A DNA stretch of 64,000 bases from Gaiellales bacterium (GTDB lineage Bacteria > Actinomycetota > Thermoleophilia > Gaiellales > JAICJC01), in assembly GCA_033856675.1 (NCBI GenBank), contig JAWVEN010000032.1, positions 41,081 through 105,080 of the forward strand, written 5' to 3'. Numbering within the stretch: position 1 is the first letter of the stretch; each line of letters begins with the position of its first letter. The translations under genes were made by a program, and so were the position numbers. Shown one piece after another: positions 1-64,000 of the stretch. The notes under the pieces were generated by a model that saw only the letters and a program-made list of their open reading frames with translations, ran no database searches and had not been told where the DNA came from.

Positions 1-1
1 G

Positions 2-445
2 GAGAGCTACGCCAAGACCAGCGGCGGCAAGGGGCTGCAGGTGGCTGTCCCGCTCAACCATCCCGAAGCATCATTCGACCGCACCAAGAGCTTCGCACGC
101 ACCGTGGCGGAGCTGTTCGAGCAGGAGACGCCCGACCTGGTCGTGGCACGGATGGACAAGAGCCTCCGCGCCGGCAAGGTCTTCATCGACTGGTCGCAGA
201 ACGACCCGTACAAGAGCACGATCTGTGCGTATTCACCGCGCGGCCGTCCGGAACCGACGGTGTCCACACCGGTGGCGTGGGACGAGGTCGACCGGTGCGC
301 CGAGGGCGGCGACCCCGACATGCTCCGGTTCACCATCGATGTGGTGCTGGAGCGCGTCGATCGCGAGGGAGATCTGTTCGGCCCGGTCGTCTCGCTCGTC
401 CAGCAGCTGCCGGATCAGTCGAGGACGAACGTCACCTCGAGGTGA
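2..445 (+). CDS. ligD: DNA ligase D polymerase/primase (LigD-Pol, AEP) domain, C-terminal part; 5' end lies outside the window
   Basis: Frame is open from the window edge (..SYAKTSGGKGLQVAVPL..). KTSGGKGL and IDWSQNDPYKSTICAYSPR are typical NHEJ LigD polymerase-domain motifs. Confidence 0.75.
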   Translation, partial: ESYAKTSGGKGLQVAVPLNHPEASFDRTKSFARTVAELFEQETPDLVVARMDKSLRAGKVFIDWSQNDPYKSTICAYSPRGRPEPTVSTPVAWDEVDRCAEGGDPDMLRFTIDVVLERVDREGDLFGPVVSLVQQLPDQSRTNVTSR

Positions 446-615
446 ACGCGGAACGCGACGATCTTGCCATCCTTGACGATCACGTTCTGATCCTTGACCC
501 ACGCGCCCTCGATGTTGCGGAGCGTCTCGTTGGCCTTGTCGATCGCCTCGCGGATGGCCGCCTCGAACCCGCTTTCTGACTGCGCGGAGAGGATGATCGT
601 CTTGGCTACAGACAT
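415..615 (-). CDS. dodecin family flavin-binding protein
   Basis: About 66 aa (MSVAKTIILSAQSESGFEAAIREAIDKANETLRNIEGAWVKDQNVIVKDGKIVAFRVHLEVTFVLD), matching dodecin length and pattern. AGAGGGG RBS lies upstream of the internal ATG at 615. Confidence 0.8.
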   Translation of the reverse strand: MSVAKTIILSAQSESGFEAAIREAIDKANETLRNIEGAWVKDQNVIVKDGKIVAFRVHLEVTFVLD

Positions 616-684
616 GGCAGACCCCTCTGTCGGAGTTGGACCGGAGAACCTCACCGATCCTACCCCGCCAGAGGGGTCGCCGGA

Positions 685-2826
685 TTACGCCGCGAGTGGC
701 TGGTACTGGGCCTCGGGCTCGGTGATGAGCACGATCTCGCCGTCGTCACCACATCGGGCGACGACGCGGTCGCCATCCGCGAGCCGGCCGTCCATCAGTG
801 CCCGCGTCAGCTCCTTCTCGAGCGTGCGGCGGACGTGACGCTGCAGCGGGCGGGCGCCGAACTCACCGTCGAATCCGTCGCGTGCCAGCCGTGCGCAGAG
901 CTCGTGCTCGACGACCAGGTCGATTCCGCGCTGGACGAGCAGCCGGTCGGCAACCCTCTCGCAGATCAACACGGCGATCTCCTCCACCTGCTCGGGTGTG
1001 AGCGGCTGGAAGGTCACGATCTCGTCGATGCGGTTGAGGAACTCGGGCAAGAACGCCGTCCTTGCAGCGCCGCGCATCCGATCTTCGTCGGAGCCGGCGT
1101 CGGCGGCCGTGAAACCGACCGCGCGCTTCGCCTTTCCTGCGCCAAGGTTCGACGTCATCACGAGCACGGTGTTCGTAAAGTCGACCGTGCGCCCCTCGCC
1201 GTCGGTCAGGCGCCCGTCGTCGAGCACCTGCAGCAGCACGTTCCACACGTCGGGATGGGCCTTCTCGATCTCGTCCAGCAGCACCACCGAGTATGGGCGG
1301 CGCCGGACCGGCTCCGTCAGCTGGCCACCGTCCCCGTAGCCGACGTAGCCTGGGGGCGACCCGATCAGCCGCGCGACCGTGTGGGCCTCGCGGTACTCGG
1401 ACATGTCGATGCGGACGAGGGACTTCTCGGTCGCGAAGAGCCGTTCCGACAGCGCCTTCACGAGCTCGGTCTTGCCGACACCCGTGGGGCCCATGAAGAG
1501 GAACGTGCCCAGAGGCCGGTCGCCCTCCGAGAGGCCGACGCGCGCGCGGCGAATCGTGTCGGAGACGACCTCGACGGCCGCGTCCTGTCCGATTACCCGG
1601 CGGTGCAGGTCAGCTTCGAGCTCCATCAGCCGCTCCAGCTCCCCGGCCACCAGCTCCCCGACGGGGATACCGGTGCGCGTGGCGACCACAGCTGCCACAT
1701 CTCGCTCGCCGATGATGCGAATCGCCTCCGACGCCGCCTCGTCGATGCCGAGCTCGCGCATGTGATCCTCGAGCATCGCCGCACGCAGCTTCAGGCGCCC
1801 TGCTTCCTCGTACTCCTCGGCCTTCACGGCCTCGTCCTTCTCGGAGCGCAGCTTGTGCAGCTCGCGGCGCATCCGCTCGTCCTCGGTCGGCATCGCGGGG
1901 CCCTGAAGGCGTGCCCGCGCGCCGGCCTGGTCGATCAGGTCGATTGCCTTGTCCGGCAGGTGGTACTCGGTGATGTAGCGATCCGAAAGCCGTGCCGCAG
2001 CCTCCAGCGCATCGTCGGAGATCTCGCACTCGTGGTGCGCCGCGTAGGCATCGCGGATGCCGCGCAGAATCTCGAACGTCTCCTCGACGGTCGGCTCCTC
2101 CACGGTCACCGGCGAGAACCTGCGCGCCAGCGCAGCGTCCCGCTCGATCCGCCGAAACTCGCTCAGCGTCGTCGCCGCGATCATCCGCAGCTCTCCGCGT
2201 GCCAGCATCGGCTTCACCATGCTTGCCGCGTCCATCGCTCCTTCGGCGGCTCCGGCTCCGAGCAGGGTGTGCACCTCGTCGACGAACAGCACGATCTGCC
2301 CGTCCGACTGCACGACCTCCTCGAGCGCGGCCTTCATCCGCCCCTCGAACTGTCCGCGGTACTGGCTCCCCGCCAGCATTCCGGCGAGGTCGAGCGCCAC
2401 CACACGGCGCTCCTTGAGCGTCTCGGGCACATCTCCGTGCGCGATCCGCAGGGCCAGCCCTTCGACGATGGCAGTCTTGCCAACGCCGGCCTCGCCGATC
2501 ATCACGGCGTTGTTCTTGCGACGCCGGGCAAGGATCTCAATTGTCTGTGCGATCTCTTCGTCACGCCCGATCACCGGGTCGATACGACCCTCACGGGCAT
2601 CGGCGGTAAGGTCGCGGCCGAACTCGTCAAGCGACGGCGTCGCCGAGTGCTTGGAGTCGGGCAGCTGAGGCTTCCCACCGGCCTGCACCTCGCGCCTCAG
2701 GGTATCGGCGCATTCCTCGCAGAGGAACGCGGATGCCCGGTCGACGGACGAGGAGACCATGACCCGGATGACCCCCGGGCGCTCGTTACAGGCCTGGCAG
2801 ATATCGCCGTTTGTGTTCATATCCAT
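685..2826 (-). CDS. ClpC-like AAA+ unfoldase with two ATPase modules; the Clp_N domain is replaced by a McsA-type CxxC..CxxC zinc ribbon
   Basis: Walker A motifs GEAGVGKT and GPTGVGKT, a UVR-like middle domain (EEYEEAGRLKLRAAM) and a VGF ClpP loop. N-terminus is MDMNTNGDICQACNERPGVIRV..FLCEECADTL. Start taken at the internal ATG of ORF 685..2916. Confidence 0.9.
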   Translation of the reverse strand: MDMNTNGDICQACNERPGVIRVMVSSSVDRASAFLCEECADTLRREVQAGGKPQLPDSKHSATPSLDEFGRDLTADAREGRIDPVIGRDEEIAQTIEILARRRKNNAVMIGEAGVGKTAIVEGLALRIAHGDVPETLKERRVVALDLAGMLAGSQYRGQFEGRMKAALEEVVQSDGQIVLFVDEVHTLLGAGAAEGAMDAASMVKPMLARGELRMIAATTLSEFRRIERDAALARRFSPVTVEEPTVEETFEILRGIRDAYAAHHECEISDDALEAAARLSDRYITEYHLPDKAIDLIDQAGARARLQGPAMPTEDERMRRELHKLRSEKDEAVKAEEYEEAGRLKLRAAMLEDHMRELGIDEAASEAIRIIGERDVAAVVATRTGIPVGELVAGELERLMELEADLHRRVIGQDAAVEVVSDTIRRARVGLSEGDRPLGTFLFMGPTGVGKTELVKALSERLFATEKSLVRIDMSEYREAHTVARLIGSPPGYVGYGDGGQLTEPVRRRPYSVVLLDEIEKAHPDVWNVLLQVLDDGRLTDGEGRTVDFTNTVLVMTSNLGAGKAKRAVGFTAADAGSDEDRMRGAARTAFLPEFLNRIDEIVTFQPLTPEQVEEIAVLICERVADRLLVQRGIDLVVEHELCARLARDGFDGEFGARPLQRHVRRTLEKELTRALMDGRLADGDRVVARCGDDGEIVLITEPEAQYQPLAA

Positions 2827-2920
2827 ACGGTGAAGTATGGAGAACGCCGCACCGGAATGCCACTTCGGACGCCTTCCAGATGTGGCGAAGATTGGGCTTC
2901 CAGCGCCTGAGCCCACGAAC

Positions 2921-2952
2921 GCCGACGGCCCGGCAGATGCCGGGCCGTCGGT
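2921..2952 (-). terminator. GC-rich stem-loop downstream of the repeat-protein gene
   Basis: ccgacggcccggc-agat-gccgggccgtcgg: 13-bp perfect inverted repeat with a 4-nt loop, about 20 nt after the stop at 2974. No U-tract. Confidence 0.45.
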
Positions 2953-2973
2953 CGTACGTGCGTGGTCGTCCGG

Positions 2974-5361
2974 CTACGTGAGCGTGATGGCCCAGGTGCC
3001 GAAGTACTCGAACTGCGGGTCGACCTTGATGATGTAGCTGTTCGTCCCCGCCGCCGGTGTGAAGGCGATGTCCGTCCCCTGGGTGTAGGGCGAGGCTAAA
3101 GCCGCCTTGACGACGGTGTTCGGCGTCCCGACCTTGATCACCGAGATCCACGCCGGGTGCAGGTTCGACGCGTCGAAGTTAATGGTGATCGGCGTCGCGC
3201 TCGTGGTGGTGAACGTGTACTGCGTGTTCTGGCCCGGGATCGTGGTCGCGGGTGCGGTCGTCAGGCCGCCGCCGACGGTGACAGCCTGCGTGGTGGCCGA
3301 GTCAGCCGGCGGGTCGTACAGGTTGAAGTCCATCGAGCCGACCCTGTCTGACGCCGGATCGATCGTGAGCGTGTACGTGCCAGTGGCGGGCAGCGTCGCC
3401 GCGAGCTCCCACCAGGTGCGCCCGCCATACAGCGTGGACTGCGGCAAGAGCTGCGCCGTCTGGCCCGGCGCCGTCAGCTTTACAGTCGACCCGAAGCTGA
3501 AGGGATCGGCCAGAGTGTTGTTGTTGACCAGCACGAACAGCGGGTGCGCGATCGTCCCGGTGAACGTGACCTTGATGTTCTGTCCCGGCTTGGTGTTCGA
3601 GATGGCCGAGGGCGAGGTCCCATTCAGGGCGAGGCCGCTGTATGTCGCATCGGTCGTCACGTCGTAGAACGTCACCGTCGTCGAGCCGGAGTTCGCGCCG
3701 GACGGATCGATTGTCAGCGTGTAGACGCTGCCCGGCGTCACCGTCGTCGCGTCGACGAACGAGCCGTTGTTGCCGAAGCCGAACGGCGACTTGACCACTG
3801 TCGCCGCCTGCTTGAGCGAGGCCGTGACGCCGCTCGTCCCCGTGCTGCCCATCGTCGTGCTGGTGAACGTGGTGCTCACCTTCGTGACGCCGGCCGCAGG
3901 CGTGAACGTGACGGAGGCGTTCTGCCCCGGAAGCGTCGTGACGACGATCGGAGTGCCGACGGCGGCTGAGAAGGTCGCCACCGGCGGGAACACGTTCGCG
4001 GTGATGTCCATCGACCCGGTCGAGACGCTCTGCGGGTCGACTACGATCTTGTAGGTGCCGGTGACCGGCAGCGTGACGGCGTCGAGGAACTTGCCGGCGG
4101 TATTGAATGTCGTCGCGGCGATCAGCACCGTGCCGTCGGGCTTCAGCACCGACACCTTCGTGGTTGGGACGGTGTCGTTGCCGAAGTTGACGGAGAGGTA
4201 CTTGCCGGCCGTGCCGGCAATCGTGTACGTGGCATTCTGGCCCGCGGCCGTGAACGTCGCCGTCTGCAGCGTGCCGCTCGTGAGGGCGCCCGACACGTCG
4301 GCGGGCGAGGTGAACGCGTTCAGCGTCACGTCGCCGACCGCCTGCTTCTGCGGGTCGACCTGGATCGTGTAGGTGCCGGCAGCCGGCAGCGTCATCGGCT
4401 CGAGCAAGCCGCCCGAGTTCGACAGCGTCACCGTCTTCAGGATGCTGTTGTCGGGCTTGCGGATGCGGACGATCGTGCTCGGGTTGCCCGTCAGCGCGAC
4501 CGGCGAGACGGCCACCGTCAGCTTCTGGTTCAGCGTGCCGGTGAACGTGTATCCGGCGTTCTGACCCGGCGTTCCGATCGTGACGAGCTTGTTGCCGCCG
4601 TCGACCGCGATGGTGCCGCTCAGGTCGGCCGGCAGCACCCAGAGCTGGAACTCCGCGGTGCCGGTCGTCGTGCTCGGCGGGTTGGAGGTGAGCGTGTAGG
4701 TGCCCGTCTCCGGCAGTGCCACCGGGCCGAAGAACATCCCGGCGAAGCCGGTCACCGTCGGTGCGATGACCACGGCGCCGCTCGGGGCCTTGAGGTTCAC
4801 GCTGATGTTCTTCGCCGTGCTGCTGCCGCCGTCTGCGAGCAGCGAGATCCGCTGGCCCGCGGTGCCGCTGAACGTCATCTTGCCGTTCTGGCCCGGGGCC
4901 GCGTAGCTCTGCGTGACGAGGGTGCCGTCGGTGGCGATCGTGCCGGACACGTCGGCCGGAACGTCCCACGCTTCGAGCCGCGCGGTGCCCTTGCTCGTCC
5001 CCGGAGGGTCGACGACGATCTTGTATGTGCCTGTCGCCGGAAGTGTGAGCGGGGCGATGAAGCCGCCGGTCACGCTGAACGGACCGGCCGTCTTCAGCAC
5101 GCTGTTGTCGGGATTCTTGACGGTCACCGTGGGCGTGCCCATCTGCACCTGGGTGATTCGGATGCTGACACGCTGACCGGCGGTGCCGCTGAAGCTGACG
5201 GTCGCAACTTCGTTCGCCGCCGTGGTCGCGACCACGAGCGGCGTCCCATCGAGCGTGATCGTGTAGGTGGAGGCCGACGCTGAGCCGGCGGTGATGAGCG
5301 CCGCGAGCATGCCGGCGAGCGCTATGCGCATCGGCAGTCGGCGGGGGGTGCGTGCGAGCAT
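2974..5361 (-). CDS. secreted protein made of about 8 tandem ~95-100-aa beta-domain repeats (pre-peptidase C-terminal/PPC-like), with no catalytic domain seen
   Basis: Signal peptide MLARTPRRLPMRIALAGMLAALITAGSASA. Recurring pattern ..GQN..TF.GTAGQ..S......V.V..PDGS.L......G.F....LP.TGTY.I.VDP....G......VPAD.. RBS precedes the ATG at 5361. Confidence 0.85.
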   Translation of the reverse strand: MLARTPRRLPMRIALAGMLAALITAGSASASTYTITLDGTPLVVATTAANEVATVSFSGTAGQRVSIRITQVQMGTPTVTVKNPDNSVLKTAGPFSVTGGFIAPLTLPATGTYKIVVDPPGTSKGTARLEAWDVPADVSGTIATDGTLVTQSYAAPGQNGKMTFSGTAGQRISLLADGGSSTAKNISVNLKAPSGAVVIAPTVTGFAGMFFGPVALPETGTYTLTSNPPSTTTGTAEFQLWVLPADLSGTIAVDGGNKLVTIGTPGQNAGYTFTGTLNQKLTVAVSPVALTGNPSTIVRIRKPDNSILKTVTLSNSGGLLEPMTLPAAGTYTIQVDPQKQAVGDVTLNAFTSPADVSGALTSGTLQTATFTAAGQNATYTIAGTAGKYLSVNFGNDTVPTTKVSVLKPDGTVLIAATTFNTAGKFLDAVTLPVTGTYKIVVDPQSVSTGSMDITANVFPPVATFSAAVGTPIVVTTLPGQNASVTFTPAAGVTKVSTTFTSTTMGSTGTSGVTASLKQAATVVKSPFGFGNNGSFVDATTVTPGSVYTLTIDPSGANSGSTTVTFYDVTTDATYSGLALNGTSPSAISNTKPGQNIKVTFTGTIAHPLFVLVNNNTLADPFSFGSTVKLTAPGQTAQLLPQSTLYGGRTWWELAATLPATGTYTLTIDPASDRVGSMDFNLYDPPADSATTQAVTVGGGLTTAPATTIPGQNTQYTFTTTSATPITINFDASNLHPAWISVIKVGTPNTVVKAALASPYTQGTDIAFTPAAGTNSYIIKVDPQFEYFGTWAITLT

Positions 5362-5465
5362 GGGGGATCCTTTGATGAGAAAGGGGAAGACTTCCTTCTC
5401 ACTGTCGGCCTTCCACGACTCGTTTGGCATACCTCTTCGGGGGTACATTTCGGACGGGTGAATCC

Positions 5466-5801
5466 ATGGCGAACGAGCTGATCCTGACAACGACCGGCCG
5501 GCGCACTGGGCTTCCGCGCAGCACGCACGTCCTCTACGGGCAACGGGGCGACGACATCGTTGTGGTCGCATCGAACGGGGGCCGCGCCAACGACCCGCAG
5601 TGGTATCGCAACCTCCTCGCCGACCCCGATGTCGGCGTGCAGGTGGGTGACAACCCGCTGCGCGCCCGCGCGCGGACGGCGGCCGGCACGGAGCGGGACG
5701 ACCTGTGGCAGATGATGGTCGCCGACTTCCCGCCGTACGCCGACTACCAACGTTCGCTGGAGCGCGAGATCCCGGTGATCGTGCTCGAACCGGTGGAGTA
5801 G
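5466..5801 (+). CDS. deazaflavin (F420)-dependent nitroreductase family oxidoreductase (DDN-like)
   Basis: LTTTGRRTGLPRSTHVLY..VVASNGGRANDPQWYRNLLADPDV.V..G and ..ADYQRSLEREIPVIVLEP are typical of the family. Start at internal ATG. Confidence 0.85.
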   Translation: MANELILTTTGRRTGLPRSTHVLYGQRGDDIVVVASNGGRANDPQWYRNLLADPDVGVQVGDNPLRARARTAAGTERDDLWQMMVADFPPYADYQRSLEREIPVIVLEPVE

Positions 5802-6827
5802 CTACCGCAGCAGCGGCGCGACGTCCTCTGCGAACACCCGAAGCGCCTCTCGCTGCAGCTCAAAGGACATTCCCGGCCAGTACAACCGCGCGACGAAGTG
5901 CAGATCGTCGCCGACCGCCTGCCGATACCGCTCGATCCCTTCCGCCACCACCTCAGGCGAACCCAGCAGGATGCGGCTGCGAAGCTCCGCTTCCTCCTCG
6001 GGCGTGAGCGGAGGGGGAGGCGGCGGTGGGCCCGTACGACCGAAGGCCTCGTCCATGTCCTCGTACTTCCAGCTGACGTAATGGTGATGATCCCTGACGA
6101 GGTCCCATGCGTCGTCGGCGTGCCAGGCGAACGTCGGCTGGTAGATGCTGAACGTGAAGGCATCGACCTCGTCCGGCGACCGGCGCTCGAGCTCCTCTCG
6201 CGCCCACGCCACCTGCTGTGCAAACTCCTCCGGTGGCGCGTCGCCGGCCATATAGCCGTCGGCGATCCGCCCGGCGCGGCGAACGGCTCGCTCGGCGAAC
6301 GCGCCGATCCAGATCGGCGGGCCCTCCGGGCGCGGCGGTTTGGGCGTCACCGAAACCCCCGGTACCGGGAGCGCCTCAGTACCGTGCACCAGCCCGTCCG
6401 ACCACGCCTCGCGGAGGATCTTGATCGAGCCGACCAGCCGCTTTCGACGGTCGGACAGCGGAATGCCGAAACCCTCGAACTCCTCGCGGCGCCAACCCAG
6501 TCCGACGCCGAGCACCAGTCGACCGTCGGAGATGAGGTCGACGGTCGCGGCATCCTCGGCCAGGCGAAGGGGGTCGTGAAGCGGGGCAAGCAGCAGCCCG
6601 GTGCCGATCTCGACACGCTCGGTGCGCGCGGCGATCGCGGCTGCCACCGGAAGCAGTGACGGCATGTAGGCGTCGTCCACGAAGTGATGCTCCGAGACCC
6701 ACACCGAGTCGAGACCGAGCCGCTCCGCCTCGACCGCGAGTTCGATCGCCTCCCGGTAGAGGTCGGCGTCGCTACGGGGGTCGCCCGGGTAGCGCTGACA
6801 CGTGATCAACCCGTATCCCAGCTTCAT
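5802..6827 (-). CDS. LLM-class (luciferase-like) flavin/F420-dependent oxidoreductase
   Basis: MKLGYGLITCQ..LGLDSVWVSEHHF..LLPVAAAIAARTERVEIGTGLLLAPLHDPLRLAED.ATVDLISDGRLVLGVGLGW. Stop abuts the stop of the convergent gene. Confidence 0.9.
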   Translation of the reverse strand: MKLGYGLITCQRYPGDPRSDADLYREAIELAVEAERLGLDSVWVSEHHFVDDAYMPSLLPVAAAIAARTERVEIGTGLLLAPLHDPLRLAEDAATVDLISDGRLVLGVGLGWRREEFEGFGIPLSDRRKRLVGSIKILREAWSDGLVHGTEALPVPGVSVTPKPPRPEGPPIWIGAFAERAVRRAGRIADGYMAGDAPPEEFAQQVAWAREELERRSPDEVDAFTFSIYQPTFAWHADDAWDLVRDHHHYVSWKYEDMDEAFGRTGPPPPPPPLTPEEEAELRSRILLGSPEVVAEGIERYRQAVGDDLHFVARLYWPGMSFELQREALRVFAEDVAPLLR

Positions 6828-6961
6828 GTTGCCGTCCTTATCGCCACTTTGGAGTAGGTCACCCTCGTCAGGGTGGTGAACTTTTGTGGACCCCACCCAG
6901 GTGTGATCTATAACGAGCGGCGAGGGGGGACCGCAGCCGGCGGATCCTACCGGGGCCACTC

Positions 6962-9379
6962 TTGATTCTCAGATATCACTCAGGCACGCTCCGAGCGGCG
7001 GGGCTCACCATGCTGGCCGGATTCATCGCCGAGGCGCTGATGGTCGAGACGCTGGCACGACTTTCCGACCAGTGGGTGGGGGTCCCGGGCGGTCTCGCCG
7101 TTCTCGTCGCGGTGATCGTGGCGATCTTCGCCGGTCCTGGCCCCGGCTGCGCCGTCGCCCTGTTCGGAAGCGCCCTCTTCATCCGGCATGTGACGCCCGA
7201 GGGTGCCGCCTGGTATGAACAGGTCGCACCTGCCGTGGTCTGGGCGGTCGCCGCCTTGGCGGCCGGTCAGGCCGCGCTGACCGTCGTGGGGCGGGCGCGA
7301 TTCAGCGAGGTTCGCACCCAGCTGATGGTGGAGTCGGCACCCGACGCGGTGATCGTGATGGACTCGGATTGCCGGATCCTGGAGTTCAACGCTGCGGCCG
7401 AGCGGATGTTCGGCTTGCCTCGCCACAGCGCGATCGGCGCAAGCGTACCGGGCAGGCTGATCCCCAAGGATGAGCGCCAGATCTACTGGAGGAAGTTGAG
7501 GAAGTACCTGCGAACCGGGCAGAGCGATGGGTTCGGGCGGACCTTTGAGCGGAGGATGCTCCGCGCCGACGGCACCGAGTTCATCGCCGAAACGGCGACA
7601 ACCGCTGTCGGCTCGGGTGACGCACGCGTCTTCACCTCATACGTGCGCGACATCTCCGAGCGTAAGGAATCTGAGCGTCGGGCTCTCGACCTGGCCGCGA
7701 TCGTCGCCACAACCGACGACGCCATTATTCGCAAGCGGCTCGACGGAACCATCGAGTTGTGGAACCGAGGTGCCGAGCGGCTCTACGGCTACACCGCCGA
7801 GGAGGTCATCGGCAAGCACGTCTCGCTGCTTGCGGCCGATGACGAGCACGACGACGTTCCCGCGATCCTCGAGCGCATCGGCCGGGGAGAGCACGTCGAC
7901 CACTTCGAGACGAAGCGCAAGACCAAGTGGGGCGACCATGTGTACGTGTCGCTCACGGTCTCACCGCTGATCGACGCGTCCGGCACGATCGTCGGCGTTT
8001 CCGCAATCGGCCGTGACATCACCCAGCAGAAGCGGGCCGAGGGGCACATGGAATACCTCGCCTACCACGACGCACTCACCGGCCTGCCAAATCGAGCGAT
8101 GTTCCAGGAGCACCTCGACCTCGCGCTCGAGCGTGCAAAGCGCCACGACCTCGCGGTTGCCGTGCTCAACGTCGACCTGGACGACTTCAAGCTGGTGAAC
8201 GACAGCTTCGGCCATGACATGGGAGACGAGTTGCTGCGCCAGGCCGCCGACCGGCTGCGGCGGGTGACCCGCTCGACCGACCTCGTGGCCAGGCACGGTG
8301 GCGACGAGTTCCTGATCCTGCTCAGCGACCTGCCCCGGGAGGCCCACAACGGAGACGCCGGGGCAGCCGAGCTGTCGCGGACCATCGCGAGCCACGTGCA
8401 GCGCGATCTTCATGAGCCGTTCGAGCTGGCAGACGGCCGCGTGTATGCCGGGGGGAGCATCGGCTGCAGCATCTACCCGCTGGACGCCGACACCCCCGAG
8501 GCGCTGCTTGCCAACGCCGACCTCGCGATGTACCAGGCGAAGCGGGCAACCCACGGCATCCAGGAGTCGTACCCCGAGGACCGGCCAGGCGCGCGGCACC
8601 GGCTCTCGCTGACCGCCGGCCTGTACAAGGCGCTCGAGAACGACGAGTTCGTACTGCACTACCAGCCGATCGTCGACCTGATCGGCGGGCACATCATCGG
8701 CGCGGAGGGGCTGATCCGATGGCAGCACCCGACGGAGGGCCTGATCCCGCCGAACGCCTTCATCCCACTGGCAGAGCGCAGCGGGCTGATCACTCGAGTC
8801 ACCGACTGGGTCGTCGGGCAGGCGCTCTACGACGCCAAGACCTGGGCCGACTCCGGGATGCATATCGGGACGGGGGTGAACATTCCGCTGACCCACCTGC
8901 AGCCCCACGCGGTGGGGCATCTGCTGACCGCGATCGAGGACGCCGGGGTCGACCCCGGCCTGTTCACGATCGAGGTGACGGAGACGGCCACCATGACGAA
9001 TCCCGAGCACACCCAGCTGCAACTGCGCAAGATTCGCTCGAGCGGGGTGAACGTCGCCATCGATGACTTCGGCACCGGATATTCGTCGCTCGCGCGGCTG
9101 ACACAGATGCCGGTCACGACGCTCAAGATCGACCGGGCGTTCATTCGCCAGGTGCCACGCAACGAGAGCGCCACGGCGGTGGCAAAGACGATCATCGAGC
9201 TTTCACATTCGCTCGGCGCCCAGCCTCTCGCCGAGGGGATCGAGACGCAGGAGCAGCTCGACTGGCTGATCGAGCACGGCTGCCGTCTCGGCCAGGGCTA
9301 CCTGTTCAGCCAGCCGGTGGCGGCACACCACATTCCGACGCTGCACGAGACGTTCCGGCTGAACGGGCACGCTGACTAG
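6962..9379 (+). CDS. membrane-anchored PAS-PAS-GGDEF-EAL cyclic-di-GMP signalling protein
   Basis: N-terminal TM helices, two PAS-like segments, a degenerate GGDEF motif (RHGGDEFLIL) and EAL-domain motifs (EGLIRWQHP, DDFGTGYSSL, EGIETQEQ). Start uncertain: TTG 6962 or ATG 7010. Confidence 0.9.
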   Translation: MILRYHSGTLRAAGLTMLAGFIAEALMVETLARLSDQWVGVPGGLAVLVAVIVAIFAGPGPGCAVALFGSALFIRHVTPEGAAWYEQVAPAVVWAVAALAAGQAALTVVGRARFSEVRTQLMVESAPDAVIVMDSDCRILEFNAAAERMFGLPRHSAIGASVPGRLIPKDERQIYWRKLRKYLRTGQSDGFGRTFERRMLRADGTEFIAETATTAVGSGDARVFTSYVRDISERKESERRALDLAAIVATTDDAIIRKRLDGTIELWNRGAERLYGYTAEEVIGKHVSLLAADDEHDDVPAILERIGRGEHVDHFETKRKTKWGDHVYVSLTVSPLIDASGTIVGVSAIGRDITQQKRAEGHMEYLAYHDALTGLPNRAMFQEHLDLALERAKRHDLAVAVLNVDLDDFKLVNDSFGHDMGDELLRQAADRLRRVTRSTDLVARHGGDEFLILLSDLPREAHNGDAGAAELSRTIASHVQRDLHEPFELADGRVYAGGSIGCSIYPLDADTPEALLANADLAMYQAKRATHGIQESYPEDRPGARHRLSLTAGLYKALENDEFVLHYQPIVDLIGGHIIGAEGLIRWQHPTEGLIPPNAFIPLAERSGLITRVTDWVVGQALYDAKTWADSGMHIGTGVNIPLTHLQPHAVGHLLTAIEDAGVDPGLFTIEVTETATMTNPEHTQLQLRKIRSSGVNVAIDDFGTGYSSLARLTQMPVTTLKIDRAFIRQVPRNESATAVAKTIIELSHSLGAQPLAEGIETQEQLDWLIEHGCRLGQGYLFSQPVAAHHIPTLHETFRLNGHAD

Positions 9380-9409
9380 CCAGTCAGTTTTGGTTTCGCA
9401 CTCCGATCC

Positions 9410-10420
9410 TTGCGGTACTCTCCACCCGAGCCAGAGGCTCGAAGGATTCCCCCTGTGCGTACTTCCACATCCTCCACCCAAGCTCATGACGCACACGACG
9501 TGTTCCGCCACGACGCCCTGATGTATGCAGGCGAGGTTGACTTCGTCAGGCAGGTGTCCGCATTCATCCGCGACGGTGTGGAAGCCGGCGAGCCGACGCT
9601 GGTCGTTGTCAGCGCGGAGAAGATCGCGGCGCTTCGGGAGGCTCTTGGCAGCGACGCGCCCAGCGTCCAGTTCGCCGACATGGGTCTCGTCGGAGACAAC
9701 CCCGCCCGGATCATCCCGGCCTGGCAGTCGTTCCTCGAGGAGCACGCAGTCGAGGGCCGGCAGGTGCGCGGCGTCGGCGAACCGATCTCCGCTGCTCGCA
9801 ACGCAGCCGAACTGATCGAATGCCAGCGGCACGAGTCGCTCTTGAACCTCGCGTTCGCCGAGAGTGGACCATGGTGGCTGATCTGTCCGTACGACACGAC
9901 GGCGCTCGACCCGGTCGTGATCGACGAGGCGCGCCGCAGCCATCCCGGTGTGATCGAGTCCGGCCTGACGAAGCTGAGCGCTGACTACCGCGGCCTCGCC
10001 GCGATCTCGGATCCGTTCGACCAGCCGCTCCCTCAGCCGACCGTCCCCGTGTCCGAGTTCCCGTTCGATGCCTCGCGGCTCGCCGATCTGCGAGTGCACG
10101 CGCGCAAGCATGCCGTCGCCGCCGGTCTGAGCGGCGACCGTGCGTCCGACTTCGTGCTGGCCGTCAGCGAGGTGGCGACGAACTCGGTCCGCCACGCGAC
10201 CGGCTCGGGGGTCGTACGGATCTGGACGGAGCCGGCAGCACTCGTATGCGAGGTACGGGACGAGGGGCAGATCACCCTGCCGCTGGTCGGCCGCCGGCGC
10301 CCGGCGCCCGACCAGGGCGGCGGCTACGGCGTGTGGCTGGTGAATCAGCTCTGCGAGCTGGTGCAGGTCCGCACGGAGCCCACGGGCAACATCGTGCGCA
10401 TGCACATGCGTCGCCCGTAG
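9410..10420 (+). CDS. MEDS sensory domain fused to an RsbW/SpoIIAB-like HATPase (anti-sigma-factor-type kinase)
   Basis: N-terminal part HDALMYAGEVDFVRQVSAFIRDGVEAGEPTLVV..WLICPYD is MEDS-like. C-terminal part EVATNSVRHA..G.V.I...........V.D.G.....GGYGVWLVNQLC is RsbW-like. Start codon uncertain: TTG 9410 or GTG 9455. Confidence 0.75.
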   Translation: MRYSPPEPEARRIPPVRTSTSSTQAHDAHDVFRHDALMYAGEVDFVRQVSAFIRDGVEAGEPTLVVVSAEKIAALREALGSDAPSVQFADMGLVGDNPARIIPAWQSFLEEHAVEGRQVRGVGEPISAARNAAELIECQRHESLLNLAFAESGPWWLICPYDTTALDPVVIDEARRSHPGVIESGLTKLSADYRGLAAISDPFDQPLPQPTVPVSEFPFDASRLADLRVHARKHAVAAGLSGDRASDFVLAVSEVATNSVRHATGSGVVRIWTEPAALVCEVRDEGQITLPLVGRRRPAPDQGGGYGVWLVNQLCELVQVRTEPTGNIVRMHMRRP

Positions 10421-10651
10421 ATCGGCGCGGCGAGATCAGCAATGTCATCCGCCGGGAGTAACCTCCTGCGTCGCTGTGGCCTCTGTATGTGAAATGCCCA
10501 TGCAGGCTGGGTCGCCGGATCGCTGAGCAGGCGTCCGTGGAGGAGGTCCTGCACACTTGTAAAGCCCAACACTCCCGGGCGTATGAAGTGCGGCGGACAT
10601 GTCACGCTCGTAGCCGACCTTGGCGACGAGGCTGACCTCACGCCGCGCCGG

Positions 10652-11194
10652 TCACGGACTCGCGGCTGCCGCCTCGCCCTTCGGCCGCTGCCACGGCCGT
10701 CTCACTCCGAACATGGGCGGCGATGGCAGGTCGCTCTTCCAGATGGCGCCGGTCACCGGAGCGGGCGCGTCGAGCAGGCGTTGCCTGCCGCGCTCCTCCA
10801 GGCTCGCCCGGTAGTGGGGCTGGATCTGTGAGCACACCACCAACAGCCCGCCCAGCACGAGCGGCGGCCCTTCCAGGTGAACGCGCCCCTCCTCGGCCAG
10901 CCGGCTGATCTCGATCGGCCCCAACTGATCCATCAAAAGGTGGTGGAGCGAGTCCGCGTCGATGGTGGCCGCCGCGCCTGGCCGAGCGTCGGGCCGGTCG
11001 ACAAGGCGCCGCTGCGCGAAGTCGACGAAGACCACGGCATCAGGGCCCGTCACGCGCAGCTCGAGCAGGGTCGGAAACTCGAGGCCGGCCGCCGCCTCTC
11101 CGAGCGCGATGCCCTCCTCGGACTCGAGAAAGCGTGAGATGAACGCCGACAACTCCTCCGTTGCCTCCGCGGAATCCAGGAACACCGGTGACAT
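10652..11194 (-). CDS. SCP2/sterol-carrier-like or hypothetical protein, translationally coupled to the Rieske oxygenase
   Basis: ATGA overlap with the upstream stop at 11194. About 180 aa with good codon bias. Weak resemblance to SCP2 domains (..LELRVTGPDAVVFVDF...ATIDADSLHHLLMDQLGPIE..). Function unsupported. Confidence 0.55.
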   Translation of the reverse strand: MSPVFLDSAEATEELSAFISRFLESEEGIALGEAAAGLEFPTLLELRVTGPDAVVFVDFAQRRLVDRPDARPGAAATIDADSLHHLLMDQLGPIEISRLAEEGRVHLEGPPLVLGGLLVVCSQIQPHYRASLEERGRQRLLDAPAPVTGAIWKSDLPSPPMFGVRRPWQRPKGEAAAASP

Positions 11195-12429
11195 CACTCC
11201 CCCTCCGCGCCGGTGTGCGCCCGGTGACCGTTCCCCGAGCCGTTCGTATGCGCGTGCTCGGTCTGCCATGCCCTCAGGTGCGGCTGCATATGGCGGCTGA
11301 GCAGCTGATGGAAATGGTGCAGGCAGATCTCCTGGTCGGCGTTGTAACGCCCCTGGTGATAGACGCTCGAGCGCATTCCGCGCTGCGCCTGCTCGCAGAT
11401 CTCGTAGTCCTCCGTGTTGATCACATGGCCGAAGTTGACGAGCGCCGCCTGGAGAAGCTTGTCCTGGAAGTCCGTCGCCTTCGGCATCCACCACAGGAAC
11501 GTGGACTCGGTGCGCTCCGGCTCGACCGGCCGGATCATGAACATGAGAATCCCGTCCGGCATGAAGTTGACGGTGGTCAGCGGGAAGACCCAGTTGAAGT
11601 AGTACCCAGAGCTCTCCTGCTCGTCGAGGCCCCTCATCGGCGGCTTCAGGCGCCGGAACTCCTGAGTCCCACCGAGGATGCCCGCCACACGTGAGCCCGG
11701 ACCGCGGGGGTGCGGCTCACCGCCGTACTGCACGTTCGTGTACGTCCCCAGCTCATAGGTGTAGACCGTCGGGCTGAGGCCCAGCGCGAGCCCGGGGTGA
11801 ATGAAGGGGATGTGGTAGCCCTCCATGTAGTTGTCGACGTACAGCTTCCAGTTGCAGTCGATCGTCCATCGCCGCCCACCGATGAACTCGAGCTCGTCGA
11901 CGTGATAGTTCGCGAGGCGCGGAGTGATGTCGCTGAGCCAGTCCGAGAGCGGTGGCGTCGCCTCTTCGAGTGTGACCCAGACGCTCGGGCCCCACTCCTC
12001 GACGCGGAACTGCGGCAGCTTCATCTTCGAGCCGTCGAATCCCTCGGTTGTCTCCATGCCCTGCGCGCGGCGAAGCCGGCCGTCGAGCTCGAACATCCAA
12101 CCGTGATACGGGCACTGAAACGCGTTGCGCTGACCACAGCCCACGGCCACCGGCCCCGCGCGATGGAGGCAGACATTCGACATCGCCCGAAGGTCGCCGT
12201 CGCGGCCTCGGACGACCACGACCTGCTCGTTGGCGACCGTCGTCGTGAAGAACATTCCGGGCTCGCGCACCTCATGCGCCGAGCCGACGCAGTGCCAGAC
12301 ATCGCGCATCAGCGTCCGCTGCTCGAGCTCGAACAACTCACGCGAGGTGTACCAGTCACTCGGCAGGGTTCCCGAGTGGCCTACTCCGTGATCCTCCCAG
12401 ACCGACACCGGGCCCAGCATCGCGGTCAT
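11194..12429 (-). CDS. Rieske [2Fe-2S] non-heme-iron oxygenase alpha subunit (ring-hydroxylating/demethylase type)
   Basis: Rieske motif CLHRAGPV..-CPYHGW and mononuclear iron motif NYMEGYHIPFIHP. GGAGGAG RBS before the ATG at 12429. Confidence 0.9.
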   Translation of the reverse strand: MTAMLGPVSVWEDHGVGHSGTLPSDWYTSRELFELEQRTLMRDVWHCVGSAHEVREPGMFFTTTVANEQVVVVRGRDGDLRAMSNVCLHRAGPVAVGCGQRNAFQCPYHGWMFELDGRLRRAQGMETTEGFDGSKMKLPQFRVEEWGPSVWVTLEEATPPLSDWLSDITPRLANYHVDELEFIGGRRWTIDCNWKLYVDNYMEGYHIPFIHPGLALGLSPTVYTYELGTYTNVQYGGEPHPRGPGSRVAGILGGTQEFRRLKPPMRGLDEQESSGYYFNWVFPLTTVNFMPDGILMFMIRPVEPERTESTFLWWMPKATDFQDKLLQAALVNFGHVINTEDYEICEQAQRGMRSSVYHQGRYNADQEICLHHFHQLLSRHMQPHLRAWQTEHAHTNGSGNGHRAHTGAEGE

Positions 12430-12572
12430 CACAACTCTCCTCCTCAGGTGACGCGGTAGGTGCGAGCATGACCAGCGGAATACAGCATGACAACGGCAAA
12501 AACCTACGCAATGCGCAGCATGCAGGCGTAAAGTTTGCGCAAACTCCGGCCGCCCGGTATGTTCGGCGCGTA
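12430..12572. promoter_or_regulatory. divergent promoter/operator region between the Rieske oxygenase and the Lrp regulator
   Basis: 143-bp non-coding gap between two divergent starts. No specific box identified. Confidence 0.3.
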
Positions 12573-13052
12573 GTGAAAATCTCGCTCGACAGCGTCGACC
12601 GCGCCATCCTGGAGGGCCTCCAGGACGACGGCCGCCGGTCGTACCGCCAGATCGCTCGTGACGTCGGCGTCTCGGAGGGCACGGTGCGGACACGTGTCCG
12701 GCGGCTGGAGGACGCCGGGGTCCTGCGTGTGATCGCGTTCGTCGACCCCTCACGCCTGGGCAACTCCGTGCTCGCGCTGGTCTTCGTGCGCGTCTCGACC
12801 GCGCAGCACGGTGCAGTGGTGAAGGCGCTGGCGGAGCTCCCCGAAGCGACATATGTCTCGAGCCTGGTGGGACGGGCCGACGTCTATATCCAGATCATCT
12901 GCCGCGACAACGAGGCGCTCTGGAAGCTGGTCAGCGAGATCCGCAGCCTCTCCGGCGTCCTCGAGACCGAGACGATGCTGGAGATGGCCGTGCACAAGTT
13001 CACCTATCGCGACTCGGCCGCTGCGGCCGCCTCGTGGCAGCAGGACGCTTAA
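12573..13052 (+). CDS. Lrp/AsnC family transcriptional regulator
   Basis: LDSVDRAILEGLQDDGRRSYRQIARDVGVSEGTVRTRVRRLEDAGVL (HTH) followed by an ACT-like RAM domain. GTG 12573 gives a typical ~159 aa; the ORF's first start at 12468 is less likely. Confidence 0.85.
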   Translation: MKISLDSVDRAILEGLQDDGRRSYRQIARDVGVSEGTVRTRVRRLEDAGVLRVIAFVDPSRLGNSVLALVFVRVSTAQHGAVVKALAELPEATYVSSLVGRADVYIQIICRDNEALWKLVSEIRSLSGVLETETMLEMAVHKFTYRDSAAAAASWQQDA

Positions 13053-13057
13053 CGCAC

Positions 13058-13091
13058 GCCGGCCGGCAAGCGACGCATGTCGCCGGCCGGC
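13058..13091. terminator. GC hairpin between convergent genes
   Basis: gccggccggc ... gccggccggc (self-complementary 10-mers) separated by 14 nt, between the stops at 13052 (+) and 13116 (-). Confidence 0.4.
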
Positions 13092-13115
13092 CGGTTGGGC
13101 GTACCCCCGTCTATT

Positions 13116-13958
13116 TCAAGACTTGACGATGACCGTGCCCTTCATTCCGGGGTGCACCGCGCAGAAGTAGTGATACGTGCCGGGTCTCCGGAAGGCCATC
13201 TCGAAACGGGAGTTGGAGTTGAGTGTCCTGGAGGCGAAGCCGCCCCCCTGCTCTGTCACCGTGTGGGGTGCAGCGTCGTGGTTGACCCATGTGATGCTCC
13301 GACCCTTCTGAACGGTCATCACAGCGGGCTGGTATTCGAAGCCGGTGATGTCGACGGCGGACGAACCCGCCGTCGGCTTTGAACGCTTGGCGAGCGGGGC
13401 GCCGCGCCTGACCTCGAGCATCGCGCGCATCCCCATGTTGTCGTGCTCCCCGACGTAGCACTCGAGCTCGTAGATCCCCTCGCCCAGGCGGACCTTCACA
13501 CGCATGGTCTGACCCGGCTGGAGCAACCGCCATTCGAGCTCGGTGCCGTCGTCGCTTTCGCTCTTCAGCTCGAAGCCGTGCACCTGCGTGCCCTTGTTCG
13601 CGATCACGAGGGTGACGAGGCCGGGCCGGATGATCTTCGCCTCGGGCGCCACCGTCCACTCGCCCATCGTGATCTCGAAGCCGCCGGCCCGCACATCGAC
13701 GCGAGTGGACCCCTGAGAGGCCGTGTCCGCCGAGTTGCCTGTATCGCCGTGCCCGGAGCCTGAGGTACTTCCGGCGCTCTGGGACTTCGCCTCGGCGGGG
13801 AATCCGGCTCCGGGGTCATCCCCGGAGCCGGTCGAGCCGCCGCAGGACGCCCCGAGGACGAGCATCGCGAGCACGAGGGGGATGCTGATCACCAGCATCT
13901 GCCTGACCTGAGTCCTGGGCTCAGCCTTCCGCTCGATGTGTCGTTCGGGTGTCCTCAT
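13116..13958 (-). CDS. lipoprotein with two cupredoxin (blue-copper) domains
   Basis: Lipobox LVLGASCGG. Domain 1 has VHGFEL..YELECYVGEHDNMGM (His/Cys/His/Met ligands). Domain 2 has APHTV..YHYFCAVHPGMKG (plastocyanin/amicyanin-like). Alternative start at 13898. Confidence 0.85.
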   Translation of the reverse strand: MRTPERHIERKAEPRTQVRQMLVISIPLVLAMLVLGASCGGSTGSGDDPGAGFPAEAKSQSAGSTSGSGHGDTGNSADTASQGSTRVDVRAGGFEITMGEWTVAPEAKIIRPGLVTLVIANKGTQVHGFELKSESDDGTELEWRLLQPGQTMRVKVRLGEGIYELECYVGEHDNMGMRAMLEVRRGAPLAKRSKPTAGSSAVDITGFEYQPAVMTVQKGRSITWVNHDAAPHTVTEQGGGFASRTLNSNSRFEMAFRRPGTYHYFCAVHPGMKGTVIVKS

Positions 13959-13997
13959 TGACGTCTGTCTCCTTGCGTCGTCGTCGGTCGCTGGTGG

Positions 13998-14537
13998 TCA
14001 GTCGTCGTTGCCGTGGCCGGAGTCGTCGCCCCCACCGTCGTCGTCGCCGCCACCGTGGCCGCTGTTGTCATCGCTGCCATGGCCGGAGTTGTCGTCGCCG
14101 CCGTTGTCATCGCTGCCGTGGCCGGAGTTGTCGTCGCGGCCGTTGTCGTCGTTGTCGTCGTCACGGCCCGCGCCGGCACCGGTGCACTCGGGATCGTTGG
14201 CGTGCTCGGCCTCGTCGCAGTTGCCCGAGATGTCGCCGGGAGCGTCATCCGACGTCGTTCCGCCGCCGGTAGTGCCACCGCCCGTGGTGCCGCCACCCGT
14301 CGAGCCGCCACCGGCGACGCCGGTGCACTCGGGATCATTGGCGTGCTCGGCTTCGTCGCAGTTGCCCGAGATGTCGACGCCTGTGGACGACGTCGTGCCG
14401 CCCGTCGTCGCGGTCGACCCCGTCGTGCCGCTCGAGTCGTCGCTGCTCGAGCCGCCCGTGGCGGCGAAGCTGACACCGACGCCGAGGATCACGAACCCGA
14501 GCAACATGAGAATGAAAAACCTTCCGAACCGATTCAT
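13998..14537 (-). CDS. small secreted protein with two copies of DISGNCDEAEHANDPECTG and an Asp/Asn/Gly/Ser/His-rich C-terminal tail; unknown family
   Basis: GGGAGG RBS before the ATG at 14537. Signal peptide MNRFGRFFILMLLGFVILGVGVSFA. Ser/Thr/Gly linkers. Tail is DDNSGHGSDDNGGDDNSGHGSDDNSGHGGGDDDGGGDDSGHGNDD. Confidence 0.7.
   Translation of the reverse strand: MNRFGRFFILMLLGFVILGVGVSFAATGGSSSDDSSGTTGSTATTGGTTSSTGVDISGNCDEAEHANDPECTGVAGGGSTGGGTTGGGTTGGGTTSDDAPGDISGNCDEAEHANDPECTGAGAGRDDDNDDNGRDDNSGHGSDDNGGDDNSGHGSDDNSGHGGGDDDGGGDDSGHGNDD
14179..14376 (-). repeat. intragenic 57-nt direct duplication (14179..14235 and 14320..14376, 2 mismatches) encoding the CDEAEHANDPEC motif
   Basis: ccggtgcactcgggatc(g/a)ttggcgtgctcggc(c/t)tcgtcgcagttgcccgagatgtcg read twice directly in the sequence. 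Confidence 0.85.
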
Positions 14538-14807
14538 TGCTTGCCTCCCAGTAGACCTTGTGAACTTGCTGTGCTCACAGGCTACGAGGCGGTCTCCCAA
14601 GCGCGCCTCCCGCGGAGGTCAAGGTTTCGCGGCCGAAAGGTAAAGACACGTCCAAGAGGGCGAGACGGCGCGAACAACCGCAGGTCCGGTCGCCTCCGGG
14701 CGGGCATGCTCAGTGACACGGCCGCGCTCACAGGAGAATCGTTCGGTTACGTCGCCCGCGCCGCGGCGGCGTGCCTCTCAGAATGCCCGCGAATCCCCCG
14801 CCGGGGA

Positions 14808-15209
14808 TCAGTCGTCGTCGCCGGACCCGTGACCGCTGGAGTCGTCGCTTCCGCCGGAGCCCTTGCCGCTCGAATCGTCACTGCCACCGCTGCCGTGGCC
14901 ACTGGGGTCATCATCGGTGGAAGAGCCCGAGGTGGATACTCCACCGGAGGTCGACGACGGAGGCGCCGTCTTGCCCGTGCATTCCGGGTCGTTCTTGTGC
15001 TCGCGCTCCTTACACCGATCGCGTTTCGTCGTCTCGGCCTTGTCCTTCGTGGCGCGCGGCTGGGTGGACGCCTTGCCAACGGATGCGATCGATTCGGCTG
15101 CCGGCACAGATGCCAATGTCTGGCCGGCGGTCAGGTAGACGGCAAGAGCCAGGCCGAGCGGAAGAGCCAGGCCGGCGAGGCTGAGCAGGATCAACGCACC
15201 ACGTTTCAC
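14808..15209 (-). CDS. small secreted/membrane-anchored paralogue-like protein with one CKEREHKNDPECTG motif and an SGHGSG/Asp-rich tail
   Basis: GTG start inferred at 15209 (VKRGALILLSLAGLALPLGLALAVYLTAG). Tail is DDDPSGHGSGGSDDSSGKGSGGSDDSSGHGSGDDD. No clear RBS, so the start is uncertain. Confidence 0.55.
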   Translation of the reverse strand: MKRGALILLSLAGLALPLGLALAVYLTAGQTLASVPAAESIASVGKASTQPRATKDKAETTKRDRCKEREHKNDPECTGKTAPPSSTSGGVSTSGSSTDDDPSGHGSGGSDDSSGKGSGGSDDSSGHGSGDDD

Positions 15210-15255
15210 ACTCTGACGGTAGCAGCCGTTGTCTTCAGGATTGGTAAAGACGCGG

Positions 15256-16680
15256 TCAGCGGTTGGCAGGAGGCTGCGGGAAGTCGATCTCGACCCGCAT
15301 GCCGGGCCCGTCGCCAAGACGCACCCGCCCTTGCCAGCGCTCCGCCAGCTCGAGCACGATGGGAAGGCCAAGGCCCGTCCCCGGCCCTGCTTGGCGGCCA
15401 TTTGAGCCTCGATAGAACCGCTCGAAGATCCGTGGCCGGTCATCGGGCGCGATGCCCGGCCCGTTGTCCTCCACCGCCAGGGTGATGCGCCCGTCGTGCG
15501 GGAGGGCCTCGACCATGATCTGGCTCCCAACCGGCGCATAGCGAATGGCGTTCTCGATCAGGTTGTCGAGGATGTGGGCGACGTCGGCGGGCTCGGCCCA
15601 CACCATGGCCGGCGGGTCGGCGGCGACCACTGCGATCTCATGGCCGCTGATCTCGACGGGACCCGCCCACCGCTTCACTGCCACCCGCGCGGCGTCCGAC
15701 ACGTCGACGATGCCGCCGCTTGCCTCTGTGGCAGACGCGCGCGCGAGCGCGAGCAGGTCGTCGACCAGCGAGCTGAGGCGGTCGACCTCGGTCTCGGCCT
15801 TCGCCGCCTCCTCTCCGACCTCTCCGCCTTCGGCCTGGATCGCCTCCAGGCGGAGCTTGATGCCTGTCAGCGGTGTGCGCAGCTGGTGCGAGGCGTTCGC
15901 GATGAAGTCGCGCTGCGCATCCAGGTTCGCGCCCAGCGCGCGAGCCATCTGGTTGAAGGACTTGCCGACGGCCACGAGCTCGCGAGGCCCCTCCGGCTCG
16001 ACTCGGGTGTCAAGCTCCCCACGGCCGAGCCGCGTTGCAGCGCGTCCCAGCCGCTCCAGCGGCCTGGCCAGCTGGCCGGCCAGCACCCACGCCAGAACCA
16101 GTCCTGCAACCACGACCGCGAGCCCGATGGCGCCGAGCCGCAGCCAGCTCGAGCGGACGTCCGCGCGCACCTCACCCATCGGCGCCGAAACGCGCACCGC
16201 CCCGACGACGTTGCCCTGGTCGACGACGGGCACCGTGACGAGCACGAGCTCCTCGCCCAGCGACTCGCTCTGCCGCCGGCGAGTGTCCACCCTCCCGTCG
16301 AGTGCGACCCCCATCTCGGGGCGATCCGGCGTGGCATATGCGTCGCCCACGTCGGCGACGCCGGAGCTGTCGACCAGCAGCGCTCCCGTGTCGTCGGTGA
16401 CGATCACTCGCCCCTGCTCCGCCACACCCGACGCCTGCGCCCTGGCGAGGATGGCCTTGCGCGCAGCGGCCTGCTGCTTGGCCGTCGCGGTCGTGCTCGC
16501 GGCGGTGACGACCTGATCGGCGCTGCTTGCCGCAAAGAGGGCCGCGTTCCCGAGCACCGCCGCCTCGAACTCCGACGATGCGCGGCGGTCGACGTTCAGC
16601 GCCAGCGGAATCTCGAGCGCGAGGACGACCGCCCCCAGCAAGTAGGCGGCCGCGAGGACGACGCGTGTCCGGAAGCTCAT
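15256..16680 (-). CDS. sensor histidine kinase (TM - extracytoplasmic domain - TM - HAMP - HisKA - HATPase)
   Basis: H-box SHQLRTPLTGI, N-box DNLIENAIRYAP, G-boxes DNGPGI and GTGLGLPIV. Confidence 0.9.
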   Translation of the reverse strand: MSFRTRVVLAAAYLLGAVVLALEIPLALNVDRRASSEFEAAVLGNAALFAASSADQVVTAASTTATAKQQAAARKAILARAQASGVAEQGRVIVTDDTGALLVDSSGVADVGDAYATPDRPEMGVALDGRVDTRRRQSESLGEELVLVTVPVVDQGNVVGAVRVSAPMGEVRADVRSSWLRLGAIGLAVVVAGLVLAWVLAGQLARPLERLGRAATRLGRGELDTRVEPEGPRELVAVGKSFNQMARALGANLDAQRDFIANASHQLRTPLTGIKLRLEAIQAEGGEVGEEAAKAETEVDRLSSLVDDLLALARASATEASGGIVDVSDAARVAVKRWAGPVEISGHEIAVVAADPPAMVWAEPADVAHILDNLIENAIRYAPVGSQIMVEALPHDGRITLAVEDNGPGIAPDDRPRIFERFYRGSNGRQAGPGTGLGLPIVLELAERWQGRVRLGDGPGMRVEIDFPQPPANR

Positions 16681-17387
16681 TCCGAGTCGTCCGCACCGGC
16701 GAAGCGAAAGCCGACGCCGCGGATCGTGTGGATGTACCGCGGCTCGGCCGGATCGTCACCGAGCTTCTTTCGCAGCGCGCTGATGTGAACGTCGAGCGTC
16801 TTCGTCGGCCCGAACCAGTTGGAGTCCCACACCTCGCGGATCAAGTCGTCACGCTTGACAACCTTGCCTGCCCGGGACAGCAGCACGCGGAGCACCTCGA
16901 ATTCTTTCACCGTCAGCTCGAGCCGCTCCCCGGACCTGGACGCCAGGTGGGTCTCCAGGTCCATGCGCACGTCGGACACCTCGAGCAGGCTGGAGCCGTC
17001 GTCGGCGGCCGGCGTCGACTCGTCCGTCCGCCGGAGCACGGCACGTACCCGGGCGATCAACTCCGCAGCGCTGAACGGCTTGGTGACGTAGTCGTCAGCA
17101 CCGAGCTCAAGCCCGAGGACGCGATCCATCTCCTCACCGCGCGCCGTCAGCATCACCACCGGCAGACGGGAAGTGGCGCGGATGTGCCGCAGCAGGTCGC
17201 GGCCGTCGCCGTCCGGCAGCATCACGTCCAGCAGCACCAGGTCGGGCGAGCACGCCTCCAGCAGCTCGAGACCTTTGGCGGCCGTCGACGCGACAACGGG
17301 CTCGAACCCTTCCCGGGCCAGTGCAGCGGCAAGCGGTTCGGAGATCGCCTGCTCGTCCTCGATCAACAGAATGGTTCGTTTGGTCAT
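16677..17387 (-). CDS. OmpR/PhoB-family response regulator
   Basis: Receiver domain (ILLIEDE..LVLLDVMLPDGDG..KPF) plus winged-helix domain (LTVKEFEVL..TLDVHISALRKKL..IHTIRGVGFRF). ATGA overlap with the kinase gene. Confidence 0.95.
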   Translation of the reverse strand: MTKRTILLIEDEQAISEPLAAALAREGFEPVVASTAAKGLELLEACSPDLVLLDVMLPDGDGRDLLRHIRATSRLPVVMLTARGEEMDRVLGLELGADDYVTKPFSAAELIARVRAVLRRTDESTPAADDGSSLLEVSDVRMDLETHLASRSGERLELTVKEFEVLRVLLSRAGKVVKRDDLIREVWDSNWFGPTKTLDVHISALRKKLGDDPAEPRYIHTIRGVGFRFAGADDSE

Positions 17388-17444
17388 CCGTCGCCTACGC
17401 TCGTACTCGTGAGAATCGTAGCGACGGGGGCGGAGTTGCAGGGC

Positions 17445-18545
17445 CTACGGAGGCGTGCCGGGAAGCTCGCCGAGCGTCACGTCGACCGTCCGCGTCTCAC
17501 CGTTGTGGTCGCGCACCGTCACCTTCACGGTGTCGCCCGGGTCGAGCGTCGCCATCACCGCACCCAGCGCGGGCAACGACGGCGTCGGCTGGCCGTCGAC
17601 CTCGGTGATGATCTCTCCCGGCTTGATGCCGGCCTTGTCCGCCGGGCCACCCGGCGTGACGCCTGCAACCAGGACGCCGGGTGCGTTGATCTGTGCCACC
17701 TCGACCCCGAGGTAGGCACGGTGGGTGTTGACCACCTTGCCGTTTTCGATCATCTGCTTGGCGAAGTCCGCCGCGTCGTTGCTGGGGATGGCAAAGCCGA
17801 TGCCCGGAGCCGCGCCCCCGCCACCGGTGGGATTCGTCGCGGCGAGGGTCGGGATGCCGACCACGGCTCCCGTCAGGTCGACCAGCGCACCGCCGCTGTT
17901 GCCGGGGTTGATCGGCGCACTGGTCTGGATCAGGCGCGGAAGCGTCGCACCGGTCGGCTCGGTGATCGTCCGGCCCAGCGCGCTGACGATGCCGTTCGTG
18001 ACGCTGCTCTGAAGGCCGAGCGGGTTGCCGATCGCAAGCACGATCTCGCCGACTTCGACCTTGTCCGAGTCGGCGAATGCCGCCGCCGGCAGCCCGTCGG
18101 GGTTCTGCACCCGGATCACGGCCACGTCGTTTGCGGGGAACGTCGAGACCAGAGTTGCGCCGAACGACTTCCCGTCGGCCGAGGTAACCTCGAACTTGGT
18201 GAAGTTGCCGACGACGTGAGCATTGGTGACGATGTCACCCTTGTCGTCGAACACGACACCGGAGCCGAGCCCACCCTCGGTGCGGATCAGGACCACCGAC
18301 GGGGACACCTTGTCGATGACCTCGATGTACGCCTCCTGCACGCCCTCCGCAGCGTCCGTCGGAGAAACCGGGTCCGCGCTTACAGCGGTCGAGGCCGCCG
18401 AGTCGCTCGAAGCCGACGTATCGCCCCCTGAGCATCCGGTGAGCGCGAGGAGCAGCACAACGGGGAGCGCCGCCGCGGCCCTCCGGATCGCCTGTGGCCG
18501 GCGGCGCTGACGTTCGGCCCAGGTGCACTTGGCATCGACAGTCAC
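17445..18545 (-). CDS. HtrA/DegP-type S1C serine protease with PDZ domain; lipoprotein signal
   Basis: Lipobox LALTGCSGG. Catalytic motifs TNAHVV and GNSGGALV. C-terminal PDZ-like segment. Confidence 0.9.
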   Translation of the reverse strand: MTVDAKCTWAERQRRRPQAIRRAAAALPVVLLLALTGCSGGDTSASSDSAASTAVSADPVSPTDAAEGVQEAYIEVIDKVSPSVVLIRTEGGLGSGVVFDDKGDIVTNAHVVGNFTKFEVTSADGKSFGATLVSTFPANDVAVIRVQNPDGLPAAAFADSDKVEVGEIVLAIGNPLGLQSSVTNGIVSALGRTITEPTGATLPRLIQTSAPINPGNSGGALVDLTGAVVGIPTLAATNPTGGGGAAPGIGFAIPSNDAADFAKQMIENGKVVNTHRAYLGVEVAQINAPGVLVAGVTPGGPADKAGIKPGEIITEVDGQPTPSLPALGAVMATLDPGDTVKVTVRDHNGETRTVDVTLGELPGTPP

Positions 18546-18685
18546 GCCGTGATTCAGGTATGCCGCCGGAGTGCTGCTTCAAGTGGCGCCGGCGCAGCCT
18601 GCTACGGCAGGGCAGTCGTCGATGTTCCAGATGTGGCGTCGGGATCGGGGGCGTAAAGGATCACAGGCACGCCATTCTGCGGCAC

Positions 18686-19519
18686 CTACGGCGTTGTCGA
18701 ACGGCTTCGAGAAGCGCGTTTCAGCGACACTTCGGGTTGCCGCCCGTCCGCGTCCACCGCGGCGTACCCAAGCGCGCTCGAGATCCGGACGGTGTGGTGC
18801 AGCAACTTCTGGCCGAGATCGTGCTCCCGTCCCTCGAGGCGCTGGGTGGGTGCCGACACGCTCACGGTTGCCGCAACCTGGTGAGGGCCGCTCATCACCG
18901 GGCCGGCGACGCACCGCACCCCGGCCTCGTTTTCCTCCGCCTCGACGGCATAGCCACGGCGACGCACCCGGCGAAGCTCGCTTTCGAGCCGGGACAGATC
19001 GGTGATCGTGGTCTCGGTGAACCGCTCCGGGGCAGTGCCGACCAGGTCTCGCCAATCCGGGCGGTGCGCAAGCAGCACCTTGCCGGATGCCGTGGCGTGC
19101 AGCGGCAGCGCACGGCCGACCTCGCGATGCACCTGAACGCCGCGGGCCCCCGCGACCTGATCGACGTAGACGGCCACGCGGCCCTCGAGAACGAGCAGGT
19201 TGGCGGTCTCGCCGATCTCCTTCGTCACCGCCTCGAGGTGGGGCCGGGCGAGGGCGCGCAGATACGCGCTGCGGCGCCGGGCGTCGTCGGCGAACCGTGA
19301 CATGCGGTAAGCCAGTACGTAGCCCTCGCCGTCGACCGAGACGACGTACCCCTCCGCGCACAGGATCTGGAGCGTCTTGCGAATCAGCTTCAGCTCCTCA
19401 CCCGTGGACGCCGCGATCTCGGTGGCATGGCAACCGGGGAACTCCCTCAGCGCTTCGAGGATCAGGAAGGCGCGACGCACCACGGCGGTCGGCAGCGTTG
19501 CCGACGGCGAGGTCCTCAT
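18686..19519 (-). CDS. IclR family transcriptional regulator
   Basis: Winged HTH (AFLILEALREFPG..ATEIAASTGEELKLIRKTLQIL) plus an IclR effector domain. ATGA overlap with the upstream IclR gene. Confidence 0.9.
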   Translation of the reverse strand: MRTSPSATLPTAVVRRAFLILEALREFPGCHATEIAASTGEELKLIRKTLQILCAEGYVVSVDGEGYVLAYRMSRFADDARRRSAYLRALARPHLEAVTKEIGETANLLVLEGRVAVYVDQVAGARGVQVHREVGRALPLHATASGKVLLAHRPDWRDLVGTAPERFTETTITDLSRLESELRRVRRRGYAVEAEENEAGVRCVAGPVMSGPHQVAATVSVSAPTQRLEGREHDLGQKLLHHTVRISSALGYAAVDADGRQPEVSLKRASRSRSTTP

Positions 19520-20451
19520 GACTCGTCTCCGCCCGGTGCCTCGAAGGCGCGGTCAAAATCGCTCTTCAGCGTCCGTGCGCCAGGGTCATCGCTCGGCGAC
19601 AGAACAGAGTGCCCGAGCTGGCGGGAGAGCTCCACTGCGTGCCGGCGAAGCAGGCGGGTGAGGCCCGCCTGCATCTCCAGCAGCCGGGTCGTCGGGGCGC
19701 AGACGCTGATCGCCGCAACGGGCGCAAGAGTGGTGCTGAACACGGGTGCGGCGATGCAGGTGACACCGATCTCGTTCTCCTCCCGCTCCAGCGAGACACC
19801 GCTCTCGCGGATGGCGGCGAACTCCGCCTCGAGCTCCGCCGCGGTGGTCTTGGTGTGCAACGTCAGCCGGTCATAGGGCTCCTCCCGGCCGAGCGCCGCC
19901 CGCCATTCCTTGGCGTACGCGAGGAACGCCTTCCCGGAGGCCACCGAGTGTGCCGAGAAGCCCCGGCCGAGCTCCATGTTCATCCGCACACGGCGGGTGC
20001 CCTCGGCCTGTTCGATGCAGACCGCCCGGCCGCGCTCCAACACCACCAGGTTGACGGTCTCGCCGCAGGCATCGCGGATTGCGTTCAGATGAGGGCGCGC
20101 AACCGCGCGGAGCTCACCCGTTCGCTTCCCGGCGCCCTGCGCGAGCGCAAGGACGGCGTAGCCGAGGCGGTAGCGCCCCGATCGGCGGTCCTGCGTGACG
20201 AACTCCCGGGCGCACAGCGTCCCCAGCAGCCGGTGGACGGTGCTTGGATGCAGGCCGACCTCGTCGGCGAGCTCGCCCAGGCGCGAGTCGCCCAGGCGGC
20301 CGAGGGCCTCGAGCAGATCGAGGGCGCGCAGCAGCGACTGGACGCTGGACGCGTTTCGCTCCGATGCGGTGTTGCCGACCACTTGAACGGCATCCCCTCG
20401 GCGATGGGCGGGCTTGACGCTAATGGGCGCCGTCGCCGTCCGTTGAGACAA
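19516..20451 (-). CDS. IclR family transcriptional regulator (second, tandem copy)
   Basis: VQSLLRALDLLEALGRLGDSRLGELADEVGLHPSTVHRLL plus an effector domain. TTG 20451 overlaps the RidA 3' end; GTG 20382 is a plausible shorter start. Confidence 0.85.
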   Translation of the reverse strand: MSQRTATAPISVKPAHRRGDAVQVVGNTASERNASSVQSLLRALDLLEALGRLGDSRLGELADEVGLHPSTVHRLLGTLCAREFVTQDRRSGRYRLGYAVLALAQGAGKRTGELRAVARPHLNAIRDACGETVNLVVLERGRAVCIEQAEGTRRVRMNMELGRGFSAHSVASGKAFLAYAKEWRAALGREEPYDRLTLHTKTTAAELEAEFAAIRESGVSLEREENEIGVTCIAAPVFSTTLAPVAAISVCAPTTRLLEMQAGLTRLLRRHAVELSRQLGHSVLSPSDDPGARTLKSDFDRAFEAPGGDES

Positions 20452-20869
20452 CCGGTCGGTCGAGCACGGCGATCACCTCCGCCTCGATCAACAGGTTCGG
20501 ATAGATCAACCCGGCGACGCGCACCGCGGTTGCGGCCGGGCCAGGGTGCCTGAGGAACTCCATCCGCACCCGGGTCATCTTCTCCCAGTACGGCGTCAGC
20601 TCCTCATCGGTGCCGTTGAAGACGTAGTAGGTGTTCAGCTTGACGACGTTGTCCCAGTCGGCGCCGGCCTCGTTGAGCACCGTCGTGATGTTCTGGAACA
20701 CGTTGCGCGTCTGCACCTCGATGTCGCCGACCCCGATGGCCCGACCGGTGTCGTCGGCCGAGATCTGGCCTCCGACGAACAGCAGGTTCTCGACCACCCA
20801 CCCCTGGGAGAGCGGTACCGGGATGCTCCAGTCCCAGTGGTTCTTCGGCATGATCCGTGTCTTGTTCAC
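20420..20869 (-). CDS. RidA/YjgF family (enamine/imine deaminase-like) protein
   Basis: ..LLFVGGQISADDTG..IGVGDIEVQTRNVFQNITTVLNEAGADWDNVVKLNTYY......R......PAATAVRV..L.....LIEAEVIAV is the typical RidA fold signature. Confidence 0.9.
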   Translation of the reverse strand: MNKTRIMPKNHWDWSIPVPLSQGWVVENLLFVGGQISADDTGRAIGVGDIEVQTRNVFQNITTVLNEAGADWDNVVKLNTYYVFNGTDEELTPYWEKMTRVRMEFLRHPGPAATAVRVAGLIYPNLLIEAEVIAVLDRPVVSTDGDGAH

Positions 20870-20897
20870 GACACTCCCTCGTGGTGGTTGCCTGGAT

Positions 20898-22592
20898 TCA
20901 CTTCAGCGTCAGATTTGCCGGGCCGCCCTCGGCCACGGTGCCCGCGTACCGGCCGCCGCTCAGCGGCTGGGCGATCACGACGCTCGAGCGAAGCACCGTG
21001 ATCGCGGTGCTGGTCGCGACCATCACGGCGTGTGAGACGACATCGACGGGGTCGACGATACCGGCGTCCACGCCGTCCACCTCGCGGCCGGTGACCGTGT
21101 CGAACGCGAGCCACTCGCGACCCGCGCGCAGGCGGCCGACGACCTCGGGAACGTCCCAGCCGCCATTTCGCGCCAGTACTCGCGCCGGCTCTTCGCACGC
21201 CCGGCGCATGACCTCGAACCCGGCCGCCTCGCCGCCGCCGTGGCCATTCACCTTCGGCGCCTCGAGCGATGCCCCGGCGCGAAGGAGGGCGGCGCCGCCG
21301 CCGGGAACGACGCCCGAAGCCACTGCCCGCTTCACTGCCGCGAGCGCATCGAGACCGCGGCGGAACCGCTCGCGGCGCTCCACGTCGGTCGGCGCGCCGA
21401 TCCGCACCGAGGCGCACCCCGCGCCGGCCAGCCGAGAGCGCCTAGCCTCGAGCAGATCGCGGTCGTGGAGCGAATCCGCATCTCGCGCGTCGGATGCCAG
21501 CGCGGCAACCCGCAAGCGGAGCATCTGCGGGTCCGCGCCGCCGTCGTGAACCGTCGTCGTCGCGCGGCCGACGACGACGCGCCCGGCTGAACCGAGCGCG
21601 CCGGCATGGGCCTTGCCGAACACCACCAGACCCGCCTGGTCCACAACCGTCGCACCGGTGAACACGGCGAGGTCCTCGAGCACCTCCGAGCGGGTCACGC
21701 CGTGACCGGGCGCGACCACCGGGACGCACGTCGCACGCCTGTTCAGGCCGTTGACGGTGATCATCGCGAGGACATCCGCTCCGAAGCCGGTCGCAACGGC
21801 CAGCAGCGGCCGCCCGGTCGCCTGGCAGACCTCGAGCACACGGGAGAACGCGCGCATGTCGGAGACCTCGACGGAGCTGACGAAGACGAGTGCGTCTTGC
21901 AACACGGCCTCGGCGGCGCCGCGGTCGGGGATCAGGTTGGGGTCGAGATAGCCGCCCTTGATCGAGAACGACTCGTCGACGTCGACGGTGACCCCGGCCT
22001 CGTGGCCGCCCTCCTCGAGCAGCACGTTGTCACTCCCCACCCGCTCGACCGCCTCGGCGACCGCCCGGCCGATCTCAACGTCGCCGGCCGCCTGCCGGCC
22101 GACCACCTCGAGCTGCGCCACGGATTCGGCCCGTACCGAGCGCGCCGCCAGGCCGGCACACACCTGCTCGGCGGCGGCCTGCATCCCCCGCGTCACCGAC
22201 ACCGGCTCGTGACCGGCCATCACAACCCGCAGGCCGCCGCGCACCATCGCATCCGACAGCACGATCGCGGTGGTGCTTCCGTCGCCGGTGCCGCGTTTCG
22301 CCATCTTCGCTGCATCGCGGGCGAGGAACACCCCCTGGTTTCGGTACGTGTTCGACGTCAGGATCTCGCGCGCGATGGCATAGCCGTCGTTCCCCAGCAC
22401 CGGCGCGCCGGCCTTGCTGTCCATGGCCGAAACCGAGATCTCCGGCGTCCCGAACCTGCTGTCCATCATGACGACGCGGCCATGCGGGCCGAGCGTGCCC
22501 GAGACGACGCGCGCGACGAGGTTGATGCCGTCGGCGAGGTCACCCCTGGCACGTCCGTCATATCTGATTCCGCGTGCCGGCCGCTGGGGCAT
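20898..22592 (-). CDS. GroEL-like (Cpn60 family) chaperonin homologue, monooxygenase-associated type
   Basis: LGPHGRVVMMD.., KRGTGDGSTTAIVL (compare GDGTTT), ..GVVPGGGAALL.. GGAGGA RBS. ATG lies 2 nt after the upstream stop. Confidence 0.85.
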   Translation of the reverse strand: MPQRPARGIRYDGRARGDLADGINLVARVVSGTLGPHGRVVMMDSRFGTPEISVSAMDSKAGAPVLGNDGYAIAREILTSNTYRNQGVFLARDAAKMAKRGTGDGSTTAIVLSDAMVRGGLRVVMAGHEPVSVTRGMQAAAEQVCAGLAARSVRAESVAQLEVVGRQAAGDVEIGRAVAEAVERVGSDNVLLEEGGHEAGVTVDVDESFSIKGGYLDPNLIPDRGAAEAVLQDALVFVSSVEVSDMRAFSRVLEVCQATGRPLLAVATGFGADVLAMITVNGLNRRATCVPVVAPGHGVTRSEVLEDLAVFTGATVVDQAGLVVFGKAHAGALGSAGRVVVGRATTTVHDGGADPQMLRLRVAALASDARDADSLHDRDLLEARRSRLAGAGCASVRIGAPTDVERRERFRRGLDALAAVKRAVASGVVPGGGAALLRAGASLEAPKVNGHGGGEAAGFEVMRRACEEPARVLARNGGWDVPEVVGRLRAGREWLAFDTVTGREVDGVDAGIVDPVDVVSHAVMVATSTAITVLRSSVVIAQPLSGGRYAGTVAEGGPANLTLK

Positions 22593-22594
22593 GC

Positions 22595-23875
22595 CTATCC
22601 TCCGTTCATCCGGTTGCCGCTGGGCGCGCAGGCCCCATGGAGCGCGTGGTGCTCGAGATCCGAGCGGAACTTCTGCACCGCCGAGTACACGGGTAGGCGG
22701 GGCATCGCGATCAAGCTGCAGATGCCGCCCTGCCCGTTTGCGAAATCGACGACCTCGGGCAGCTTGTCGATCAGCACCGGCGGCGCTCCGCCTTTGATCT
22801 GGCCGACGAGCTTCGCCAGCATGTTGGTCTCCATCCGGCACGGCGGGCACTGGCCGCACTGCTCGCGGGCGAAGAACTCGCAGATCTCGAGCAGGCGCTC
22901 GAGCATGCACTCGTCGTCGCCCATCACCGTGAAGACCGCGCACCCGAGCGCCGAGCCGAGGCTACGGATCGACTCGTGGTCGAGTGGGACGTCGAGCTCT
23001 GCGGCCGTCAGGAATCCCGAGGACGGCCCTCCGGGAAGCACGGCGCGGATCGGCCGCCCGGAGCGAAGCGGTCCCCCGCACGACTCCAGCATCTCGCGCA
23101 CGTTCGTGCCGAGCTCCACCTCGTAGACGCCCGGGCGTTCGAGCTCGTCGCCCAAGGTGCAGAGCACCGTGCCGCTGCTCGACCCGGTACCCAGCTCGCG
23201 GTACCAGTCGGGCCCTTCGCGGAAGATCACTGCAAGCGTCGCCGCCGTCTCGACGTTCAGCACCGCGGTCGGCCGGCGCAGCAGTCCCTCCGTGACGGGG
23301 TACGGCGGGCGCTCGGCGGGCAGCGCGCTCCCACCGCCCAGGAACGCAAGCGCAGCGGTGTCCTCGCCGGAGATGTACGACGCAGGCGCGACGGCCAGGC
23401 GCAGCACGATCTCGCCGTCGGAGCGCTCGCCATCCCCCTCCGCAGCCCATGGGTCGGTGCGGATTCCGCCCGCGGCCGCCGCCGCCTCGACCCGGGCTCC
23501 CGAGGACGGGTAGAGCTCGCTGATGTAGAACACCGCGTCGCGCGCCCCGACCAGCCTCGCAGCGATCAGCGCGCCCTCGACCACCAAGCCTGGGCATTGC
23601 TCCAGCAGCGCCTGGTCCTTGCCGCTGCCTGGCTCGTCCTCCGCCCCGTTCACCACAACGTATTTCTGCTCACCGTCAGCCTCTGAGGCGAGTCGCAGCT
23701 TCGTCCCGGTGGGGAAACCTGCGCCGCCGCGGCCTCGCAACCCGGAGCGTTCGGCCCACTCCAGGCCCTCCTCGACCGGCAGCGCGCCCGCCGCCTCCCA
23801 GCCGGCGTACGACAGCGTGTCGTCACGTCCGAACACCGGGCCGGCGTACATCCGCGGCACTGCCGAAAGGCTCAT
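22595..23875 (-). CDS. NuoF/HoxF-like NAD(P)H-binding FMN and [4Fe-4S] flavoprotein
   Basis: GLRGRGGAGFPTGTK (FMN/NADH site), SLBB-like middle region, and CGQCPPCR...C cluster motif. ATGA overlap with the upstream M20 gene. Confidence 0.85.
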   Translation of the reverse strand: MSLSAVPRMYAGPVFGRDDTLSYAGWEAAGALPVEEGLEWAERSGLRGRGGAGFPTGTKLRLASEADGEQKYVVVNGAEDEPGSGKDQALLEQCPGLVVEGALIAARLVGARDAVFYISELYPSSGARVEAAAAAGGIRTDPWAAEGDGERSDGEIVLRLAVAPASYISGEDTAALAFLGGGSALPAERPPYPVTEGLLRRPTAVLNVETAATLAVIFREGPDWYRELGTGSSSGTVLCTLGDELERPGVYEVELGTNVREMLESCGGPLRSGRPIRAVLPGGPSSGFLTAAELDVPLDHESIRSLGSALGCAVFTVMGDDECMLERLLEICEFFAREQCGQCPPCRMETNMLAKLVGQIKGGAPPVLIDKLPEVVDFANGQGGICSLIAMPRLPVYSAVQKFRSDLEHHALHGACAPSGNRMNGG

Positions 23876-25032
23876 CGCGCCTTCTCGTCGAGCAGGATCT
23901 GCGTGTAGCAGCGGACGGCACGGTAGATGTCCTGCACCTCGACGTGCTCGTCCTCGGTGTGCGCCAGGCGTTCGTCGCCAGGGCCGAGGAACACGGTCAC
24001 CACCCCCAGCCGTCCGAGCACCGACGCATCGGTGACGTACGGCATCGCGCGGGTGACCGGGGGGCGGCCAAGGGCGCGCTCGACCGATCCGGCCACACGA
24101 CCGACGAAGCTGTCGCCGCGGGCGACGGCGACGCCGGGCGCGTCGCGGGTCACCGCCACGGCGCCCCCGCGGCAGCGCCGCTCGATCTGCGCGACGAGTT
24201 CCGCGTGATGCATGCCCGAGACCGTGCGGATGTCGAGGTCGACGGAGCACTCGGCCGGAACGACGTTTCGCGCCACGCCCCCACGCAGGATGTTCAGCGA
24301 GACCGTTGGGCGGCCCAGCACGGGATCGTCCGCGCCTTGCGTGAGGCTTCGCTCGAGATCAGCGAACGGCATCAGCCACTCGAGCGTCTCGAGGATCGCG
24401 TTTTGGCCCTGCTCGGGCTGAGAGCTGTGGGCCGGCACGCCGGTGTTGGTGACCGACAGCCACAGCGCGCCCTTGTGGCCGATGCCGAGGTCGAGCCTGG
24501 TCGGCTCGCCGATCACCATCTCGGTCAGGCCATCGAGGGCGCCCATGTCAAGCAGCGCACTTGCACCGGCGGAGTCGACCTCCTCGGCGGTTGTCACGAT
24601 CAGCGCCACGCCGTCGAGCACGGCCGCGTCCGCCTCGGCGACGTCGCGCAAGGCGACCGCCATCGCCGCGAGCGCGCCTTTCATGTCACACGACCCGCGG
24701 CCGTGCAGGCGCCCGTGCTCAACGGCGCCGGAGAGCGGCGGGCGCGTCCACGCCGCAGCATCGGCAGGGACGGTGTCGACATGGCCGCAGAGGGCAAGCC
24801 GGGCCGGCCCCGTGCCCCATCGGGCAACCAGTCCCGCCGCGACACCATCGTTGCGCAGCAGCTCGAAGGACGCACCGGCGGCTCCGGCGAACCGGCCCAG
24901 CAACTCCAGCCCTTCGACGTTGCCCGCGTCGACCTGGCACGTGTCGATGCGGATCAGCGCCTGCGCCAGCGCAAGAGCATCCATCCCGCTCTCGTGCATC
25001 GGCGGAGGCAGTTCGTCGAGCAGCGAGCTCAT
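23872..25032 (-). CDS. M20 family metallohydrolase (ArgE/DapE-type deacylase)
   Basis: LCGHVDTVP, GRGSCDMKG, ..TTAEEVDS.., HTEDEHV are typical M20 metal- and catalytic-residue contexts. Confidence 0.9.
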   Translation of the reverse strand: MSSLLDELPPPMHESGMDALALAQALIRIDTCQVDAGNVEGLELLGRFAGAAGASFELLRNDGVAAGLVARWGTGPARLALCGHVDTVPADAAAWTRPPLSGAVEHGRLHGRGSCDMKGALAAMAVALRDVAEADAAVLDGVALIVTTAEEVDSAGASALLDMGALDGLTEMVIGEPTRLDLGIGHKGALWLSVTNTGVPAHSSQPEQGQNAILETLEWLMPFADLERSLTQGADDPVLGRPTVSLNILRGGVARNVVPAECSVDLDIRTVSGMHHAELVAQIERRCRGGAVAVTRDAPGVAVARGDSFVGRVAGSVERALGRPPVTRAMPYVTDASVLGRLGVVTVFLGPGDERLAHTEDEHVEVQDIYRAVRCYTQILLDEKAR

Positions 25033-25045
25033 GGCCGGAACGTCG

Positions 25046-25798
25046 TCAGTCCTCGAGCCAGGCCACGGCGCGAATCGGAGAACCGGTGCCGTCCTTGAAG
25101 TTGATCGGCAGGCCCATGTACATGAACCGCTTGCCGAGCAGCAGATCGAGGTTCGTCAGCACCTCGGTGTTCACGATCCCGTACTCGCCGCACACCATGT
25201 GCCCGGAGAACTCGAGGTCGTCGCTGTGGTCGATGGCGAGCTGGTCGATGCCGATATTGACGACGCCGCGCTCGGCCAGCCAGATGGCGCCCTCGCGGCT
25301 GAGCCCCGTGTAGGTGTCGATGAACTCCTTCGTGCCGAACGTGCGGTCGGCATGGCCTGTGTAGAGCAGCACGATGTCGCCCGGGCGGATCTCCTGGCCG
25401 CTCTTTGCGAGCGCATCCTCGAGCACCTCGGGCGTCAGCCAGTCGGGGTGCCGAACGTGCGTCACGTCGAGGCAGATCGCCGACCCGTAATAGAACGCGA
25501 GCGGCGTCTCGTCGATCGACGGGCCGCCGGGGACGTACTCGATCACTGCGTCCGTGTGCGTCCCGGTGTGCTCGCTCATCAGCCAGTTGTGAGCCTCGAA
25601 GCCGACGCTCGTGCCCCAGCGCTTCTTGAACCCCTCGTGATCCTGGTTGACGAACATGAACGGCAGCTGGTGGCCAGGCCAAAGCGGCATGCCCTGCTCG
25701 ATGTTGCGGGACAGGTCGATCAGCTTCAGGCCCCGTTCGAGCAGCTGGTCGCCGCCCTTCGGCGTCGCCCGCCGTCCGGTATCGGTTGCGATGCTCAT
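25046..25798 (-). CDS. cyclase-family (kynurenine formamidase/isatin hydrolase-like) metal hydrolase, variant motif
   Basis: SEHTGTHTDAVIEY matches the HxGTHxD core of the putative-cyclase family but lacks the following PxH. Start at the internal ATG of ORF 25046..25855. Confidence 0.85.
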   Translation of the reverse strand: MSIATDTGRRATPKGGDQLLERGLKLIDLSRNIEQGMPLWPGHQLPFMFVNQDHEGFKKRWGTSVGFEAHNWLMSEHTGTHTDAVIEYVPGGPSIDETPLAFYYGSAICLDVTHVRHPDWLTPEVLEDALAKSGQEIRPGDIVLLYTGHADRTFGTKEFIDTYTGLSREGAIWLAERGVVNIGIDQLAIDHSDDLEFSGHMVCGEYGIVNTEVLTNLDLLLGKRFMYMGLPINFKDGTGSPIRAVAWLED

Positions 25799-25835
25799 GT
25801 CCGCTCCTTCGTCTCGAGATTTGGGCACCGGCGGG

Positions 25836-26186
25836 TCAGAACGACCCCCAGCCACCGGCGTCGAGGATGTTCAGGATGAATCCGGCCGTCGTCTTGTCGG
25901 CAGTTTCCAGGCGCTCCAGGCGCGGCCCGCGGCCGGTCAGGTGCTCCACAAGCTCCGGGACATCCTCCTCCCGGACACCGCAGTACCAGGCACGGTCGGG
26001 GTACACGATCATGTTGGGGCCGATGTCGCAGCCGCCGAAGCACGTGTACTCCTCGAGCTCGACGTCGCCGCCGTCCGGATCGTCGTCGAGCAACCGCTGG
26101 ATCTCGTCGGCAAGCTCCAGCGATCCGCGTGACCGGCAGTCGATGTTGTCGCAGATGAAGAGCTTCTTCGGCTGATCGTCGTCCAT
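25836..26186 (-). CDS. thioredoxin-like [2Fe-2S] ferredoxin (NuoE-type fold)
   Basis: Cys pattern FICDNIDCRSRG ... YTCFGGCDIGPN (C-x4-C ... C-x3-C) followed by PNMIVYPD..WY. Confidence 0.8.
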   Translation of the reverse strand: MDDDQPKKLFICDNIDCRSRGSLELADEIQRLLDDDPDGGDVELEEYTCFGGCDIGPNMIVYPDRAWYCGVREEDVPELVEHLTGRGPRLERLETADKTTAGFILNILDAGGWGSF

Positions 26187-26212
26187 CGTGTGTCACATCC
26201 GCAGACGATGGG

Positions 26213-26443
26213 TCAACGGTCCAGCACGGCATGGACGAGGGCATGTGTCTCGACGCCGTACTCCGACAGCGACGTTCCGCTGTCGAGCGCGGTGCCGTTG
26301 AAGCTGAGCGATACCGAGCCGGGCGCGCCGGGCTCCTTGAACGCCTCGAGCACGGCTTCCCGTGTCTCGTCCACCGAGCTGGACGGCGACACACCGGGCA
26401 GGGCCCGCGGGGGCAGCTCGTCCGGCACGAGTGCGTAGATCAT
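26213..26443 (-). CDS. small 76-aa protein in the gamma/TmoB position of the hydroxylase operon
   Basis: Lies 12 nt after the alpha stop, with good codon bias. Size and position fit TmoB/gamma-type small subunits. Sequence similarity cannot be confirmed by eye. Confidence 0.45.
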   Translation of the reverse strand: MIYALVPDELPPRALPGVSPSSSVDETREAVLEAFKEPGAPGSVSLSFNGTALDSGTSLSEYGVETHALVHAVLDR

Positions 26444-26455
26444 CGAGACACCCCC

Positions 26456-27958
26456 TCAGTGGCCATGGCCGTTGTGGCCGTTTGCGCCGCCCGGGGCGAA
26501 CAGGTCGCCTCCCAGCGCCGGGTCGTTGATACCGATCTGCTTCAGGAACTCGTCCGGGTCGTCGGGCATGACGCCGTCGAGCACGAGGTCGACGATCGTC
26601 TTGGCGCCCTTGTACTTCTCCGGCTCGTTCATGAAGATCTCGCGGCACGGCCGCGAGCAGAACCAGTACGTGCGCCCTTCGAGCTCGACCGGCCCCTCGA
26701 TCATCGGGCCGTGCTCGTCCTGGAACATGCACGCGACCTGGCACAGGTTGCAGACCGGCACGAGCCCGGCGTTCGCCACGTCACGGCCGCCCCGCACGTC
26801 GTCCCAGAACCGGCCGACCATCTGTGGCCAGTCCGGGTACTTCTCGGTCAGCCACTCGCGATCCTCGTCGTCGGGCTGGAACATCTTGAACCAGAGCATG
26901 TCCTTGCGCTGGTACAGGTACTTCCAGACCACGTGCGAGAGCTGGTCCATGTCGTCCAGCATGTATTCGAGGTACGCCGGCTCCTTGATGCCATACGGAC
27001 CGAGGTCGGCGACGAGGCCGCCGATGAAATCGTCCACGAAGTACTTCTGGAATGCCTCCTTGTACGACATCACCTTGTTCTTCGCGAAGTAGTCGAAGAA
27101 GATCGAGCCGCCGAGGGCGTCCACGCGGTACAGGCGCCACGTCCACTTGTCGAGCCAGCCCTGGATGATGGGCAGGTTGCGCGAGTCCTCCTCGAGCAGC
27201 GTGCGCATCATCGACTGGCCGATCGCCATGTGACGGGTCTCGTCGGATTGCGTCGTCAGCTGCAGCTGCGACCACGCGTACTCGTAGTTCGCCGCCCCGA
27301 CGGCCGGCAGCGCGACGAAGTTCAGGTTGGTGAAGCCGATCTCGAGCACGACATTTGCGGCGATGATCGCCTCGAACGGGTTCGCCGTCAGGATGTCCTC
27401 GAAGCAGTGGCGGATGCCCTGGTACAGCCAGTGGTTCTGAAACAGCGTGGCCCAGCCGCTGAAGCCGGGCAGCTTGCGGTTTGCATACCGCAGGTAATGG
27501 GCGTAGTTCTGCGCGTGGCGCAGCTCGTCGATCGACTGGTACAGCGACGCCGCGCGAAGAGCGGGCGCCGGCGAGTACCGCGCGATGGCCATGTGGTCCT
27601 TGCACGTCTCGTACTCGGTCTGCCCCTGACCGCAGGCGAACAGCTTCATGCCTTCGAGCCAGGTGGCCTCGACGCGCGACAGATAGTCGTACCGGGCCGC
27701 GTGGTCGAAGACCATGTGGAGGCTCTCCTCCTTCTTCTCCTGAACCTTGACGTAGTCCTTGTAGAAGAGGCGGAACGGGTCGTCGAACTTGTCCCAGTCG
27801 CTGAAGTGCACGCCCTCGGCATGCTCGGGCGGATACATCTCCTCCTTGGGGACATAGCTCGGCTCCCAGCCGAGGTCCCGGGTGAAGTCCTTGTACTGGT
27901 CCTTGATGTTCTGCTGCGTCGCTTCCTGAACGCCGACGCGACTGGGCCTGGTGCTCAT
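26456..27958 (-). CDS. soluble diiron monooxygenase hydroxylase large (alpha) subunit, phenol/toluene hydroxylase type
   Basis: 500 aa. Ligand motifs are E115..(30)..E145-LR-H148 (SIDELRHAQ) and E206..(34)..E240-TR-H243 (QSDETRHMA). C-terminal Cys-rich domain: PVCNLCQVAC..YWFCSRPCREIF. Confidence 0.9.
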   Translation of the reverse strand: MSTRPSRVGVQEATQQNIKDQYKDFTRDLGWEPSYVPKEEMYPPEHAEGVHFSDWDKFDDPFRLFYKDYVKVQEKKEESLHMVFDHAARYDYLSRVEATWLEGMKLFACGQGQTEYETCKDHMAIARYSPAPALRAASLYQSIDELRHAQNYAHYLRYANRKLPGFSGWATLFQNHWLYQGIRHCFEDILTANPFEAIIAANVVLEIGFTNLNFVALPAVGAANYEYAWSQLQLTTQSDETRHMAIGQSMMRTLLEEDSRNLPIIQGWLDKWTWRLYRVDALGGSIFFDYFAKNKVMSYKEAFQKYFVDDFIGGLVADLGPYGIKEPAYLEYMLDDMDQLSHVVWKYLYQRKDMLWFKMFQPDDEDREWLTEKYPDWPQMVGRFWDDVRGGRDVANAGLVPVCNLCQVACMFQDEHGPMIEGPVELEGRTYWFCSRPCREIFMNEPEKYKGAKTIVDLVLDGVMPDDPDEFLKQIGINDPALGGDLFAPGGANGHNGHGH

Positions 27959-27965
27959 AGATCCG

Positions 27966-28295
27966 TCACCCTTCCGTACTCGCTTGCGCGTGTTGGTCTT
28001 CGATCCAGCTCAGCGTCACACCGGCCTCGTCCATGCGGACGATGTAGCCGGCATAGTTGGCGAGAATCACCTGCAGCTCGCGAGTGTCCCAGCGGCGGCC
28101 GAGTGCGTCGCTGACGTCGGCGCACTCGAACTGGAGCCTTCCCGGCGCGGAGATGTTGAGCTGTCCGGGCAGCGGCTCGACGATCGCATTCGGGGTGCTC
28201 TTGACAACCGCTTCTGCGATCGCGTCTGCCTCCTCGCCTCCCATCAGCTCGAGTCGCGCCTGTGCAACGAACCTCGGGCTCGCCGTATCTGTCAT
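27966..28295 (-). CDS. MmoB/DmpM-family monooxygenase effector (coupling) protein
   Basis: 109 aa. ..AIAEAVVKSTPNAIVEPLPGQLNISAPGRL......V.DALGRRWDTRELQV.. parallels DmpM. ATGA overlap with the beta gene. Confidence 0.8.
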   Translation of the reverse strand: MTDTASPRFVAQARLELMGGEEADAIAEAVVKSTPNAIVEPLPGQLNISAPGRLQFECADVSDALGRRWDTRELQVILANYAGYIVRMDEAGVTLSWIEDQHAQASTEG

Positions 28296-29338
28296 GACGC
28301 CTCGCTTCCCACCGGCGCGGGACGGTCCTGGAGGAGCGTGCCGGAGACTCCCGCTGAGTCCAGCACGTCGGCTGCGAGGTTGCGCGCCTCCGCCAGGGAG
28401 GAGTCGAAGTTCTGCTCCTTGCCGACGACAGAGAACACCGGCCCGAGCGCCTCGACGGAGCGAAGCGCGAGCGGGGCCCAACTGTCGATCCACTCCGCCG
28501 TGGTGGTGGCGTTCTCCTCGGACTCCTCACTCAGCATCGCCGCCAGAGCCGCTCCCCACGCCCAGTGCCGCTCCTCGTCGCCGTACACCGAGTAGGCGAA
28601 GTGCGGCAGGACGATGTCCGAGTGCGCGTTGCCGAGATCGGTCAGCGTGCGGTACATCACGCGCTGCAGCATCGGTTCGAGCACGAGGTTGGTGGCAACG
28701 ACCACCTCGCCCCAGTCCTTCAGCACACACACGCGCTCGAGGTACTCGCGCATCGGCTGGAACATCGGGTCCTGGAGCCACTGGGTGCGGTAGCCGCCGA
28801 ACCCGCCGTGCTCGGCCTCGAGGTCGTGCGTCCACTCCGCGATCCGCTGCGTGTGGCGCAGCTCGTCGAACACCTGCAACACGGACGGGTTGGTGATGAG
28901 GCTCGAGATCGCGAACCGTCCGACGTACTGGTGGGCCATGCTGATGCCCCACTCGGCGAACCGCATCGGCGCGAAGAACATGCGCAGCGTCTCGACCCAC
29001 TCAGGGTCGAGGTAGCGCACGGCGCGCTCTTTCCGCGCCGCGGTGATCACGATCTCGAGCGCGGCCTCACGCTCGGATTGCAGCTCGTGGTAGGAGCGGT
29101 ACGTCAGCCGGTTGGGATCGCGGAACGACTCCCAGCGAGCCGACTTCCACCGCGTCTTGGTCGGGTCCCAGTACCCCAGCTTGTAGTGCTCGGGATAGTG
29201 GTAGTACGCGCCCTCGTTGGGGAGGTCCGGATACTTGCCGCGGAACGTCTCGCCCCACTGCACATACGCGGTGACTTCCTCGTACACGTCCGGCCTTCGA
29301 CGCTCTCCCTCGAGGTGCTCAAATGTCTTTCGCGCCAT
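28292..29338 (-). CDS. diiron hydroxylase beta-position subunit (348 aa) that retains a complete E/EXXH/E/EXXH ligand set
   Basis: Same family fold signature. E129..(30)..E159-LR-H162 (VFDELRHTQ) and E221..(34)..E255-ER-H258 (YGDEERHWA). GAAGGA RBS before the ATG at 29338. Confidence 0.85.
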   Translation of the reverse strand: MARKTFEHLEGERRRPDVYEEVTAYVQWGETFRGKYPDLPNEGAYYHYPEHYKLGYWDPTKTRWKSARWESFRDPNRLTYRSYHELQSEREAALEIVITAARKERAVRYLDPEWVETLRMFFAPMRFAEWGISMAHQYVGRFAISSLITNPSVLQVFDELRHTQRIAEWTHDLEAEHGGFGGYRTQWLQDPMFQPMREYLERVCVLKDWGEVVVATNLVLEPMLQRVMYRTLTDLGNAHSDIVLPHFAYSVYGDEERHWAWGAALAAMLSEESEENATTTAEWIDSWAPLALRSVEALGPVFSVVGKEQNFDSSLAEARNLAADVLDSAGVSGTLLQDRPAPVGSEAS

Positions 29339-29605
29339 GGATCCTTCGACCTCGACTTTCTGACGGCACGCGTCGGCGGGATGCGTTTTCGAGTCTCGTT
29401 TGGCCGCAATGGGCACGCAAGGGTTGCTTTCCGCGATGCGGAACGGCGCGCGCATTTTTCAGATCAGCGAACGTTTCGGCCTGCCTGTCGTGAGCTTCCA
29501 TTGCCCGATCGCCTACGTGGCTGATTCCACGGCATGCGTGGACGCTGGGCGAAGGACCGTGTCCTGAACCAGCACCAGCGCCGCGTAGGTCTGGGAATCA
29601 ACCAT
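29339..29605 (-). promoter_or_regulatory. 267-nt untranslated spacer ahead of the hydroxylase genes (possible internal promoter/leader)
   Basis: Largest non-coding gap in the 17-gene co-directional array, with lower local GC in places. No box confidently identified. Confidence 0.3.
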
Positions 29606-31111
29606 CTACGTGTGACTGACCGGAGAGATGCCTGCGTACTCACGCGCGAAGCGGGCCATCTCCGACCGGTCGGTGTGCTGGTAGACGAGGTGGGCAACGT
29701 ACGCCGGCGGCGTTGCGTTCACGTTCTCGAACAAGGCAACGCGGTTCGCGTGGGCGCCGCTCAGCAGATCCCATACGAAGCTGAAGAACTGGTTCTTCTC
29801 GCGCGCGGTGACCCCGGTACCGGGGAGGTACTCCTCCAGCATCGGGCCGAACTCGGGGTGGTCCCAGACCTTCTCGGGCCAGCGGGAGATCAGCGCCTGT
29901 CCGCACAGGTCCTTCATCAGGTAGGTGATCCGCGGGTACTCCTTGATCGAGTACAGCCGGCCCGCCGTGACGAGCGGCGGATTGGGCACCTGGACGCCGC
30001 ACCACTCCACGGCCTCCTCGATCGTGGCCACGGTGTAGGCGCGCAGGGTCTGGGCGTACAGCGTGATCTCGGCGACCGCGTTCTGGACGCCGGGGATGAC
30101 GTCCGTGCCAAGGATCTCCGTGATCGCCTGCGCCACGCCGGCGAAGATCTCGGCCCGGAAGCCGAGCCGCATCATGATCGACCACAGCATGTACGCGCCG
30201 CTCTCGTAGTACACGTCGAGCAGTGCGCGGTTGCGCACGCTGAAGACGAACTCCTTGGGGATGAAGACGTCGTCGAACAGATAGATCTGATCTGTCTCCT
30301 CCCCACGGGCCTCGACCGGGTGGTCGCCGGGGTTGGGGTTCGGCGGCACCGTCGGCTCGCGCAGCACGAGTGACAGTCCCGCGCTGTTCACCGGGACGCC
30401 CGCCCAGATCGCCGCGTCGTCGGTCACGCCCTCGCCGAGCACGGTCGACAGCGTCAGCATGTGGCAGAGGGCGCCGATGCTGCCGGCAACCTTTGCCCCC
30501 CGCACGACGATGCCGTCGGGCCGGTCCTCGACGATCCGCAGCTGTCCCGGCTTCTCGTTCTTCGGGATCCTGCGATCGGACTGCGGGTCGGCGATCAGGT
30601 CGGTGCTGAGCAGGTTGAGGTCGCCGGACATGGTGACGTACTTGCGCATGTTCTCGGCGAACTCCGGGTTCTCCGCCTCGACCCGGTCGATCACGGCCAG
30701 GAACCCGAGCGACATCATCGGCCCGTAGTCGGGCGGCCGGCCGTACATGCCGAGGGTCTCCAGCGTGATGCGGCGGGTCGAGTCCCGCTTCGCCGACAGG
30801 TGCTCCTTGGTCGTCGGCACCTGCCAGCCCACCGCGCGCCGGGCCCCCGCTTCGTCGACGTACGTCAGCGTGTCGCGGGTGGCGGGGTCGAACTGCAGGT
30901 CGAGCACGCGCGCGATCGAGTTCACCGCCGTCGTCGCCGGATGGGTGGTGACGTCCTCGATCTCCTCTCCGGACGCGCTGACCACCCGCCGGCCGTCGCG
31001 CAGCGTCTGCCTGTACTGGTCACCCGTCAGGAGGTGCGGATCGGCGCTCCCGTCCAGCGCCTCCACGACCTTGTCGATTCCGAGCCGCTTGGCGTCGGTC
31101 GCGATGCTCAT
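29606..31111 (-). CDS. HpaB-family (4-hydroxyphenylacetate 3-hydroxylase-like) flavin-dependent oxygenase component
   Basis: About 501 aa with the N- and C-terminal HpaB architecture (..RVLDLQFDP.., ..RIVEDRPDGIVVRGAKVAGS.., ..YPRITYLMKDLCGQALI..). GAAGGGA RBS. No flavin reductase gene nearby. Confidence 0.8.
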   Translation of the reverse strand: MSIATDAKRLGIDKVVEALDGSADPHLLTGDQYRQTLRDGRRVVSASGEEIEDVTTHPATTAVNSIARVLDLQFDPATRDTLTYVDEAGARRAVGWQVPTTKEHLSAKRDSTRRITLETLGMYGRPPDYGPMMSLGFLAVIDRVEAENPEFAENMRKYVTMSGDLNLLSTDLIADPQSDRRIPKNEKPGQLRIVEDRPDGIVVRGAKVAGSIGALCHMLTLSTVLGEGVTDDAAIWAGVPVNSAGLSLVLREPTVPPNPNPGDHPVEARGEETDQIYLFDDVFIPKEFVFSVRNRALLDVYYESGAYMLWSIMMRLGFRAEIFAGVAQAITEILGTDVIPGVQNAVAEITLYAQTLRAYTVATIEEAVEWCGVQVPNPPLVTAGRLYSIKEYPRITYLMKDLCGQALISRWPEKVWDHPEFGPMLEEYLPGTGVTAREKNQFFSFVWDLLSGAHANRVALFENVNATPPAYVAHLVYQHTDRSEMARFAREYAGISPVSHT

Positions 31112-31130
31112 GTGTGATCCCTTCGTCCGG

Positions 31131-32627
31131 TCAAATCGCTGCGTCTCCCTCGACCATGGGCCGCATGTCCGCGGCCTCGACGATCGACTCCTCACGTCCG
31201 GGGTGATTGCGCTCCGGGAACAGCATCAGGCTCGCGCCGTAGATCACGGCCGAGATCACGGCCGCGCTGGTGAAGCTGAGGTCGATGCCCTTGTAGGCGT
31301 CGGCCCACGGGCCGACCCAGAGCGTCGTGTTGATGCAGAGGATGCCGACGGTGACCGCCGGGATGAACGCGGCTGCGGCCCGCAGGTTCACGCCGCTGGT
31401 GAACCAGTACGCCCCGCCCGTCTGGCCGAGGTTGAAGAGCTGCAGGTCATGTACGTGGTAGCGCTTCCGGGCGTAGTAGAACCCGATCAGGCAGATCACC
31501 ATCCATGGCGTGCAGATCACGATCAGGAAGAGCAGGAACGCGCTGACGGTGTCGAACGCACTCCAGACCAGGGCGCCCAGGTAGACGAGCGCCACTGCCA
31601 CGGCACTGATCAAGAGCGTGGCGGGGATGCGCTGCAGCCGCGGAATCAGCGACGACATGTCGAGACCGGTGCCGTAGAGGCAGATCGCGCCCTGGGCGAG
31701 GCTCCCGAAGAAGCCGATCGCCATCAGCCCGACGACGTACCAGCTCGGCGATGTGGCGACGAGCCCGTCCATGAAGAGCAGCGTCGGGTCCATCATCGTG
31801 GCCATGTACGCGGCCCAGACGAGCGCCACCCAGCAGCCGACGAACATCCCGAGGCCCGCCGCCGTCGCGACCGACCGGTCGCTCCACTTCTTCGGAGAGA
31901 TGTATCTGGCGTAGTCGTTGGCAAACGGCGTGTAGCTGATCGGCAGCGATGCGGCCGTCACCATCGCGAGCACCCAGGTCGGCCAGAAGTCGCCGAGCAG
32001 GTAGGCGCCGCCGTGATAGCCGGCGTCGAAGTCGCCGAGCTTGGCGAAGAAGCCGACGACCAGCAGAGCCCCGACCACCGGGATCACGATCTTCTGCGCG
32101 GCCACCACGTTGGCGTGGCCATAGATCGCGAGCGTGATCACGATCGCACTGATGATCCCGTACATCAGTCCGCGCGCGACGTTGCCGTCGGGCGTGTCGA
32201 GCAGGCGGTGGGCGCCGGCGACGACCGCGTCGCCGCCGGTCCAGATCGTCAGCGCCGCAAAGCCCATGGCGATGAACAGCGCCTGCAGCGAGCCGACGAC
32301 ACGGCCCAACAGGCCGAAGTGCGCACCGGACGTGACAGCGCTGTTCGTCCCGCTGTACGGGCCGAGCAGCGAGAACGGCGCGAACGGAAGACAGCCGACG
32401 ACGAGGCCGACGGTGATCGCGGCCACCGAGCTCCACCAGCCGAGGCCGAAGGCGACCGGCAGCCACCCGAGCACGATGATGCCGAAGCACATCTGCGCGC
32501 CGACCCACACGTAGAACAGGTTCGTCGGGGTCGAGTGCCGGTCTTCGAACGGGATGTAATCGATGCCGTGGGTCTCGATCTTTCCGACCTCGTCAACGGC
32601 GGTTGGGTGCTGCCCAGATGTGCTCAT
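31131..32627 (-). CDS. NCS1-family nucleobase/hydantoin-type permease (purine-cytosine permease-like)
   Basis: 12-TM profile. N-terminus ..IETHGIDYIPFEDRHSTPTNLFYVWVGAQM.. is typical of CodB/NCS1 transporters. Confidence 0.9.
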   Translation of the reverse strand: MSTSGQHPTAVDEVGKIETHGIDYIPFEDRHSTPTNLFYVWVGAQMCFGIIVLGWLPVAFGLGWWSSVAAITVGLVVGCLPFAPFSLLGPYSGTNSAVTSGAHFGLLGRVVGSLQALFIAMGFAALTIWTGGDAVVAGAHRLLDTPDGNVARGLMYGIISAIVITLAIYGHANVVAAQKIVIPVVGALLVVGFFAKLGDFDAGYHGGAYLLGDFWPTWVLAMVTAASLPISYTPFANDYARYISPKKWSDRSVATAAGLGMFVGCWVALVWAAYMATMMDPTLLFMDGLVATSPSWYVVGLMAIGFFGSLAQGAICLYGTGLDMSSLIPRLQRIPATLLISAVAVALVYLGALVWSAFDTVSAFLLFLIVICTPWMVICLIGFYYARKRYHVHDLQLFNLGQTGGAYWFTSGVNLRAAAAFIPAVTVGILCINTTLWVGPWADAYKGIDLSFTSAAVISAVIYGASLMLFPERNHPGREESIVEAADMRPMVEGDAAI

Positions 32628-32661
32628 CGGATCGACCCTTTCCTCACTATTCCGGTGCTGC

Positions 32662-33411
32662 TCAGGACAGATCTCCTCGCAACGCGACCGCGCGCACCGG
32701 CGAACCGGTGCCCGCGCGGATGTTCAGCGGCAGCCCGAGGAAGAAGAACCGTGTTCCGGCAACCTTGTCGAGGTTCGTCAAACTCTCGGTATTCACGATG
32801 CCGTACTGCTTGCAAATTTGGTGCGCCGAAAACTCGAGATCGGTGCTCTTGTCAATCGACAGGTTGTCGGTGCCGATGTTGACGACGCCGGCCTTCGCCA
32901 GGAACTCGGCGCCCTCGAGATTCAGGCCGGGATACTCCTCGGCGTACTTCAAGGTCGGGAACACGGTGTCGCCGTATCCCGTGTGCATCAGCACGATGTC
33001 GCCGCGCTCGATCGCGAGGCCGCTGCTCTCGAGCGACTCGCGCAGCATCTCCTCGGTGATCCACCGGTCGGCCGTCAGGGGCGCCAGATCGAGGCAGATC
33101 GCGGGGCCGTACCAGTAGGACAGCGGAGACTCGTCCAGGTGCGGCCCCGACTCGTCGTACTCGAACACGGCGTCGGTGTGCGTCCCGCAGTGCTCGCTGA
33201 TCAGCAGGTTGTGGGCTTCGAACCCGCAGCTGGTCTTCCAGATCTCCTTGAACTCGTCGTGCGTCTGGTTGCGCATGATGAAGGTCTTCTGATGACCGAA
33301 CCACTGGGGCATGCCCTCGTAGATGGGGCGGGTGAGATCGACGACCTCGACCCCTCGGTCAAGCAGGTCGCTTCCCAGCAGTGGAAGGGAGCTCGGCGTG
33401 GTTGCTGACAC
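32662..33411 (-). CDS. cyclase-family metal hydrolase, paralogue of 25046..25798
   Basis: SEHCGTHTDAVFEY, the same variant motif. Alignable over the full length with the first copy (roughly half the residues identical by eye). Confidence 0.85.
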   Translation of the reverse strand: MSATTPSSLPLLGSDLLDRGVEVVDLTRPIYEGMPQWFGHQKTFIMRNQTHDEFKEIWKTSCGFEAHNLLISEHCGTHTDAVFEYDESGPHLDESPLSYWYGPAICLDLAPLTADRWITEEMLRESLESSGLAIERGDIVLMHTGYGDTVFPTLKYAEEYPGLNLEGAEFLAKAGVVNIGTDNLSIDKSTDLEFSAHQICKQYGIVNTESLTNLDKVAGTRFFFLGLPLNIRAGTGSPVRAVALRGDLS

Positions 33412-33439
33412 TGTTCGTTCCTCCTCGTCGACCGTTTGC

Positions 33440-33931
33440 TCAGTCCGTGACCACTGCGATGACTTCGACCTCGATCAGAAAGCCGTCGGACATGAACCCG
33501 TCGACACGCACGGCTGTTCCACACGGCCCCGGGTCCGCCAGGTACTCCATGCGCACCTTGGTCATGCGTCGCCAGAAGTCGCCCGCCTCATCCTCAGGGC
33601 CGTCGAACGTGTAGTACGTGTTGATCTTGACCACGTCCTTCCACGACGCCCCCGCCTCTTCGAGAACGCGGGTGATGTTCTCGAAGGTGTTGCGCGTCTG
33701 GACTTCGATGTCGCCGCGGCCGATCACGTCGCCGTTCTCATCCGCGGAGAGCTGGCCGCCGACGAAGACGAGATCCCCGATCCGCCAACCCTGCGAGAAC
33801 GGCGACGGGATGCTCCAGTCCCAGTGGTTCTCCGGCATCAGCCGGCGCTTGGGGCCGAGCCTGGCCGTGACCATCCGCGCCGGGCCGTTACCGTCGGTCG
33901 CCTCGGTGGCGCTCCCCGTGCTGTCGTTCAC
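33440..33931 (-). CDS. RidA/YjgF family protein, paralogue of 20420..20869
   Basis: MPENHWDWSIPSPFSQGW..LVFVGGQLSADENGDVIGRGDIEVQTRNTFENITRVLEEAGASW.. parallels the first copy. Start may be an internal Met. Confidence 0.9.
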   Translation of the reverse strand: MNDSTGSATEATDGNGPARMVTARLGPKRRLMPENHWDWSIPSPFSQGWRIGDLVFVGGQLSADENGDVIGRGDIEVQTRNTFENITRVLEEAGASWKDVVKINTYYTFDGPEDEAGDFWRRMTKVRMEYLADPGPCGTAVRVDGFMSDGFLIEVEVIAVVTD

Positions 33932-34021
33932 TCAGGCTCCTCCTCGCGACTCGCGTTACAACACCGCAGAATCGGCAAGATTTATCATGTGCTGTAAGGT
34001 TCGTCAAGGGGCGTTTTTCGC

Positions 34022-34993
34022 TTGCCGCAAGTGATCGGCGTCCTGGCGGAGTTGTGCAAAGCTGCCGGTGGAGGGATCAGCGCAATGCCACGTGCACCAG
34101 GCGAAATGAGGCCTGAGAGTCAGCGACAGGCGCCGCTCTCGAGCGTGAGCGCGCCTGAGCCCGTTCCCGGTGGGCGGCGCCGCATTCCCGGGTCGGACGA
34201 CCGGCCCGCGGGCGTGTACATCAACCAGGCGGCCCGCATCGTCGGGGTGTCCGCGTCGCTGATCCGGATCTGGGAGAACGAGGGCCTGGTCACCCCGGCT
34301 CGGACGCAGTCCGGCTACCGCGTGTTCTCGCCGCAGGACATCGAGCGCCTGCGCCACATCCGCGACCTGATCCAGCGAGACGGCCTCAATGCCGCCGGAG
34401 CGCGGCGCTTGCTCAGCAGCACCGGCGCCGAGAACGGCGCCGAGCGGCCGCGGTCGATGGCCGTCGGCGAGAAGCTGCGGATGCTCCGACGCCGGCGCGG
34501 CCTGTCATTGCGCGCCCTCGCGGCCATGACCGGCCTCAGCCCGTCGTCGATCAGCGCCATGGAGCGCGGCCTCAGCTCACCTACGGTCGGCTCGCTGCAC
34601 CGGCTGGCAATCGCGTTCGAGATCACGGTGCCCGCCCTGATGGGCACGCCGGAGCCCCACGAGCGGCTGGTTGTGCGACCGCATGAGCGCCCTCTGCTGT
34701 TCGGCGCGCCCGGGGTGAAGATGGAGAACCTCTACGACGTCGACACGATCCTGCAGTCGATGGTGATCACCGTCGAGCCGGGGGCGGGCAGCGAGGAGTC
34801 CTATGCCCACGAAGGTGAGGAGGTGCTCTACATGATCGAGGGCGAGATCGACGTCACGCTCGACGAGATCGACACGTACCGGCTCCGCCCCGGCGACGCG
34901 ATGACCTTCGCCAGCACGCGCCCGCACCGGTGGACGAATCCCGGCGACGTCACGGCGGCGATCGTCTGGATCAATACGCCGCCGACCTTCTGA
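34022..34993 (+). CDS. three-module regulator: MerR-type HTH + XRE-type HTH + cupin sensor domain
   Basis: MerR: VYINQAARIVGVSASLIRIWENEGLVTPARTQSGYRVFSPQDIERLRHIRDL. XRE: VGEKLRMLRRRRGLSLRALAAMTGLSPSSISAMERGLSSPTVGSLHRLA. Cupin: HEGEEVLYMIEGEIDV....Y.L.PGDAMTF....PHRW.N. Start uncertain: 34022, 34085 or 34106. Confidence 0.85.
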   Translation: MPQVIGVLAELCKAAGGGISAMPRAPGEMRPESQRQAPLSSVSAPEPVPGGRRRIPGSDDRPAGVYINQAARIVGVSASLIRIWENEGLVTPARTQSGYRVFSPQDIERLRHIRDLIQRDGLNAAGARRLLSSTGAENGAERPRSMAVGEKLRMLRRRRGLSLRALAAMTGLSPSSISAMERGLSSPTVGSLHRLAIAFEITVPALMGTPEPHERLVVRPHERPLLFGAPGVKMENLYDVDTILQSMVITVEPGAGSEESYAHEGEEVLYMIEGEIDVTLDEIDTYRLRPGDAMTFASTRPHRWTNPGDVTAAIVWINTPPTF

Positions 34994-35000
34994 CCGATCG

Positions 35001-36221
35001 TCAGGGCGCCGATGCCAACTCGGCCAGCGCGCGCTGCAGCACGCCGATCGCAATGCCGACATCCTCGGCGGAGGTGTCCTCGAGCGGCGAGTGGCTGACA
35101 CCGCCCGCAAGGCTGCGGGCGAACACCATGCCGACCGGCACGCCGGCCATCCCCAGGATCTGGGCGTCGTGCCCGGCGCCGGACGGCAGCGCCGGTGCGC
35201 CGTTCGCAGCGGTCGTGGCAGTGGCCTTCACCGCAGGGTCGGTGAGGACGGCGTGTGTACGCGCTCCCTCGCCCATCTCGGCCGTACAGCCGTAGGCCTC
35301 GGCGCACCGCTCGGCGGCGTCCCGGATGCGCCGCTCGAGGTCGGCAACGCGGTCGTCGTCAGGGGCACGGGCATCGACGACCAGGCGCGCGACGCGCGGG
35401 ATGACGTTGCTCGCGCCCGGCTCGACGCTGATCACGCCAACCGTGGCCACGGCGTTCTCGATTGCCCGAGCAGCGTCGGCGATCTCGAGCTGAAACGCCG
35501 CGGCGCACAGGGCGGCGTCGCGACGGTCTGCCATCGGCGTCGTGCCGGCGTGGCCGGCCTTGCCCTCGAACACCACGTCGAGCTCTACGAGGCCCACGAT
35601 CGACTCCACGATGCCGACCGGTGCAGAGCGCCCCGCCAGCACCGGCCCCTGCTCGATGTGGAGCTCCAGGAACACCGCGGGCAGGTCGACCGGCGCCGAA
35701 GCAGGGTCGGAGGCGCCATACCCCAACTGCTCCAGCGCGTCGCGGACCGTGACGCCTTCGCGGTCCGCCAGGTCATAGGCGTCGGGCGGCAGCTGACCGG
35801 TCGCCGCCCGGCTGCCGAAGAACCCGCGGCCGAACCGCCAGCCCTCTTCGTCGCGAAACGCCACCACGGCGACGGTGCGATCGCCCTGCTCCAGACCGGA
35901 CACGGCGGCGAGGCTGCCGATCACGCCGAGCGCGCCGTCGAACTTGCCGCCCGACGGCACCGTGTCGAGATGCGACCCACACCAGATCTCGCCGAGCTCC
36001 GGCCGTCGCCCGCGCAGCCGGCCATAGAGGTTGCCGACCGCGTCACGGGAGGTCTCAAGGCCCGCGTCCTGCATCCAGCACTCGACGAGGTGATGCGCCT
36101 CCTCCTCGGCGGCGCTCAGGCCGGGCCTGTTCGCGCCCGGCCCGCCGCCGATGGCGTACAGCTCATCCAGCTGAGAGAGCGCGAGTGAAAAAAAGGGGTC
36201 TGGCCCCTTTTTTTCAGTCAT
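35001..36221 (-). CDS. M20-family N-carbamoyl-L-amino-acid / allantoate amidohydrolase (AmaB/HyuC-like)
   Basis: ..NRPGLSAAEEEAHHLVECWMQDAGLETSRDAVGNLYGR..GSHLDTVPSGGKFDGALGV..GKAGHAGTTPM.. ATGA overlap with the racemase stop. Confidence 0.85.
   Translation of the reverse strand: MTEKKGPDPFFSLALSQLDELYAIGGGPGANRPGLSAAEEEAHHLVECWMQDAGLETSRDAVGNLYGRLRGRRPELGEIWCGSHLDTVPSGGKFDGALGVIGSLAAVSGLEQGDRTVAVVAFRDEEGWRFGRGFFGSRAATGQLPPDAYDLADREGVTVRDALEQLGYGASDPASAPVDLPAVFLELHIEQGPVLAGRSAPVGIVESIVGLVELDVVFEGKAGHAGTTPMADRRDAALCAAAFQLEIADAARAIENAVATVGVISVEPGASNVIPRVARLVVDARAPDDDRVADLERRIRDAAERCAEAYGCTAEMGEGARTHAVLTDPAVKATATTAANGAPALPSGAGHDAQILGMAGVPVGMVFARSLAGGVSHSPLEDTSAEDVGIAIGVLQRALAELASAP
36188..36214. 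terminator. perfect 11-bp A7G4 / C4T7 hairpin (5-nt loop), bidirectional intrinsic-terminator-like, lying in codons 3-11 of the amidohydrolase ORF
   Basis: aaaaaaagggg-tctgg-ccccttttttt read directly. Strikingly AT-rich for this sequence. Begins 7 nt after the ATGA gene junction. Confidence 0.5.
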
Positions 36222-36925
36222 ACCGCGGGCACGGTTGCCGGCTCCTGGAAGGCGCGGATCTTGGAGGTGCGCAGCCCGAGGCGGACGAGGCTCTCCGCCA
36301 GCACCACGGCTGCCGGCACGCCTTCGACCACCGGCACGCCCAGCCGCTCCTCCAGCGCCGCCCTCGTCTCCAGCATCAGGCCGCAGCCGAGGCACAGCAC
36401 TTCGGCGCCCCCCGCGACGGCCCGGCGGCCGGCCTCCTCCAGCTGCGCCAATGCCGACAGCGGATCCTCACCGAGGTCGACCACCTCCGCCCCGCTGGCC
36501 TCGATCGACGCACAACGCGACTCGATGCCGTAATGGCGGAGCAGGTCGATCGTCCCGGGAACGCCGCGGTCGAGCGTCGCGACCACACCGAACCGGTGCC
36601 CGAGCGACATTGCGAGGGAGAAGCTCGCTTCGGCGATCCCGATCACCGGCGCATCGGTCAGCTCGCGCGAGGCGTAGAGCCCCGGATCGCCGAAGCAGCC
36701 GATGATCGCGGCGTCGAACGTCCCCCGGCGCTCCAGGATGCAGCGGGCGACACCGGCCGCGGCCAGCGCCTCGTCGTAGAAGCCGTCGATGAACGGCACG
36801 CCGTCATCGACCGTGGCGCCGATGATCTCGGTGCCCGGGCCGGCGACCTCCTGGGCGGCCACCACCATGCTGTCGGTCATCGACGAGGTCGTGTTCGGGT
36901 TGATGAGAAGGATCTGCATGGTCAC
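36218..36925 (-). CDS. Asp/Glu/hydantoin racemase family protein
   Basis: ILLINPNTTSSMTD.., ..IIGCFGDPGL.., ..LCLGCGLM.. (two catalytic-Cys contexts). ATGA overlap with the hydantoinase stop. Confidence 0.85.
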   Translation of the reverse strand: MTMQILLINPNTTSSMTDSMVVAAQEVAGPGTEIIGATVDDGVPFIDGFYDEALAAAGVARCILERRGTFDAAIIGCFGDPGLYASRELTDAPVIGIAEASFSLAMSLGHRFGVVATLDRGVPGTIDLLRHYGIESRCASIEASGAEVVDLGEDPLSALAQLEEAGRRAVAGGAEVLCLGCGLMLETRAALEERLGVPVVEGVPAAVVLAESLVRLGLRTSKIRAFQEPATVPAV

Positions 36926-38349
36926 TCTCCCGCCGTTGTGAGATCAGGGGTGGCCGCCGAGACAGGCGTCACGAACCGGCCGGTGCCGGCCTCGGCGAAC
37001 CGCTCGCCCTCGGGGCCGTCCTCGTACACCGTCCGGCCGCGCACCAGCGTCCGCACCACCTTCCCCGTCAGCTCGACGCCCTCGAACGGCGTCCACTTGT
37101 GCGTGTGGTGAAGGTTCGCGCCCTCGACCGTCCATCGCCGCTCGGAGTCGAGCAGCACCAGATCGGCGTCGGCGCCTGGTGTGATCGCGCCCTTGCGAGG
37201 TGCGAGCAGCCACAGCTGCGCGGGTGCCGTCGCGAGCCATCGCGCGATCGTCCCCCACTCGAATCCCCGTTTCCTCGCCTCGGTCACCACGAGCGGGACG
37301 AGGGTCTCGATGCCCGGCAGGCCATTCGGCGTCTCGAAGATGTTGTCAGTTCCGCGAACGCGGCTCTCGAGCGTGAACGCACAGTGGTCGGTGGTGATGC
37401 AGTCGATGGTGCCGTCGGCCAGCCGCTCCCACAGCCGCTCGACGTCGCTGCGATCGCGGATCGCAGGCGCACAGCGGGCGAACGAGCCCAGCCGTCGGAG
37501 GTCATCGTGGTCGAGCGCGAGGTACTGGGGGCAGGTCTCGCACGTGACACGGACGCCGCGCTCCTTCGCCTTCGCCACCAGATCGGCGGCGTCGCCGGTG
37601 CTCATGTGGACGATGTGCACCCAGCCGCCGAGGTGCTCGGCGAAGAAGATGGCGCGGTTCACGGCCTCCACCTCGACGATCGGCGGACGCGAATCGGCAT
37701 GGGCGATCGCATCGGTCCGTCCCCGGCCCTCCGTCTCGGCCAGGCCGGCGTTCAACAGGGCGTCGTTTTCGGAGTGCAGGCCGAGCATGAACGGCGTCCC
37801 CTTCAGCTCGCGCAACGCGGCCACGAGCTGCGCGTCGTCGATGCCGGGAAACGACGGGTCGGAGTTGCACATGAACGCCTTGAACCCGACCGCACCCTCG
37901 GCGATCTGATCGCGGATCGCCTGAGCGTCCTGCCCCTGGGTGACCCCGCCCCACAGTGCGAAGTCGACGATCGCCTTTTCCTGCGCCAGCGCGCGCTTGC
38001 GCGCGAACAACGCACCGTCGACGGTCACCGGACGCGCCTGCGGCATCTCAACCACCGTCGTCACGCCGCCCGCCGCGGCTCCGCGGCCGCCCATCTCGAA
38101 GCCCTCGGACTCGTCGGGGTCGGGCCCGAACAACTCGGGATCGTCCTGTGTGAAGTGCGTGTGCCCGTCCACGGCGCCCGGCAGGACGACCAGCCCAGTG
38201 GCGTCGATCACCGTCGCACCCTCCACCGATGCCGAGCCCGGCGGGAGCAGCGCCTCGATCCGCTCGCCGCTGATGACCACGTCCAGCACTGCGGTCTCGT
38301 CTGGAGTGACGACCAGACCGCCGCGTATGACCCGTCTGTCTTCGCTCAT
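36922..38349 (-). CDS. cyclic amidohydrolase (hydantoinase/dihydropyrimidinase/allantoinase family)
   Basis: ..VLPGAVDGHTHF.., ..GFKAFM.., ..VHIVHMS.., ..ITTDHCAF.. are metal-ligand contexts of the amidohydrolase superfamily. Start at the internal ATG 38349. Confidence 0.85.
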   Translation of the reverse strand: MSEDRRVIRGGLVVTPDETAVLDVVISGERIEALLPPGSASVEGATVIDATGLVVLPGAVDGHTHFTQDDPELFGPDPDESEGFEMGGRGAAAGGVTTVVEMPQARPVTVDGALFARKRALAQEKAIVDFALWGGVTQGQDAQAIRDQIAEGAVGFKAFMCNSDPSFPGIDDAQLVAALRELKGTPFMLGLHSENDALLNAGLAETEGRGRTDAIAHADSRPPIVEVEAVNRAIFFAEHLGGWVHIVHMSTGDAADLVAKAKERGVRVTCETCPQYLALDHDDLRRLGSFARCAPAIRDRSDVERLWERLADGTIDCITTDHCAFTLESRVRGTDNIFETPNGLPGIETLVPLVVTEARKRGFEWGTIARWLATAPAQLWLLAPRKGAITPGADADLVLLDSERRWTVEGANLHHTHKWTPFEGVELTGKVVRTLVRGRTVYEDGPEGERFAEAGTGRFVTPVSAATPDLTTAGE

Positions 38350-38372
38350 GTCAGTGCCTTTGCTCGAAGGGT

Positions 38373-39290
38373 TTACTGAGATCGGTTGGGCGAGAGCACG
38401 TCCTGCAGGCCGTCGCCGACGAGGTTTGCAGCCATCACGACCATGAAGATCGCGACGCCGGGGAAGGTGGCATACCACCACTGGTCGAGGTAAAAGTCAC
38501 GCCCCACGGCGATCATCGACCCCCATTCCGGCGTCGGCGGCTGTGCTCCGAGGCCGACGAACGAGAGGCTCGCCATGGTGAGAATGGCGTAGCCGACGTC
38601 GAGGCTCATCTGCACGATGATCGGTGTGGTGCAGTTGCGCAGGATGTGGTGCGTCATGATGCGCGTACGCCCCGCACCGGCCAGCCGCGCGGCGCCGACG
38701 AACGGCTCGTTCTTGAGCTGCAGCACCTGGCCACGGACGAGGCGCGCATACCACGGCCACCACACGATGCCGGTGGCGATGGCGGCGTTCAGAAGGCTCG
38801 GCCCGAGGGCGGCGGCCGCTCCCATCGCCAGCACCAGCGCCGGGAAGGCGAGGAACATGTCAGTCAGCCGCATCAGGATCTCGTCGAACCAGCCGCCGGC
38901 GTACCCGGCGATCAGCCCCACGGTCGTTCCGACGATGGCGGCGAATGCGAGGATGGCGACAGCCGCCGTCAGGCTGTAGCGGGTGCCGAAGATGACCCGG
39001 CTGAAGATGTCCCGGCCGACGTCGTCGGTGCCGAACAGATGCTGGGCGCTGGGCGCGAGGAACTTGGCGCCGCCGTCGAACGCCTCGGGGTCGTACGGCG
39101 CGATCAGCGGGGCCGCCGCCGCAGCGATGACGAACAGCGCCAGCACCACCAACCCGGCCGCCGAGAGCGAGTTCGACATCAGCTGCCGGAGCACATCCGT
39201 TGCACTCGCGATGCGGCCACGGACGGCGTCGTCTGCCGGCGTCGCATCCGAGAGCGGCGCGAAGGCGCCGGCCGGGGGCACGGTGCTCAC
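38373..39290 (-). CDS. ABC transporter permease (DppC/OppC type)
   Basis: TM profile and ..HLFGTDDVGRDIFSRVIFGTR... GTGA overlap with the upstream permease gene. Confidence 0.9.
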   Translation of the reverse strand: MSTVPPAGAFAPLSDATPADDAVRGRIASATDVLRQLMSNSLSAAGLVVLALFVIAAAAAPLIAPYDPEAFDGGAKFLAPSAQHLFGTDDVGRDIFSRVIFGTRYSLTAAVAILAFAAIVGTTVGLIAGYAGGWFDEILMRLTDMFLAFPALVLAMGAAAALGPSLLNAAIATGIVWWPWYARLVRGQVLQLKNEPFVGAARLAGAGRTRIMTHHILRNCTTPIIVQMSLDVGYAILTMASLSFVGLGAQPPTPEWGSMIAVGRDFYLDQWWYATFPGVAIFMVVMAANLVGDGLQDVLSPNRSQ

Positions 39291-40309
39291 GCCACCGCCT
39301 CCTCGGCGTCCGCGATCCGCGGGTCGAGCAGCAGATAGCCCACGTCCACGATCAGGTTGACGACGACGTAGACCCCGGAGATCAGGAGCGTCACGCCCAT
39401 GATCGCGGCGTAGTCGAGGTTGGAGATGGCGTTGATCGCGTAGAGGCCGATCCCGGGCCATGAGAACACGACCTCGGTCAGCACGCTGCCGGCGAGCAGC
39501 GCCCCGAACTGGAGGCCGAGCACCGTGGTGACGGGGATCAGGGCGTTCTTGAGGACGTGACGGCGGACGATCACGTCCTCGCGCAGCCCTTTCGCCTCCG
39601 CGGCGCGGATGTGATCGGCCTCCGCCACCTCGGCGACCGACGCCCGCATCATCCGCGTCACCACCGCGAGGCTCCCCGCGGCCAGCGTGACCGCCGGGAG
39701 CACCAGGTGGACGAGCGAGGAGTTCAGCGCCAGCGTGTCACCGCTCCACAGGGCGTCGAGCAGGTACAGCCCGGTGGTGTCGGTCGGCGGCAGCAGCGTG
39801 GGATCGATGCGACCGCCGACCGGTAGGAGCTCCGCCTTCTGAAAGAACAGGATCTGCAGGATGATCCCCAGCCAGAACACCGGCACCGACACCGCCCCGA
39901 TCGAGACCAGCCGGATCACGTGATCGGGCAGGCGGCCCTTCAGCAGGCCGCCGACCAGACCGAGCGGAATCCCGAACACCACCACGATCAGCATCGCGGC
40001 GACCGTCAGCTCGACCGTGGCCGGGAAGAACTGCTGCAGATCCTCCGACACCGGACGCCGCGTCGTGATCGACATGCCGAGGTCGCCGTTGACCAGGTCT
40101 CCCATGTAGGTCACATACTGAGCGGGGAGCGACTGGTCGAAGCCGTACTGCCGGCGCAGCACCTCGACCGCCCGCTCTGACGCATGGGGCCCGGCGAGCA
40201 GGCGAGCCGGGTCGCCGGGCACCATATGCGTCAGGGCGAACGTGATCAGGCTCATCCCGAATAACACGATCGGGAGCGAGATCAGTCGGCGGACGATCAG
40301 TCGGCGCAT
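39287..40309 (-). CDS. ABC transporter permease (DppB/OppB type)
   Basis: MRRLIVRRLISLPIVLFGMSLITFALTHMVPGDPA.. and EAA-loop context ..AAEAKGLRED... Confidence 0.9.
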   Translation of the reverse strand: MRRLIVRRLISLPIVLFGMSLITFALTHMVPGDPARLLAGPHASERAVEVLRRQYGFDQSLPAQYVTYMGDLVNGDLGMSITTRRPVSEDLQQFFPATVELTVAAMLIVVVFGIPLGLVGGLLKGRLPDHVIRLVSIGAVSVPVFWLGIILQILFFQKAELLPVGGRIDPTLLPPTDTTGLYLLDALWSGDTLALNSSLVHLVLPAVTLAAGSLAVVTRMMRASVAEVAEADHIRAAEAKGLREDVIVRRHVLKNALIPVTTVLGLQFGALLAGSVLTEVVFSWPGIGLYAINAISNLDYAAIMGVTLLISGVYVVVNLIVDVGYLLLDPRIADAEEAVA

Positions 40310-40323
40310 ACAACCATCGTTTG

Positions 40324-42012
40324 TTATGCGCTCACACCGAGCGCGTACGGGTCGAACGAGTTGATGTACATGCCATTGAACTCGAAGCCTGTCAGCTTCG
40401 GGCTCGTAGGCACCAGGTACCGCACGTCCGACAGGAACAGGTACGGCGCATCCTCGACGACGATGTGCTGGCACCGGTTGTAGAGCGCCGTCCGCTTGGC
40501 CTCGTCCGGCTCCGCCGTTGCCTGGTCGAGCAACCCGTCGAACTGCGGGTTCGAGTAGTAGGTGAAGTTGTACCCCGCGGTCCCCTGCGCCGACGTGGCG
40601 AACAGCGCCCAGAGGAAGTCGAAGGGGGTGGCCAGCGACGGCCACCAGACGACACCGTAGGCCTCGCTGGCCTTGTCCTTGTTCGACAGCGTCCCGACCC
40701 AGGTCGATGGGCTGAGCTCCTGGATCGTCACGTCGATCCCGAGGTCTTTCATGTTCGACTGGAACAGCTCACCCAGCGGGCGCTTCCAGTAGTAGCCCGT
40801 CTCGTAGATGTACTTCAGCGAGAAGCCGCCGCCCTCGAAGCCGGCGTCGGCAAGCATGGAGCGCGCCTTGTCGACGTCGTAGGTGTACTGCGGGACGCTG
40901 CTGTCGTACCCCGGGAAGATCTCGGGCAGCGGGCCGCGAGCCTGGGTGCCCGTTCCGTTGAGCACGTCGTTGACCCACGAGTCGTAGTCGAACCCGTACG
41001 AGATCGCCTGGCGCACGGCCTTGTCGGCGGTCGGACCGGTGCGGCAGGGCAGCCCCAGGTAGTAGACGTTGAAGCTGGGGTCGTCGGAGACGGTGACGTT
41101 CTCCTTGTCCCGCATCGCGTAGATCACGTCGTCCGGCAGGTAGACGGCGATATGGCTGTCCCCACGCTCCAACTGGAGCCGCTCGGTCGACGGGTCTGTG
41201 ACGTACTGGACGAGGACGCTCTCGAAATGCTCGCCCTCCCAGCCGCCCCAGTAGGTGTCGTTGCGAATGAAGGACGCCTGCTGGTTCAGCTCGTAGTTCT
41301 GGAGCTGGTAGGGCCCCGTGCCGACCATGTTCTTGCTGAGCCACGCCTGTGCCCAGTCGTCGCCCTTGTTGTCGGTGATCGCCTTCGGCGAGATCATGTA
41401 GAGCCCGTAGAGGCTGGCGAAGCCGTACAGCAGCCCGTCCGAGAAGCCTGACAGGTGCACGACGACGGTCTGATCGTCAGGCGTCTCCACCTTCGTAACG
41501 GGGCTCAGAGCGTAGGCGATGCCCTGCTCCAGCGCCATCTGTCGTTCGATGTTGAGCTTCACGGCCTTCGCATCGAGGGCCGTGCCGTCGGTGAACGTCA
41601 CATCCGGCCGCAGGTGGAACACGGCCTGGTTCGCATTCGTGTCGTACTCGTACGCCTCGGCGAGGTGTGGCTCGACCTCGATCGTGGCACCCTTGAAACG
41701 GAGCAGAGGCTCGTAGGAGCAGCGCCAGAGCAACGGCGACTGGCCGTCGAGCGACACCATCGGATCGAGGGTGACCGGTGTGGCGCCGGAGGCGATCACC
41801 AGCTGCTTCGCGGCGGCGCCGGCCTTGGCGGTGCCGCCACCGGTGTTCGCGCTGCTCCCGCCGCAGGCGGCGGCAAGGATCGTGATGCCGTTCAGCGCGA
41901 GACCTGCTGCACCTGCGCGCTTGAGTGCCTCGCGCCGGTTCATCGGCCGGCGCAGCAGCTGGTCGATCAGCTCGGCGCGCGAGCGATCCTGGTTGGGCGG
42001 TTCATTGGTCAC
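40324..42012 (-). CDS. ABC transporter substrate-binding lipoprotein, family 5 (peptide/nickel/opine type), Tat-like signal
   Basis: RRPMNRREALKRAGAAGLALNGITILAAACGG. About 560 aa, length and pattern typical of SBP_bac_5. Confidence 0.9.
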   Translation of the reverse strand: MTNEPPNQDRSRAELIDQLLRRPMNRREALKRAGAAGLALNGITILAAACGGSSANTGGGTAKAGAAAKQLVIASGATPVTLDPMVSLDGQSPLLWRCSYEPLLRFKGATIEVEPHLAEAYEYDTNANQAVFHLRPDVTFTDGTALDAKAVKLNIERQMALEQGIAYALSPVTKVETPDDQTVVVHLSGFSDGLLYGFASLYGLYMISPKAITDNKGDDWAQAWLSKNMVGTGPYQLQNYELNQQASFIRNDTYWGGWEGEHFESVLVQYVTDPSTERLQLERGDSHIAVYLPDDVIYAMRDKENVTVSDDPSFNVYYLGLPCRTGPTADKAVRQAISYGFDYDSWVNDVLNGTGTQARGPLPEIFPGYDSSVPQYTYDVDKARSMLADAGFEGGGFSLKYIYETGYYWKRPLGELFQSNMKDLGIDVTIQELSPSTWVGTLSNKDKASEAYGVVWWPSLATPFDFLWALFATSAQGTAGYNFTYYSNPQFDGLLDQATAEPDEAKRTALYNRCQHIVVEDAPYLFLSDVRYLVPTSPKLTGFEFNGMYINSFDPYALGVSA

Positions 42013-43070
42013 GCTGGTCCTCCTTGGACGTGCTGGGCGGCAGAAGCCTCGGGCCGATCGCCCGACATCGGCCGGCGGTTGGTGACGTGCTCGGCAAAGT
42101 GACAGTTGACGAGCCCTCCGCCGGCGCGGGCTGTCGGCGGCGGGTCGTCATGGGCGCAGACTTCGGGGCTCCCGAGCTCCGTTCGCAGCCAGCAGCGGGT
42201 GTGGAACCGGCAGCCGGAGGGCGGGTTCGCCGGGTTCGGCACGTCGCCGCGCAGGACGATCCGCTCACGGCGTGCCTCGACGATGGGATCCGGCACGGGC
42301 GCCGCCGACAGCAGTGCAACCGTGTACGGATGAGCCGGGTTGTCGAGGACGCTGCCGGCCGGTCCGATCTCGCAGATGCGCCCCAGGTACATGACCGCGA
42401 TCCGTGCGGCGAGCTGCCGGATCGCTCCCAGGTCGTGGCTGATGAACAGGTATGTGAGCCCGAGGTCGCGCTGGATCTCCTCGAGCAGCGTCAGGATCTG
42501 GGCCTGGATCGAGACGTCCAGCGCACTGGTCGGCTCGTCGGCCACGATCAGGTCGGGATCGAGCGACAGCGCCCGGGCGATGCCGACCCGCTGCCGCTGC
42601 CCGCCGGAGAGCTGGAACGGATACCGGCGCTCGACCGACCGTGCGAGACCCACCCGTCCCATCAGGTCGTGCACGCGCTCGCCTCGCGCACGCGAGTCGC
42701 CGCGCCCGTGGATGATCAGCGGCTCCTCGATCGAGGCGCGCACGCTCATCCGCGGATTGAGGCTCGAGTAGGGATCCTGGAACACCATCTGCAGCCGGGG
42801 CCGAAGCGCGGCCAGCTCCTTCCCCTCAGCCGACCCGAGGTTGTGCCCGCCGAACTCGATCCGGCCGCCGGTCGCGCGGATCAAGCGGACGACCGCCTTG
42901 GCGATGGTGCTCTTGCCGCAGCCCGACTCGCCGACCAGACCGAGTGTCTCCGCCGATGCGACGCCGAACGTGACGCCGTCGACGGCACGCACGTTGACAC
43001 CGCGCCGGGTGTAGTGCACCCGCAGGTCGGTGACGTCGAGCAGCGGAGGAGTATGCGGGGTTGTGCTCAT
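42009..43070 (-). CDS. ABC transporter ATP-binding protein (DppF/OppF type)
   Basis: GESGCGKST, LSGGQRQRV, IVADEPTSALD and the C-terminal oligopeptide-type extension. ATGA overlap with the upstream ATPase gene. Confidence 0.9.
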   Translation of the reverse strand: MSTTPHTPPLLDVTDLRVHYTRRGVNVRAVDGVTFGVASAETLGLVGESGCGKSTIAKAVVRLIRATGGRIEFGGHNLGSAEGKELAALRPRLQMVFQDPYSSLNPRMSVRASIEEPLIIHGRGDSRARGERVHDLMGRVGLARSVERRYPFQLSGGQRQRVGIARALSLDPDLIVADEPTSALDVSIQAQILTLLEEIQRDLGLTYLFISHDLGAIRQLAARIAVMYLGRICEIGPAGSVLDNPAHPYTVALLSAAPVPDPIVEARRERIVLRGDVPNPANPPSGCRFHTRCWLRTELGSPEVCAHDDPPPTARAGGGLVNCHFAEHVTNRRPMSGDRPEASAAQHVQGGPA

Positions 43071-44101
43071 CCCTGCACCTCCCCGGCGGTCGCAGCCACG
43101 CGCAGCGGCCGTCCGGCCGGCACCTCGTCCGCATGCACCGGGTTGTGGCAGGCACGCAGGTGGTCGGTGGCTCCCTGCTCGGGCGCCGGCGGCGGCATCA
43201 CCGTGCGACATACCTCGAGCCGCCATTCGCAGCGTGGTTCGAACGGGCATCCCTCCTGCTCGCTCAGCAGGTCGGGCGGCTGACCCGGGATGGGCACGAG
43301 CTTGCCCGCCGCGCGGTCGCTGCGGGCGACCGACCGGATCAGCCCCACGGTGTAGGGGTGCCGCGGGGAGTGAAACAGCGCCGGCGTGGTCGCCGTCTCG
43401 ACGATCCTGCCGGCGTACATCACGTTCACCCGTTCGGTCATGGCCGCCACGACGCCGAGGTCGTGCGTGATCAGGATCAACGCGGTGCCGGAGTCGCGTG
43501 TCAGCTCGCGCAACACCTCGAGCACCTGCGCCTGGATGGTCACGTCCAGCGCGGTGGTCGGCTCGTCTGCGATCAGCAGCTTGGGGCGGAGGGCAAGCGC
43601 GACGGCGATCATCACGCGCTGGCACAGACCGCCGCTCAGCCGGTGCGGATAGCTGCCCATCACGCGCCGTGGATCGGGCACACCGACGCGGTCGAGCAGA
43701 TCCTCGGCCCGCCGGGCCGCCGCCGAGCGGCCGATGCGCTCGTGGGCGACCAGCGCCTCTGTGATCTGCTTGCCGATCTTGACAACGGGGTTCAGGCTCG
43801 TCGTCGGGTTCTGGAACACCATCGCGAGGTCGCTGCCGCGACGGCGGCGCATCTCCTTCTTGCTCAGGCGGAGCAGCTCCTCACCGTCGAACATCAGCCT
43901 GCCCGCGGTGACCTCCGTCTTGCGTCCCGGCAGCATCCCCATCACCGCGAGACTGGTGACGCTCTTGCCCGACCCGGATTCACCCACCACGCCGATCGTC
44001 TGACCGGCGTCGACGTCGAAGCTGACGCCGTTCACGGCCGAGACAGGTCCCGCACGGGTGTGGAAGCGGACGACGAGGTCCTCGACCTCGAGCAGCGCCA
44101 T
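43067..44101 (-). CDS. ABC transporter ATP-binding protein (DppD/OppD type)
   Basis: GESGSGKSV, LSGGLCQRV, LIADEPTTALD. Confidence 0.9.
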   Translation of the reverse strand: MALLEVEDLVVRFHTRAGPVSAVNGVSFDVDAGQTIGVVGESGSGKSVTSLAVMGMLPGRKTEVTAGRLMFDGEELLRLSKKEMRRRRGSDLAMVFQNPTTSLNPVVKIGKQITEALVAHERIGRSAAARRAEDLLDRVGVPDPRRVMGSYPHRLSGGLCQRVMIAVALALRPKLLIADEPTTALDVTIQAQVLEVLRELTRDSGTALILITHDLGVVAAMTERVNVMYAGRIVETATTPALFHSPRHPYTVGLIRSVARSDRAAGKLVPIPGQPPDLLSEQEGCPFEPRCEWRLEVCRTVMPPPAPEQGATDHLRACHNPVHADEVPAGRPLRVAATAGEVQG

Positions 44102-44730
44102 CAGTCGTCCCCCGGCGCGGGCGGCGCCTGAAGCGCTCTTGCAGCCACCTCATCCGACAGGCCCAGCGTCGAGAGCACGGCGACGTAGCTGCGCCGAGCC
44201 TCGCTCCAGTCCCCAGTGAGCAGAGCTCGCAGGCCGAGCCCGTCGCCAAGCCGGCTGAGGATCAGCGCCTGCTGCTCGACCGGCACCGGGCTTCTGACAA
44301 GACCGGCGTTCTGCCACAGTGCCAGAGCAGAAGTGGCGTTCGCCTCCCAGCGCCGGTCGACCTCGACGAGGAGGTCCGCCAGCTCGCGATCGCCGACAGC
44401 CGTGACGCAGAAGTTGAGCCACAGCCTCCACTCGCCATGCTGCTCCGGGAAATGGGGCACGGCGAACGACACGAACCGGCAGAGGTGCTCCTCTGGATCG
44501 GCGGTCTCGCCGAGCTCTCGCTCGACGCGGTCGAGCCAGCTGTGCAGCGTCCACTCGAAGCATGCGGCGATCAGCTCCCGCTTGTCTGTGAAGTAGTGGC
44601 TCAGAACGCCGGTGGTGAACCCGCCCTCACGGGCGATGCGACGCAGCGAAGTCGCGTCCAGCCCGTCGCGCATGACGACCTGCCGCGCATGGCGGAGTAC
44701 CTCCTCGCGGCGACCGGAGTGGGCTTCCAT
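44101..44730 (-). CDS. TetR/AcrR family transcriptional regulator
   Basis: ..VLRHARQVVMRDGLDATSLRRIAREGGFTTGVLSHYFTDKRELI.. Stop shares 1 nt with the next start (TGATG). Confidence 0.85.
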   Translation of the reverse strand: MEAHSGRREEVLRHARQVVMRDGLDATSLRRIAREGGFTTGVLSHYFTDKRELIAACFEWTLHSWLDRVERELGETADPEEHLCRFVSFAVPHFPEQHGEWRLWLNFCVTAVGDRELADLLVEVDRRWEANATSALALWQNAGLVRSPVPVEQQALILSRLGDGLGLRALLTGDWSEARRSYVAVLSTLGLSDEVAARALQAPPAPGDD

Positions 44731-44735
44731 GGACG

Positions 44736-45740
44736 TCAAGCAGCACCCGGCCGCTCGAGCAGGAGCTTGCCGACATGCTCGCGCCGGTCCATGACAGCGT
44801 GGGCGGCGCCGGCATCGGGCAACGGGTACGTGCTCGCGATCGGCACACGCAGGCGCCCATCGAGGACGAGGTCGATCGCTTCGCGCAGCTCCGCATCGCT
44901 CGCGAAGCCGAAGCCGATGATGCGATGGCCGTGCTGGAACAGGCGGACGATGTCCAGCGGAACCACTTCGCCGGCGTGCGCGCCGCACGTGACCAGCCGG
45001 CCGTCGAGCCGAAGGGAGGCCAGGTGCTTCGAGAACTGTGGTCCGCCGACGGTGTCGAGCACGCAGTCGACACCGCGCCCGCCGGTCGCCTCCAACGCCA
45101 CGTCCGAAACCGAGGTCGTGGCATGGCAGGCGACAACGTCTGCGCCGAGATCCGCCACCGGCGCGACCTTGTCTTCGGACCCGACGGTCGCGATCACCCG
45201 CGCGCCGAGCAACTTCGCCGCTCCGACGAGCACGCTGCCGACGCCTCCGGAGGCGGAGGGAACGAGCACCGTCTCGCCGGGCTCGAGACGGGCGAGCGTG
45301 GATGCCATCCGCCAAGCCGTCGCAGCAACCGTCTGCGCCGCCGCGGCGAGCGGGATGTCGTCGCGGGACCGGAGCGGAATCACGGCGTGCGCCGGAACGA
45401 CCACCCGCTCGGCGTACCCGCCCCAGCGGTCGATGCCGAACTGGACGAAGTCGCCGTTGCCTGACGGGTAGTACTGGACGGCGGTGACGGGATCGCCGGT
45501 GGAGAGGCCGGTCACGTCGCGGCCGATCTCCGAGATGAGCCCTGCGAACTCGCCGCCGAGCACCATCGGGAAGTCAAACTCCCAACGCGACGTGCCCGCG
45601 CGCGAGTCGAGGTCGCAGTGATTGACACCGCAGGCATGAACGTCGATCACGACGTCACCGGGCCCGGCAACGGGATCCGGCACCTCTTCCCACCGCAGCA
45701 CCTCAGGGCCGCCGTACTCCCGGAAGACCGTTGCGCGCAC
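44736..45740 (-). CDS. zinc-type/MDR-family alcohol dehydrogenase / quinone oxidoreductase
   Basis: ..VIDVHACGVNHCD.., GGEFAG.., ..VLVPSASGGVGS.. (Rossmann motif). Confidence 0.9.
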   Translation of the reverse strand: MRATVFREYGGPEVLRWEEVPDPVAGPGDVVIDVHACGVNHCDLDSRAGTSRWEFDFPMVLGGEFAGLISEIGRDVTGLSTGDPVTAVQYYPSGNGDFVQFGIDRWGGYAERVVVPAHAVIPLRSRDDIPLAAAAQTVAATAWRMASTLARLEPGETVLVPSASGGVGSVLVGAAKLLGARVIATVGSEDKVAPVADLGADVVACHATTSVSDVALEATGGRGVDCVLDTVGGPQFSKHLASLRLDGRLVTCGAHAGEVVPLDIVRLFQHGHRIIGFGFASDAELREAIDLVLDGRLRVPIASTYPLPDAGAAHAVMDRREHVGKLLLERPGAA

Positions 45741-45771
45741 TCACCCTCGTCTCGACAACAACTGTTGTGAC

Positions 45772-46218
45772 GTGAAGGTACAGACGGCTCCGCAGAACTG
45801 TCAAACGGGACCCGTTCCAAGCGGATCCGACCGCACGCGCTGCGACACTCGCTGGGTGCAGCTGATCCGCGAGGAGTTCAACCGCGTCTGGCAGTGGGAG
45901 GAGCGGCACCGCCGTCTGGTGGCTCGCCTGGTTCTGGTCGTAATTGCCACTGTCGTCATCGACGTGGCGGGGTGGCTCTTGATGTACCAGCTCGAGCGCG
46001 GAGTCGCAGGCAGCGACATCCACACGCTCTACGAGGCGTGGTTCTTCACGACCACGCAGCTCCTCACGGTCTCGTCGCAGATGCAGAATCCGGTGACCAA
46101 CGCCGGTCGCGCGCTCGACGTCGCCCTGGAGCTGTGGGCGGTGGTGGTCGTCGCCGGGTCGGCCGGTGCGTTCGCAAGCTTCTTCCGGACGTCTGATCGA
46201 AACCATCCGGAGGGCTGA
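45772..46218 (+). CDS. small 2-TM ion-channel-like protein with a degenerate pore signature
   Basis: TM1 LVARLVLVVIATVVIDVAGWLLMY, pore-helix-like YEAWFFTTTQLLTVSSQMQNP (no GYG), TM2 ALDVALELWAVVVVAGSAGAF. GTG start, uncertain. Confidence 0.5.
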   Translation: MKVQTAPQNCQTGPVPSGSDRTRCDTRWVQLIREEFNRVWQWEERHRRLVARLVLVVIATVVIDVAGWLLMYQLERGVAGSDIHTLYEAWFFTTTQLLTVSSQMQNPVTNAGRALDVALELWAVVVVAGSAGAFASFFRTSDRNHPEG

Positions 46219-46267
46219 GCCGGCCGGGCACCCACCGCGCGGGACGTGACAACGGTCACGCGGTGCG

Positions 46268-47947
46268 ATGTACTCCCCGGCGATGGAGACGCTCCGAACC
46301 GCTCTCGCCGTCTTTCGGCTGGCAGCGCAAAACCGGCAACTGGTGCGAGTCGGCCTCTCGTTCGCGGCGTTCTGCGCCGTGCAGACGGGCGTCTGGCTGG
46401 CATTGCTCGTGTACGCGTACCGCGTGGGCGGGGCAGGCGCGGCCAGCGCCATCGCCCTCGTCCAGCTGCTGCCGGGCGTGGTGCTGTCGCCCTTCCTGGC
46501 GTCGTTGGCCGACCGATGGCGGCCGGCACGGGTGCTGGCGGGCGGCTACCTCGCGCTGGCGGCATCGGCGAGTGTGCTCGCGCTCGTGATGGCGCTGGAC
46601 GGCCCGGCCGCGCTCGTCTTCGCGCTCGCGCCCATCGTCAACCTCGCGCTCTGCATCCCGCGCCCGGCGCAGGCAACGACGCTCCCCGGAGTGGTCCAGT
46701 CCCCCGAGGAGCTGGCAGCGGCGAACGGCGCCCAGGGGTGGATCGAGAGCTTCAGCATGATCGGCGCGCCGCTGCTGGTGGCCCTGCTCCTCTCGCTCGA
46801 CGGCCCAGCGGTCGCTGTGGGTGCGATGGCCGTGCTGGCCCTCGGCGCCGCCGTCTGCGTCCTGCCGGTCGAGGGCCCGCGCGTCTTCGGCCACGACCGT
46901 GGCGCAGCCCCCGGTGTGCGAGCCGTCGTGGCGGCGAGTGCACGCGTTGTCGCCTCAAACCGCGCGGTGCTGCTGCTCCTCTTGGTCATGGCCGCGCAGT
47001 ACGCCATCGTCGGGGCGCTCGACCTGCTCTTCGTCGTGCTGGCCATCAACGAGCTAGGGATGGGCCAGGCGGGGGCGGGCTACCTGACCGCCGCGTTCGG
47101 CGCGGGTGGGCTGGCCGCGGCCGTTGTCACCGCTGCCTTGATCGGGAGGCGCCGTCTGGCGCCCGCGCTGATCGGCGGCGCCGCCCTGGCGTCGGTCGCG
47201 CTGGTCGCCCTCGCCGCCCTGCCGCCCGTAGGCGGCGCCTTTCTGCTCGTCGCCGCCGCGGGCCTGGGCCGAACCGTGCTCGACGTCACCGGGCGCACAC
47301 TGCTGCAGCGCACATCCCCGCCAACGGTGCTGGCCGGCGTATTCGGCATCCTCGAGTCGCTGCTGAATGCCGGCCTGGCGCTGGGATCCGTGCTCGTCCC
47401 GCTGCTGATCTGGCTTGGCGGGGTGCAGGTCGCGTTGATCGGTACCGCCGGTCTGCTCGTGATCCTGCTGGTCATCACGGGACGGCAGCTCTGGATCGTC
47501 GACTCCCAGGCCGACGTCCCGCTGACCGAGATCTACCTGCTCCGCTCCATCCCCTTGTTCGCCGGGCTGCCCGCACCCGCCGTGGAGACGCTCGCGCGGT
47601 CGCTGGAGCGCGTGCAGGTTCCCGGCGGCTCGGTGCTGATCCGCCAGGGCGATCCGGGTGACCGGTACTACGCCATCGGGCGTGGCGCGCTGACGGTGTT
47701 CCGGGACGGGCGCGAGGTTGCGACGCTGTCACGCGGCGACGGGGTGGGCGAGATCGCGCTGCTGCGAGACACCCCGCGAACGGCGACCGTGGTGGCGGGC
47801 GCGGACGCGGAAGTCTATGCCCTCGAGCGAGAGCTGTTCCTGCTCGCGGTGACGGGGCACCCGGGCGCTGCTCGCTCGGCGAACGCCGTCGTCGACGAGC
47901 GGCTCGCCGATCTGGAGCGCCGGGGCACGGCGGCGCACCCCGGCTAG
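46268..47947 (+). CDS. MFS transporter fused to a C-terminal cyclic-nucleotide-binding domain
   Basis: About 12 TM helices, then LRSIPLFAGLPAPAVETLA..V.VPGGSVLIRQGDPGDRYYAI..G......DG......L..GD.VGEIALLRDTPRTATV (cNMP-binding fold). Confidence 0.85.
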   Translation: MYSPAMETLRTALAVFRLAAQNRQLVRVGLSFAAFCAVQTGVWLALLVYAYRVGGAGAASAIALVQLLPGVVLSPFLASLADRWRPARVLAGGYLALAASASVLALVMALDGPAALVFALAPIVNLALCIPRPAQATTLPGVVQSPEELAAANGAQGWIESFSMIGAPLLVALLLSLDGPAVAVGAMAVLALGAAVCVLPVEGPRVFGHDRGAAPGVRAVVAASARVVASNRAVLLLLLVMAAQYAIVGALDLLFVVLAINELGMGQAGAGYLTAAFGAGGLAAAVVTAALIGRRRLAPALIGGAALASVALVALAALPPVGGAFLLVAAAGLGRTVLDVTGRTLLQRTSPPTVLAGVFGILESLLNAGLALGSVLVPLLIWLGGVQVALIGTAGLLVILLVITGRQLWIVDSQADVPLTEIYLLRSIPLFAGLPAPAVETLARSLERVQVPGGSVLIRQGDPGDRYYAIGRGALTVFRDGREVATLSRGDGVGEIALLRDTPRTATVVAGADAEVYALERELFLLAVTGHPGAARSANAVVDERLADLERRGTAAHPG

Positions 47948-49242
47948 CGCCCGGGGGCGATGCCGGGTGGGAGCGCCCCGGCGTGCGCGTCGATCAGGTC
48001 GTCCACGAGAGCGGCGATCGCTTCGGGTTGCAGCGTTGCGGAGGCGTTGGGATCGAGCAGCGCCGCGTGGTGGACGTGCGCAGGTGAGCCCTCGAGCGCA
48101 GCGCGCACCGTCAGCTCGCACACGTTGAGGAACGTGCGGTTGAGCGCCGCCAGTTGCGGCGGCAACTCGCCGACCACAGTCGGTCGGATGCCGGCGCCGT
48201 CGACCAGGCACGGCACCTCGACGCATGCACCGTCCGGCAGGTTGGCGATCAGCGAATCGTTGCGCACGTTGCCGTAGACGACACTCGGCTCGCCGGTCAC
48301 CATAGAGTGCACGATCGTCGCGGCGTACTCGAGGCTCCGCTCGATCTCGAACCCGCCGCCGTCGGCCAGCGTCCGGCGCATCTGCTCGTACTCCTCGAGG
48401 TTCTCCTCGCTGCGCCTTACGTACTCGTCGACGGGCACACGGAAGCGCTCGATCATCTCGTCGTCGCGAAGGAACCAGGGCAGGTATTCGGCCGAGTGCT
48501 CGCTCGACTCCGTCGGGAAGTAGCCGAAGCGCCGGTACAGCTCGACGCGTACCCGGCGGCGCAGGTCGGGGTCGCGTTCGATCGCGCGGTCGAGCAGCGG
48601 GTAGAGATCCTCGCCGTGGCGCTCGAAGCGGAGGATCCAGGCTTGGTGGTTCACCCCGGCACCGAGGTAGGTCACCTCCTCGAAGGGGACGCCGAGCAGC
48701 TCGGCGAGCCCGCGGGTGGTGTGCTGCACCGAGTGGCAGAGGCCCACCACACGCTGCACCGGACTGCCGGCGTACGTGGCCCAGCACAGCGTCGCCATCG
48801 GGTTCGTGTAGTTCAGCAGCCACGCATCCGGGCACGCGTCGGCCATGTCGGCCGCGATGTCCCACATCACCGGGATCGTGCGCAGCGCCCGGAAGATGCC
48901 GCCGATGCCCAGCGTGTCGCCGATGGTCTGGCGCAGGCCGTGGCGCCGCGGGATGTCGAAATCGGCCAGCGTCGCCTCGTGACCGCCGACCTGAATCATG
49001 TTGATCACGAAGTCGCAGCCCTCGAGGGCGGAACGGCGGTCGAGCGTCGCGGAGATGGCCGCACCGGCGCCCAGCTCGCGGTTCGTCCACCGGGCCATCC
49101 GCTCGGCTGTGTCGAGGCGCTCAGGGTCGATGTCGTGCAGTCGGATCGTCGCATTCGCGAGCTCGGGAAACCGGAGCAGGTCGCCGAGCAGGTTCTTGGT
49201 GAACTCGACGCTGCCGGCGCCGACGAACGCGATGTGCGTCAT
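47944..49242 (-). CDS. glycoside hydrolase family 4 (NAD/Mn-dependent alpha-galactosidase/glucosidase-like)
   Basis: MTHIAFVGAGSVEFTKNLLGDL.., ..CDFVINMIQVGG.., ..LLNYTNPM.., ..GLCHS... Confidence 0.85.
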   Translation of the reverse strand: MTHIAFVGAGSVEFTKNLLGDLLRFPELANATIRLHDIDPERLDTAERMARWTNRELGAGAAISATLDRRSALEGCDFVINMIQVGGHEATLADFDIPRRHGLRQTIGDTLGIGGIFRALRTIPVMWDIAADMADACPDAWLLNYTNPMATLCWATYAGSPVQRVVGLCHSVQHTTRGLAELLGVPFEEVTYLGAGVNHQAWILRFERHGEDLYPLLDRAIERDPDLRRRVRVELYRRFGYFPTESSEHSAEYLPWFLRDDEMIERFRVPVDEYVRRSEENLEEYEQMRRTLADGGGFEIERSLEYAATIVHSMVTGEPSVVYGNVRNDSLIANLPDGACVEVPCLVDGAGIRPTVVGELPPQLAALNRTFLNVCELTVRAALEGSPAHVHHAALLDPNASATLQPEAIAALVDDLIDAHAGALPPGIAPGR

Positions 49243-49280
49243 GCGCGAAAGTGTTTCAGATCTGATAGAAACGATCAAGA

Positions 49281-50147
49281 ATGTTCACGCCGGCCGAGCA
49301 ACGCGCCATCGATCAGCTGTCCACCGAGGGAGGCCGCCTGGGCATCCTCGCTGCCGACCAGCGCACCAGCCTCGTCGCTGCACGCACCGCCGCCGGACTG
49401 CCGGCATCCCCGGCCGATCTGACGGAGTTCAAGCTCGAGCTCGCCCGGGCGCTCGGCCCACACGCGCCCGCGATGCTGCTCGACCCGGAGGTGGCACTTC
49501 CGGCGCTGCTCGAGCGGCGAGCGGTGCCTCCACACACCGGTGTGCTCGTGTCGCTCGAGCGCAGCGGCTCGCGACGGACGGCAAACGGTCTTCGGGACAC
49601 CGAGCTCCTGGCGGGCGTCGGCGCCGCGGGCGTCCGGCGGCTCGGCGGCACCGGAGCGAAGCTGCTCGTGCGTCTCCGAGGCGACCGGGAGGGGCCCGGC
49701 GATCCGAACTGCCGGGTGATTCGCAAGGCGGCCGAGGACTGCGCCGCCCATCACCTGCTGCTGGTGGTAGAGGTGCTCGTCTACGCCCTTGACGATGAGG
49801 ATGACGACACATTCCTGCGCAAGCGGCCCGAGCTGATCCGAGAGTCGGCGCTGCTCGCCGAGGCCTGCGGCGCCCGCTACCTGAAGCTCGAGTTCCCCGG
49901 CAGCAGCAGCGACTGCAACGCGCTGACGGATGCGCTCTCGGTGCCGTGGGCACTGCTCTCAGCCGGGGTCGACCACGACACGTTCGTCGGCCAGCTGCGG
50001 GTGGCGCTCGATGCGGGCGCGTCCGGGTTCATCGCCGGACGGTCGATCTGGAAGGATGCGATCGCCCTGCCGCCGGACGAGGCTCGCCGGTTTCTGGCAG
50101 GCGAAGCCCGCCGGCGCCTCGCTGAGCTGCTCGCCGTGGCGGCGTAG
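49281..50147 (+). CDS. class I ketohexose-bisphosphate aldolase (LacD / YihT family)
   Basis: ..LGILAADQRTSL.., ..GAKLLV.., ..YLKLEFP.. (Schiff-base Lys context), ..GFIAGRSIWKD... Confidence 0.8.
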   Translation: MFTPAEQRAIDQLSTEGGRLGILAADQRTSLVAARTAAGLPASPADLTEFKLELARALGPHAPAMLLDPEVALPALLERRAVPPHTGVLVSLERSGSRRTANGLRDTELLAGVGAAGVRRLGGTGAKLLVRLRGDREGPGDPNCRVIRKAAEDCAAHHLLLVVEVLVYALDDEDDDTFLRKRPELIRESALLAEACGARYLKLEFPGSSSDCNALTDALSVPWALLSAGVDHDTFVGQLRVALDAGASGFIAGRSIWKDAIALPPDEARRFLAGEARRRLAELLAVAA

Positions 50148-50158
50148 GCTCCCCGGTC

Positions 50159-51037
50159 ATGCCCGACCTGGTCGTCCTCGGCGACTGCAATCCAGATCTG
50201 CTGCTGGCCGGCGGCGACGTGGTGCCCACGTTCGGGCAGCGCGAGCAGTTGGTGGAGCGTGCCGAGCTGACGGTGGGTGGATCGGGCGCGATCATGGCGT
50301 GCGGAGCGGCCCGCCTGGGCGTCTCAACCGCCCTGGTGGCGGCCGTCGGCGACGACCATTTGGGCCGTTTCATGCGTGAGCAACTGCAGCAGCGCGACGT
50401 CGACACGTCCCATTGCCCCACGGATCCCGCGGCCGCCACCGGCATCACCGTCGCCCTCGTGCAGGGTGACGACCGCGCCATCCTGACGATGCCGGGAGCT
50501 ATCGCGCGGCTCCGTGCCGATCAGGTCGACCGCGCAATGCTGACGGCGGCGCGCCACCTGCACGTGGCATCGTACTTCCTGCTCCACGACCTTCAGCATG
50601 GCCTGCCTGAGCTGCTAGCCGAGGCAACGCAGGCGGGTCTGATGGTCTCGCTCGATCCGCAAGAGGATCCATCCGGCGGGTGGGACAGCGGCCTTCGTGC
50701 GCTGCTTCCGGCGCTTGACGTCCTGTTCGTGAACGAAGAGGAGGAACGCGCGTTGCGTCCGGAGGGCTGCCCGCTGGTGGTGATCAAGCGCGGCCGAGGC
50801 GGAGCGGTCGCCCGTTCCGCGGACGGCGAGGTCGAGGCGGCGGCGCCGACGGTCGATTCGGTCGACGCGACCGGGGCGGGCGACAGCTTCGATGCCGGGT
50901 TCATCGCCGCCCGGCTGGCGGGGGACTCGATCGCAGACTCGCTGCGCCTGGCGTGTGCCTGCGGCGCGCTCTCCACCACCCGGCTCGGTGGCACCGCGGC
51001 CCAGCCGACGCTGGAAGAGGCACGGAGCCTGCTGTGA
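50159..51037 (+). CDS. PfkB-family carbohydrate kinase
   Basis: ..VVLGDCNPDL.., ..GGSGAIMA.., C-terminal DATGAGDSFDAGF motif. Confidence 0.85.
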   Translation: MPDLVVLGDCNPDLLLAGGDVVPTFGQREQLVERAELTVGGSGAIMACGAARLGVSTALVAAVGDDHLGRFMREQLQQRDVDTSHCPTDPAAATGITVALVQGDDRAILTMPGAIARLRADQVDRAMLTAARHLHVASYFLLHDLQHGLPELLAEATQAGLMVSLDPQEDPSGGWDSGLRALLPALDVLFVNEEEERALRPEGCPLVVIKRGRGGAVARSADGEVEAAAPTVDSVDATGAGDSFDAGFIAARLAGDSIADSLRLACACGALSTTRLGGTAAQPTLEEARSLL

Positions 51038-51912
51038 TCCTGTGCGTCGCCGCGAACCCGTCGATCGACCGCCTGTTCAGCGTGAAGGAGCTCGTGCCGG
51101 GCGAGATCCATCGGCCCGTCGAAGCGGTTCAGGTAGCCGGTGGCAAAGGCCTGAACGTCGCGCGGGCCGCCGCCGCGCTGGGAGCGGACGTGCGGGCGAT
51201 CGCGTTGCTCGGAGGTCACAGCGGGCGCTGGATCGCCGAGCAGTTCGAACAGGAGGGCGTCGACCTCGAGGCGGTGTGGACGGAGGGCGAGACCCGTACG
51301 TCGATGTCGGTCGCCGGCTCGGGCGCGGGGCTGACCGAGTTCTACGAGGACGGCCAGTCCGTGCGTCCCGAGGACTGGCAGCGCTTCGCCGACGCCGTGA
51401 CACGGCTCGCTGGAGACGCGCGGTGGATGACCCTCTCCGGCTCACTGCCCCCGGGAGCTCCTCCCACTGGATACGAGCACCTGATCCCGGCCGCGCGTAC
51501 CGCGTTCGACAGCCGGGAGAGCGGCATCGACGCCCGCCCGCACGTCGTGAAGCTGAACCGGGTCGAGGCGGGGGCGGACGGAGACCCGCTTGCCGCGGCG
51601 CACGGCCTGCAGTCCCGCTCCGGCGCGGCGGTGGTCGTCACCATGGGCGCCGCCGGTGCGGTCATGCTGACTCCGGACGCTCGCGCGCTGGAGGGGCGGC
51701 TCGATGTGACCGGTGCCTACCCGGTCGGCAGTGGAGACGCGTTCCTCGCGGGGCTCGTCGTCTCGCTGGACGACGGGGCCGGCTGGGACGACGCACTGTC
51801 GGTCGCGCTCGGCGCTGGAGCCGCGAACGCCGAGGTCGCAGGAGCCGGGCGGCTCGACGGGGAGCGCGCTCGTCGCCTCGCAGAGCAGGCCGTGGTGCGA
51901 CCGGCCGGCTGA
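51034..51912 (+). CDS. PfkB-family 1-phosphofructokinase/tagatose-6-phosphate kinase-like kinase
   Basis: VILCVAANPSIDRLF....L.PGEIHR......VAGGKGLNVARA.. and PVGSGDAFLAG. GTGA overlap with the upstream kinase gene. Confidence 0.85.
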   Translation: MILCVAANPSIDRLFSVKELVPGEIHRPVEAVQVAGGKGLNVARAAAALGADVRAIALLGGHSGRWIAEQFEQEGVDLEAVWTEGETRTSMSVAGSGAGLTEFYEDGQSVRPEDWQRFADAVTRLAGDARWMTLSGSLPPGAPPTGYEHLIPAARTAFDSRESGIDARPHVVKLNRVEAGADGDPLAAAHGLQSRSGAAVVVTMGAAGAVMLTPDARALEGRLDVTGAYPVGSGDAFLAGLVVSLDDGAGWDDALSVALGAGAANAEVAGAGRLDGERARRLAEQAVVRPAG

Positions 51913-51913
51913 C

Positions 51914-52735
51914 TCAGCCCTTCAGCCCTCCCTCGGCAAGCGAGCGCACGAACCACCGCTGCGCTACGACGAACACGATCAACATCGGCGCGAGCGCCAT
52001 GACGTTGCCGGCGGCGAGCAGCGTCCACTTGACCTGGTGTGCGCCCTGGAAGTTCGAGAGGCCGAGCTGCACCGTCGCGTTGTCTGCCGAGGTGATCACG
52101 ATCAGCGGCCAGAGGAAGTCGTTCCATGTCCACAGGAACGTCACGATGGCGAGCGTTGCCAGGGCCGGAACAGACAGCGGCAACACGATCCGGACGAGGA
52201 CGCCCAGCCGTGAGCAGCCGTCGATCTTCGCCGCCTCCTCCAGCTCGATCGGCAGTGTGCGGAAGAACTGGCGCAGGAGGAAGATGCCGAACGGTGTCAC
52301 CAGGTTGGGAGCGATCAGTGCGCCCAGGCTGTCGACGAGGTGCAGGTGCTGCACGATCAGGAACGTGGGGATCATGATCACCTGGAAGGGCACCATCACG
52401 GTCGCAAGCAGCACGACGAAGAGCACTCCGCCGCCGATGAACCGCATCCGCGCGAATGCGTAGCCGGCAAGGCTGCAGAAGACCAGGTTGCCACCCACCG
52501 CGGCGAGCGTGACGATGGCGCTGTTCAGGAAGTAGCGGCCGAACGGCGCTTCGTCGAGCGCGTCGGGATAGTTCTGCCAGTGGAAGCCCGACGGCACGAG
52601 CTTGGGCGGGAAGTGGCGCGCTTCGGGCAGCGTTTCGATCGACGTCACCAGCATCCACACCAGCGGGAGCAGCATCAGCGCGGCGAGGGGCGCAAGCACC
52701 AGGTGCCGAGGACTGAACGGCAGCCGCACTCTCAT
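51914..52735 (-). CDS. carbohydrate ABC transporter permease (MalG-like)
   Basis: 6-TM profile with EAA loop LEEAAKIDGCSRLGVLVRIVLP. ATGA overlap with the upstream permease gene. Confidence 0.9.
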   Translation of the reverse strand: MRVRLPFSPRHLVLAPLAALMLLPLVWMLVTSIETLPEARHFPPKLVPSGFHWQNYPDALDEAPFGRYFLNSAIVTLAAVGGNLVFCSLAGYAFARMRFIGGGVLFVVLLATVMVPFQVIMIPTFLIVQHLHLVDSLGALIAPNLVTPFGIFLLRQFFRTLPIELEEAAKIDGCSRLGVLVRIVLPLSVPALATLAIVTFLWTWNDFLWPLIVITSADNATVQLGLSNFQGAHQVKWTLLAAGNVMALAPMLIVFVVAQRWFVRSLAEGGLKG

Positions 52736-53616
52736 GACGTGTAGTGCACCCGTCTCCGACCGACCCAGAGCTGCAGCAGTGCCAGCACGAGGGTCGCCGC
52801 GAACAGGGCGCAGGCGATGGCGGCTGCGTACCCGGCGTGGAACACGGTGAACGCCTGGTCGTACAGGTAGTAGACGACCACGGTGGTCGAGCGAAGCGGC
52901 CCGCCACGCGTCGTGACGTAGATCTCGTCGAACACCTGCAGCGCGTTGATCGTCGACCAGACCAGCAAAAAGAGCGACACCGGCGCAACCAGCGGAAGGG
53001 TGACGTGGCGGAACACCTTCCAGGGCCCTGCGCCATCGAGCTTTGCGGCTTCCACAAGTTCGCGAGGGACACCCTGCAGCGCGGCCAGATAGATGATGAC
53101 GTCGAAGCCCAGCCACCCCCATACGGTCATGGCGACGATGGCGTACAGCGCCTGGTCTGGATCCTGCAGGAAGCCGTACGGGCCGAGGCCGACCTTCCCA
53201 AGGCCGTAGTTGGCGACGCCGTATGTCGGATCCAGCAGCCAGTTGAAGACGATCCCGGTGGCGACGGTCGACACCGCGACCGGGACGAAGAAGGCCGTCC
53301 GGTAGAACCGGGCGAAGCGGATCTGCCCGTCCAGCAGCACCGCGAGGCCGAGCGCTCCTCCCACCGACAGCGGCACGAACAGCGCCGTGTAGATCAGCGT
53401 GCGGCGGATCGAGTCCACGAAGACGGGGTCGTCGGCGAGCCGGCGGTAGTTGTCGAGGCCGACCCAGGTCGGCGCGGTGAGAAGGTCGTTCTCCTGTAGC
53501 GACAGCAGCACGGCCCACCCGATCGGCAGGATCCCGAAGACGGCGATCAGCGTCGTCGCCGGAAGGACGAACAGCCAGCCGGCAACGTGATCCGACCGCG
53601 CCAGGCGGCCGATCAT
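52732..53616 (-). CDS. carbohydrate ABC transporter permease (MalF-like)
   Basis: TM profile with EAA loop LVEAAKLDGAGPWKVFRHVTLP. Confidence 0.9.
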   Translation of the reverse strand: MIGRLARSDHVAGWLFVLPATTLIAVFGILPIGWAVLLSLQENDLLTAPTWVGLDNYRRLADDPVFVDSIRRTLIYTALFVPLSVGGALGLAVLLDGQIRFARFYRTAFFVPVAVSTVATGIVFNWLLDPTYGVANYGLGKVGLGPYGFLQDPDQALYAIVAMTVWGWLGFDVIIYLAALQGVPRELVEAAKLDGAGPWKVFRHVTLPLVAPVSLFLLVWSTINALQVFDEIYVTTRGGPLRSTTVVVYYLYDQAFTVFHAGYAAAIACALFAATLVLALLQLWVGRRRVHYTS

Positions 53617-54887
53617 GAGCCCTGCGCGAGCACCTGGTCGACCTCTTCGGCCGCCGCATCCAGCCCATCCTTGGGCTGCGCCTTGCCCAACAGCACCGCC
53701 TGGATCGCCTGGCCCATGGCCTGCGAGACCTCTGCATAGGTCGCGATCACCGGCCGCGCCTTCACCGCATTCGCCTCGTTTTCGACGAACTTCTCGACCC
53801 CTGGGTATTTCTGCACGTACTCCTGGTACTGCGGCAGGTCGGCCTGCGAGGCGCGGATCGGCAGGTCACCCGTGTCGAGCGACCATTGCATCGCCTGCTC
53901 CGCAGACGTGAACCACTTCAAGAACTCCCAGGCGGCCTTGCTGCGGTCGTCGCCGTTGTCGAACATCACCCACTGGTCGGGGCCGGAGATTGTCTGGTGG
54001 TTCTGGTCGCCGGGAAGTACCTCGACGCCGTACTCGACGTCGGTGAACCCGGACAGGTCCCACGGCCCGGTGAACAGCATTCCGATCTTGCCCGAGTTGA
54101 ACAGGTTGGCGTATGTCCCATTCCCGTTGTCGAGATAGACGGAGTGGTCGACGGTCGCCATCTGTTGCAATAGCGTGGCTGCGCGCACGCCGGCTTCGGA
54201 GTTGAACGCGGCATGCTGGTTGTCGGGCGTGAGGATGTCGCCGCCGGCCTGCCACAGCAGCGCGTCGAAGCGCCAGACGGTGTCCTCGCTCGCGTCCGCA
54301 ACATACGCCCAGCCGAACTGCTTCTTCGCCGGGTCGGTCAGCTTCGCGGCCGCCTGACGGAAATCGTCCCACGTCCAGTCGGCGGTCGGGTGGGCAACGC
54401 CGGCCTGGTCGAACATCGCCTTGTTGTAGACCAGGGCGAGGTTGTCGACCAGCGCCGGGACGCCGATCACCTTGTCGCCCACCTCGACCGCGCCACGCTC
54501 GGCCGGCCAGAAGTCCTCCCAGTTCATCGACGGATCTTCTGCGAGCAGCGGCGCCACGTCGACGGCGCTCGGCGTCCGGGCGATGTTCGCCGCGTACGAC
54601 CCGTAGAGATACGCGATGTCGGGGGCCGATCCCGAGCGGATGGCGGTGAGCACCTTCTGCAGCGCAAGGTCGGCATTGCCGTAGTTCGACAGCTTCACCT
54701 CGATGGACGGGTGGGTGGCGTTGAACCGCTTCACCGCGTCGACGAGGCCCTTCCCCTCCGCATCGACGTAGCCGTGCCACAGGGTGACCGAGACCTTTCC
54801 CCCGCTCGAGCCGCCGGACGAGCCGCCACCGCATGCGGTCGCAAGCATGAGCAGCAGGACGGGAAGGATGAGGGCGAACCGCCTCAT
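53613..54887 (-). CDS. carbohydrate ABC transporter substrate-binding lipoprotein
   Basis: Lipobox LMLATACGG. About 424 aa, SBP_bac_1-like. Confidence 0.9.
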   Translation of the reverse strand: MRRFALILPVLLLMLATACGGGSSGGSSGGKVSVTLWHGYVDAEGKGLVDAVKRFNATHPSIEVKLSNYGNADLALQKVLTAIRSGSAPDIAYLYGSYAANIARTPSAVDVAPLLAEDPSMNWEDFWPAERGAVEVGDKVIGVPALVDNLALVYNKAMFDQAGVAHPTADWTWDDFRQAAAKLTDPAKKQFGWAYVADASEDTVWRFDALLWQAGGDILTPDNQHAAFNSEAGVRAATLLQQMATVDHSVYLDNGNGTYANLFNSGKIGMLFTGPWDLSGFTDVEYGVEVLPGDQNHQTISGPDQWVMFDNGDDRSKAAWEFLKWFTSAEQAMQWSLDTGDLPIRASQADLPQYQEYVQKYPGVEKFVENEANAVKARPVIATYAEVSQAMGQAIQAVLLGKAQPKDGLDAAAEEVDQVLAQGS

Positions 54888-55753
54888 TGCAGCACCACCG
54901 ATCTGGTCAGGTTGCGGGGGGCATCAGGGTCGAGGCCGCGCGCGGCCGCGAGAGCGATGGCGAGCCGGTGGGCGAGCACGAGGGTCGCCAGCGGCTCGGG
55001 GTCGGGGTCGAGCAGGAACGCGCCAGTGCGACGCACGTCCGCGACCAGGGCCGGGTCGATGTGCCCGAACGGGATCACCGCTGTTCGCGGATCGGCGAGC
55101 GCGATGGGCCCGTGGCGGTACTCCATCGCCGGGTAGGCCTCCGACCAGACCTGAGCGGTCTCGGCCAGCTTCAGCGACGCCTCGCTCGCCAGGCCCACGG
55201 TCCAGCCGCGCCCCAGGAACACGAACCGCTCGAATCCGTTGGGATCGAGTGGAAGGTCGCTCTCCAGCATGCGCTCGGCGGCCGTCGTGGCGGGCTCCGG
55301 GGCGATGCCCAGATGCGCCCGGAGCAGCACGAGGGTGGCCGTCGCAAAGCGGGTCTGCACCACCGACTGCTCGTCGGCGAACGGCAGTGCGACCACCTGC
55401 GCCGCGGCGGCCGCAACGGGGCTGTCCGGAACCGCCGTGACAGCGGTCACCGGCGGGTGAGCGCCGCTTCGCAGCACGTCGACCACCTCGGTGGTCGTGC
55501 CCGACCGCGAGATCGCGACCAGCGCTTCGTAGTCGCGGCCCGCCGGAAGCTCCGAAGCCGCGAAGGCATCGGTCTCTCCGTGTCCCGCCTGCTCGCGTGA
55601 GACGGCATAGGCCTGCGCCACATAGAGGGAGGTACCGCATCCGATCGCCGCGACGCGCGCACCACGCTCGGGCAACTGCGCATCACCGGCGAGCTCGGCG
55701 GCCTTCCGCCAAATGGATGGCTGGCTGCTCACCTCATGCTCGATTAAGCGCAT
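54884..55753 (-). CDS. SIS-domain sugar-phosphate isomerase/deaminase (AgaS-like)
   Basis: ..VAAIGCGTSLYVAQ.., ..ISRSGTTTE.. and a second SIS half ..FLGRGW..GLA.EASLKL.E... Confidence 0.8.
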   Translation of the reverse strand: MRLIEHEVSSQPSIWRKAAELAGDAQLPERGARVAAIGCGTSLYVAQAYAVSREQAGHGETDAFAASELPAGRDYEALVAISRSGTTTEVVDVLRSGAHPPVTAVTAVPDSPVAAAAAQVVALPFADEQSVVQTRFATATLVLLRAHLGIAPEPATTAAERMLESDLPLDPNGFERFVFLGRGWTVGLASEASLKLAETAQVWSEAYPAMEYRHGPIALADPRTAVIPFGHIDPALVADVRRTGAFLLDPDPEPLATLVLAHRLAIALAAARGLDPDAPRNLTRSVVLQ

Positions 55754-55827
55754 ATCGGGCGACTTTACGCTTCAAACGATCAGAAAGCAACGCGCGGGGC
55801 GCACCAACGCGGGTACACTCGCGCACA

Positions 55828-56586
55828 GTGCGCCAGGCCGAGCGACTGAGCCGGATCGTCGAGCAGCTGTCGTCAGACGGCTCGGTCAGCGTGGCCGAAC
55901 TGGCGGCCGGGCTCGGCGTCTCGGCTGCCACCGTCCGCCGCGACCTCGGCATGCTGGCCGACCAGCGGATGCTGGCCCGCACGCACGGCGGAGCAGTGGC
56001 GCACGGGGTGCTGTACGAGTTGCCGCTTCGCTACCGCAGCGCGCGGCGCCAGCAGGAGAAGGCGCGCATCGCCAGGGCCGCTGCGGAGCGGGTTCCGGAT
56101 GGTGCCGCCGTCGGCATGACGGGCGGCACGACGACCACCGAGGTCGCACGTGCGCTGTCCGACCGCCGCCGGCTGACCGTCGTCACGAACTCGCTCAACA
56201 TCGCGTCCGAGCTCGCCATCCGTCCGAACCTCAAACTGGTCGTGACCGGCGGCGTTGCCAGGTCTGAGAGCTACGAGCTGGTGGGGCCGATTGCAGAGGC
56301 GACGCTGACCGCGCTGAACCTCGATGTGGTGCTGGTCGGTGTCGACGGCATCGCAATCGATGCCGGGCTGACCACGCACCACGAGGTCGAGGCGCACACG
56401 AACCGGGCGCTGATCAGCCGCGCTCGGCGTGTCATCGTTGTCACCGACAGCTCGAAGATCGGACAGGTTGCGTTCGCCCGTATCTGCGGCCTCGAACAGG
56501 TGGACGAGGTGATCTCCGACGCCGACGCCGATCCCGGCGAGGTGGCACGGCTTCGCGACGCAGGCGTCGTGCTAACGCTCGTCTGA
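55828..56586 (+). CDS. DeoR family transcriptional regulator
   Basis: RLSRIVEQLSSDGSVSVAELAAGLGVSAATVRRDL (HTH) plus a DeoR C-terminal sensor domain (..GMTGGTTT.., ..VVTNSLNIA..). GTG start inferred. Confidence 0.85.
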   Translation: MRQAERLSRIVEQLSSDGSVSVAELAAGLGVSAATVRRDLGMLADQRMLARTHGGAVAHGVLYELPLRYRSARRQQEKARIARAAAERVPDGAAVGMTGGTTTTEVARALSDRRRLTVVTNSLNIASELAIRPNLKLVVTGGVARSESYELVGPIAEATLTALNLDVVLVGVDGIAIDAGLTTHHEVEAHTNRALISRARRVIVVTDSSKIGQVAFARICGLEQVDEVISDADADPGEVARLRDAGVVLTLV

Positions 56587-57063
56587 GGCCGGCTCGAGCC
56601 GCTCGACCGAGTCGGGAGTACGGCCCGCCTTCAGCGCCGCGCGCTTCCAGTCGGCAATCGCATCGCCCAGCTCGGCGTAGGCGGCATCGGCCCGCTGCGC
56701 CGGGACAGCGGGCTCACCGGCGTCGAAGAAGAAGTTGGCACCTGCAGCCGTGATGGCGTCCCCCATCGCCAGCACGAGCTCGCTCGCCGCTTGGTCAAGC
56801 CTGCGCACGGGGTTCTGGTCGGCAAGGAACCAGACGTCGCGCTGGTCGAGCGTCAGCAGTGCCTGCGCGGCCGCGAACCTCGGATCCGATGCGGGCAGCT
56901 CATCCCAAAGGCCGGTAATCTCGCGCAGCAGCCGGTGCCGCGCGTCGCCCGGGTAGCGGCGGAGAATCTCCCGAAGCTGTGCAACCAGCCGCTCGACCTC
57001 CGCGTGCAGGGCTGCACGAAGCTCGATGTCCTGCGTCGGCATGTCATCTGCCTGATGATCCAT
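56572..57063 (-). CDS. hypothetical protein
   Basis: 163-aa ORF with good GC3 bias. No recognisable motif. 3' end overlaps the DeoR stop by 15 nt (convergent). Confidence 0.5.
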   Translation of the reverse strand: MDHQADDMPTQDIELRAALHAEVERLVAQLREILRRYPGDARHRLLREITGLWDELPASDPRFAAAQALLTLDQRDVWFLADQNPVRRLDQAASELVLAMGDAITAAGANFFFDAGEPAVPAQRADAAYAELGDAIADWKRAALKAGRTPDSVERLEPASDER

Positions 57064-57166
57064 CGCTCCCGCTCGGCCCCCAGCGAAGCAGGCCTCAAGG
57101 CTAGAGCCGCGGGGCGCGGGAGGTATGAACGCGCTGTAAGAACATCGTTACGGCTGCGCGGACCCG

Positions 57167-58588
57167 CTACTCCGACGGCGCCACCGCGTCGAGGCGGCTC
57201 AACACCTGCGAGCCGAGCATGACCGACTGGATGCGGCCATCCGCGCGCCGTGCAAAGAGGCACGGCTCGCCGGAATCCCGCACGCCCGCCGCGACGATGA
57301 ACCGGTCGGGGTCGCCGGTCGGCTCAAGGGTCGGTTTCCAGTCGGCCGACTCCGTGTCGACGAACGTCAGCTTGCCGTCTCGCCACTCCAGCCGCAACAG
57401 CTGGAGGTGGTCGCGGTCGGCGTACAGGCCAAGCAGCTCGCTCCACTCCGCCGGCAGCGGGGCCGGCGGGGCAACCGGCGACGGTGCGGCCCGCACGGCA
57501 TCCCGGGCGATCGTTGCGAGCTCCATCGACAGCTTCTCCGGGGAGGAACTGCCGTTGACGAGCGCGATCGCTCCCACCTTTGTCTTCGGGTCGAAGCAGA
57601 CGTTCGTCGTGAACCCGTGGATGCCGCCGGAATGCTGCACCCAGACGCCGTCATCACGCCGGTAGGCGTACCAGGCGAGGCCGAACGCGACCCGCCACTC
57701 ACCGTCGGTGTCGAGGTAGCGAGGAGTGTGCATCTCGGCGAGCGTCGAGCCGGCCAGCACCTGCGCACCTTCACGCGGTCCGCCGTCGTGCCTGAACTGG
57801 AATGTGATCCAGCGGGCCATGTCCTCGACCGACGACGACAGGCCGCCCTCTGCCTGGCAGGACGGCGCCTCCACGGAGACGAGAAGGTCGTCGCTGAAGC
57901 CCCTCGGCCCGTATCCCGTCGCGCGGCGTCCCTCCATGTCCTCCGGCAGCGGGTCAAAGCCAGACGACCCCATGCCGAGCGGTCCCAGGATGGCCTCCTC
58001 GACATACTCGGCGTAGGGCATGCCCGACACCCGTGCCACGATCTCGCCCAACAGCTGATAGCCGAGGTTGGAGTACTTCTGCTGGGTATTGGGCGCGACG
58101 CGCGTCCCGATCTCGGCGACGCGAGCGAGGCTTGCGCGCGCATCGCCCTCGTAGATGGGCTCGGTCCAGTCGGTGCCGGGCGGATCACCCATCAGGCCGG
58201 ACTCGTGCGACAGCAGCCGGCGGATGGTGACGGTCTCGATCGGGCCGAACGGGCTCTCCGCGTCACGCAGCTCCGGCAGGTGCGCGACAGCCGGGTCGTC
58301 GAGATGCAGCCGTCCCTCGTCGCGCAGCTGCATGATCGCCGTGCCGGTGAACGTCTTCGTGATCGAAGCGACCCGGTAGAGCGTCCGCGCGTCCGGTCCG
58401 CGCCGCGCCTCGATGTCGGCGAACCCGGTACCCGCCGACCACACCAGCTCGTAGCCATGCACGATGCCGACAGCCGCACCGGGCAGGCGATGCTCTCGAA
58501 CGAAGTCGGCCGCCGTGCGCTCGAGCTGCCGGCCCACGCCGGTGATCGCGCTGGATGTGGATTCCGCCTCTGCCGTGGCCATTCCCAT
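57167..58588 (-). CDS. serine hydrolase (class C beta-lactamase/DD-peptidase family) with a C-terminal extension
   Basis: S-x-x-K motif in YRVASITKTF. YSNLGY (Y-x-N) context. Confidence 0.85.
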   Translation of the reverse strand: MGMATAEAESTSSAITGVGRQLERTAADFVREHRLPGAAVGIVHGYELVWSAGTGFADIEARRGPDARTLYRVASITKTFTGTAIMQLRDEGRLHLDDPAVAHLPELRDAESPFGPIETVTIRRLLSHESGLMGDPPGTDWTEPIYEGDARASLARVAEIGTRVAPNTQQKYSNLGYQLLGEIVARVSGMPYAEYVEEAILGPLGMGSSGFDPLPEDMEGRRATGYGPRGFSDDLLVSVEAPSCQAEGGLSSSVEDMARWITFQFRHDGGPREGAQVLAGSTLAEMHTPRYLDTDGEWRVAFGLAWYAYRRDDGVWVQHSGGIHGFTTNVCFDPKTKVGAIALVNGSSSPEKLSMELATIARDAVRAAPSPVAPPAPLPAEWSELLGLYADRDHLQLLRLEWRDGKLTFVDTESADWKPTLEPTGDPDRFIVAAGVRDSGEPCLFARRADGRIQSVMLGSQVLSRLDAVAPSE

Positions 58589-58649
58589 CCCCCTTGTGTG
58601 TCGCGCTTGACCCTACTCCGCGCGGACGGGGGACGGGCTCAACCGATCG

Positions 58650-59006
58650 TCACATCAAGCCGAGCCACTCGGCGATGCGGTCGGGGACGTCATCCCCGAA
58701 CTCGAGTTTGACCGCCTGATCGATCACACCTTCGGCGTCTGACGGCGCGTGGCGCGGCTCGGTCGACAGGTAGAGAATGACGGCCGCAGCGACGGTCACC
58801 GCGGGCTCCTCACCGTCGGGGTCGATCTTCTCGACGGCCGCGGCGAGCCGGCGATCGAGATTCGGCACCGTCCGAACCGGATCGTCGTCGTCCTCGAACC
58901 ACTGCTCGAGCTCGCCGACCAGCGCCAGCGAGTCGCTGGGGTCGACGATGCCCGCAGCCTGGCGCACAACGTCGGCGACCGTGGGTGTCTCGAGCTCACG
59001 GGCCAC
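58650..59006 (-). CDS. hypothetical acidic protein
   Basis: ORF 58650..59108 would overlap the divergent msrB start. GTG at 59006 is the first start that avoids this. No motif recognised. Confidence 0.4.
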   Translation of the reverse strand: MARELETPTVADVVRQAAGIVDPSDSLALVGELEQWFEDDDDPVRTVPNLDRRLAAAVEKIDPDGEEPAVTVAAAVILYLSTEPRHAPSDAEGVIDQAVKLEFGDDVPDRIAEWLGLM

Positions 59007-59083
59007 GGCCGCACGGTACCCACCACCCGACCGGAGGTAACGTGAGGCCTGGAGATCTTCGATGACCGACAAGGAGGACCACG

Positions 59084-59488
59084 GTGGCCGAGAGCAGCAT
59101 CCCGACAAGCGAGACCGAGTGGCAGCAGAAGCTGACGCCGGAGCAGTACGACATCCTGCGACGCAAGGGCACCGAGCGGCCGTTCACCGGCAGGTACGTG
59201 GACGAGAAGTCGCCCGGCATGTACCGCTGCGCCGGGTGCGGCGCCGAGCTGTTCTCGTCGGAGACGAAGTTCGAGAGCGGCTCAGGCTGGCCGAGCTTCA
59301 CCGAACCGGCCGACCAGGCGAACGTCGAGCTTCACGAGGACCGGAGCCACGGCATGCTGCGCACCGAGGTGACGTGCAAGCACTGCGGTGGGCACCTCGG
59401 TCACGTCTTCCCGGACGGGCCACGCGACGCCGGGGGCCAGCGCTACTGCATCAACTCCTGCGCTCTGGAGCTCGACCCGGCCTCCTGA
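59084..59488 (+). CDS. msrB: peptide-methionine (R)-S-oxide reductase
   Basis: Two CxxC pairs ([19 protein letters not shown]), GWPSF and the catalytic RYCINS context. Confidence 0.95.
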
Positions 59489-59492
59489 GGAC

Positions 59493-60239
59493 TCAGCCGG
59501 CCGAAAGCCCGCCGTCGATGACCAGCGCGCTGCCGGTCATGAATGCGGCATCGTCGGAGGCGAGGTAGGCGATCGAGCCCGCGATCTCCTCGGGCGTTCC
59601 CAGCCTGCCCATCGGCTGACGCGCGGTCAGCTGGTCGATCGACTCGCCGACGTCCTCGACCAGCCGTCGCACCCAGGGTGAGTCCACCGTGCCGGGGCAG
59701 ATGCAGTTCACGCGGACGCCGTCGCCGACATGGTCGACGGCAAGCGCGCGGGTGAGGGCGATGACGGCTCCCTTGGACGCACAGTACGCAGCGCGGTTCC
59801 GAAGGCCGACGACGCCCGCCACCGAAGCCATGTTGACCACGGCGCCGCCACCACCGCGGCTCAGGCGGGGAATGCCATGCTTGCAGCCCAGGAAGACCCC
59901 ACGCGCGTTGACGGCGAAGACGTTGTCCCAGACCTCGACCGTCGTCGTCGGAGCCGGATCGGTGGAGCCGATGCCGGCAATGTTGGCCACGATGTCGAGC
60001 CTGCCGCCCCATTCGCTGTCGCCGCGCTCGAACATGGCAACGACCGACGCCTCGTCCCGCACGTCGACGACATGGCTGACCACGCCGCCGCCCGCGAGCC
60101 GCGCGGTCTCCTCAGCGCCATCGCCGTCGTAATCGGCGGCCAGCACCTTTGCCCCCCGCTCGGCAAGGAGCAACGCCGTCGCGCGGCCGATCCCCGAGCC
60201 GGCGCCGGTTACGACCGCGACCTGCCCGCTGAACGTCAT
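59493..60239 (-). CDS. SDR family oxidoreductase
   Basis: TGAGSGIG, NIAG, and catalytic Y-x3-K in YCASKGAV. Confidence 0.9.
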   Translation of the reverse strand: MTFSGQVAVVTGAGSGIGRATALLLAERGAKVLAADYDGDGAEETARLAGGGVVSHVVDVRDEASVVAMFERGDSEWGGRLDIVANIAGIGSTDPAPTTTVEVWDNVFAVNARGVFLGCKHGIPRLSRGGGGAVVNMASVAGVVGLRNRAAYCASKGAVIALTRALAVDHVGDGVRVNCICPGTVDSPWVRRLVEDVGESIDQLTARQPMGRLGTPEEIAGSIAYLASDDAAFMTGSALVIDGGLSAG

Positions 60240-60268
60240 TCCGTCACCCTCACGCGGGAGATTCTTTC

Positions 60269-60946
60269 CTAGATGACGCCATAGGTGCGGAACGCCTCCG
60301 ACACCGGCATGCCTTCGGCCAGCTTCGACCGCACGAGGTTCTCGCCGGAGACTTTCTCCTCGGCCAGCCTGAGCACCTCGCCGGCGGCTTCGATCGGCAC
60401 CACCACGATGCCGTCATAGTCGCCCAGCACGAGGTCACCCTGATTCACGCGCACCCCGCCGCACTCGATCGGGACGCCGACCGCATCGACGTCGATGCGC
60501 CCCAGCGAGTCCTGGCAGTTGATGCCGGCGGCAAAGGTCGGGAACCTCATCTCGATCAGCGCCAGCGTATCGCGCGTGTAACCGTCCACCACGATCCCGC
60601 GCGCACCGCGGTAGCGGGACGCCGTTGCGAGCAACTCGCCCCAATACGAGCCGTTCGCTGTGGAGACGACCATGACGTCGCCGTCCGTGAGTGCGTCGAC
60701 CGCCCGCAGCTCGCCCTTGTAGTAGTCGTCCTGGTCGGCAGGGGGGCCGTCGACCTCCACGGCGTGGACGGTCGAGGCAAACCCGGCCAGACGCGCATCG
60801 GGGAACAGCGGGCGGATGTCGGACCGCATCACGTTGGAGCGGATCCCCACCTTGTCCAGGCAGTCGGACACCACGGCCGGGTGCAGCCGCTCGAGACGGT
60901 GCAACAGCGCGGTTCGGTCTGCGGTATCCAGAGGTCGGTCGCTCAA
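60269..60946 (-). CDS. RraA-family protein (HMG/CHA aldolase / oxaloacetate decarboxylase-like)
   Basis: ..AVVSDCLDKVG.., ..GDVMVVS......YWGELLATASRYRGARGIVVDGYTRD.., ..GD.V.GD.DGIVVVP are typical of RraA/demethylmenaquinone methyltransferase-like proteins. Confidence 0.85.
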   Translation of the reverse strand: MSDRPLDTADRTALLHRLERLHPAVVSDCLDKVGIRSNVMRSDIRPLFPDARLAGFASTVHAVEVDGPPADQDDYYKGELRAVDALTDGDVMVVSTANGSYWGELLATASRYRGARGIVVDGYTRDTLALIEMRFPTFAAGINCQDSLGRIDVDAVGVPIECGGVRVNQGDLVLGDYDGIVVVPIEAAGEVLRLAEEKVSGENLVRSKLAEGMPVSEAFRTYGVI

Positions 60947-60958
60947 GGGACGGCGAGT

Positions 60959-61804
60959 CTACCGCGAGCCGGACGCCGACGACGCCGCAACTGACAACGG
61001 CCGAGAGCCGTCGTCGTCCTCCGCCTCAGTGCCATCCCTCAGCTTGCCCAGCGCCGCTTCCTCGATCTGCCGAACCCGCTCGATGCTGAGGCCGAACGCC
61101 TCCGCCAGCTGGCGAAGCGTCCGCTCCGGCCCGTTCAGCCCGTACCGCGCCGCGACGATCGCACGCTCACGCTCCGAGAGGCGGCCGAGCAGCTCCCCCA
61201 GCCGGCCGACGTCGAGCGGCGGCAGCCGGTCAAAGGCATCGCCGGCGAGCGGGTCTGCGATCTGATCCCCGACGGTCGCTCCCGCATCGTCGTCACCGAG
61301 CCGCTCGTCGAGTCCGCGCGGCGTCCTCGCCGCCGCCATCAGACCCTCGACCTGCCGCCTCGCGAGCCCCGTCTCGCAGACCAGCTCAGACACCGTCGCC
61401 TCTCTGCCGCTCAGCTGCAGATGCTCACGTTGTGCGTCCTTGACGCGCGCCAGGTGGCGGGCGGCGCGGTCGGAGAGGACGACGGGCCGTCCCAGCTCCG
61501 CAACCAGCTGCTGCATCGCCTGCCGCACCCACCACGACGCGTACGCCCAGAACGGCGTGCCCTGCGCGGTGTCGTACCGCTCGAGGGCGCAGAGCAACCC
61601 CACGACTCCCTCCTGGCGCAACTCTGCAAGGCTCACCGTCGCCGACCGCTGGTACATGTGCGCGACGACGTCGATCGAGGGTGCGAACGCGTCGATCAGG
61701 GGCTGCCGAGCGTCGCCGGGAGCGCATTTCGCCGCCAGGACGAGCTCCCGTTCGCGGGCGAGCGGGAGCCGCCCCGGAGGCTCACAGGCCGGGTTGGCGC
61801 TCAC
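60959..61804 (-). CDS. sigma-70 family RNA polymerase sigma factor (regions 2, 3 and 4 present)
   Basis: Region 2: EGVVGLLCALERYD...GTPFWAYASWWVRQAM. Region 4: LSERERAIVAARYGL..ERTLRQLAEAFGLSIERVRQIEEAAL. GTGA overlap with the upstream gene. Confidence 0.85.
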   Translation of the reverse strand: MSANPACEPPGRLPLARERELVLAAKCAPGDARQPLIDAFAPSIDVVAHMYQRSATVSLAELRQEGVVGLLCALERYDTAQGTPFWAYASWWVRQAMQQLVAELGRPVVLSDRAARHLARVKDAQREHLQLSGREATVSELVCETGLARRQVEGLMAAARTPRGLDERLGDDDAGATVGDQIADPLAGDAFDRLPPLDVGRLGELLGRLSERERAIVAARYGLNGPERTLRQLAEAFGLSIERVRQIEEAALGKLRDGTEAEDDDGSRPLSVAASSASGSR

Positions 61805-62745
61805 CGGCCCTCACGCGAGTGCAGCGCGTAGTGGGTGTCATCCAGCCGCTCGAGCACGCCCGGATGCATGGCGCTCTCGGGCCAGCTGTCGAGCACGTCG
61901 AGGAGGTCGGTCATCAGCCCTGGAGGCTGCTCGCGCGGGGTGCGTACCTCGACCCGCCACCAACCGTCGACCTCGACCAGCATCGCCGGAAAGCCCTGGC
62001 GCCAGAGATAGTCGACCAGGTCGCCCGCCTCGGCCAGCGTGCCGGTCTGGCCGTCATGCGCGACGTCGATCTCCACGGCTGATCCCTGCGACGCCGAGTT
62101 GCGAGCTCCCACCGGCTTCTCAGCAGAGGCCGCTGCGTCGGGCGCGCCCACAGCCGACCGCGCCGGAGCGTCACGCCCGGACGGTTCCGTAGCGGGCGAT
62201 CCGGTCGGCGCAGACGACGGCGGCATGTCCCTCGACGCTGTATCGGCCGCGGCCGCCGGGTGCCGGCCAAGCGTGAGGGTGGCAAGCGAGATCAGCATGC
62301 TGCCGGCCATCACTCCGATCCCCCACCCCAGGCCGCTCAACTCGTCCGTCCATCCGAGCAACCGGTCGACCGAGAACCGCCCGCCGCCGGTGGTGGCGAT
62401 TGCGATGGCGGTCGCCCAGATGACGAGCGGAAACTCGTAGCCACCGGCCGACGCCCAGAACCCGTTCTGCCAGTGGACGGTGACGACCGCGTTCAGCATC
62501 ACCACGGCGATCGCGAGCGCCGCCAGCGGCGTCAGGAAGCCGGCGGCGAAGGCCAGCCCTCCTACGAACTCGGCCAGCCCGGCGAGGATCGCCATCGCGT
62601 ACGGGTTCCTGAACCTGAGGCCGCCAAATGCGTCCGCAGTTCCCCGCGGCCCCGGCCCGTCGAACGAGCCGAACAGCTTCTGTGCCCCGTGGCCGGCGAT
62701 CGCCAGACCGAGCACGATTCGCAACAAGAGAATTCCATACGACAC
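61801..62745 (-). CDS. DoxX-family 4-TM membrane protein fused to a Pro/Ala/Ser linker and an unknown ~95-aa C-terminal domain
   Basis: MSYGILLLRIVLGLAIAGHGAQKLFG.. is the DoxX signature. C-terminal part ..VEIDVAHDGQTGTLAEAGDLVDYLWRQGFPAMLVEVDGWWRVEV.. is unassigned. Confidence 0.8.
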   Translation of the reverse strand: MSYGILLLRIVLGLAIAGHGAQKLFGSFDGPGPRGTADAFGGLRFRNPYAMAILAGLAEFVGGLAFAAGFLTPLAALAIAVVMLNAVVTVHWQNGFWASAGGYEFPLVIWATAIAIATTGGGRFSVDRLLGWTDELSGLGWGIGVMAGSMLISLATLTLGRHPAAAADTASRDMPPSSAPTGSPATEPSGRDAPARSAVGAPDAAASAEKPVGARNSASQGSAVEIDVAHDGQTGTLAEAGDLVDYLWRQGFPAMLVEVDGWWRVEVRTPREQPPGLMTDLLDVLDSWPESAMHPGVLERLDDTHYALHSREGR

Positions 62746-62893
62746 GTGTTCTGCTCCCCTCCGTCGTCCCCCGGCTCGGTGAGGTCGAGCCGGCGCCCGC
62801 GACCGGCATCGGGAGAATTACCCGGGCCGCTTCGGACGGCATCTGTGAACCCCCCAGTCATGTCGAACCCGGATGTTCTGCCTGCAGGCGCGG

Positions 62894-64000
62894 TCAGTCG
62901 GACTCGCGCACGAGGGCAGCCAGCTGCGTGCGGGTGGTGACGTCCAGCTTTCGGAAGATCTTGTGGAGGTGGTACTCCACGGTCCGTGGGCTGATGTACA
63001 GCTGCTGAGCGATCTGCGGGTTTGTGGAGCCCTCCGACACCAGACGGGCGATGCGCGCTTCCTGCGCTGTCAGCTCCTCGATGGGCTGCTCGATCGCACG
63101 TGGCGCCACGCGCTCGCCCGTCGCCAGCAGCTCGATCCGGGCTCGCTCGTCGAATGCGCCCGCCCCGATGCTCTCGAAGAGCCCGTGGGCCATCCGAAGC
63201 TGGGCACGGGCATCGCGGCGGCGACGCTCGCGCCGGAGCCATTCGCCGTACAGCAGATGGGTCCGCGCGAGGCTCGGAACGGAGCGGGAGCGTCGCAGCC
63301 GCTCCAGAGCGGAGAGGTAGAGCGATTCGGCCTCGGCGCCCTCGGCCAGCAAGGCCTGAGAGCGGGCGAGCGTACCGAGCGCCCAGTCGGTGCCGCTCGG
63401 CACCGTCCGTTCCTCGAGCCGGCTGACGGCGCCTGCCGCCAACTCGGTCTCCCCGAGCCGGACGGCGGCTTCGATCACTTCGGGAAGGACCTGCGTGGCG
63501 AGATAGAGCGCCCGGTCTTCGCACACTTCCAGGGCCGCCGCGAGCGCCGCCTCGTAGTTGCCGAGCCCCATCTCGAGCACCGCCGTCGCATACTGCGCGA
63601 ACGTGACGTACCGTCCGAGCCCCCGCGCGACGGCGTCACGCCTGGCCGCTACGGCGAGATCTCGCGTTTCCGGGCGTCCCTGCCACGCCGCAACGATCAG
63701 GACACCTGCGTCGGCGTGGCTTGCAAACGGGTCGCCGCCGGCAGCCGCGAGGTCCCGGGCTTCGTCGAACCAGGCAGCGGCCGCGTGTAGCCGTCCCGAA
63801 AGGACGTCGTCGAGGCCGCCCAGCTGGTGCAGCGCCGTGGTCAGGTGTGAGAGCTGCCCAGCCTCACGGGCGAGCTGCACATGCCGGTTCGCCAGGCCGT
63901 GAAGGCCCTCGTCGTCCCAGATCTCGATGGCGGCGAGGGCGCCGAGCGGGAGCCAGCGCACGTCATCCTCCCGCCGAAGGCCCGCGATCGCCCGGCGCAG
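62894..64000 (-). CDS. LuxR-family regulator of the large ATP-binding (LAL/MalT-like) type, C-terminal part; 5' end outside the window
   Basis: C-terminal HTH LTAQEARIARLVSEGSTNPQIAQQLYISPRTVEYHLHKIFRKL preceded by helical TPR-like repeats. Frame stays open to position 64000. Confidence 0.8.
   Translation of the reverse strand: MRRAIAGLRREDDVRWLPLGALAAIEIWDDEGLHGLANRHVQLAREAGQLSHLTTALHQLGGLDDVLSGRLHAAAAWFDEARDLAAAGGDPFASHADAGVLIVAAWQGRPETRDLAVAARRDAVARGLGRYVTFAQYATAVLEMGLGNYEAALAAALEVCEDRALYLATQVLPEVIEAAVRLGETELAAGAVSRLEERTVPSGTDWALGTLARSQALLAEGAEAESLYLSALERLRRSRSVPSLARTHLLYGEWLRRERRRRDARAQLRMAHGLFESIGAGAFDERARIELLATGERVAPRAIEQPIEELTAQEARIARLVSEGSTNPQIAQQLYISPRTVEYHLHKIFRKLDVTTRTQLAALVRESD

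What the first reader, a model, noticed from the sequence alone, without database searches (positions are those of the whole stretch)
22595..26186. Complex-I-type NuoE-like ferredoxin and NuoF-like flavoprotein as candidate reductase for a diiron oxygenase
The 116-aa protein (25836..26186) has the C-x4-C ... C-x3-C pattern of thioredoxin-like [2Fe-2S] ferredoxins. The 426-aa protein (22595..23875) has GRGGAGFPTGTK and CGQCPPCR, the NuoF/HoxF FMN-NADH and [4Fe-4S] signatures.

The two genes are separated by two hydrolase genes but sit in the same overlap-coupled unit. The M20 stop and NuoF-like start share ATGA, and the NuoF-like stop is 2 nt from the GroEL-like start.

The suggested route is NAD(P)H to FMN to 4Fe-4S to 2Fe-2S to the diiron centre. 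I do not know this route for any oxygenase family.
Basis: inference. Interest (0 to 1): 0.65.

Follow-up and report, generated by a model that had tools for sequence, protein, structure and literature searches.

The report
NuoF-type reductase pair for diiron monooxygenases
A soil actinobacterial phenol-hydroxylase-type diiron monooxygenase operon lacks the usual reductase and instead carries a small thioredoxin-like [2Fe-2S] ferredoxin and a complex-I NuoF-like FMN/[4Fe-4S] flavoprotein, a pair conserved across many relatives that most likely delivers NADH electrons and that I found described nowhere for this enzyme family.

Summary

The two genes lie in one minus-strand operon: beta, MmoB-like effector, alpha, a 76-aa ubiquitin-like protein, ferredoxin, cyclase, M20, NuoF-like, GroEL-like. 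No Fer2/FNR reductase, Rieske ferredoxin or flavin reductase was found among the ORFs screened across the 64 kb.

- Among 21 informative metagenome loci with alpha at least 40% identical, 21 carry the ferredoxin and 16 the NuoF-like gene, often with abutting or overlapping stop and start codons.
- Loci with a canonical phenol hydroxylase alpha (28-33% identity) have neither gene. Five of six have an FNR-type reductase.
- More distant NuoF-like relatives sit in BoxB-like / ferredoxin / NuoF-like triads, next to a second diiron oxygenase family.
- The oxygenase-linked flavoproteins form a clade (99/100 bootstrap) apart from respiratory NuoF and HydB. They keep the FMN/NADH residues and the four [4Fe-4S] cysteines.

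"NuoE-like" is imprecise. The ferredoxin lacks NuoE's N-terminal domain and is closest to the N-terminal domain of HydB and to Aquifex Fd4.

There is no biochemical evidence. I found no description in the searchable literature, but could not read the paper on the "atypical" HpdABCDE. Verdict: new variant of a known kind.

The parts
28292..29338 (-). Hydroxylase beta subunit (348 aa)
   Evidence: Pfam Phenol_Hydrox 3e-60. Homologues are 344-348 aa.
27966..28295 (-). MmoB/DmpM-type effector (coupling) protein (109 aa). Its start overlaps the beta stop by 4 nt.
   Evidence: Pfam MmoB_DmpM 4e-17. Junction.
26456..27958 (-). Hydroxylase alpha subunit (500 aa) with the diiron site and a C-terminal YHS/4-Cys domain
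   Evidence: Pfam Phenol_Hydrox 2e-56 and YHS. Best PDB match is phenol hydroxylase PHN, 2inn/3u52, 3e-82. Positions invariant in the clade: E115, D144-E145-x-R147-H148, E206, D239-E240-T-R-H243.
26213..26443 (-). 76-aa protein in the gamma-subunit position, predicted ubiquitin-like beta-grasp fold
   Evidence: A 73-83 aa gene sits at this position in every related locus. Weak Pfam ubiquitin hit, 1e-4, below the cut-off. AF2 single-sequence model, pLDDT 74; Foldseek top hits are ubiquitin, TM 0.7-0.8.
25836..26186 (-). Thioredoxin-like [2Fe-2S] ferredoxin (116 aa): proposed one-electron shuttle
   Evidence: Pfam 2Fe-2S_thioredx 6e-07. PDB sequence matches: HydB residues 7-106 at 5e-13, Aquifex Fd4 at 5e-10, NuoE only about 2e-3. 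AF2 pLDDT 87; Foldseek to 1f37 and 7q4v_B, TM 0.67-0.77. C12, C17, C49, C53 are kept in every ferredoxin aligned. Conserved C-terminal tail ILDAGGWGS.
25046..25798 (-). Cyclase/arylformamidase-family hydrolase. A pathway enzyme, not part of the electron chain.
   Evidence: Pfam Cyclase 8e-36. Also linked to the SDIMO genes in distant loci L043, L044, L046, L051. Absent between the ferredoxin and NuoF-like genes in L017.
23872..25032 (-). M20 (ArgE/DapE-type) deacylase. A pathway enzyme, not part of the electron chain.
   Evidence: Pfam Peptidase_M20 6e-35 and M20_dimer. Absent in L024 and L025, where the order is ferredoxin, cyclase, NuoF-like.
22595..23875 (-). NuoF-like FMN/[4Fe-4S] flavoprotein (426 aa): proposed NADH-oxidising reductase
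   Evidence: Pfam Complex1_51K, SLBB and NADH_4Fe-4S. PDB matches 7t2r_B at 8e-71 and 8e9g_F at 2e-70. Below the NCBIfam NuoF cut-off. Clade-conserved G48, G50, G51, A52, F54, K59, N76, E79, E81, Y167, G170, E171, N207, E209, T210, C340, C343, C346, C386.
20898..22592 (-). GroEL-like chaperonin (564 aa), 2 nt after the NuoF-like stop. Probable hydroxylase assembly factor.
   Evidence: Pfam Cpn60_TCP1 4e-43. NCBIfam GroEL subfamily hit. A GroEL-like gene is present in many related loci.

Best explanation
The operon encodes a phenol-hydroxylase-type soluble diiron monooxygenase. It has alpha, beta, a small gamma-like protein and a MmoB/DmpM effector. Its electrons come from a two-protein chain different from the ones known for this family.

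Proposed route:
1. The NuoF-like flavoprotein oxidises NAD(P)H at FMN, a two-electron step.
2. It passes single electrons through its N3-type [4Fe-4S] cluster.
3. The free 116-aa thioredoxin-like [2Fe-2S] ferredoxin takes them and shuttles them to the diiron centre of the alpha subunit.

The logic matches the reductase to ferredoxin to hydroxylase chain of four-component toluene monooxygenases, but uses unrelated protein families.

The cyclase and M20 genes between the two electron-transfer genes are downstream pathway enzymes inserted into the operon. The GroEL-like protein helps fold or assemble the hydroxylase.

Shown: gene content, cofactor motifs, folds, conserved co-occurrence, absence of a canonical reductase. 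Inferred: the order of electron transfer, the use of NADH, and the physical contacts.
For: 1. Nothing canonical is present. No Fer2/FNR-type reductase, Rieske ferredoxin or Flavin_Reduct protein was found among the window ORFs screened.

2. Synteny holds at 87%, 76% and 55% NuoF-like identity and in a Gaiellales genome.

3. In L017 (alpha 52% identical) the order is beta, MmoB, alpha, 75-aa gene, ferredoxin, NuoF-like. There are no hydrolases in between, and the ferredoxin stop overlaps the NuoF-like start.

4. Co-occurrence in metagenome loci:
- 21 loci have alpha at least 40% identical and at least 2.5 kb beyond alpha. All 21 have the ferredoxin and 16 have the NuoF-like gene, in at least four different gene orders.
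- 6 loci have alpha 28-33% identical. None has the ferredoxin or the NuoF-like gene, and 5 have an FNR-type reductase just downstream.

5. All five NuoF-like relatives sampled at 45-48% identity sit in BoxB-like / ferredoxin / NuoF-like triads, next to another ferritin-like diiron oxygenase.

6. A Variovorax plasmid carries the pair in a Rieske-oxygenase / 2,5-dihydroxypyridine cluster.

7. The oxygenase-linked flavoproteins form one clade with 99/100 NJ bootstrap support, apart from respiratory NuoF and HydB. FMN, NADH and 4-Cys positions are conserved.

8. A natural fusion exists. In HydB (7q4v_B), residues 7-106 match the ferredoxin and residues 158-533 match the flavoprotein, so the two modules work together in one chain elsewhere.

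9. The ferredoxin and NuoF-like genes abut or overlap in many loci.
Against: - No experiment bears on this. Everything rests on genomic context and homology.
- In the window the two genes are separated by two hydrolase genes.
- The L018-type loci (L018, L028, L029, L057) keep the ferredoxin but have no NuoF-like gene within 10 kb. They have a Fer2-FAD-NAD reductase 5-6 kb away. L032 and L038 show no reductase at all. The ferredoxin is therefore the constant partner and the NuoF-like protein is not obligatory.
- In Acidimicrobiia loci L011 and L012 no hydroxylase gene was detected within 10 kb of the ferredoxin / NuoF-like pair, and in L012 the Pfam-scanned neighbours are mostly housekeeping genes.
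- The canonical N-A-D-E motif near FMN reads N-G-A-E-D in this clade. The effect on FMN or NADH binding is unknown.
- NAD(H) versus NADP(H) preference cannot be read from the sequence.
Confidence: 0.7

Rival explanations
1. The ferredoxin is the monooxygenase's electron carrier. The NuoF-like protein is only one of several interchangeable NADH:ferredoxin reductases, a general housekeeping module rather than a dedicated component.
For: L018-type loci have the ferredoxin with an FNR-type reductase and no NuoF-like gene. L032 and L038 have the ferredoxin alone. L011 and L012 carry the pair with no oxygenase detected nearby. Related NuoF-like proteins also serve FAD_binding_2 enzymes in Burkholderiaceae.
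Against: 16 of 21 informative loci keep the NuoF-like gene next to the ferredoxin, often translationally coupled. The ferredoxin's C-terminal tail motif is conserved where a NuoF-like partner is present and diverges where it is absent.
Confidence: 0.15
2. The pair serves the neighbouring HpaB-like two-component flavin monooxygenase, as its missing flavin reductase, and not the diiron enzyme.
For: The window has an HpaB-like oxygenase (29606-31111) and no Flavin_Reduct gene. In L005 a Flavin_Reduct gene follows HpaB.
Against: The pair occurs with SDIMO genes and without any HpaB gene in L017, L019, L034-L039 and L043-L051. It also occurs in BoxB-like triads. HpaB-type enzymes use free reduced flavin and need no iron-sulfur carrier (established knowledge of the family).
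Confidence: 0.04
3. The two genes are a decaying or inserted remnant of a formate dehydrogenase, hydrogenase or complex I NADH-input module and have no role in the operon.
For: Both belong to families best known from those complexes.
Against: No NuoG, FdsA or hydrogenase subunit is nearby. The ORFs are intact. 61 positions are at least 93% conserved across 43 clade members, including all cofactor ligands. The clade is separate with 99/100 support. Synteny with oxygenases persists from 98% down to 40% alpha identity.
Confidence: 0.02
4. The pair works with the GroEL-like protein in maturation or reductive reactivation of the hydroxylase rather than in every catalytic cycle. The turnover reductase is encoded elsewhere in the genome.
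For: The NuoF-like stop lies 2 nt from the GroEL-like start. The window is only part of a genome, so a distant reductase cannot be excluded.
Against: L017 has the pair directly after the hydroxylase genes, with no GroEL detected on that 13-kb contig. Canonical relatives always carry their reductase in the operon (5 of 6 loci), and here that slot is filled by this pair. BoxB-like triads have no chaperonin.
Confidence: 0.07

Closest known systems
Multicomponent phenol hydroxylases (DmpKLMNOP of Pseudomonas CF600; PHK-P of Pseudomonas sp. OX1; the 'PhMO' group in the 2025 SDIMO review PMC11825192)
   Same: The alpha subunit's best structural relative is PHN (3e-82). The gene order is beta, effector, alpha, small subunit. 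The diiron E/ExxH ligands, the C-terminal YHS/4-Cys domain and the MmoB/DmpM effector are all present.
   Different: Alpha identity to canonical enzymes is only about 33-37%. No DmpK-like accessory gene or DmpP-type Fer2-FAD-NAD reductase was found. The operon instead has a free thioredoxin-like ferredoxin, a NuoF-like flavoprotein and a GroEL-like chaperonin. The small subunit is 76 aa and ubiquitin-like.
Four-component toluene/alkene monooxygenases (T4MO TmoA-F, ToMO): reductase to Rieske ferredoxin to hydroxylase
   Same: The logic is the same: a separate NADH-oxidising flavoprotein and a separate small [2Fe-2S] carrier deliver single electrons to the hydroxylase.
   Different: The carrier here is a thioredoxin-like ferredoxin, not a Rieske protein; no Rieske ferredoxin motif occurs in these operons. 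The reductase is FMN/[4Fe-4S] NuoF-type, not FAD/plant-type [2Fe-2S] FNR-type.
NADH-input modules NuoEF (complex I), HoxFU, FdsBG and HydBC/NfnBC
   Same: The flavoprotein has the same fold and cofactor motifs: FMN loop GRGGAGFPTG and C-x2-C-x2-C...C. The ferredoxin has the same thioredoxin-like [2Fe-2S] fold and the NuoE-type C-x4-C...C-x3-C spacing.
   Different: The pair has no NuoG-like partner and no N-terminal NuoE domain. It scores below the NCBIfam NuoF and NuoE cut-offs. It has clade-specific motifs: NG(A/G/S)E(D/H)EPGS instead of NADE(G/S)(E/D)PG, and CRMET instead of CREG. It is linked to oxygenases rather than to respiratory or hydrogen/formate enzymes.
Actinobacterial SDIMOs that need a GroEL-like chaperonin (MimABCD plus MimG; propane monooxygenases). 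From my own knowledge of that literature.
   Same: A GroEL paralogue is encoded at the end of the monooxygenase operon.
   Different: Those enzymes (groups 5 and 6) use a canonical FNR-type reductase and have no separate ferredoxin.
Benzoyl-CoA 2,3-epoxidase BoxAB
   Same: Distant NuoF-like / ferredoxin pairs sit next to a BoxB-like diiron protein and enoyl-CoA-hydratase genes.
   Different: The BoxB-like protein is about 100 residues shorter and scores below the equivalog cut-off. The position of BoxA (an FAD/[4Fe-4S] reductase, from my own knowledge) is taken by the ferredoxin / NuoF-like pair.

Membership tests
Soluble diiron monooxygenase (SDIMO / bacterial multicomponent monooxygenase) | Alpha subunit of the Phenol_Hydrox family with two E...ExxH diiron motifs | tested here: met
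   Pfam 2e-56. E115, E145/H148, E206 and E240/H243 are invariant in 24 clade members. PDB match to PHN at 3e-82.
Soluble diiron monooxygenase (SDIMO / bacterial multicomponent monooxygenase) | Beta subunit and MmoB/DmpM effector encoded alongside alpha | tested here: met
   Beta: Pfam 3e-60. Effector: Pfam 4e-17.
Soluble diiron monooxygenase (SDIMO / bacterial multicomponent monooxygenase) | NADH reductase with a plant-type Fer2 domain plus FAD/NAD (FNR-like) domains, with or without a Rieske ferredoxin | tested here: not met
   None was found among the window ORFs screened. This is the feature that differs, so I file the system as a variant of the family.
NuoF (complex I subunit F) equivalog | Scores above the curated NuoF model cut-off | tested here: not met
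   TIGR01959 gives 286.7 bits against a cut-off of 558.65. NF010120 gives 231 against 389.
NuoF (complex I subunit F) equivalog | Encoded in a nuo operon next to nuoE and nuoG | tested here: not met
   The neighbours are M20 and GroEL-like genes. Compare the true nuoC-D-E-F stretch in L072.
NuoF (complex I subunit F) equivalog | FMN/NADH-binding glycine-rich loop and four Cys ligands for a [4Fe-4S] cluster | tested here: met
   GRGGAGFPTGTK at 48-59; C340, C343, C346, C386. All are conserved in the clade.
NuoE (complex I subunit E) | N-terminal helical domain plus C-terminal thioredoxin-like [2Fe-2S] domain, about 160-240 aa | tested here: not met
   The protein is 116 aa. It matches only positions 68-144 of PF01257. 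nuoE_fam gives 28.3 bits against a cut-off of 142.4.
Thioredoxin-like [2Fe-2S] ferredoxins (Aquifex Fd4, Clostridium/Azotobacter 2Fe ferredoxins, HydB N-terminal domain) | Thioredoxin-like fold with four Cys cluster ligands in a protein or domain of about 100-110 aa | tested here: met
   AF2 pLDDT 87. Foldseek to 1f37 and 1m2d, TM 0.67-0.77. Foldseek to 7q4v_B, rmsd 1.9 A over 90 columns. The four Cys are invariant. Scores are below the narrow NCBIfam equivalog cut-offs, so it is a family member and not an equivalog.
Thioredoxin-like [2Fe-2S] ferredoxins (Aquifex Fd4, Clostridium/Azotobacter 2Fe ferredoxins, HydB N-terminal domain) | Actually binds a [2Fe-2S] cluster | not testable with these tools
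   Needs purified protein (UV-visible and EPR spectroscopy).

The most novel reading that the evidence does not exclude
The thioredoxin-like ferredoxin / NuoF-like flavoprotein pair is a previously unrecognised, modular class of NADH-dependent oxygenase reductase system. It has been recruited repeatedly across phyla: to phenol-hydroxylase-type SDIMOs in Actinomycetota, to BoxB-like acyl-CoA epoxidases in Deltaproteobacteria, Tectomicrobia, Acidobacteria and Binatia, and possibly to Rieske oxygenases. The ferredoxin's conserved C-terminal tail would act as the docking element.
Probability: 0.5. Interest if true: 0.8.

Novelty: new variant of a known kind. Interest (0 to 1): 0.7.

Why it matters
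The 2025 SDIMO review gives a reductase as the electron-supplying component of each operon it describes and never mentions a Nuo-type or thioredoxin-like component (PMC11825192); that these reductases are FNR-type, with a Rieske ferredoxin in some groups, is my own knowledge.

A whole deep-branching, uncultured clade (Gaiellales, Acidimicrobiia, Sporichthyaceae from soil) seems to use a complex-I-type FMN/[4Fe-4S] module plus a thioredoxin-like ferredoxin instead. If so:
- There is a third way to feed a diiron oxygenase.
- It may explain why such enzymes would fail in heterologous hosts when only alpha, beta, effector and a generic reductase are supplied.
- It gives a defined gene set for expressing these unexplored enzymes: hydroxylase genes, the 76-aa gene, ferredoxin, NuoF-like and GroEL-like.
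- It shows the NADH-input module of complex I, hydrogenases and formate dehydrogenases reused for oxygen-activating enzymes.

The same module next to BoxB-like proteins suggests the principle is general.

Tried and rejected
Literature
- The two papers most likely to hold a precedent are not in the library: Vaitekunas 2016 on HpoBCDF and Petkevicius 2018 on HpdABCDE.
- HpoBCDF is cited as a four-component dioxygenase.
- The composition of HpdABCDE, called "atypical" in PMC8313251, stays unknown to me.
- Full-text searches combining SDIMO or diiron monooxygenase with NuoE, NuoF, thioredoxin-like or subunit F found nothing relevant.
- The picolinate PicB system is described as a conventional Rieske oxygenase.

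Plasmid searches
- The best NuoF-like hits in Burkholderiaceae belong to a different triad: Fer2_4/Fer4, FAD_binding_2, NuoF-like. They are not SDIMO-linked.
- Alpha-subunit hits on plasmids are all canonical, at most 37% identical.

Other attempts
- The genome-collection scan with the single protein gave only 7 loci.
- No RNA runs hold the region. It occurs only in soil-metagenome DNA runs, so co-transcription could not be tested.
- L038 has a 562-aa ORF after the ferredoxin with no Pfam hit. It is unexplained.

Ideas considered and rejected
- The pair as a flavin reductase for HpaB.
- The pair as a remnant of a formate dehydrogenase or hydrogenase.
See the rival explanations.

Full report
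OBSERVATION

The window is about 68% G+C. The region occurs in soil metagenome runs. Its closest genome relative is a Gaiellales MAG, with the NuoF-like protein 84% identical.

The 426-aa protein (22595-23875) has GRGGAGFPTGTK at residues 48-59, CGQCPPCR at 340-347 and a fourth Cys at 386. It matches Pfam Complex1_51K (2e-30), SLBB and NADH_4Fe-4S (5e-13). The 116-aa protein (25836-26186) has Cys at 12, 17, 49 and 53. It matches the C-terminal half (model positions 68-144) of Pfam 2Fe-2S_thioredx (6e-07). The ATGA overlap between the M20 stop and the NuoF-like start, and the 2-nt gap before the GroEL-like start, are both real.

THE OPERON

On the minus strand, in order:
- RidA (33440-33931)
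- cyclase (32662-33411)
- NCS1 permease (31131-32627)
- HpaB-like oxygenase (29606-31111)
- a 267-nt gap
- hydroxylase beta (28292-29338)
- MmoB/DmpM effector (27966-28295)
- hydroxylase alpha (26456-27958)
- a 76-aa protein (26213-26443)
- ferredoxin
- cyclase
- M20
- NuoF-like
- GroEL-like (20898-22592)
- RidA
- two IclR-type genes

The alpha subunit is closest to phenol hydroxylase PHN (PDB 2inn/3u52, 3e-82). Toluene monooxygenases come next (about 1e-53) and methane monooxygenase is far behind (about 1e-22). The order beta, effector, alpha, small subunit is that of phenol hydroxylases (PMC11825192).

The expected reductase slot after the small subunit holds the ferredoxin instead. No Fer2/FAD_binding_6/NAD_binding_1 reductase, Rieske ferredoxin or Flavin_Reduct protein was found among the window ORFs screened. 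The screens were Pfam scans of 53 ORFs, a phmmer search with an FNR-type query, and a Rieske-motif regex.

WHAT THE TWO PROTEINS ARE

The flavoprotein aligns end to end with NuoF-type subunits. The best matches are NiFe-HydB 7t2r_B (8e-71) and M. smegmatis NuoF 8e9g_F (2e-70). It scores far below NCBI's NuoF equivalog cut-offs, 287 bits against 559.

The ferredoxin is not NuoE. It has no N-terminal helical domain, and nuoE_fam gives 28 bits against a cut-off of 142. Its best sequence matches are the N-terminal thioredoxin-like domain of HydB (7q4v_B residues 7-106, 5e-13) and Aquifex Fd4 (5e-10). NuoE reaches only about 2e-3. An AF2 model (pLDDT 87) superposes on Aquifex Fd4 (TM 0.67-0.77) and on the HydB domain (rmsd 1.9 A over 90 columns).

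HydB carries both modules in a single chain. That natural fusion argues that the two modules exchange electrons.

CO-OCCURRENCE

Close NuoF-like homologues at 87, 76 and 55% identity lie in the same gene order.

Starting from the alpha subunit instead:
- L017 (52% identity) has beta, effector, alpha, a 75-aa gene, ferredoxin, NuoF-like. The genes are contiguous, with no hydrolases, and the ferredoxin stop overlaps the NuoF-like start.
- L019 (42%, Sporichthyaceae) has both genes in a rearranged cluster.
- L018 (45%) keeps the ferredoxin but has no NuoF-like gene. It has a Fer2-FAD-NAD reductase about 5 kb upstream.

A metagenome scan with an alpha alignment returned 50 loci. I searched their six-frame ORFs with phmmer.
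- 21 loci have alpha at least 40% identical and at least 2.5 kb beyond alpha. All 21 have the ferredoxin and 16 have the NuoF-like gene.
- The five exceptions are three L018-type loci, plus L032 and L038.
- Six loci have alpha 28-33% identical, the canonical phenol hydroxylases. None has either gene, and five have an FNR-type reductase directly downstream.
- Gene order differs between subgroups: beta-effector-alpha-small-ferredoxin-NuoF-like; alpha-beta-effector-ferredoxin-NuoF-like-cyclase; NuoF-like ... effector-ferredoxin-Pyr_redox-beta-alpha. The pair persists through all of them.

Comparison with L017, L024 and L025 shows that the cyclase and M20 genes are insertions between two genes that are elsewhere adjacent.

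BEYOND SDIMOs

NuoF-like homologues at 45-48% identity were sampled five times: P0046, P0053, P0034, P0111 and P0082. All five lie immediately after a 365-370-aa PaaA_PaaC-family gene and a small gene of 86-110 aa, which matches Pfam 2Fe-2S_thioredx in four of the five loci and has no Pfam hit in the fifth (P0034). In two loci they follow enoyl-CoA-hydratase genes. That protein is BoxB-like: NCBIfam benzo_boxB 217-253 bits, below the cut-off, and PDB 3per at 2e-48.

A Variovorax WDL1 plasmid carries a homologous ferredoxin (30% identity, E 1e-8) and a NuoF-like protein (38%). They sit in a cluster with a Rieske oxygenase alpha subunit and 2,5-dihydroxypyridine pathway genes.

An NJ tree places all oxygenase-linked flavoproteins in one clade with 99/100 bootstrap support. 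The clade excludes M. smegmatis and S. meliloti NuoF, HydB, and a second NuoF-like protein of L046.

Within the clade, 61 positions are at least 93% conserved. They include the FMN loop, K59, N76, E79, E81, Y167, G170-E171, N207, E209-T210 and the four cluster cysteines. Clade signatures replace the canonical NADE(G/S)(E/D)PG with NG(A/G/S)E(D/H)EPGS, and CREG with CRMET. Of the top 120 database homologues, 119 carry the first signature and none carries the canonical motif. These changes lie around the flavin site and the [4Fe-4S] cluster. The second is consistent with a changed partner surface, which is inference.

The ferredoxins keep all four cysteines. They also share a C-terminal tail, hhDAG followed by GWGS or LLPG. 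The tail diverges in the L018/L032 type that lacks a NuoF-like neighbour. I suggest it is a docking element, again by inference.

LIMITS

- There is no experimental evidence.
- The NuoF-like protein is not universal in the clade: L018-type, L032 and L038 lack it nearby.
- In Acidimicrobiia loci L011 and L012 no hydroxylase gene was detected within 10 kb of the pair, and the Pfam-scanned neighbours in L012 are mostly housekeeping genes. The pair may therefore be a more general NADH:ferredoxin module.
- Sister NuoF-like proteins in Burkholderiaceae are coupled to an FAD_binding_2 enzyme. This shows how modular the domain is.

MECHANISM (BEST ESTIMATE, CONFIDENCE 0.7)

NAD(P)H reduces FMN. Electrons then pass to the [4Fe-4S] cluster, to the free [2Fe-2S] ferredoxin, and finally to the diiron site of alpha. 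The MmoB-like effector gates the hydroxylase, and the GroEL-like protein assists assembly. The cofactor complement and the partnership are supported by motifs, folds and synteny. The order of transfer and the nucleotide preference are inferred from NuoF/HydB biochemistry.

LIKELY PATHWAY (LOW CONFIDENCE)

The SDIMO genes are linked here to an NCS1 nucleobase-type permease, an HpaB-like hydroxylase, two cyclase/arylformamidase-family hydrolases, an M20 deacylase and two RidA proteins. The link to a cyclase also holds in loci with only 40% alpha identity. A cyclase-family enzyme (HpoH) is reported to act on 2,3,6-trihydroxypyridine in Rhodococcus (as cited in PMC6214936). Catabolism of a small N-heteroaromatic compound is therefore plausible.

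NOVELTY

The 2025 review of SDIMO diversity describes seven groups. Every operon it describes includes a reductase, and it never mentions Nuo-type or thioredoxin-like components. Four full-text searches found no description.

One caveat remains. The HpdABCDE 2-hydroxypyridine monooxygenase of Burkholderia sp. MAK1 is called "atypical", and its paper could not be read. Its fourth and fifth components might be of this kind.

I rate the finding a new variant of a known kind, with interest 0.7.

Noticed in passing
window 26213-26443 (-): A 76-aa gene between alpha and the ferredoxin, conserved at 73-83 aa in all related loci. It has no Pfam family above threshold. The predicted fold is ubiquitin-like beta-grasp (TM 0.7-0.8 to ubiquitin). 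It sits where phenol hydroxylases encode the gamma subunit.
   Followed up: partly
window 25836-25900 (-), the ferredoxin's C-terminal tail (residues about 95-116): The tail RLETADKTTAGFILNILDAGGWGS is nearly invariant among close homologues. Its core hhDAG(GWGS/LLPG) is shared by distant ferredoxins that have a NuoF-like neighbour, and diverges in L018/L032-type ferredoxins that lack one. It may be a docking peptide.
   Followed up: partly
L006 8509-11260; L008 8430-11233; L075 3135-6263; L076 3518-6266: Three-gene units made of a short BoxB-like diiron protein, a thioredoxin-like ferredoxin and a NuoF-like flavoprotein. In two loci they follow enoyl-CoA hydratase genes. Found in MAGs labelled Deltaproteobacteria, Tectomicrobia, Acidobacteria and Binatia. 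This looks like a Box-like acyl-CoA epoxidase with a different reductase.
   Followed up: partly
L016 (Variovorax sp. WDL1 plasmid 2, NZ_LR594690.1 563558-582688): A thioredoxin-like ferredoxin and a NuoF-like protein lie in a cluster with Rieske oxygenase alpha subunits, 2,5-dihydroxypyridine 5,6-dioxygenase, an alpha/beta hydrolase, an isochorismatase-family protein and a molybdenum hydroxylase. The pair may also serve a Rieske oxygenase in pyridine-ring catabolism.
   Followed up: partly
L073, L077, L078, L079 (Cupriavidus, Paraburkholderia and Caballeronia megaplasmids): A conserved triad of a Fer2_4/Fer4 iron-sulfur protein, an FAD_binding_2 flavoprotein (fumarate-reductase-like) and a NuoF-like protein, followed in L073 by a dicarboxylate symporter. 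This is another non-respiratory use of a stand-alone NuoF module.
   Followed up: no
L019 3141-11666; also L053 and L054: A Sporichthyaceae-type SDIMO cluster. In L019 it holds a Meth_synt_2 gene and a Pyr_redox_2 gene between the NuoF-like gene and beta/alpha. These are reminiscent of epoxyalkane:CoM transferase and 2-ketopropyl-CoM reductase/carboxylase, so it could be an alkene-oxidising member of the clade.
   Followed up: no
L011 6371-8130; L012 9530-11161 (Acidimicrobiia MAGs): A ferredoxin / NuoF-like pair with no hydroxylase gene detected within 10 kb. In L012 the Pfam-scanned neighbours include a UvrD helicase, YbjN, DUF4230 and PhaC. The pair is not always clustered with its presumed partner.
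   Followed up: partly
window 35001-44101 (-): A second M20 hydrolase, an Asp/Glu/hydantoin racemase, an amidohydrolase (hydantoinase/dihydropyrimidinase-like) and an Opp-type ABC transporter lie next to the operon, beyond a divergent MerR-cupin regulator (34022-34993, +). This suggests use of hydantoins or N-carbamoyl amino acids.
   Followed up: no
window 11194-12852 (-): A Rieske/Ring_hydroxyl_A oxygenase alpha subunit with no beta subunit, ferredoxin or reductase gene found among the window ORFs screened.
   Followed up: no
L020 (Burkholderia sp. FERM BP-3421 plasmid p1, 472237-475846): A TauD/TfdA dioxygenase, an 'iron-containing redox enzyme family protein', an amidohydrolase and a thioredoxin-like ferredoxin in a row. 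This is another case of this ferredoxin type next to a putative iron oxygenase.
   Followed up: no
L038 4141-5829 (+): In one SDIMO locus the gene after the ferredoxin is a 562-aa ORF with no Pfam match, in the position where relatives have the NuoF-like gene.
   Followed up: no

What the first reader, a model, noticed from the sequence alone, without database searches (positions are those of the whole stretch)
28292..29338. Beta-position hydroxylase subunit keeps all six diiron ligands at canonical spacing
In the 348-aa protein encoded first in the operon I read:
- E129, then 30 residues to E159-L-R-H162 (VFDELRHTQ, about nt 28853-28867)
- E221, then 34 residues to E255-E-R-H258 (YGDEERHWA, about nt 28565-28579)

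The alpha subunit has exactly the same spacing (E115/E145xxH148 and E206/E240xxH243). That spacing matches the published TmoA ligands E104/E134/H137/E197/E231/H234.

Beta subunits of characterised SDIMOs (MmoY, TmoE/TouE, DmpL) share the four-helix-bundle fold but are not reported to bind iron. A hydroxylase with two potentially metallated subunit types would be unusual. It could be an ancestral-like state, a second active site or a metal-dependent assembly role.
Basis: partly seen in the sequence, partly recalled or inferred. Interest (0 to 1): 0.75.

Follow-up and report, generated by a model that had tools for sequence, protein, structure and literature searches.

The report
Monooxygenase beta subunit keeps diiron ligands
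The normally metal-free "beta" subunit of a soil actinobacterial diiron monooxygenase keeps all six metal-binding residues of its catalytic sister subunit, and so do about ninety relatives, which points to an undescribed enzyme lineage that probably carries a second metal centre of unknown role.

Summary
The 348-aa protein at 28292-29338 (-) has E129, E159-x-x-H162, E221 and E255-x-x-H258. These align, in register, with E115/E145/H148/E206/E240/H243 of the alpha subunit encoded 330 nt downstream.

By sequence and by predicted fold it is a beta subunit of the TouE/TmoE type, not a second alpha.

All six residues are invariant in 28 full-length clade members (48-93% identity). They are also present in 59 of 62 members of a second clade from Acidimicrobiia (about 36% identity).

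Among 123 full-length beta-like representatives from an exhaustive search:
- 3 keep 6/6 positions
- 3 keep 5/6
- 117 keep 4 or fewer, and there Lys/Arg usually fill the site

Ligand-rich betas always sit beside a thioredoxin-like [2Fe-2S] ferredoxin and a NuoF-like flavoprotein. The usual Rieske ferredoxin or FNR-type reductase is absent. A 2025 review of SDIMO groups 1-7 does not mention this lineage.

Best reading: an ancestral dimetal (probably diiron) site kept under purifying selection in beta. Beta lacks the alpha Thr-Asn pair, so I infer a structural or auxiliary role rather than a second hydroxylation site.

Metal binding was not tested.

The parts
28292..29338 (-). Beta (TouE/TmoE-type) hydroxylase subunit, 348 aa, with the full E/ExxH/E/ExxH set
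   Evidence: PF02332, E 2.7e-60. Best PDB sequence hits are beta chains: TouE 1t0q_B E 8e-39 and TmoE E about 1e-34, against alphas at about 1e-11. AF2 model pLDDT 84, pTM 0.83. Best Foldseek hits are also beta chains, TM 0.77-0.83.
28952..28954 (-). E129 codon (helix B, AEWG)
   Evidence: Invariant in the clade.
28853..28867 (-). D158-E159-L-R-H162 (helix C)
   Evidence: Invariant in the clade.
28676..28678 (-). E221 codon (helix E, VLEP; followed by Q225 where alpha has Thr)
28565..28579 (-). D254-E255-E-R-H258 (helix F)
   Evidence: Invariant in the clade.
27966..28295 (-). MmoB/DmpM-type coupling protein, 109 aa; its ATG overlaps the beta stop codon (ATGA)
   Evidence: PF02406, E 3.6e-17. 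Coordinates derived from the ORF list.
26456..27958 (-). Alpha catalytic subunit, 500 aa, with the six ligands, F-T210-N211 and a YHS-like C-terminus
   Evidence: PF02332 plus YHS. Best PDB hit is phenol hydroxylase PhN 3u52_A, E 3e-82. Ligands.
26213..26443 (-). 76-aa ubiquitin-like protein, probably a gamma subunit analogous to TmoB
   Evidence: Weak ubiquitin Pfam hit, below the cut-off. A canonical TmoB also hits a ubiquitin-like family. A similar-looking N-terminal domain (judged by eye, not tested) is fused to beta in the sister clade.
25836..26186 (-). Thioredoxin-like [2Fe-2S] ferredoxin (NuoE-like), 116 aa
   Evidence: PF01257. NCBIfam 2Fe-2S ferredoxin and nuoE_fam hits, all below cut-off.
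25046..25855 (-). Cyclase / arylformamidase-like hydrolase inside the operon
   Evidence: PF04199, E 1e-35. Conserved at this position in L002 and L003.
23872..25032 (-). M20 family amidohydrolase
   Evidence: PF01546 plus PF07687.
22595..23875 (-). NuoF-like NADH/FMN/[4Fe-4S] protein, the presumed reductase
   Evidence: PF01512, PF10531 and PF10589. nuoF_fam E 2e-85, below cut-off.
20898..22592 (-). Cpn60/GroEL-like chaperonin at the end of the operon
   Evidence: PF00118, E 4e-43. Conserved in L002 and L003.

Best explanation
The gene encodes the beta subunit of a non-canonical soluble diiron monooxygenase (SDIMO) from a soil actinobacterium of the Thermoleophilia/Gaiellales type. Characterised beta subunits have lost the metal site they inherited when alpha and beta arose by gene duplication. 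This lineage has kept it: four carboxylates and two histidines on helices B, C, E and F, in register with the alpha site.

The residues are held by purifying selection. The simplest reason is that they bind a carboxylate-bridged dimetal centre, probably diiron. The hydroxylase would then carry four dimetal centres per alpha2-beta2 instead of two.

Beta has Gln-Pro/Arg where every alpha has Thr-Asn on helix E. It has Pro or Gly directly after the helix-E Glu. It lacks the alpha C-terminal domain, and the operon has only one coupling protein. I therefore infer that the beta centre is a structural, assembly or auxiliary site. In canonical betas the same role would be played by Lys/Arg salt bridges. 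I do not think it is a second hydroxylation site.

Shown: the sequence facts, the conservation, the rarity and the beta-lineage membership. Inferred: metal occupancy and the role of the site.
For: 1. All six positions align with the alpha ligands. They sit on four long helices predicted at pLDDT 94-97.
2. The model superposes on alpha chains at rmsd 3.1-3.6 A over 280-297 columns.
3. The six are invariant in 28 clade sequences at 48-93% identity, and still invariant when P0040 (36% identity) is added. They are present in 59 of 62 full-length members of the Acidimicrobiia P0040 clade.
4. Among 123 full-length beta-like representatives, only 3 keep 6/6 and 3 keep 5/6.
5. The formal charge of the six positions is -4 only in the ligand-rich groups. 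It is -1 to +2 in 113 of 123, where Lys/Arg occupy the site (typical patterns xERKxH and EKxE..). An uncompensated buried cluster of four carboxylates is unlikely to be stable without cations (inference).
6. It belongs to the beta lineage: 164 bits to a TmoE-like beta and 140 to the L005 beta, against 100 to its own alpha and 56 to a TmoA-like alpha.
7. There is no gene conversion from alpha. The longest shared DNA word is 17 nt, and nucleotide identity over the ligand helices (0.47-0.59) is close to the overall 0.51.
8. Every alpha examined keeps EEHEEH plus (F/Y)TN, so alpha remains the canonical catalytic subunit.
Against: - There are no metal data of any kind.
- In the sister clade of Ubl-beta fusions the set is degenerate: EEHDEH, or EEHEKH with Lys at the E255 position. 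The system as a whole can therefore tolerate an imperfect beta site.
- Gln225 and the flanking residues are themselves invariant. That could reflect a specialised, active site rather than a purely structural one.
- The argument for a structural role is negative evidence (missing Thr-Asn, a single coupling protein).
Confidence: 0.55

Rival explanations
1. The beta site is a second catalytic diiron centre. The hydroxylase would then have two kinds of active subunit, for example carrying out two successive oxidations of an N-heterocyclic substrate. This would be a surviving intermediate of the alpha/beta duplication.
For: The ligand set is complete and invariant, as are the second-sphere residues D158, R161, D254, R257 and S250, which match MmoX D143, R146, D242, R245 and S238. 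Q225 is invariant at the alpha Thr position in both ligand-rich clades. Beta is unusually close to the alphas: 100 bits, against 40 bits for a canonical TmoA/TmoE-like pair.
Against: Beta has no Thr-Asn pair, while every alpha keeps it. Pro or Gly follows the helix-E Glu. The operon has one coupling protein and no second ferredoxin. The D..R/D..R second-sphere residues are also kept by most metal-free betas, so they are not diagnostic. The sister clade tolerates Lys at the E255 position.
Confidence: 0.2
2. The six residues are a metal-free relic, held in place by a hydrogen-bond or salt-bridge network or by the interface with alpha. Beta works as an ordinary scaffold subunit.
For: No characterised beta binds metal (my own knowledge of the MMOH, ToMOH, T4moH and PHH structures). 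The sister clade shows E-to-D and E-to-K changes. Metal-free betas also retain the D-x-x-R motifs.
Against: Four carboxylates with no compensating Lys/Arg at these positions is a pattern seen only in the ligand-rich clades. Other betas neutralise the site. The six positions stay invariant down to 36% identity, while the same positions were lost across at least 117 other representative clusters.
Confidence: 0.2
3. The gene is not a true beta. It is either a recently duplicated and truncated alpha, or a beta patched by gene conversion from alpha.
For: Its similarity to its own alpha is unusually high (27% identity, 100 bits). The DELRH codons are identical in the two genes.
Against: Beta chains are the best sequence and fold matches. 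The N-terminal 60 residues align with the TouE N-terminus. It scores higher against TmoE-like betas (164 bits) than against any alpha. No shared DNA tract exceeds 17 nt, and nucleotide identity is not raised over the ligand helices. The same state occurs in three divergent clades.
Confidence: 0.03

Closest known systems
TouE / TmoE, the beta subunits of toluene/o-xylene and toluene-4-monooxygenase hydroxylases (PDB 1t0q_B, 3dhg_B)
   Same: Best sequence match (E 8e-39, about 30% identity) and best fold match (TM 0.77-0.83). Similar length, and the N-terminal segment aligns. Encoded next to a coupling protein and an alpha subunit.
   Different: TouE has F/H..W/K/A..H at the six positions, and a TmoE-like beta has G/E..R/K/C..H. 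The window protein has E/E..H/E/E..H. Canonical operons carry a Rieske ferredoxin and TmoB (L006). This operon carries a thioredoxin-like ferredoxin and a NuoF-like protein.
SDIMO alpha subunits (TmoA, TouA, PhN, MmoX)
   Same: The same six ligands with the same 30/34 spacing on helices B, C, E and F. The same D-E-x-R-H motifs.
   Different: Beta has no Thr-Asn after the helix-E Glu and no C-terminal domain of about 200 aa or YHS motif. It is 348 aa against about 500. It scores lower against alphas than against betas.
Phenol hydroxylase (dmpKLMNOP / PHH, SDIMO group with beta-coupling-alpha gene order)
   Same: The gene order is beta, then coupling protein, then alpha, then a small subunit. 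The window alpha is closest to PhN (E 3e-82) and has the YHS-like C-terminus.
   Different: No DmpK-like gene and no FNR-type reductase. The beta is closer to TouE than to PhL (E 8e-39 against 6.5e-19). The operon also encodes a chaperonin, a cyclase and an M20 enzyme.
PaaA/PaaC of phenylacetyl-CoA epoxidase
   Same: A ferritin-like catalytic subunit paired with a paralogous structural subunit of the same fold (PMC4498308). This is the general precedent for one active and one degenerate paralogue.
   Different: That review assigns all four non-cluster iron atoms to the two PaaA molecules and calls PaaC structural. Here the 'structural' paralogue keeps the full motif.

Membership tests
SDIMO hydroxylase beta subunit (TmoE/TouE/DmpL/MmoY) | Methane/phenol/alkene hydroxylase four-helix-bundle domain (PF02332) | tested here: met
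   E 2.7e-60, 204 bits against a cut-off of 24.4.
SDIMO hydroxylase beta subunit (TmoE/TouE/DmpL/MmoY) | Closer in sequence and fold to solved beta chains than to alpha chains | tested here: met
   TouE 137 bits against PhN alpha 48 bits. Foldseek ranks 1-32 are all beta chains.
SDIMO hydroxylase beta subunit (TmoE/TouE/DmpL/MmoY) | About 300-390 aa, without the alpha C-terminal domain, and encoded beside alpha and a MmoB/DmpM coupling protein | tested here: met
   348 aa, with gene order beta, coupling protein, alpha. The same order occurs in L002 and L003.
SDIMO hydroxylase beta subunit (TmoE/TouE/DmpL/MmoY) | Degenerate metal site (a characteristic of all characterised members, not a formal definition) | tested here: not met
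   EEHEEH is retained. TouE is FHWKAH and MmoY is EKND...
SDIMO alpha (catalytic) subunit | Six diiron ligands E...ExxH x2 on helices B, C, E and F | tested here: met
SDIMO alpha (catalytic) subunit | Conserved Thr-Asn on helix E (MmoX T213/N214, TmoA T201/N202) | tested here: not met
   Beta has Q225-R226 (Q-P in most of the clade). All seven alphas examined have TN.
SDIMO alpha (catalytic) subunit | About 500 aa with a C-terminal domain | tested here: not met
   348 aa. hhalign covers alpha positions 4-316 only.
Canonical SDIMO groups 1-7 (operon level) | NADH reductase of the FNR/[2Fe-2S] type, with or without a Rieske ferredoxin | tested here: not met
   Pfam scans of the operon and of 10 selected flanking ORFs between 13 and 42 kb found none, but the window as a whole was not fully annotated. 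A thioredoxin-like ferredoxin plus a NuoF-like protein are present instead, and the same holds in L003, L005, L007 and L008. The review PMC11825192 lists reductase/ferredoxin components for groups 1-7 and does not mention NuoF.
Ferritin-like diiron-carboxylate proteins | Two E...ExxH motifs on a four-helix bundle | tested here: met
Ferritin-like diiron-carboxylate proteins | Bound dinuclear metal centre | not testable with these tools
   Needs purified protein.

The most novel reading that the evidence does not exclude
The hydroxylase has two catalytically competent diiron subunit types. The beta centre activates O2, or carries out a second distinct oxidation of the N-heterocyclic substrate. 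This lineage would then be a living intermediate between an ancestral homodimeric diiron oxygenase and the modern alpha(active)/beta(dead) SDIMO architecture, fed by a NuoE/NuoF-type electron-transfer module.
Probability: 0.17. Interest if true: 0.9.

Novelty: new variant of a known kind. Interest (0 to 1): 0.7.

Why it matters
SDIMO alpha and beta subunits are accepted to be paralogues (Leahy et al. 2003, as summarised in PMC11825192). In every enzyme studied so far beta is treated as an iron-free scaffold. A lineage in which beta keeps the whole site gives an experimental handle on three questions:
- how the heteromeric hydroxylase evolved
- what the beta four-helix bundle is for
- whether salt bridges replaced metals in canonical betas

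The lineage comprises about 90 sequence clusters in Thermoleophilia, Acidimicrobiia and relatives. It is also marked by an unprecedented reductase pair (thioredoxin-like [2Fe-2S] ferredoxin plus a NuoF-like protein). In the window's clade and the Ubl-fusion sister clade it sits in catabolic neighbourhoods of the N-heterocycle or hydantoin type. It may therefore be a new SDIMO group with new chemistry and possible biocatalytic use.

Tried and rejected
- Chance: rejected.
- Misassigned alpha or gene conversion from alpha: rejected.
- 'Betas commonly keep these residues': rejected. This rests on the survey of the best 150 representatives from an exhaustive HMMER search and on a cultured Rhodococcus plasmid beta at 36% identity, which reads LERKSS.
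- Rooted NJ tree to prove a basal position: the point estimate puts the ligand-rich betas as a basal grade. A 100-replicate bootstrap does not resolve it: the window clade falls outside all ligand-poor betas in 33 of 100 replicates. My first NJ run was invalid because saturated distances gave NaN values.
A second profile without window-clade sequences found the Acidimicrobiia clade.
- Literature: five searches found no report of a ligand-bearing beta or of a NuoF-type SDIMO reductase. The HpdABCDE paper (PMC5960968), which describes an 'atypical' SDIMO acting on 2-hydroxypyridine, is not held. I could not check whether that enzyme belongs to this lineage.
- The genome scan returned only two MAG loci.
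- The promoter/terminator scan was uninformative.
- Sequencing-run search: soil metagenome DNA only, no RNA.

Full report
**What is there.**
Window 28292-29338 (-) encodes a 348-aa protein. The ORF can be extended to 387 aa, but homologues start at MARKTFEHL and a GAAGGA lies just upstream of that ATG. It carries one Pfam domain, PF02332, the methane/phenol/alkene hydroxylase domain (E 2.7e-60).

It opens a tightly packed minus-strand cassette:
- beta
- MmoB/DmpM coupling protein (27966-28295; its ATG overlaps the beta stop codon)
- alpha (26456-27958; PF02332 plus a YHS-like C-terminus)
- a 76-aa ubiquitin-like protein
- a thioredoxin-like [2Fe-2S] ferredoxin
- a cyclase/arylformamidase-like protein
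- an M20 amidohydrolase
- a NuoF-like protein with FMN and [4Fe-4S] domains
- a Cpn60-like chaperonin

**Checking the observation.**
The residues and coordinates are as stated: E129, E159/H162 (DELRH, 28853-28867), E221 and E255/H258 (DEERH, 28565-28579). The spacings are 30 and 34 residues. The alpha subunit has E115/E145/H148/E206/E240/H243 with the same spacings. MmoX has the same spacing (E114/E144/H147/E209/E243/H246, quoted in PMC12917321).

BLASTP of beta against its own alpha aligns all six positions (27% identity, E 7e-28). So does a profile-profile comparison of the beta clade with seven alphas (hhalign probability 99.9%, E 1.8e-35).

An AlphaFold2 model (pLDDT 84, pTM 0.83) places the residues on four long helices: 125-142, 146-177, 209-238 and 244-272. 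These are predicted at pLDDT 94-97. The model superposes on solved alpha chains at rmsd 3.1-3.6 A over 280-297 columns. I had no access to the model coordinates, so I did not measure side-chain convergence directly.

**Is it really a beta?**
Yes. The best solved-structure sequence hits are TouE (E 8e-39) and TmoE (about 1e-34). Alphas score about 1e-11. Foldseek ranks 1-32 are all beta chains, with TM 0.77-0.83 for TouE.

In pairwise BLASTP it scores 164 bits against a canonical TmoE-like beta, 100 against its own alpha and 56 against a TmoA-like alpha. The 100 bits against its own alpha is still far more than the 40 bits between a canonical TmoA-like/TmoE-like pair. This beta has therefore diverged less from the alpha state than canonical betas have.

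Gene conversion does not explain this. The longest shared DNA word is 17 nt (the DELRH codons). Nucleotide identity over the ligand helices (0.47-0.59) is close to the overall 0.51.

**Conservation.**
A word-indexed search found 31 close relatives at 54-93% identity, from soil metagenomes and from Thermoleophilia and Gaiellales MAGs. All full-length members keep EEHEEH. In 28 clade sequences only 22.5% of core positions are invariant, yet all six ligand positions are. Synonymous codon differences occur at these positions.

An exhaustive HMMER search of 1.84 billion representative proteins gave 562 hits. Of the 123 full-length beta-like proteins among the best 150:
- 3 have 6/6
- 3 have 5/6
- 117 have 4 or fewer, mostly 1-2

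One of the 6/6 representatives, P0040 (36% identity), leads a second large clade from Acidimicrobiia MAGs. In that clade 59 of 62 full-length 90%-identity clusters are EEHEEH.

A third clade has an N-terminal domain fused to beta that looks ubiquitin-like by eye (not tested). It reads EEHDEH or EEHEKH, so it is partly degenerate.

Characterised betas lack the set:
- TouE: F/H..W/K/A..H
- MmoY: E/K..N/D/lost
- a cultured Rhodococcus plasmid beta: LERKSS

**Charge argument (inference).**
The six positions carry a formal charge of -4 only in the ligand-rich groups. In 113 of 123 representatives the charge is -1 to +2, because Lys/Arg occupy former ligand positions (typical patterns xE-R-K-x-H and E-K-x-E-..). 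Canonical betas appear to have swapped metal ions for salt bridges. Where no such swap has occurred, a cation is the obvious counter-charge.

**Context.**
Every ligand-rich beta whose neighbourhood I could read sits with an alpha that keeps EEHEEH plus (F/Y)TN, one coupling protein, a thioredoxin-like [2Fe-2S] ferredoxin and a NuoF-like protein. This covers the window, L002, L003, L005, L007 and L008.

The canonical comparator L006 has TmoA, TmoB, a Rieske ferredoxin, TmoD and TmoE.

None of the window operon proteins I scanned reaches an NCBIfam cut-off. The 2025 review of SDIMO groups 1-7 mentions neither beta ligands, nor NuoF, nor these taxa. Five literature searches found no prior report. 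The library is incomplete, and the HpdABCDE paper was not available.

**Evolutionary placement.**
An NJ tree rooted on alphas puts the ligand-rich betas as a basal grade, with the ligand-poor betas nested above them. The bootstrap does not resolve this. Retention from the alpha/beta ancestor remains the parsimonious reading, because six matching residues in homologous positions are unlikely to be re-invented. A basal position, however, is not demonstrated.

**Mechanism.**
Most likely (0.55) beta binds a carboxylate-bridged dimetal centre that has been kept by selection. I favour a structural, assembly or auxiliary role for four reasons:
- beta has Gln-Pro/Arg where all alphas keep the Thr-Asn pair
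- Pro or Gly directly follows the helix-E Glu
- there is one coupling protein
- the sister clade tolerates Lys at the E255 position

A second catalytic site (0.2) is not excluded, and the invariance of Q225 is notable. A metal-free relic (0.2) is possible but fits the charge pattern and the depth of conservation poorly. A misassigned alpha is essentially excluded.

**Verdict.**
I classify it as a new variant of a known kind, and probably the signature of an undescribed SDIMO group.

Noticed in passing
window 25836-26186 (-) and 22595-23875 (-): The operon has no Rieske ferredoxin and no FNR-type reductase. It encodes a thioredoxin-like [2Fe-2S] ferredoxin (NuoE-like) and a NuoF-like FMN/[4Fe-4S] protein instead. 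The same pair accompanies every ligand-rich beta examined (L002, L003, L005, L007, L008). This looks like an undescribed electron-transfer chain for an SDIMO.
   Followed up: partly
window 26213-26443 (-); P0041, P0046, P0049, P0181 (L005 10001-11260, L008 7178-8506): A 76-aa ubiquitin-like ORF follows alpha and is probably a TmoB-like gamma subunit. In a sister clade, beta carries an N-terminal extension of about 90 aa that looks like the same kind of domain (judged by eye from the sequences, not tested by a domain search). If so, this small protein may associate physically with beta.
   Followed up: partly
window 20898-22592 (-): A Cpn60/GroEL-like gene closes the operon. It is conserved in L002 and L003. 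To my knowledge it resembles the dedicated chaperonins of actinobacterial propane/acetone monooxygenase clusters.
   Followed up: no
window 23872-25855, 29606-38481: The neighbourhood looks like catabolism of an N-heterocycle or hydantoin. It holds an HpaB-like flavin monooxygenase, an NCS1 nucleobase-type permease, two cyclase/arylformamidase-like proteins, RidA, two M20 amidohydrolases, a hydantoin-racemase-like protein, a hydantoinase-like amidohydrolase, and a regulator whose homologues in L003, L005 and L008 are MerR/XRE-cupin proteins (34022-34993, +; the window copy was not itself scanned). The substrate of the SDIMO is probably not a hydrocarbon.
   Followed up: partly
window 26456-27958 vs 28292-29338: The subunits have mosaic affinities. 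Alpha is closest to phenol hydroxylase PhN (E 3e-82), with ToMO/T4MO alphas at about 1e-53. Beta is closest to TouE/TmoE (E 8e-39), with PhL at 6.5e-19.
   Followed up: no
L007 15288-16582: In the Acidimicrobiia locus the NuoF-like gene is called as two ORFs (187 and 251 aa). This could be a frameshift, an assembly error or a genuine split. That operon also inserts a 311-aa protein with no Pfam hit and a Meth_synt_2-like gene between alpha and the coupling protein.
   Followed up: no
survey of beta-like representatives: Canonical betas show recurrent patterns at the former ligand positions: x-E-R-K-x-H in the TmoE-like group and E-K-x-E-W/R-x in the MmoY-like and related groups. This suggests metals were replaced by Lys/Arg salt bridges, possibly more than once (the tree does not resolve how often). 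It could be tested on the solved structures.
   Followed up: partly
window 18686-20451 (-): Two adjacent IclR-family regulator genes lie directly downstream of the chaperonin gene. The first has only the C-terminal effector domain above threshold.
   Followed up: no
P0029 (364 aa, 36.8-kb contig): This homologue is 93% identical over only 40% of the query and then diverges (ligand pattern EEHEGR). It is probably a frameshifted or chimeric gene call.
   Followed up: no
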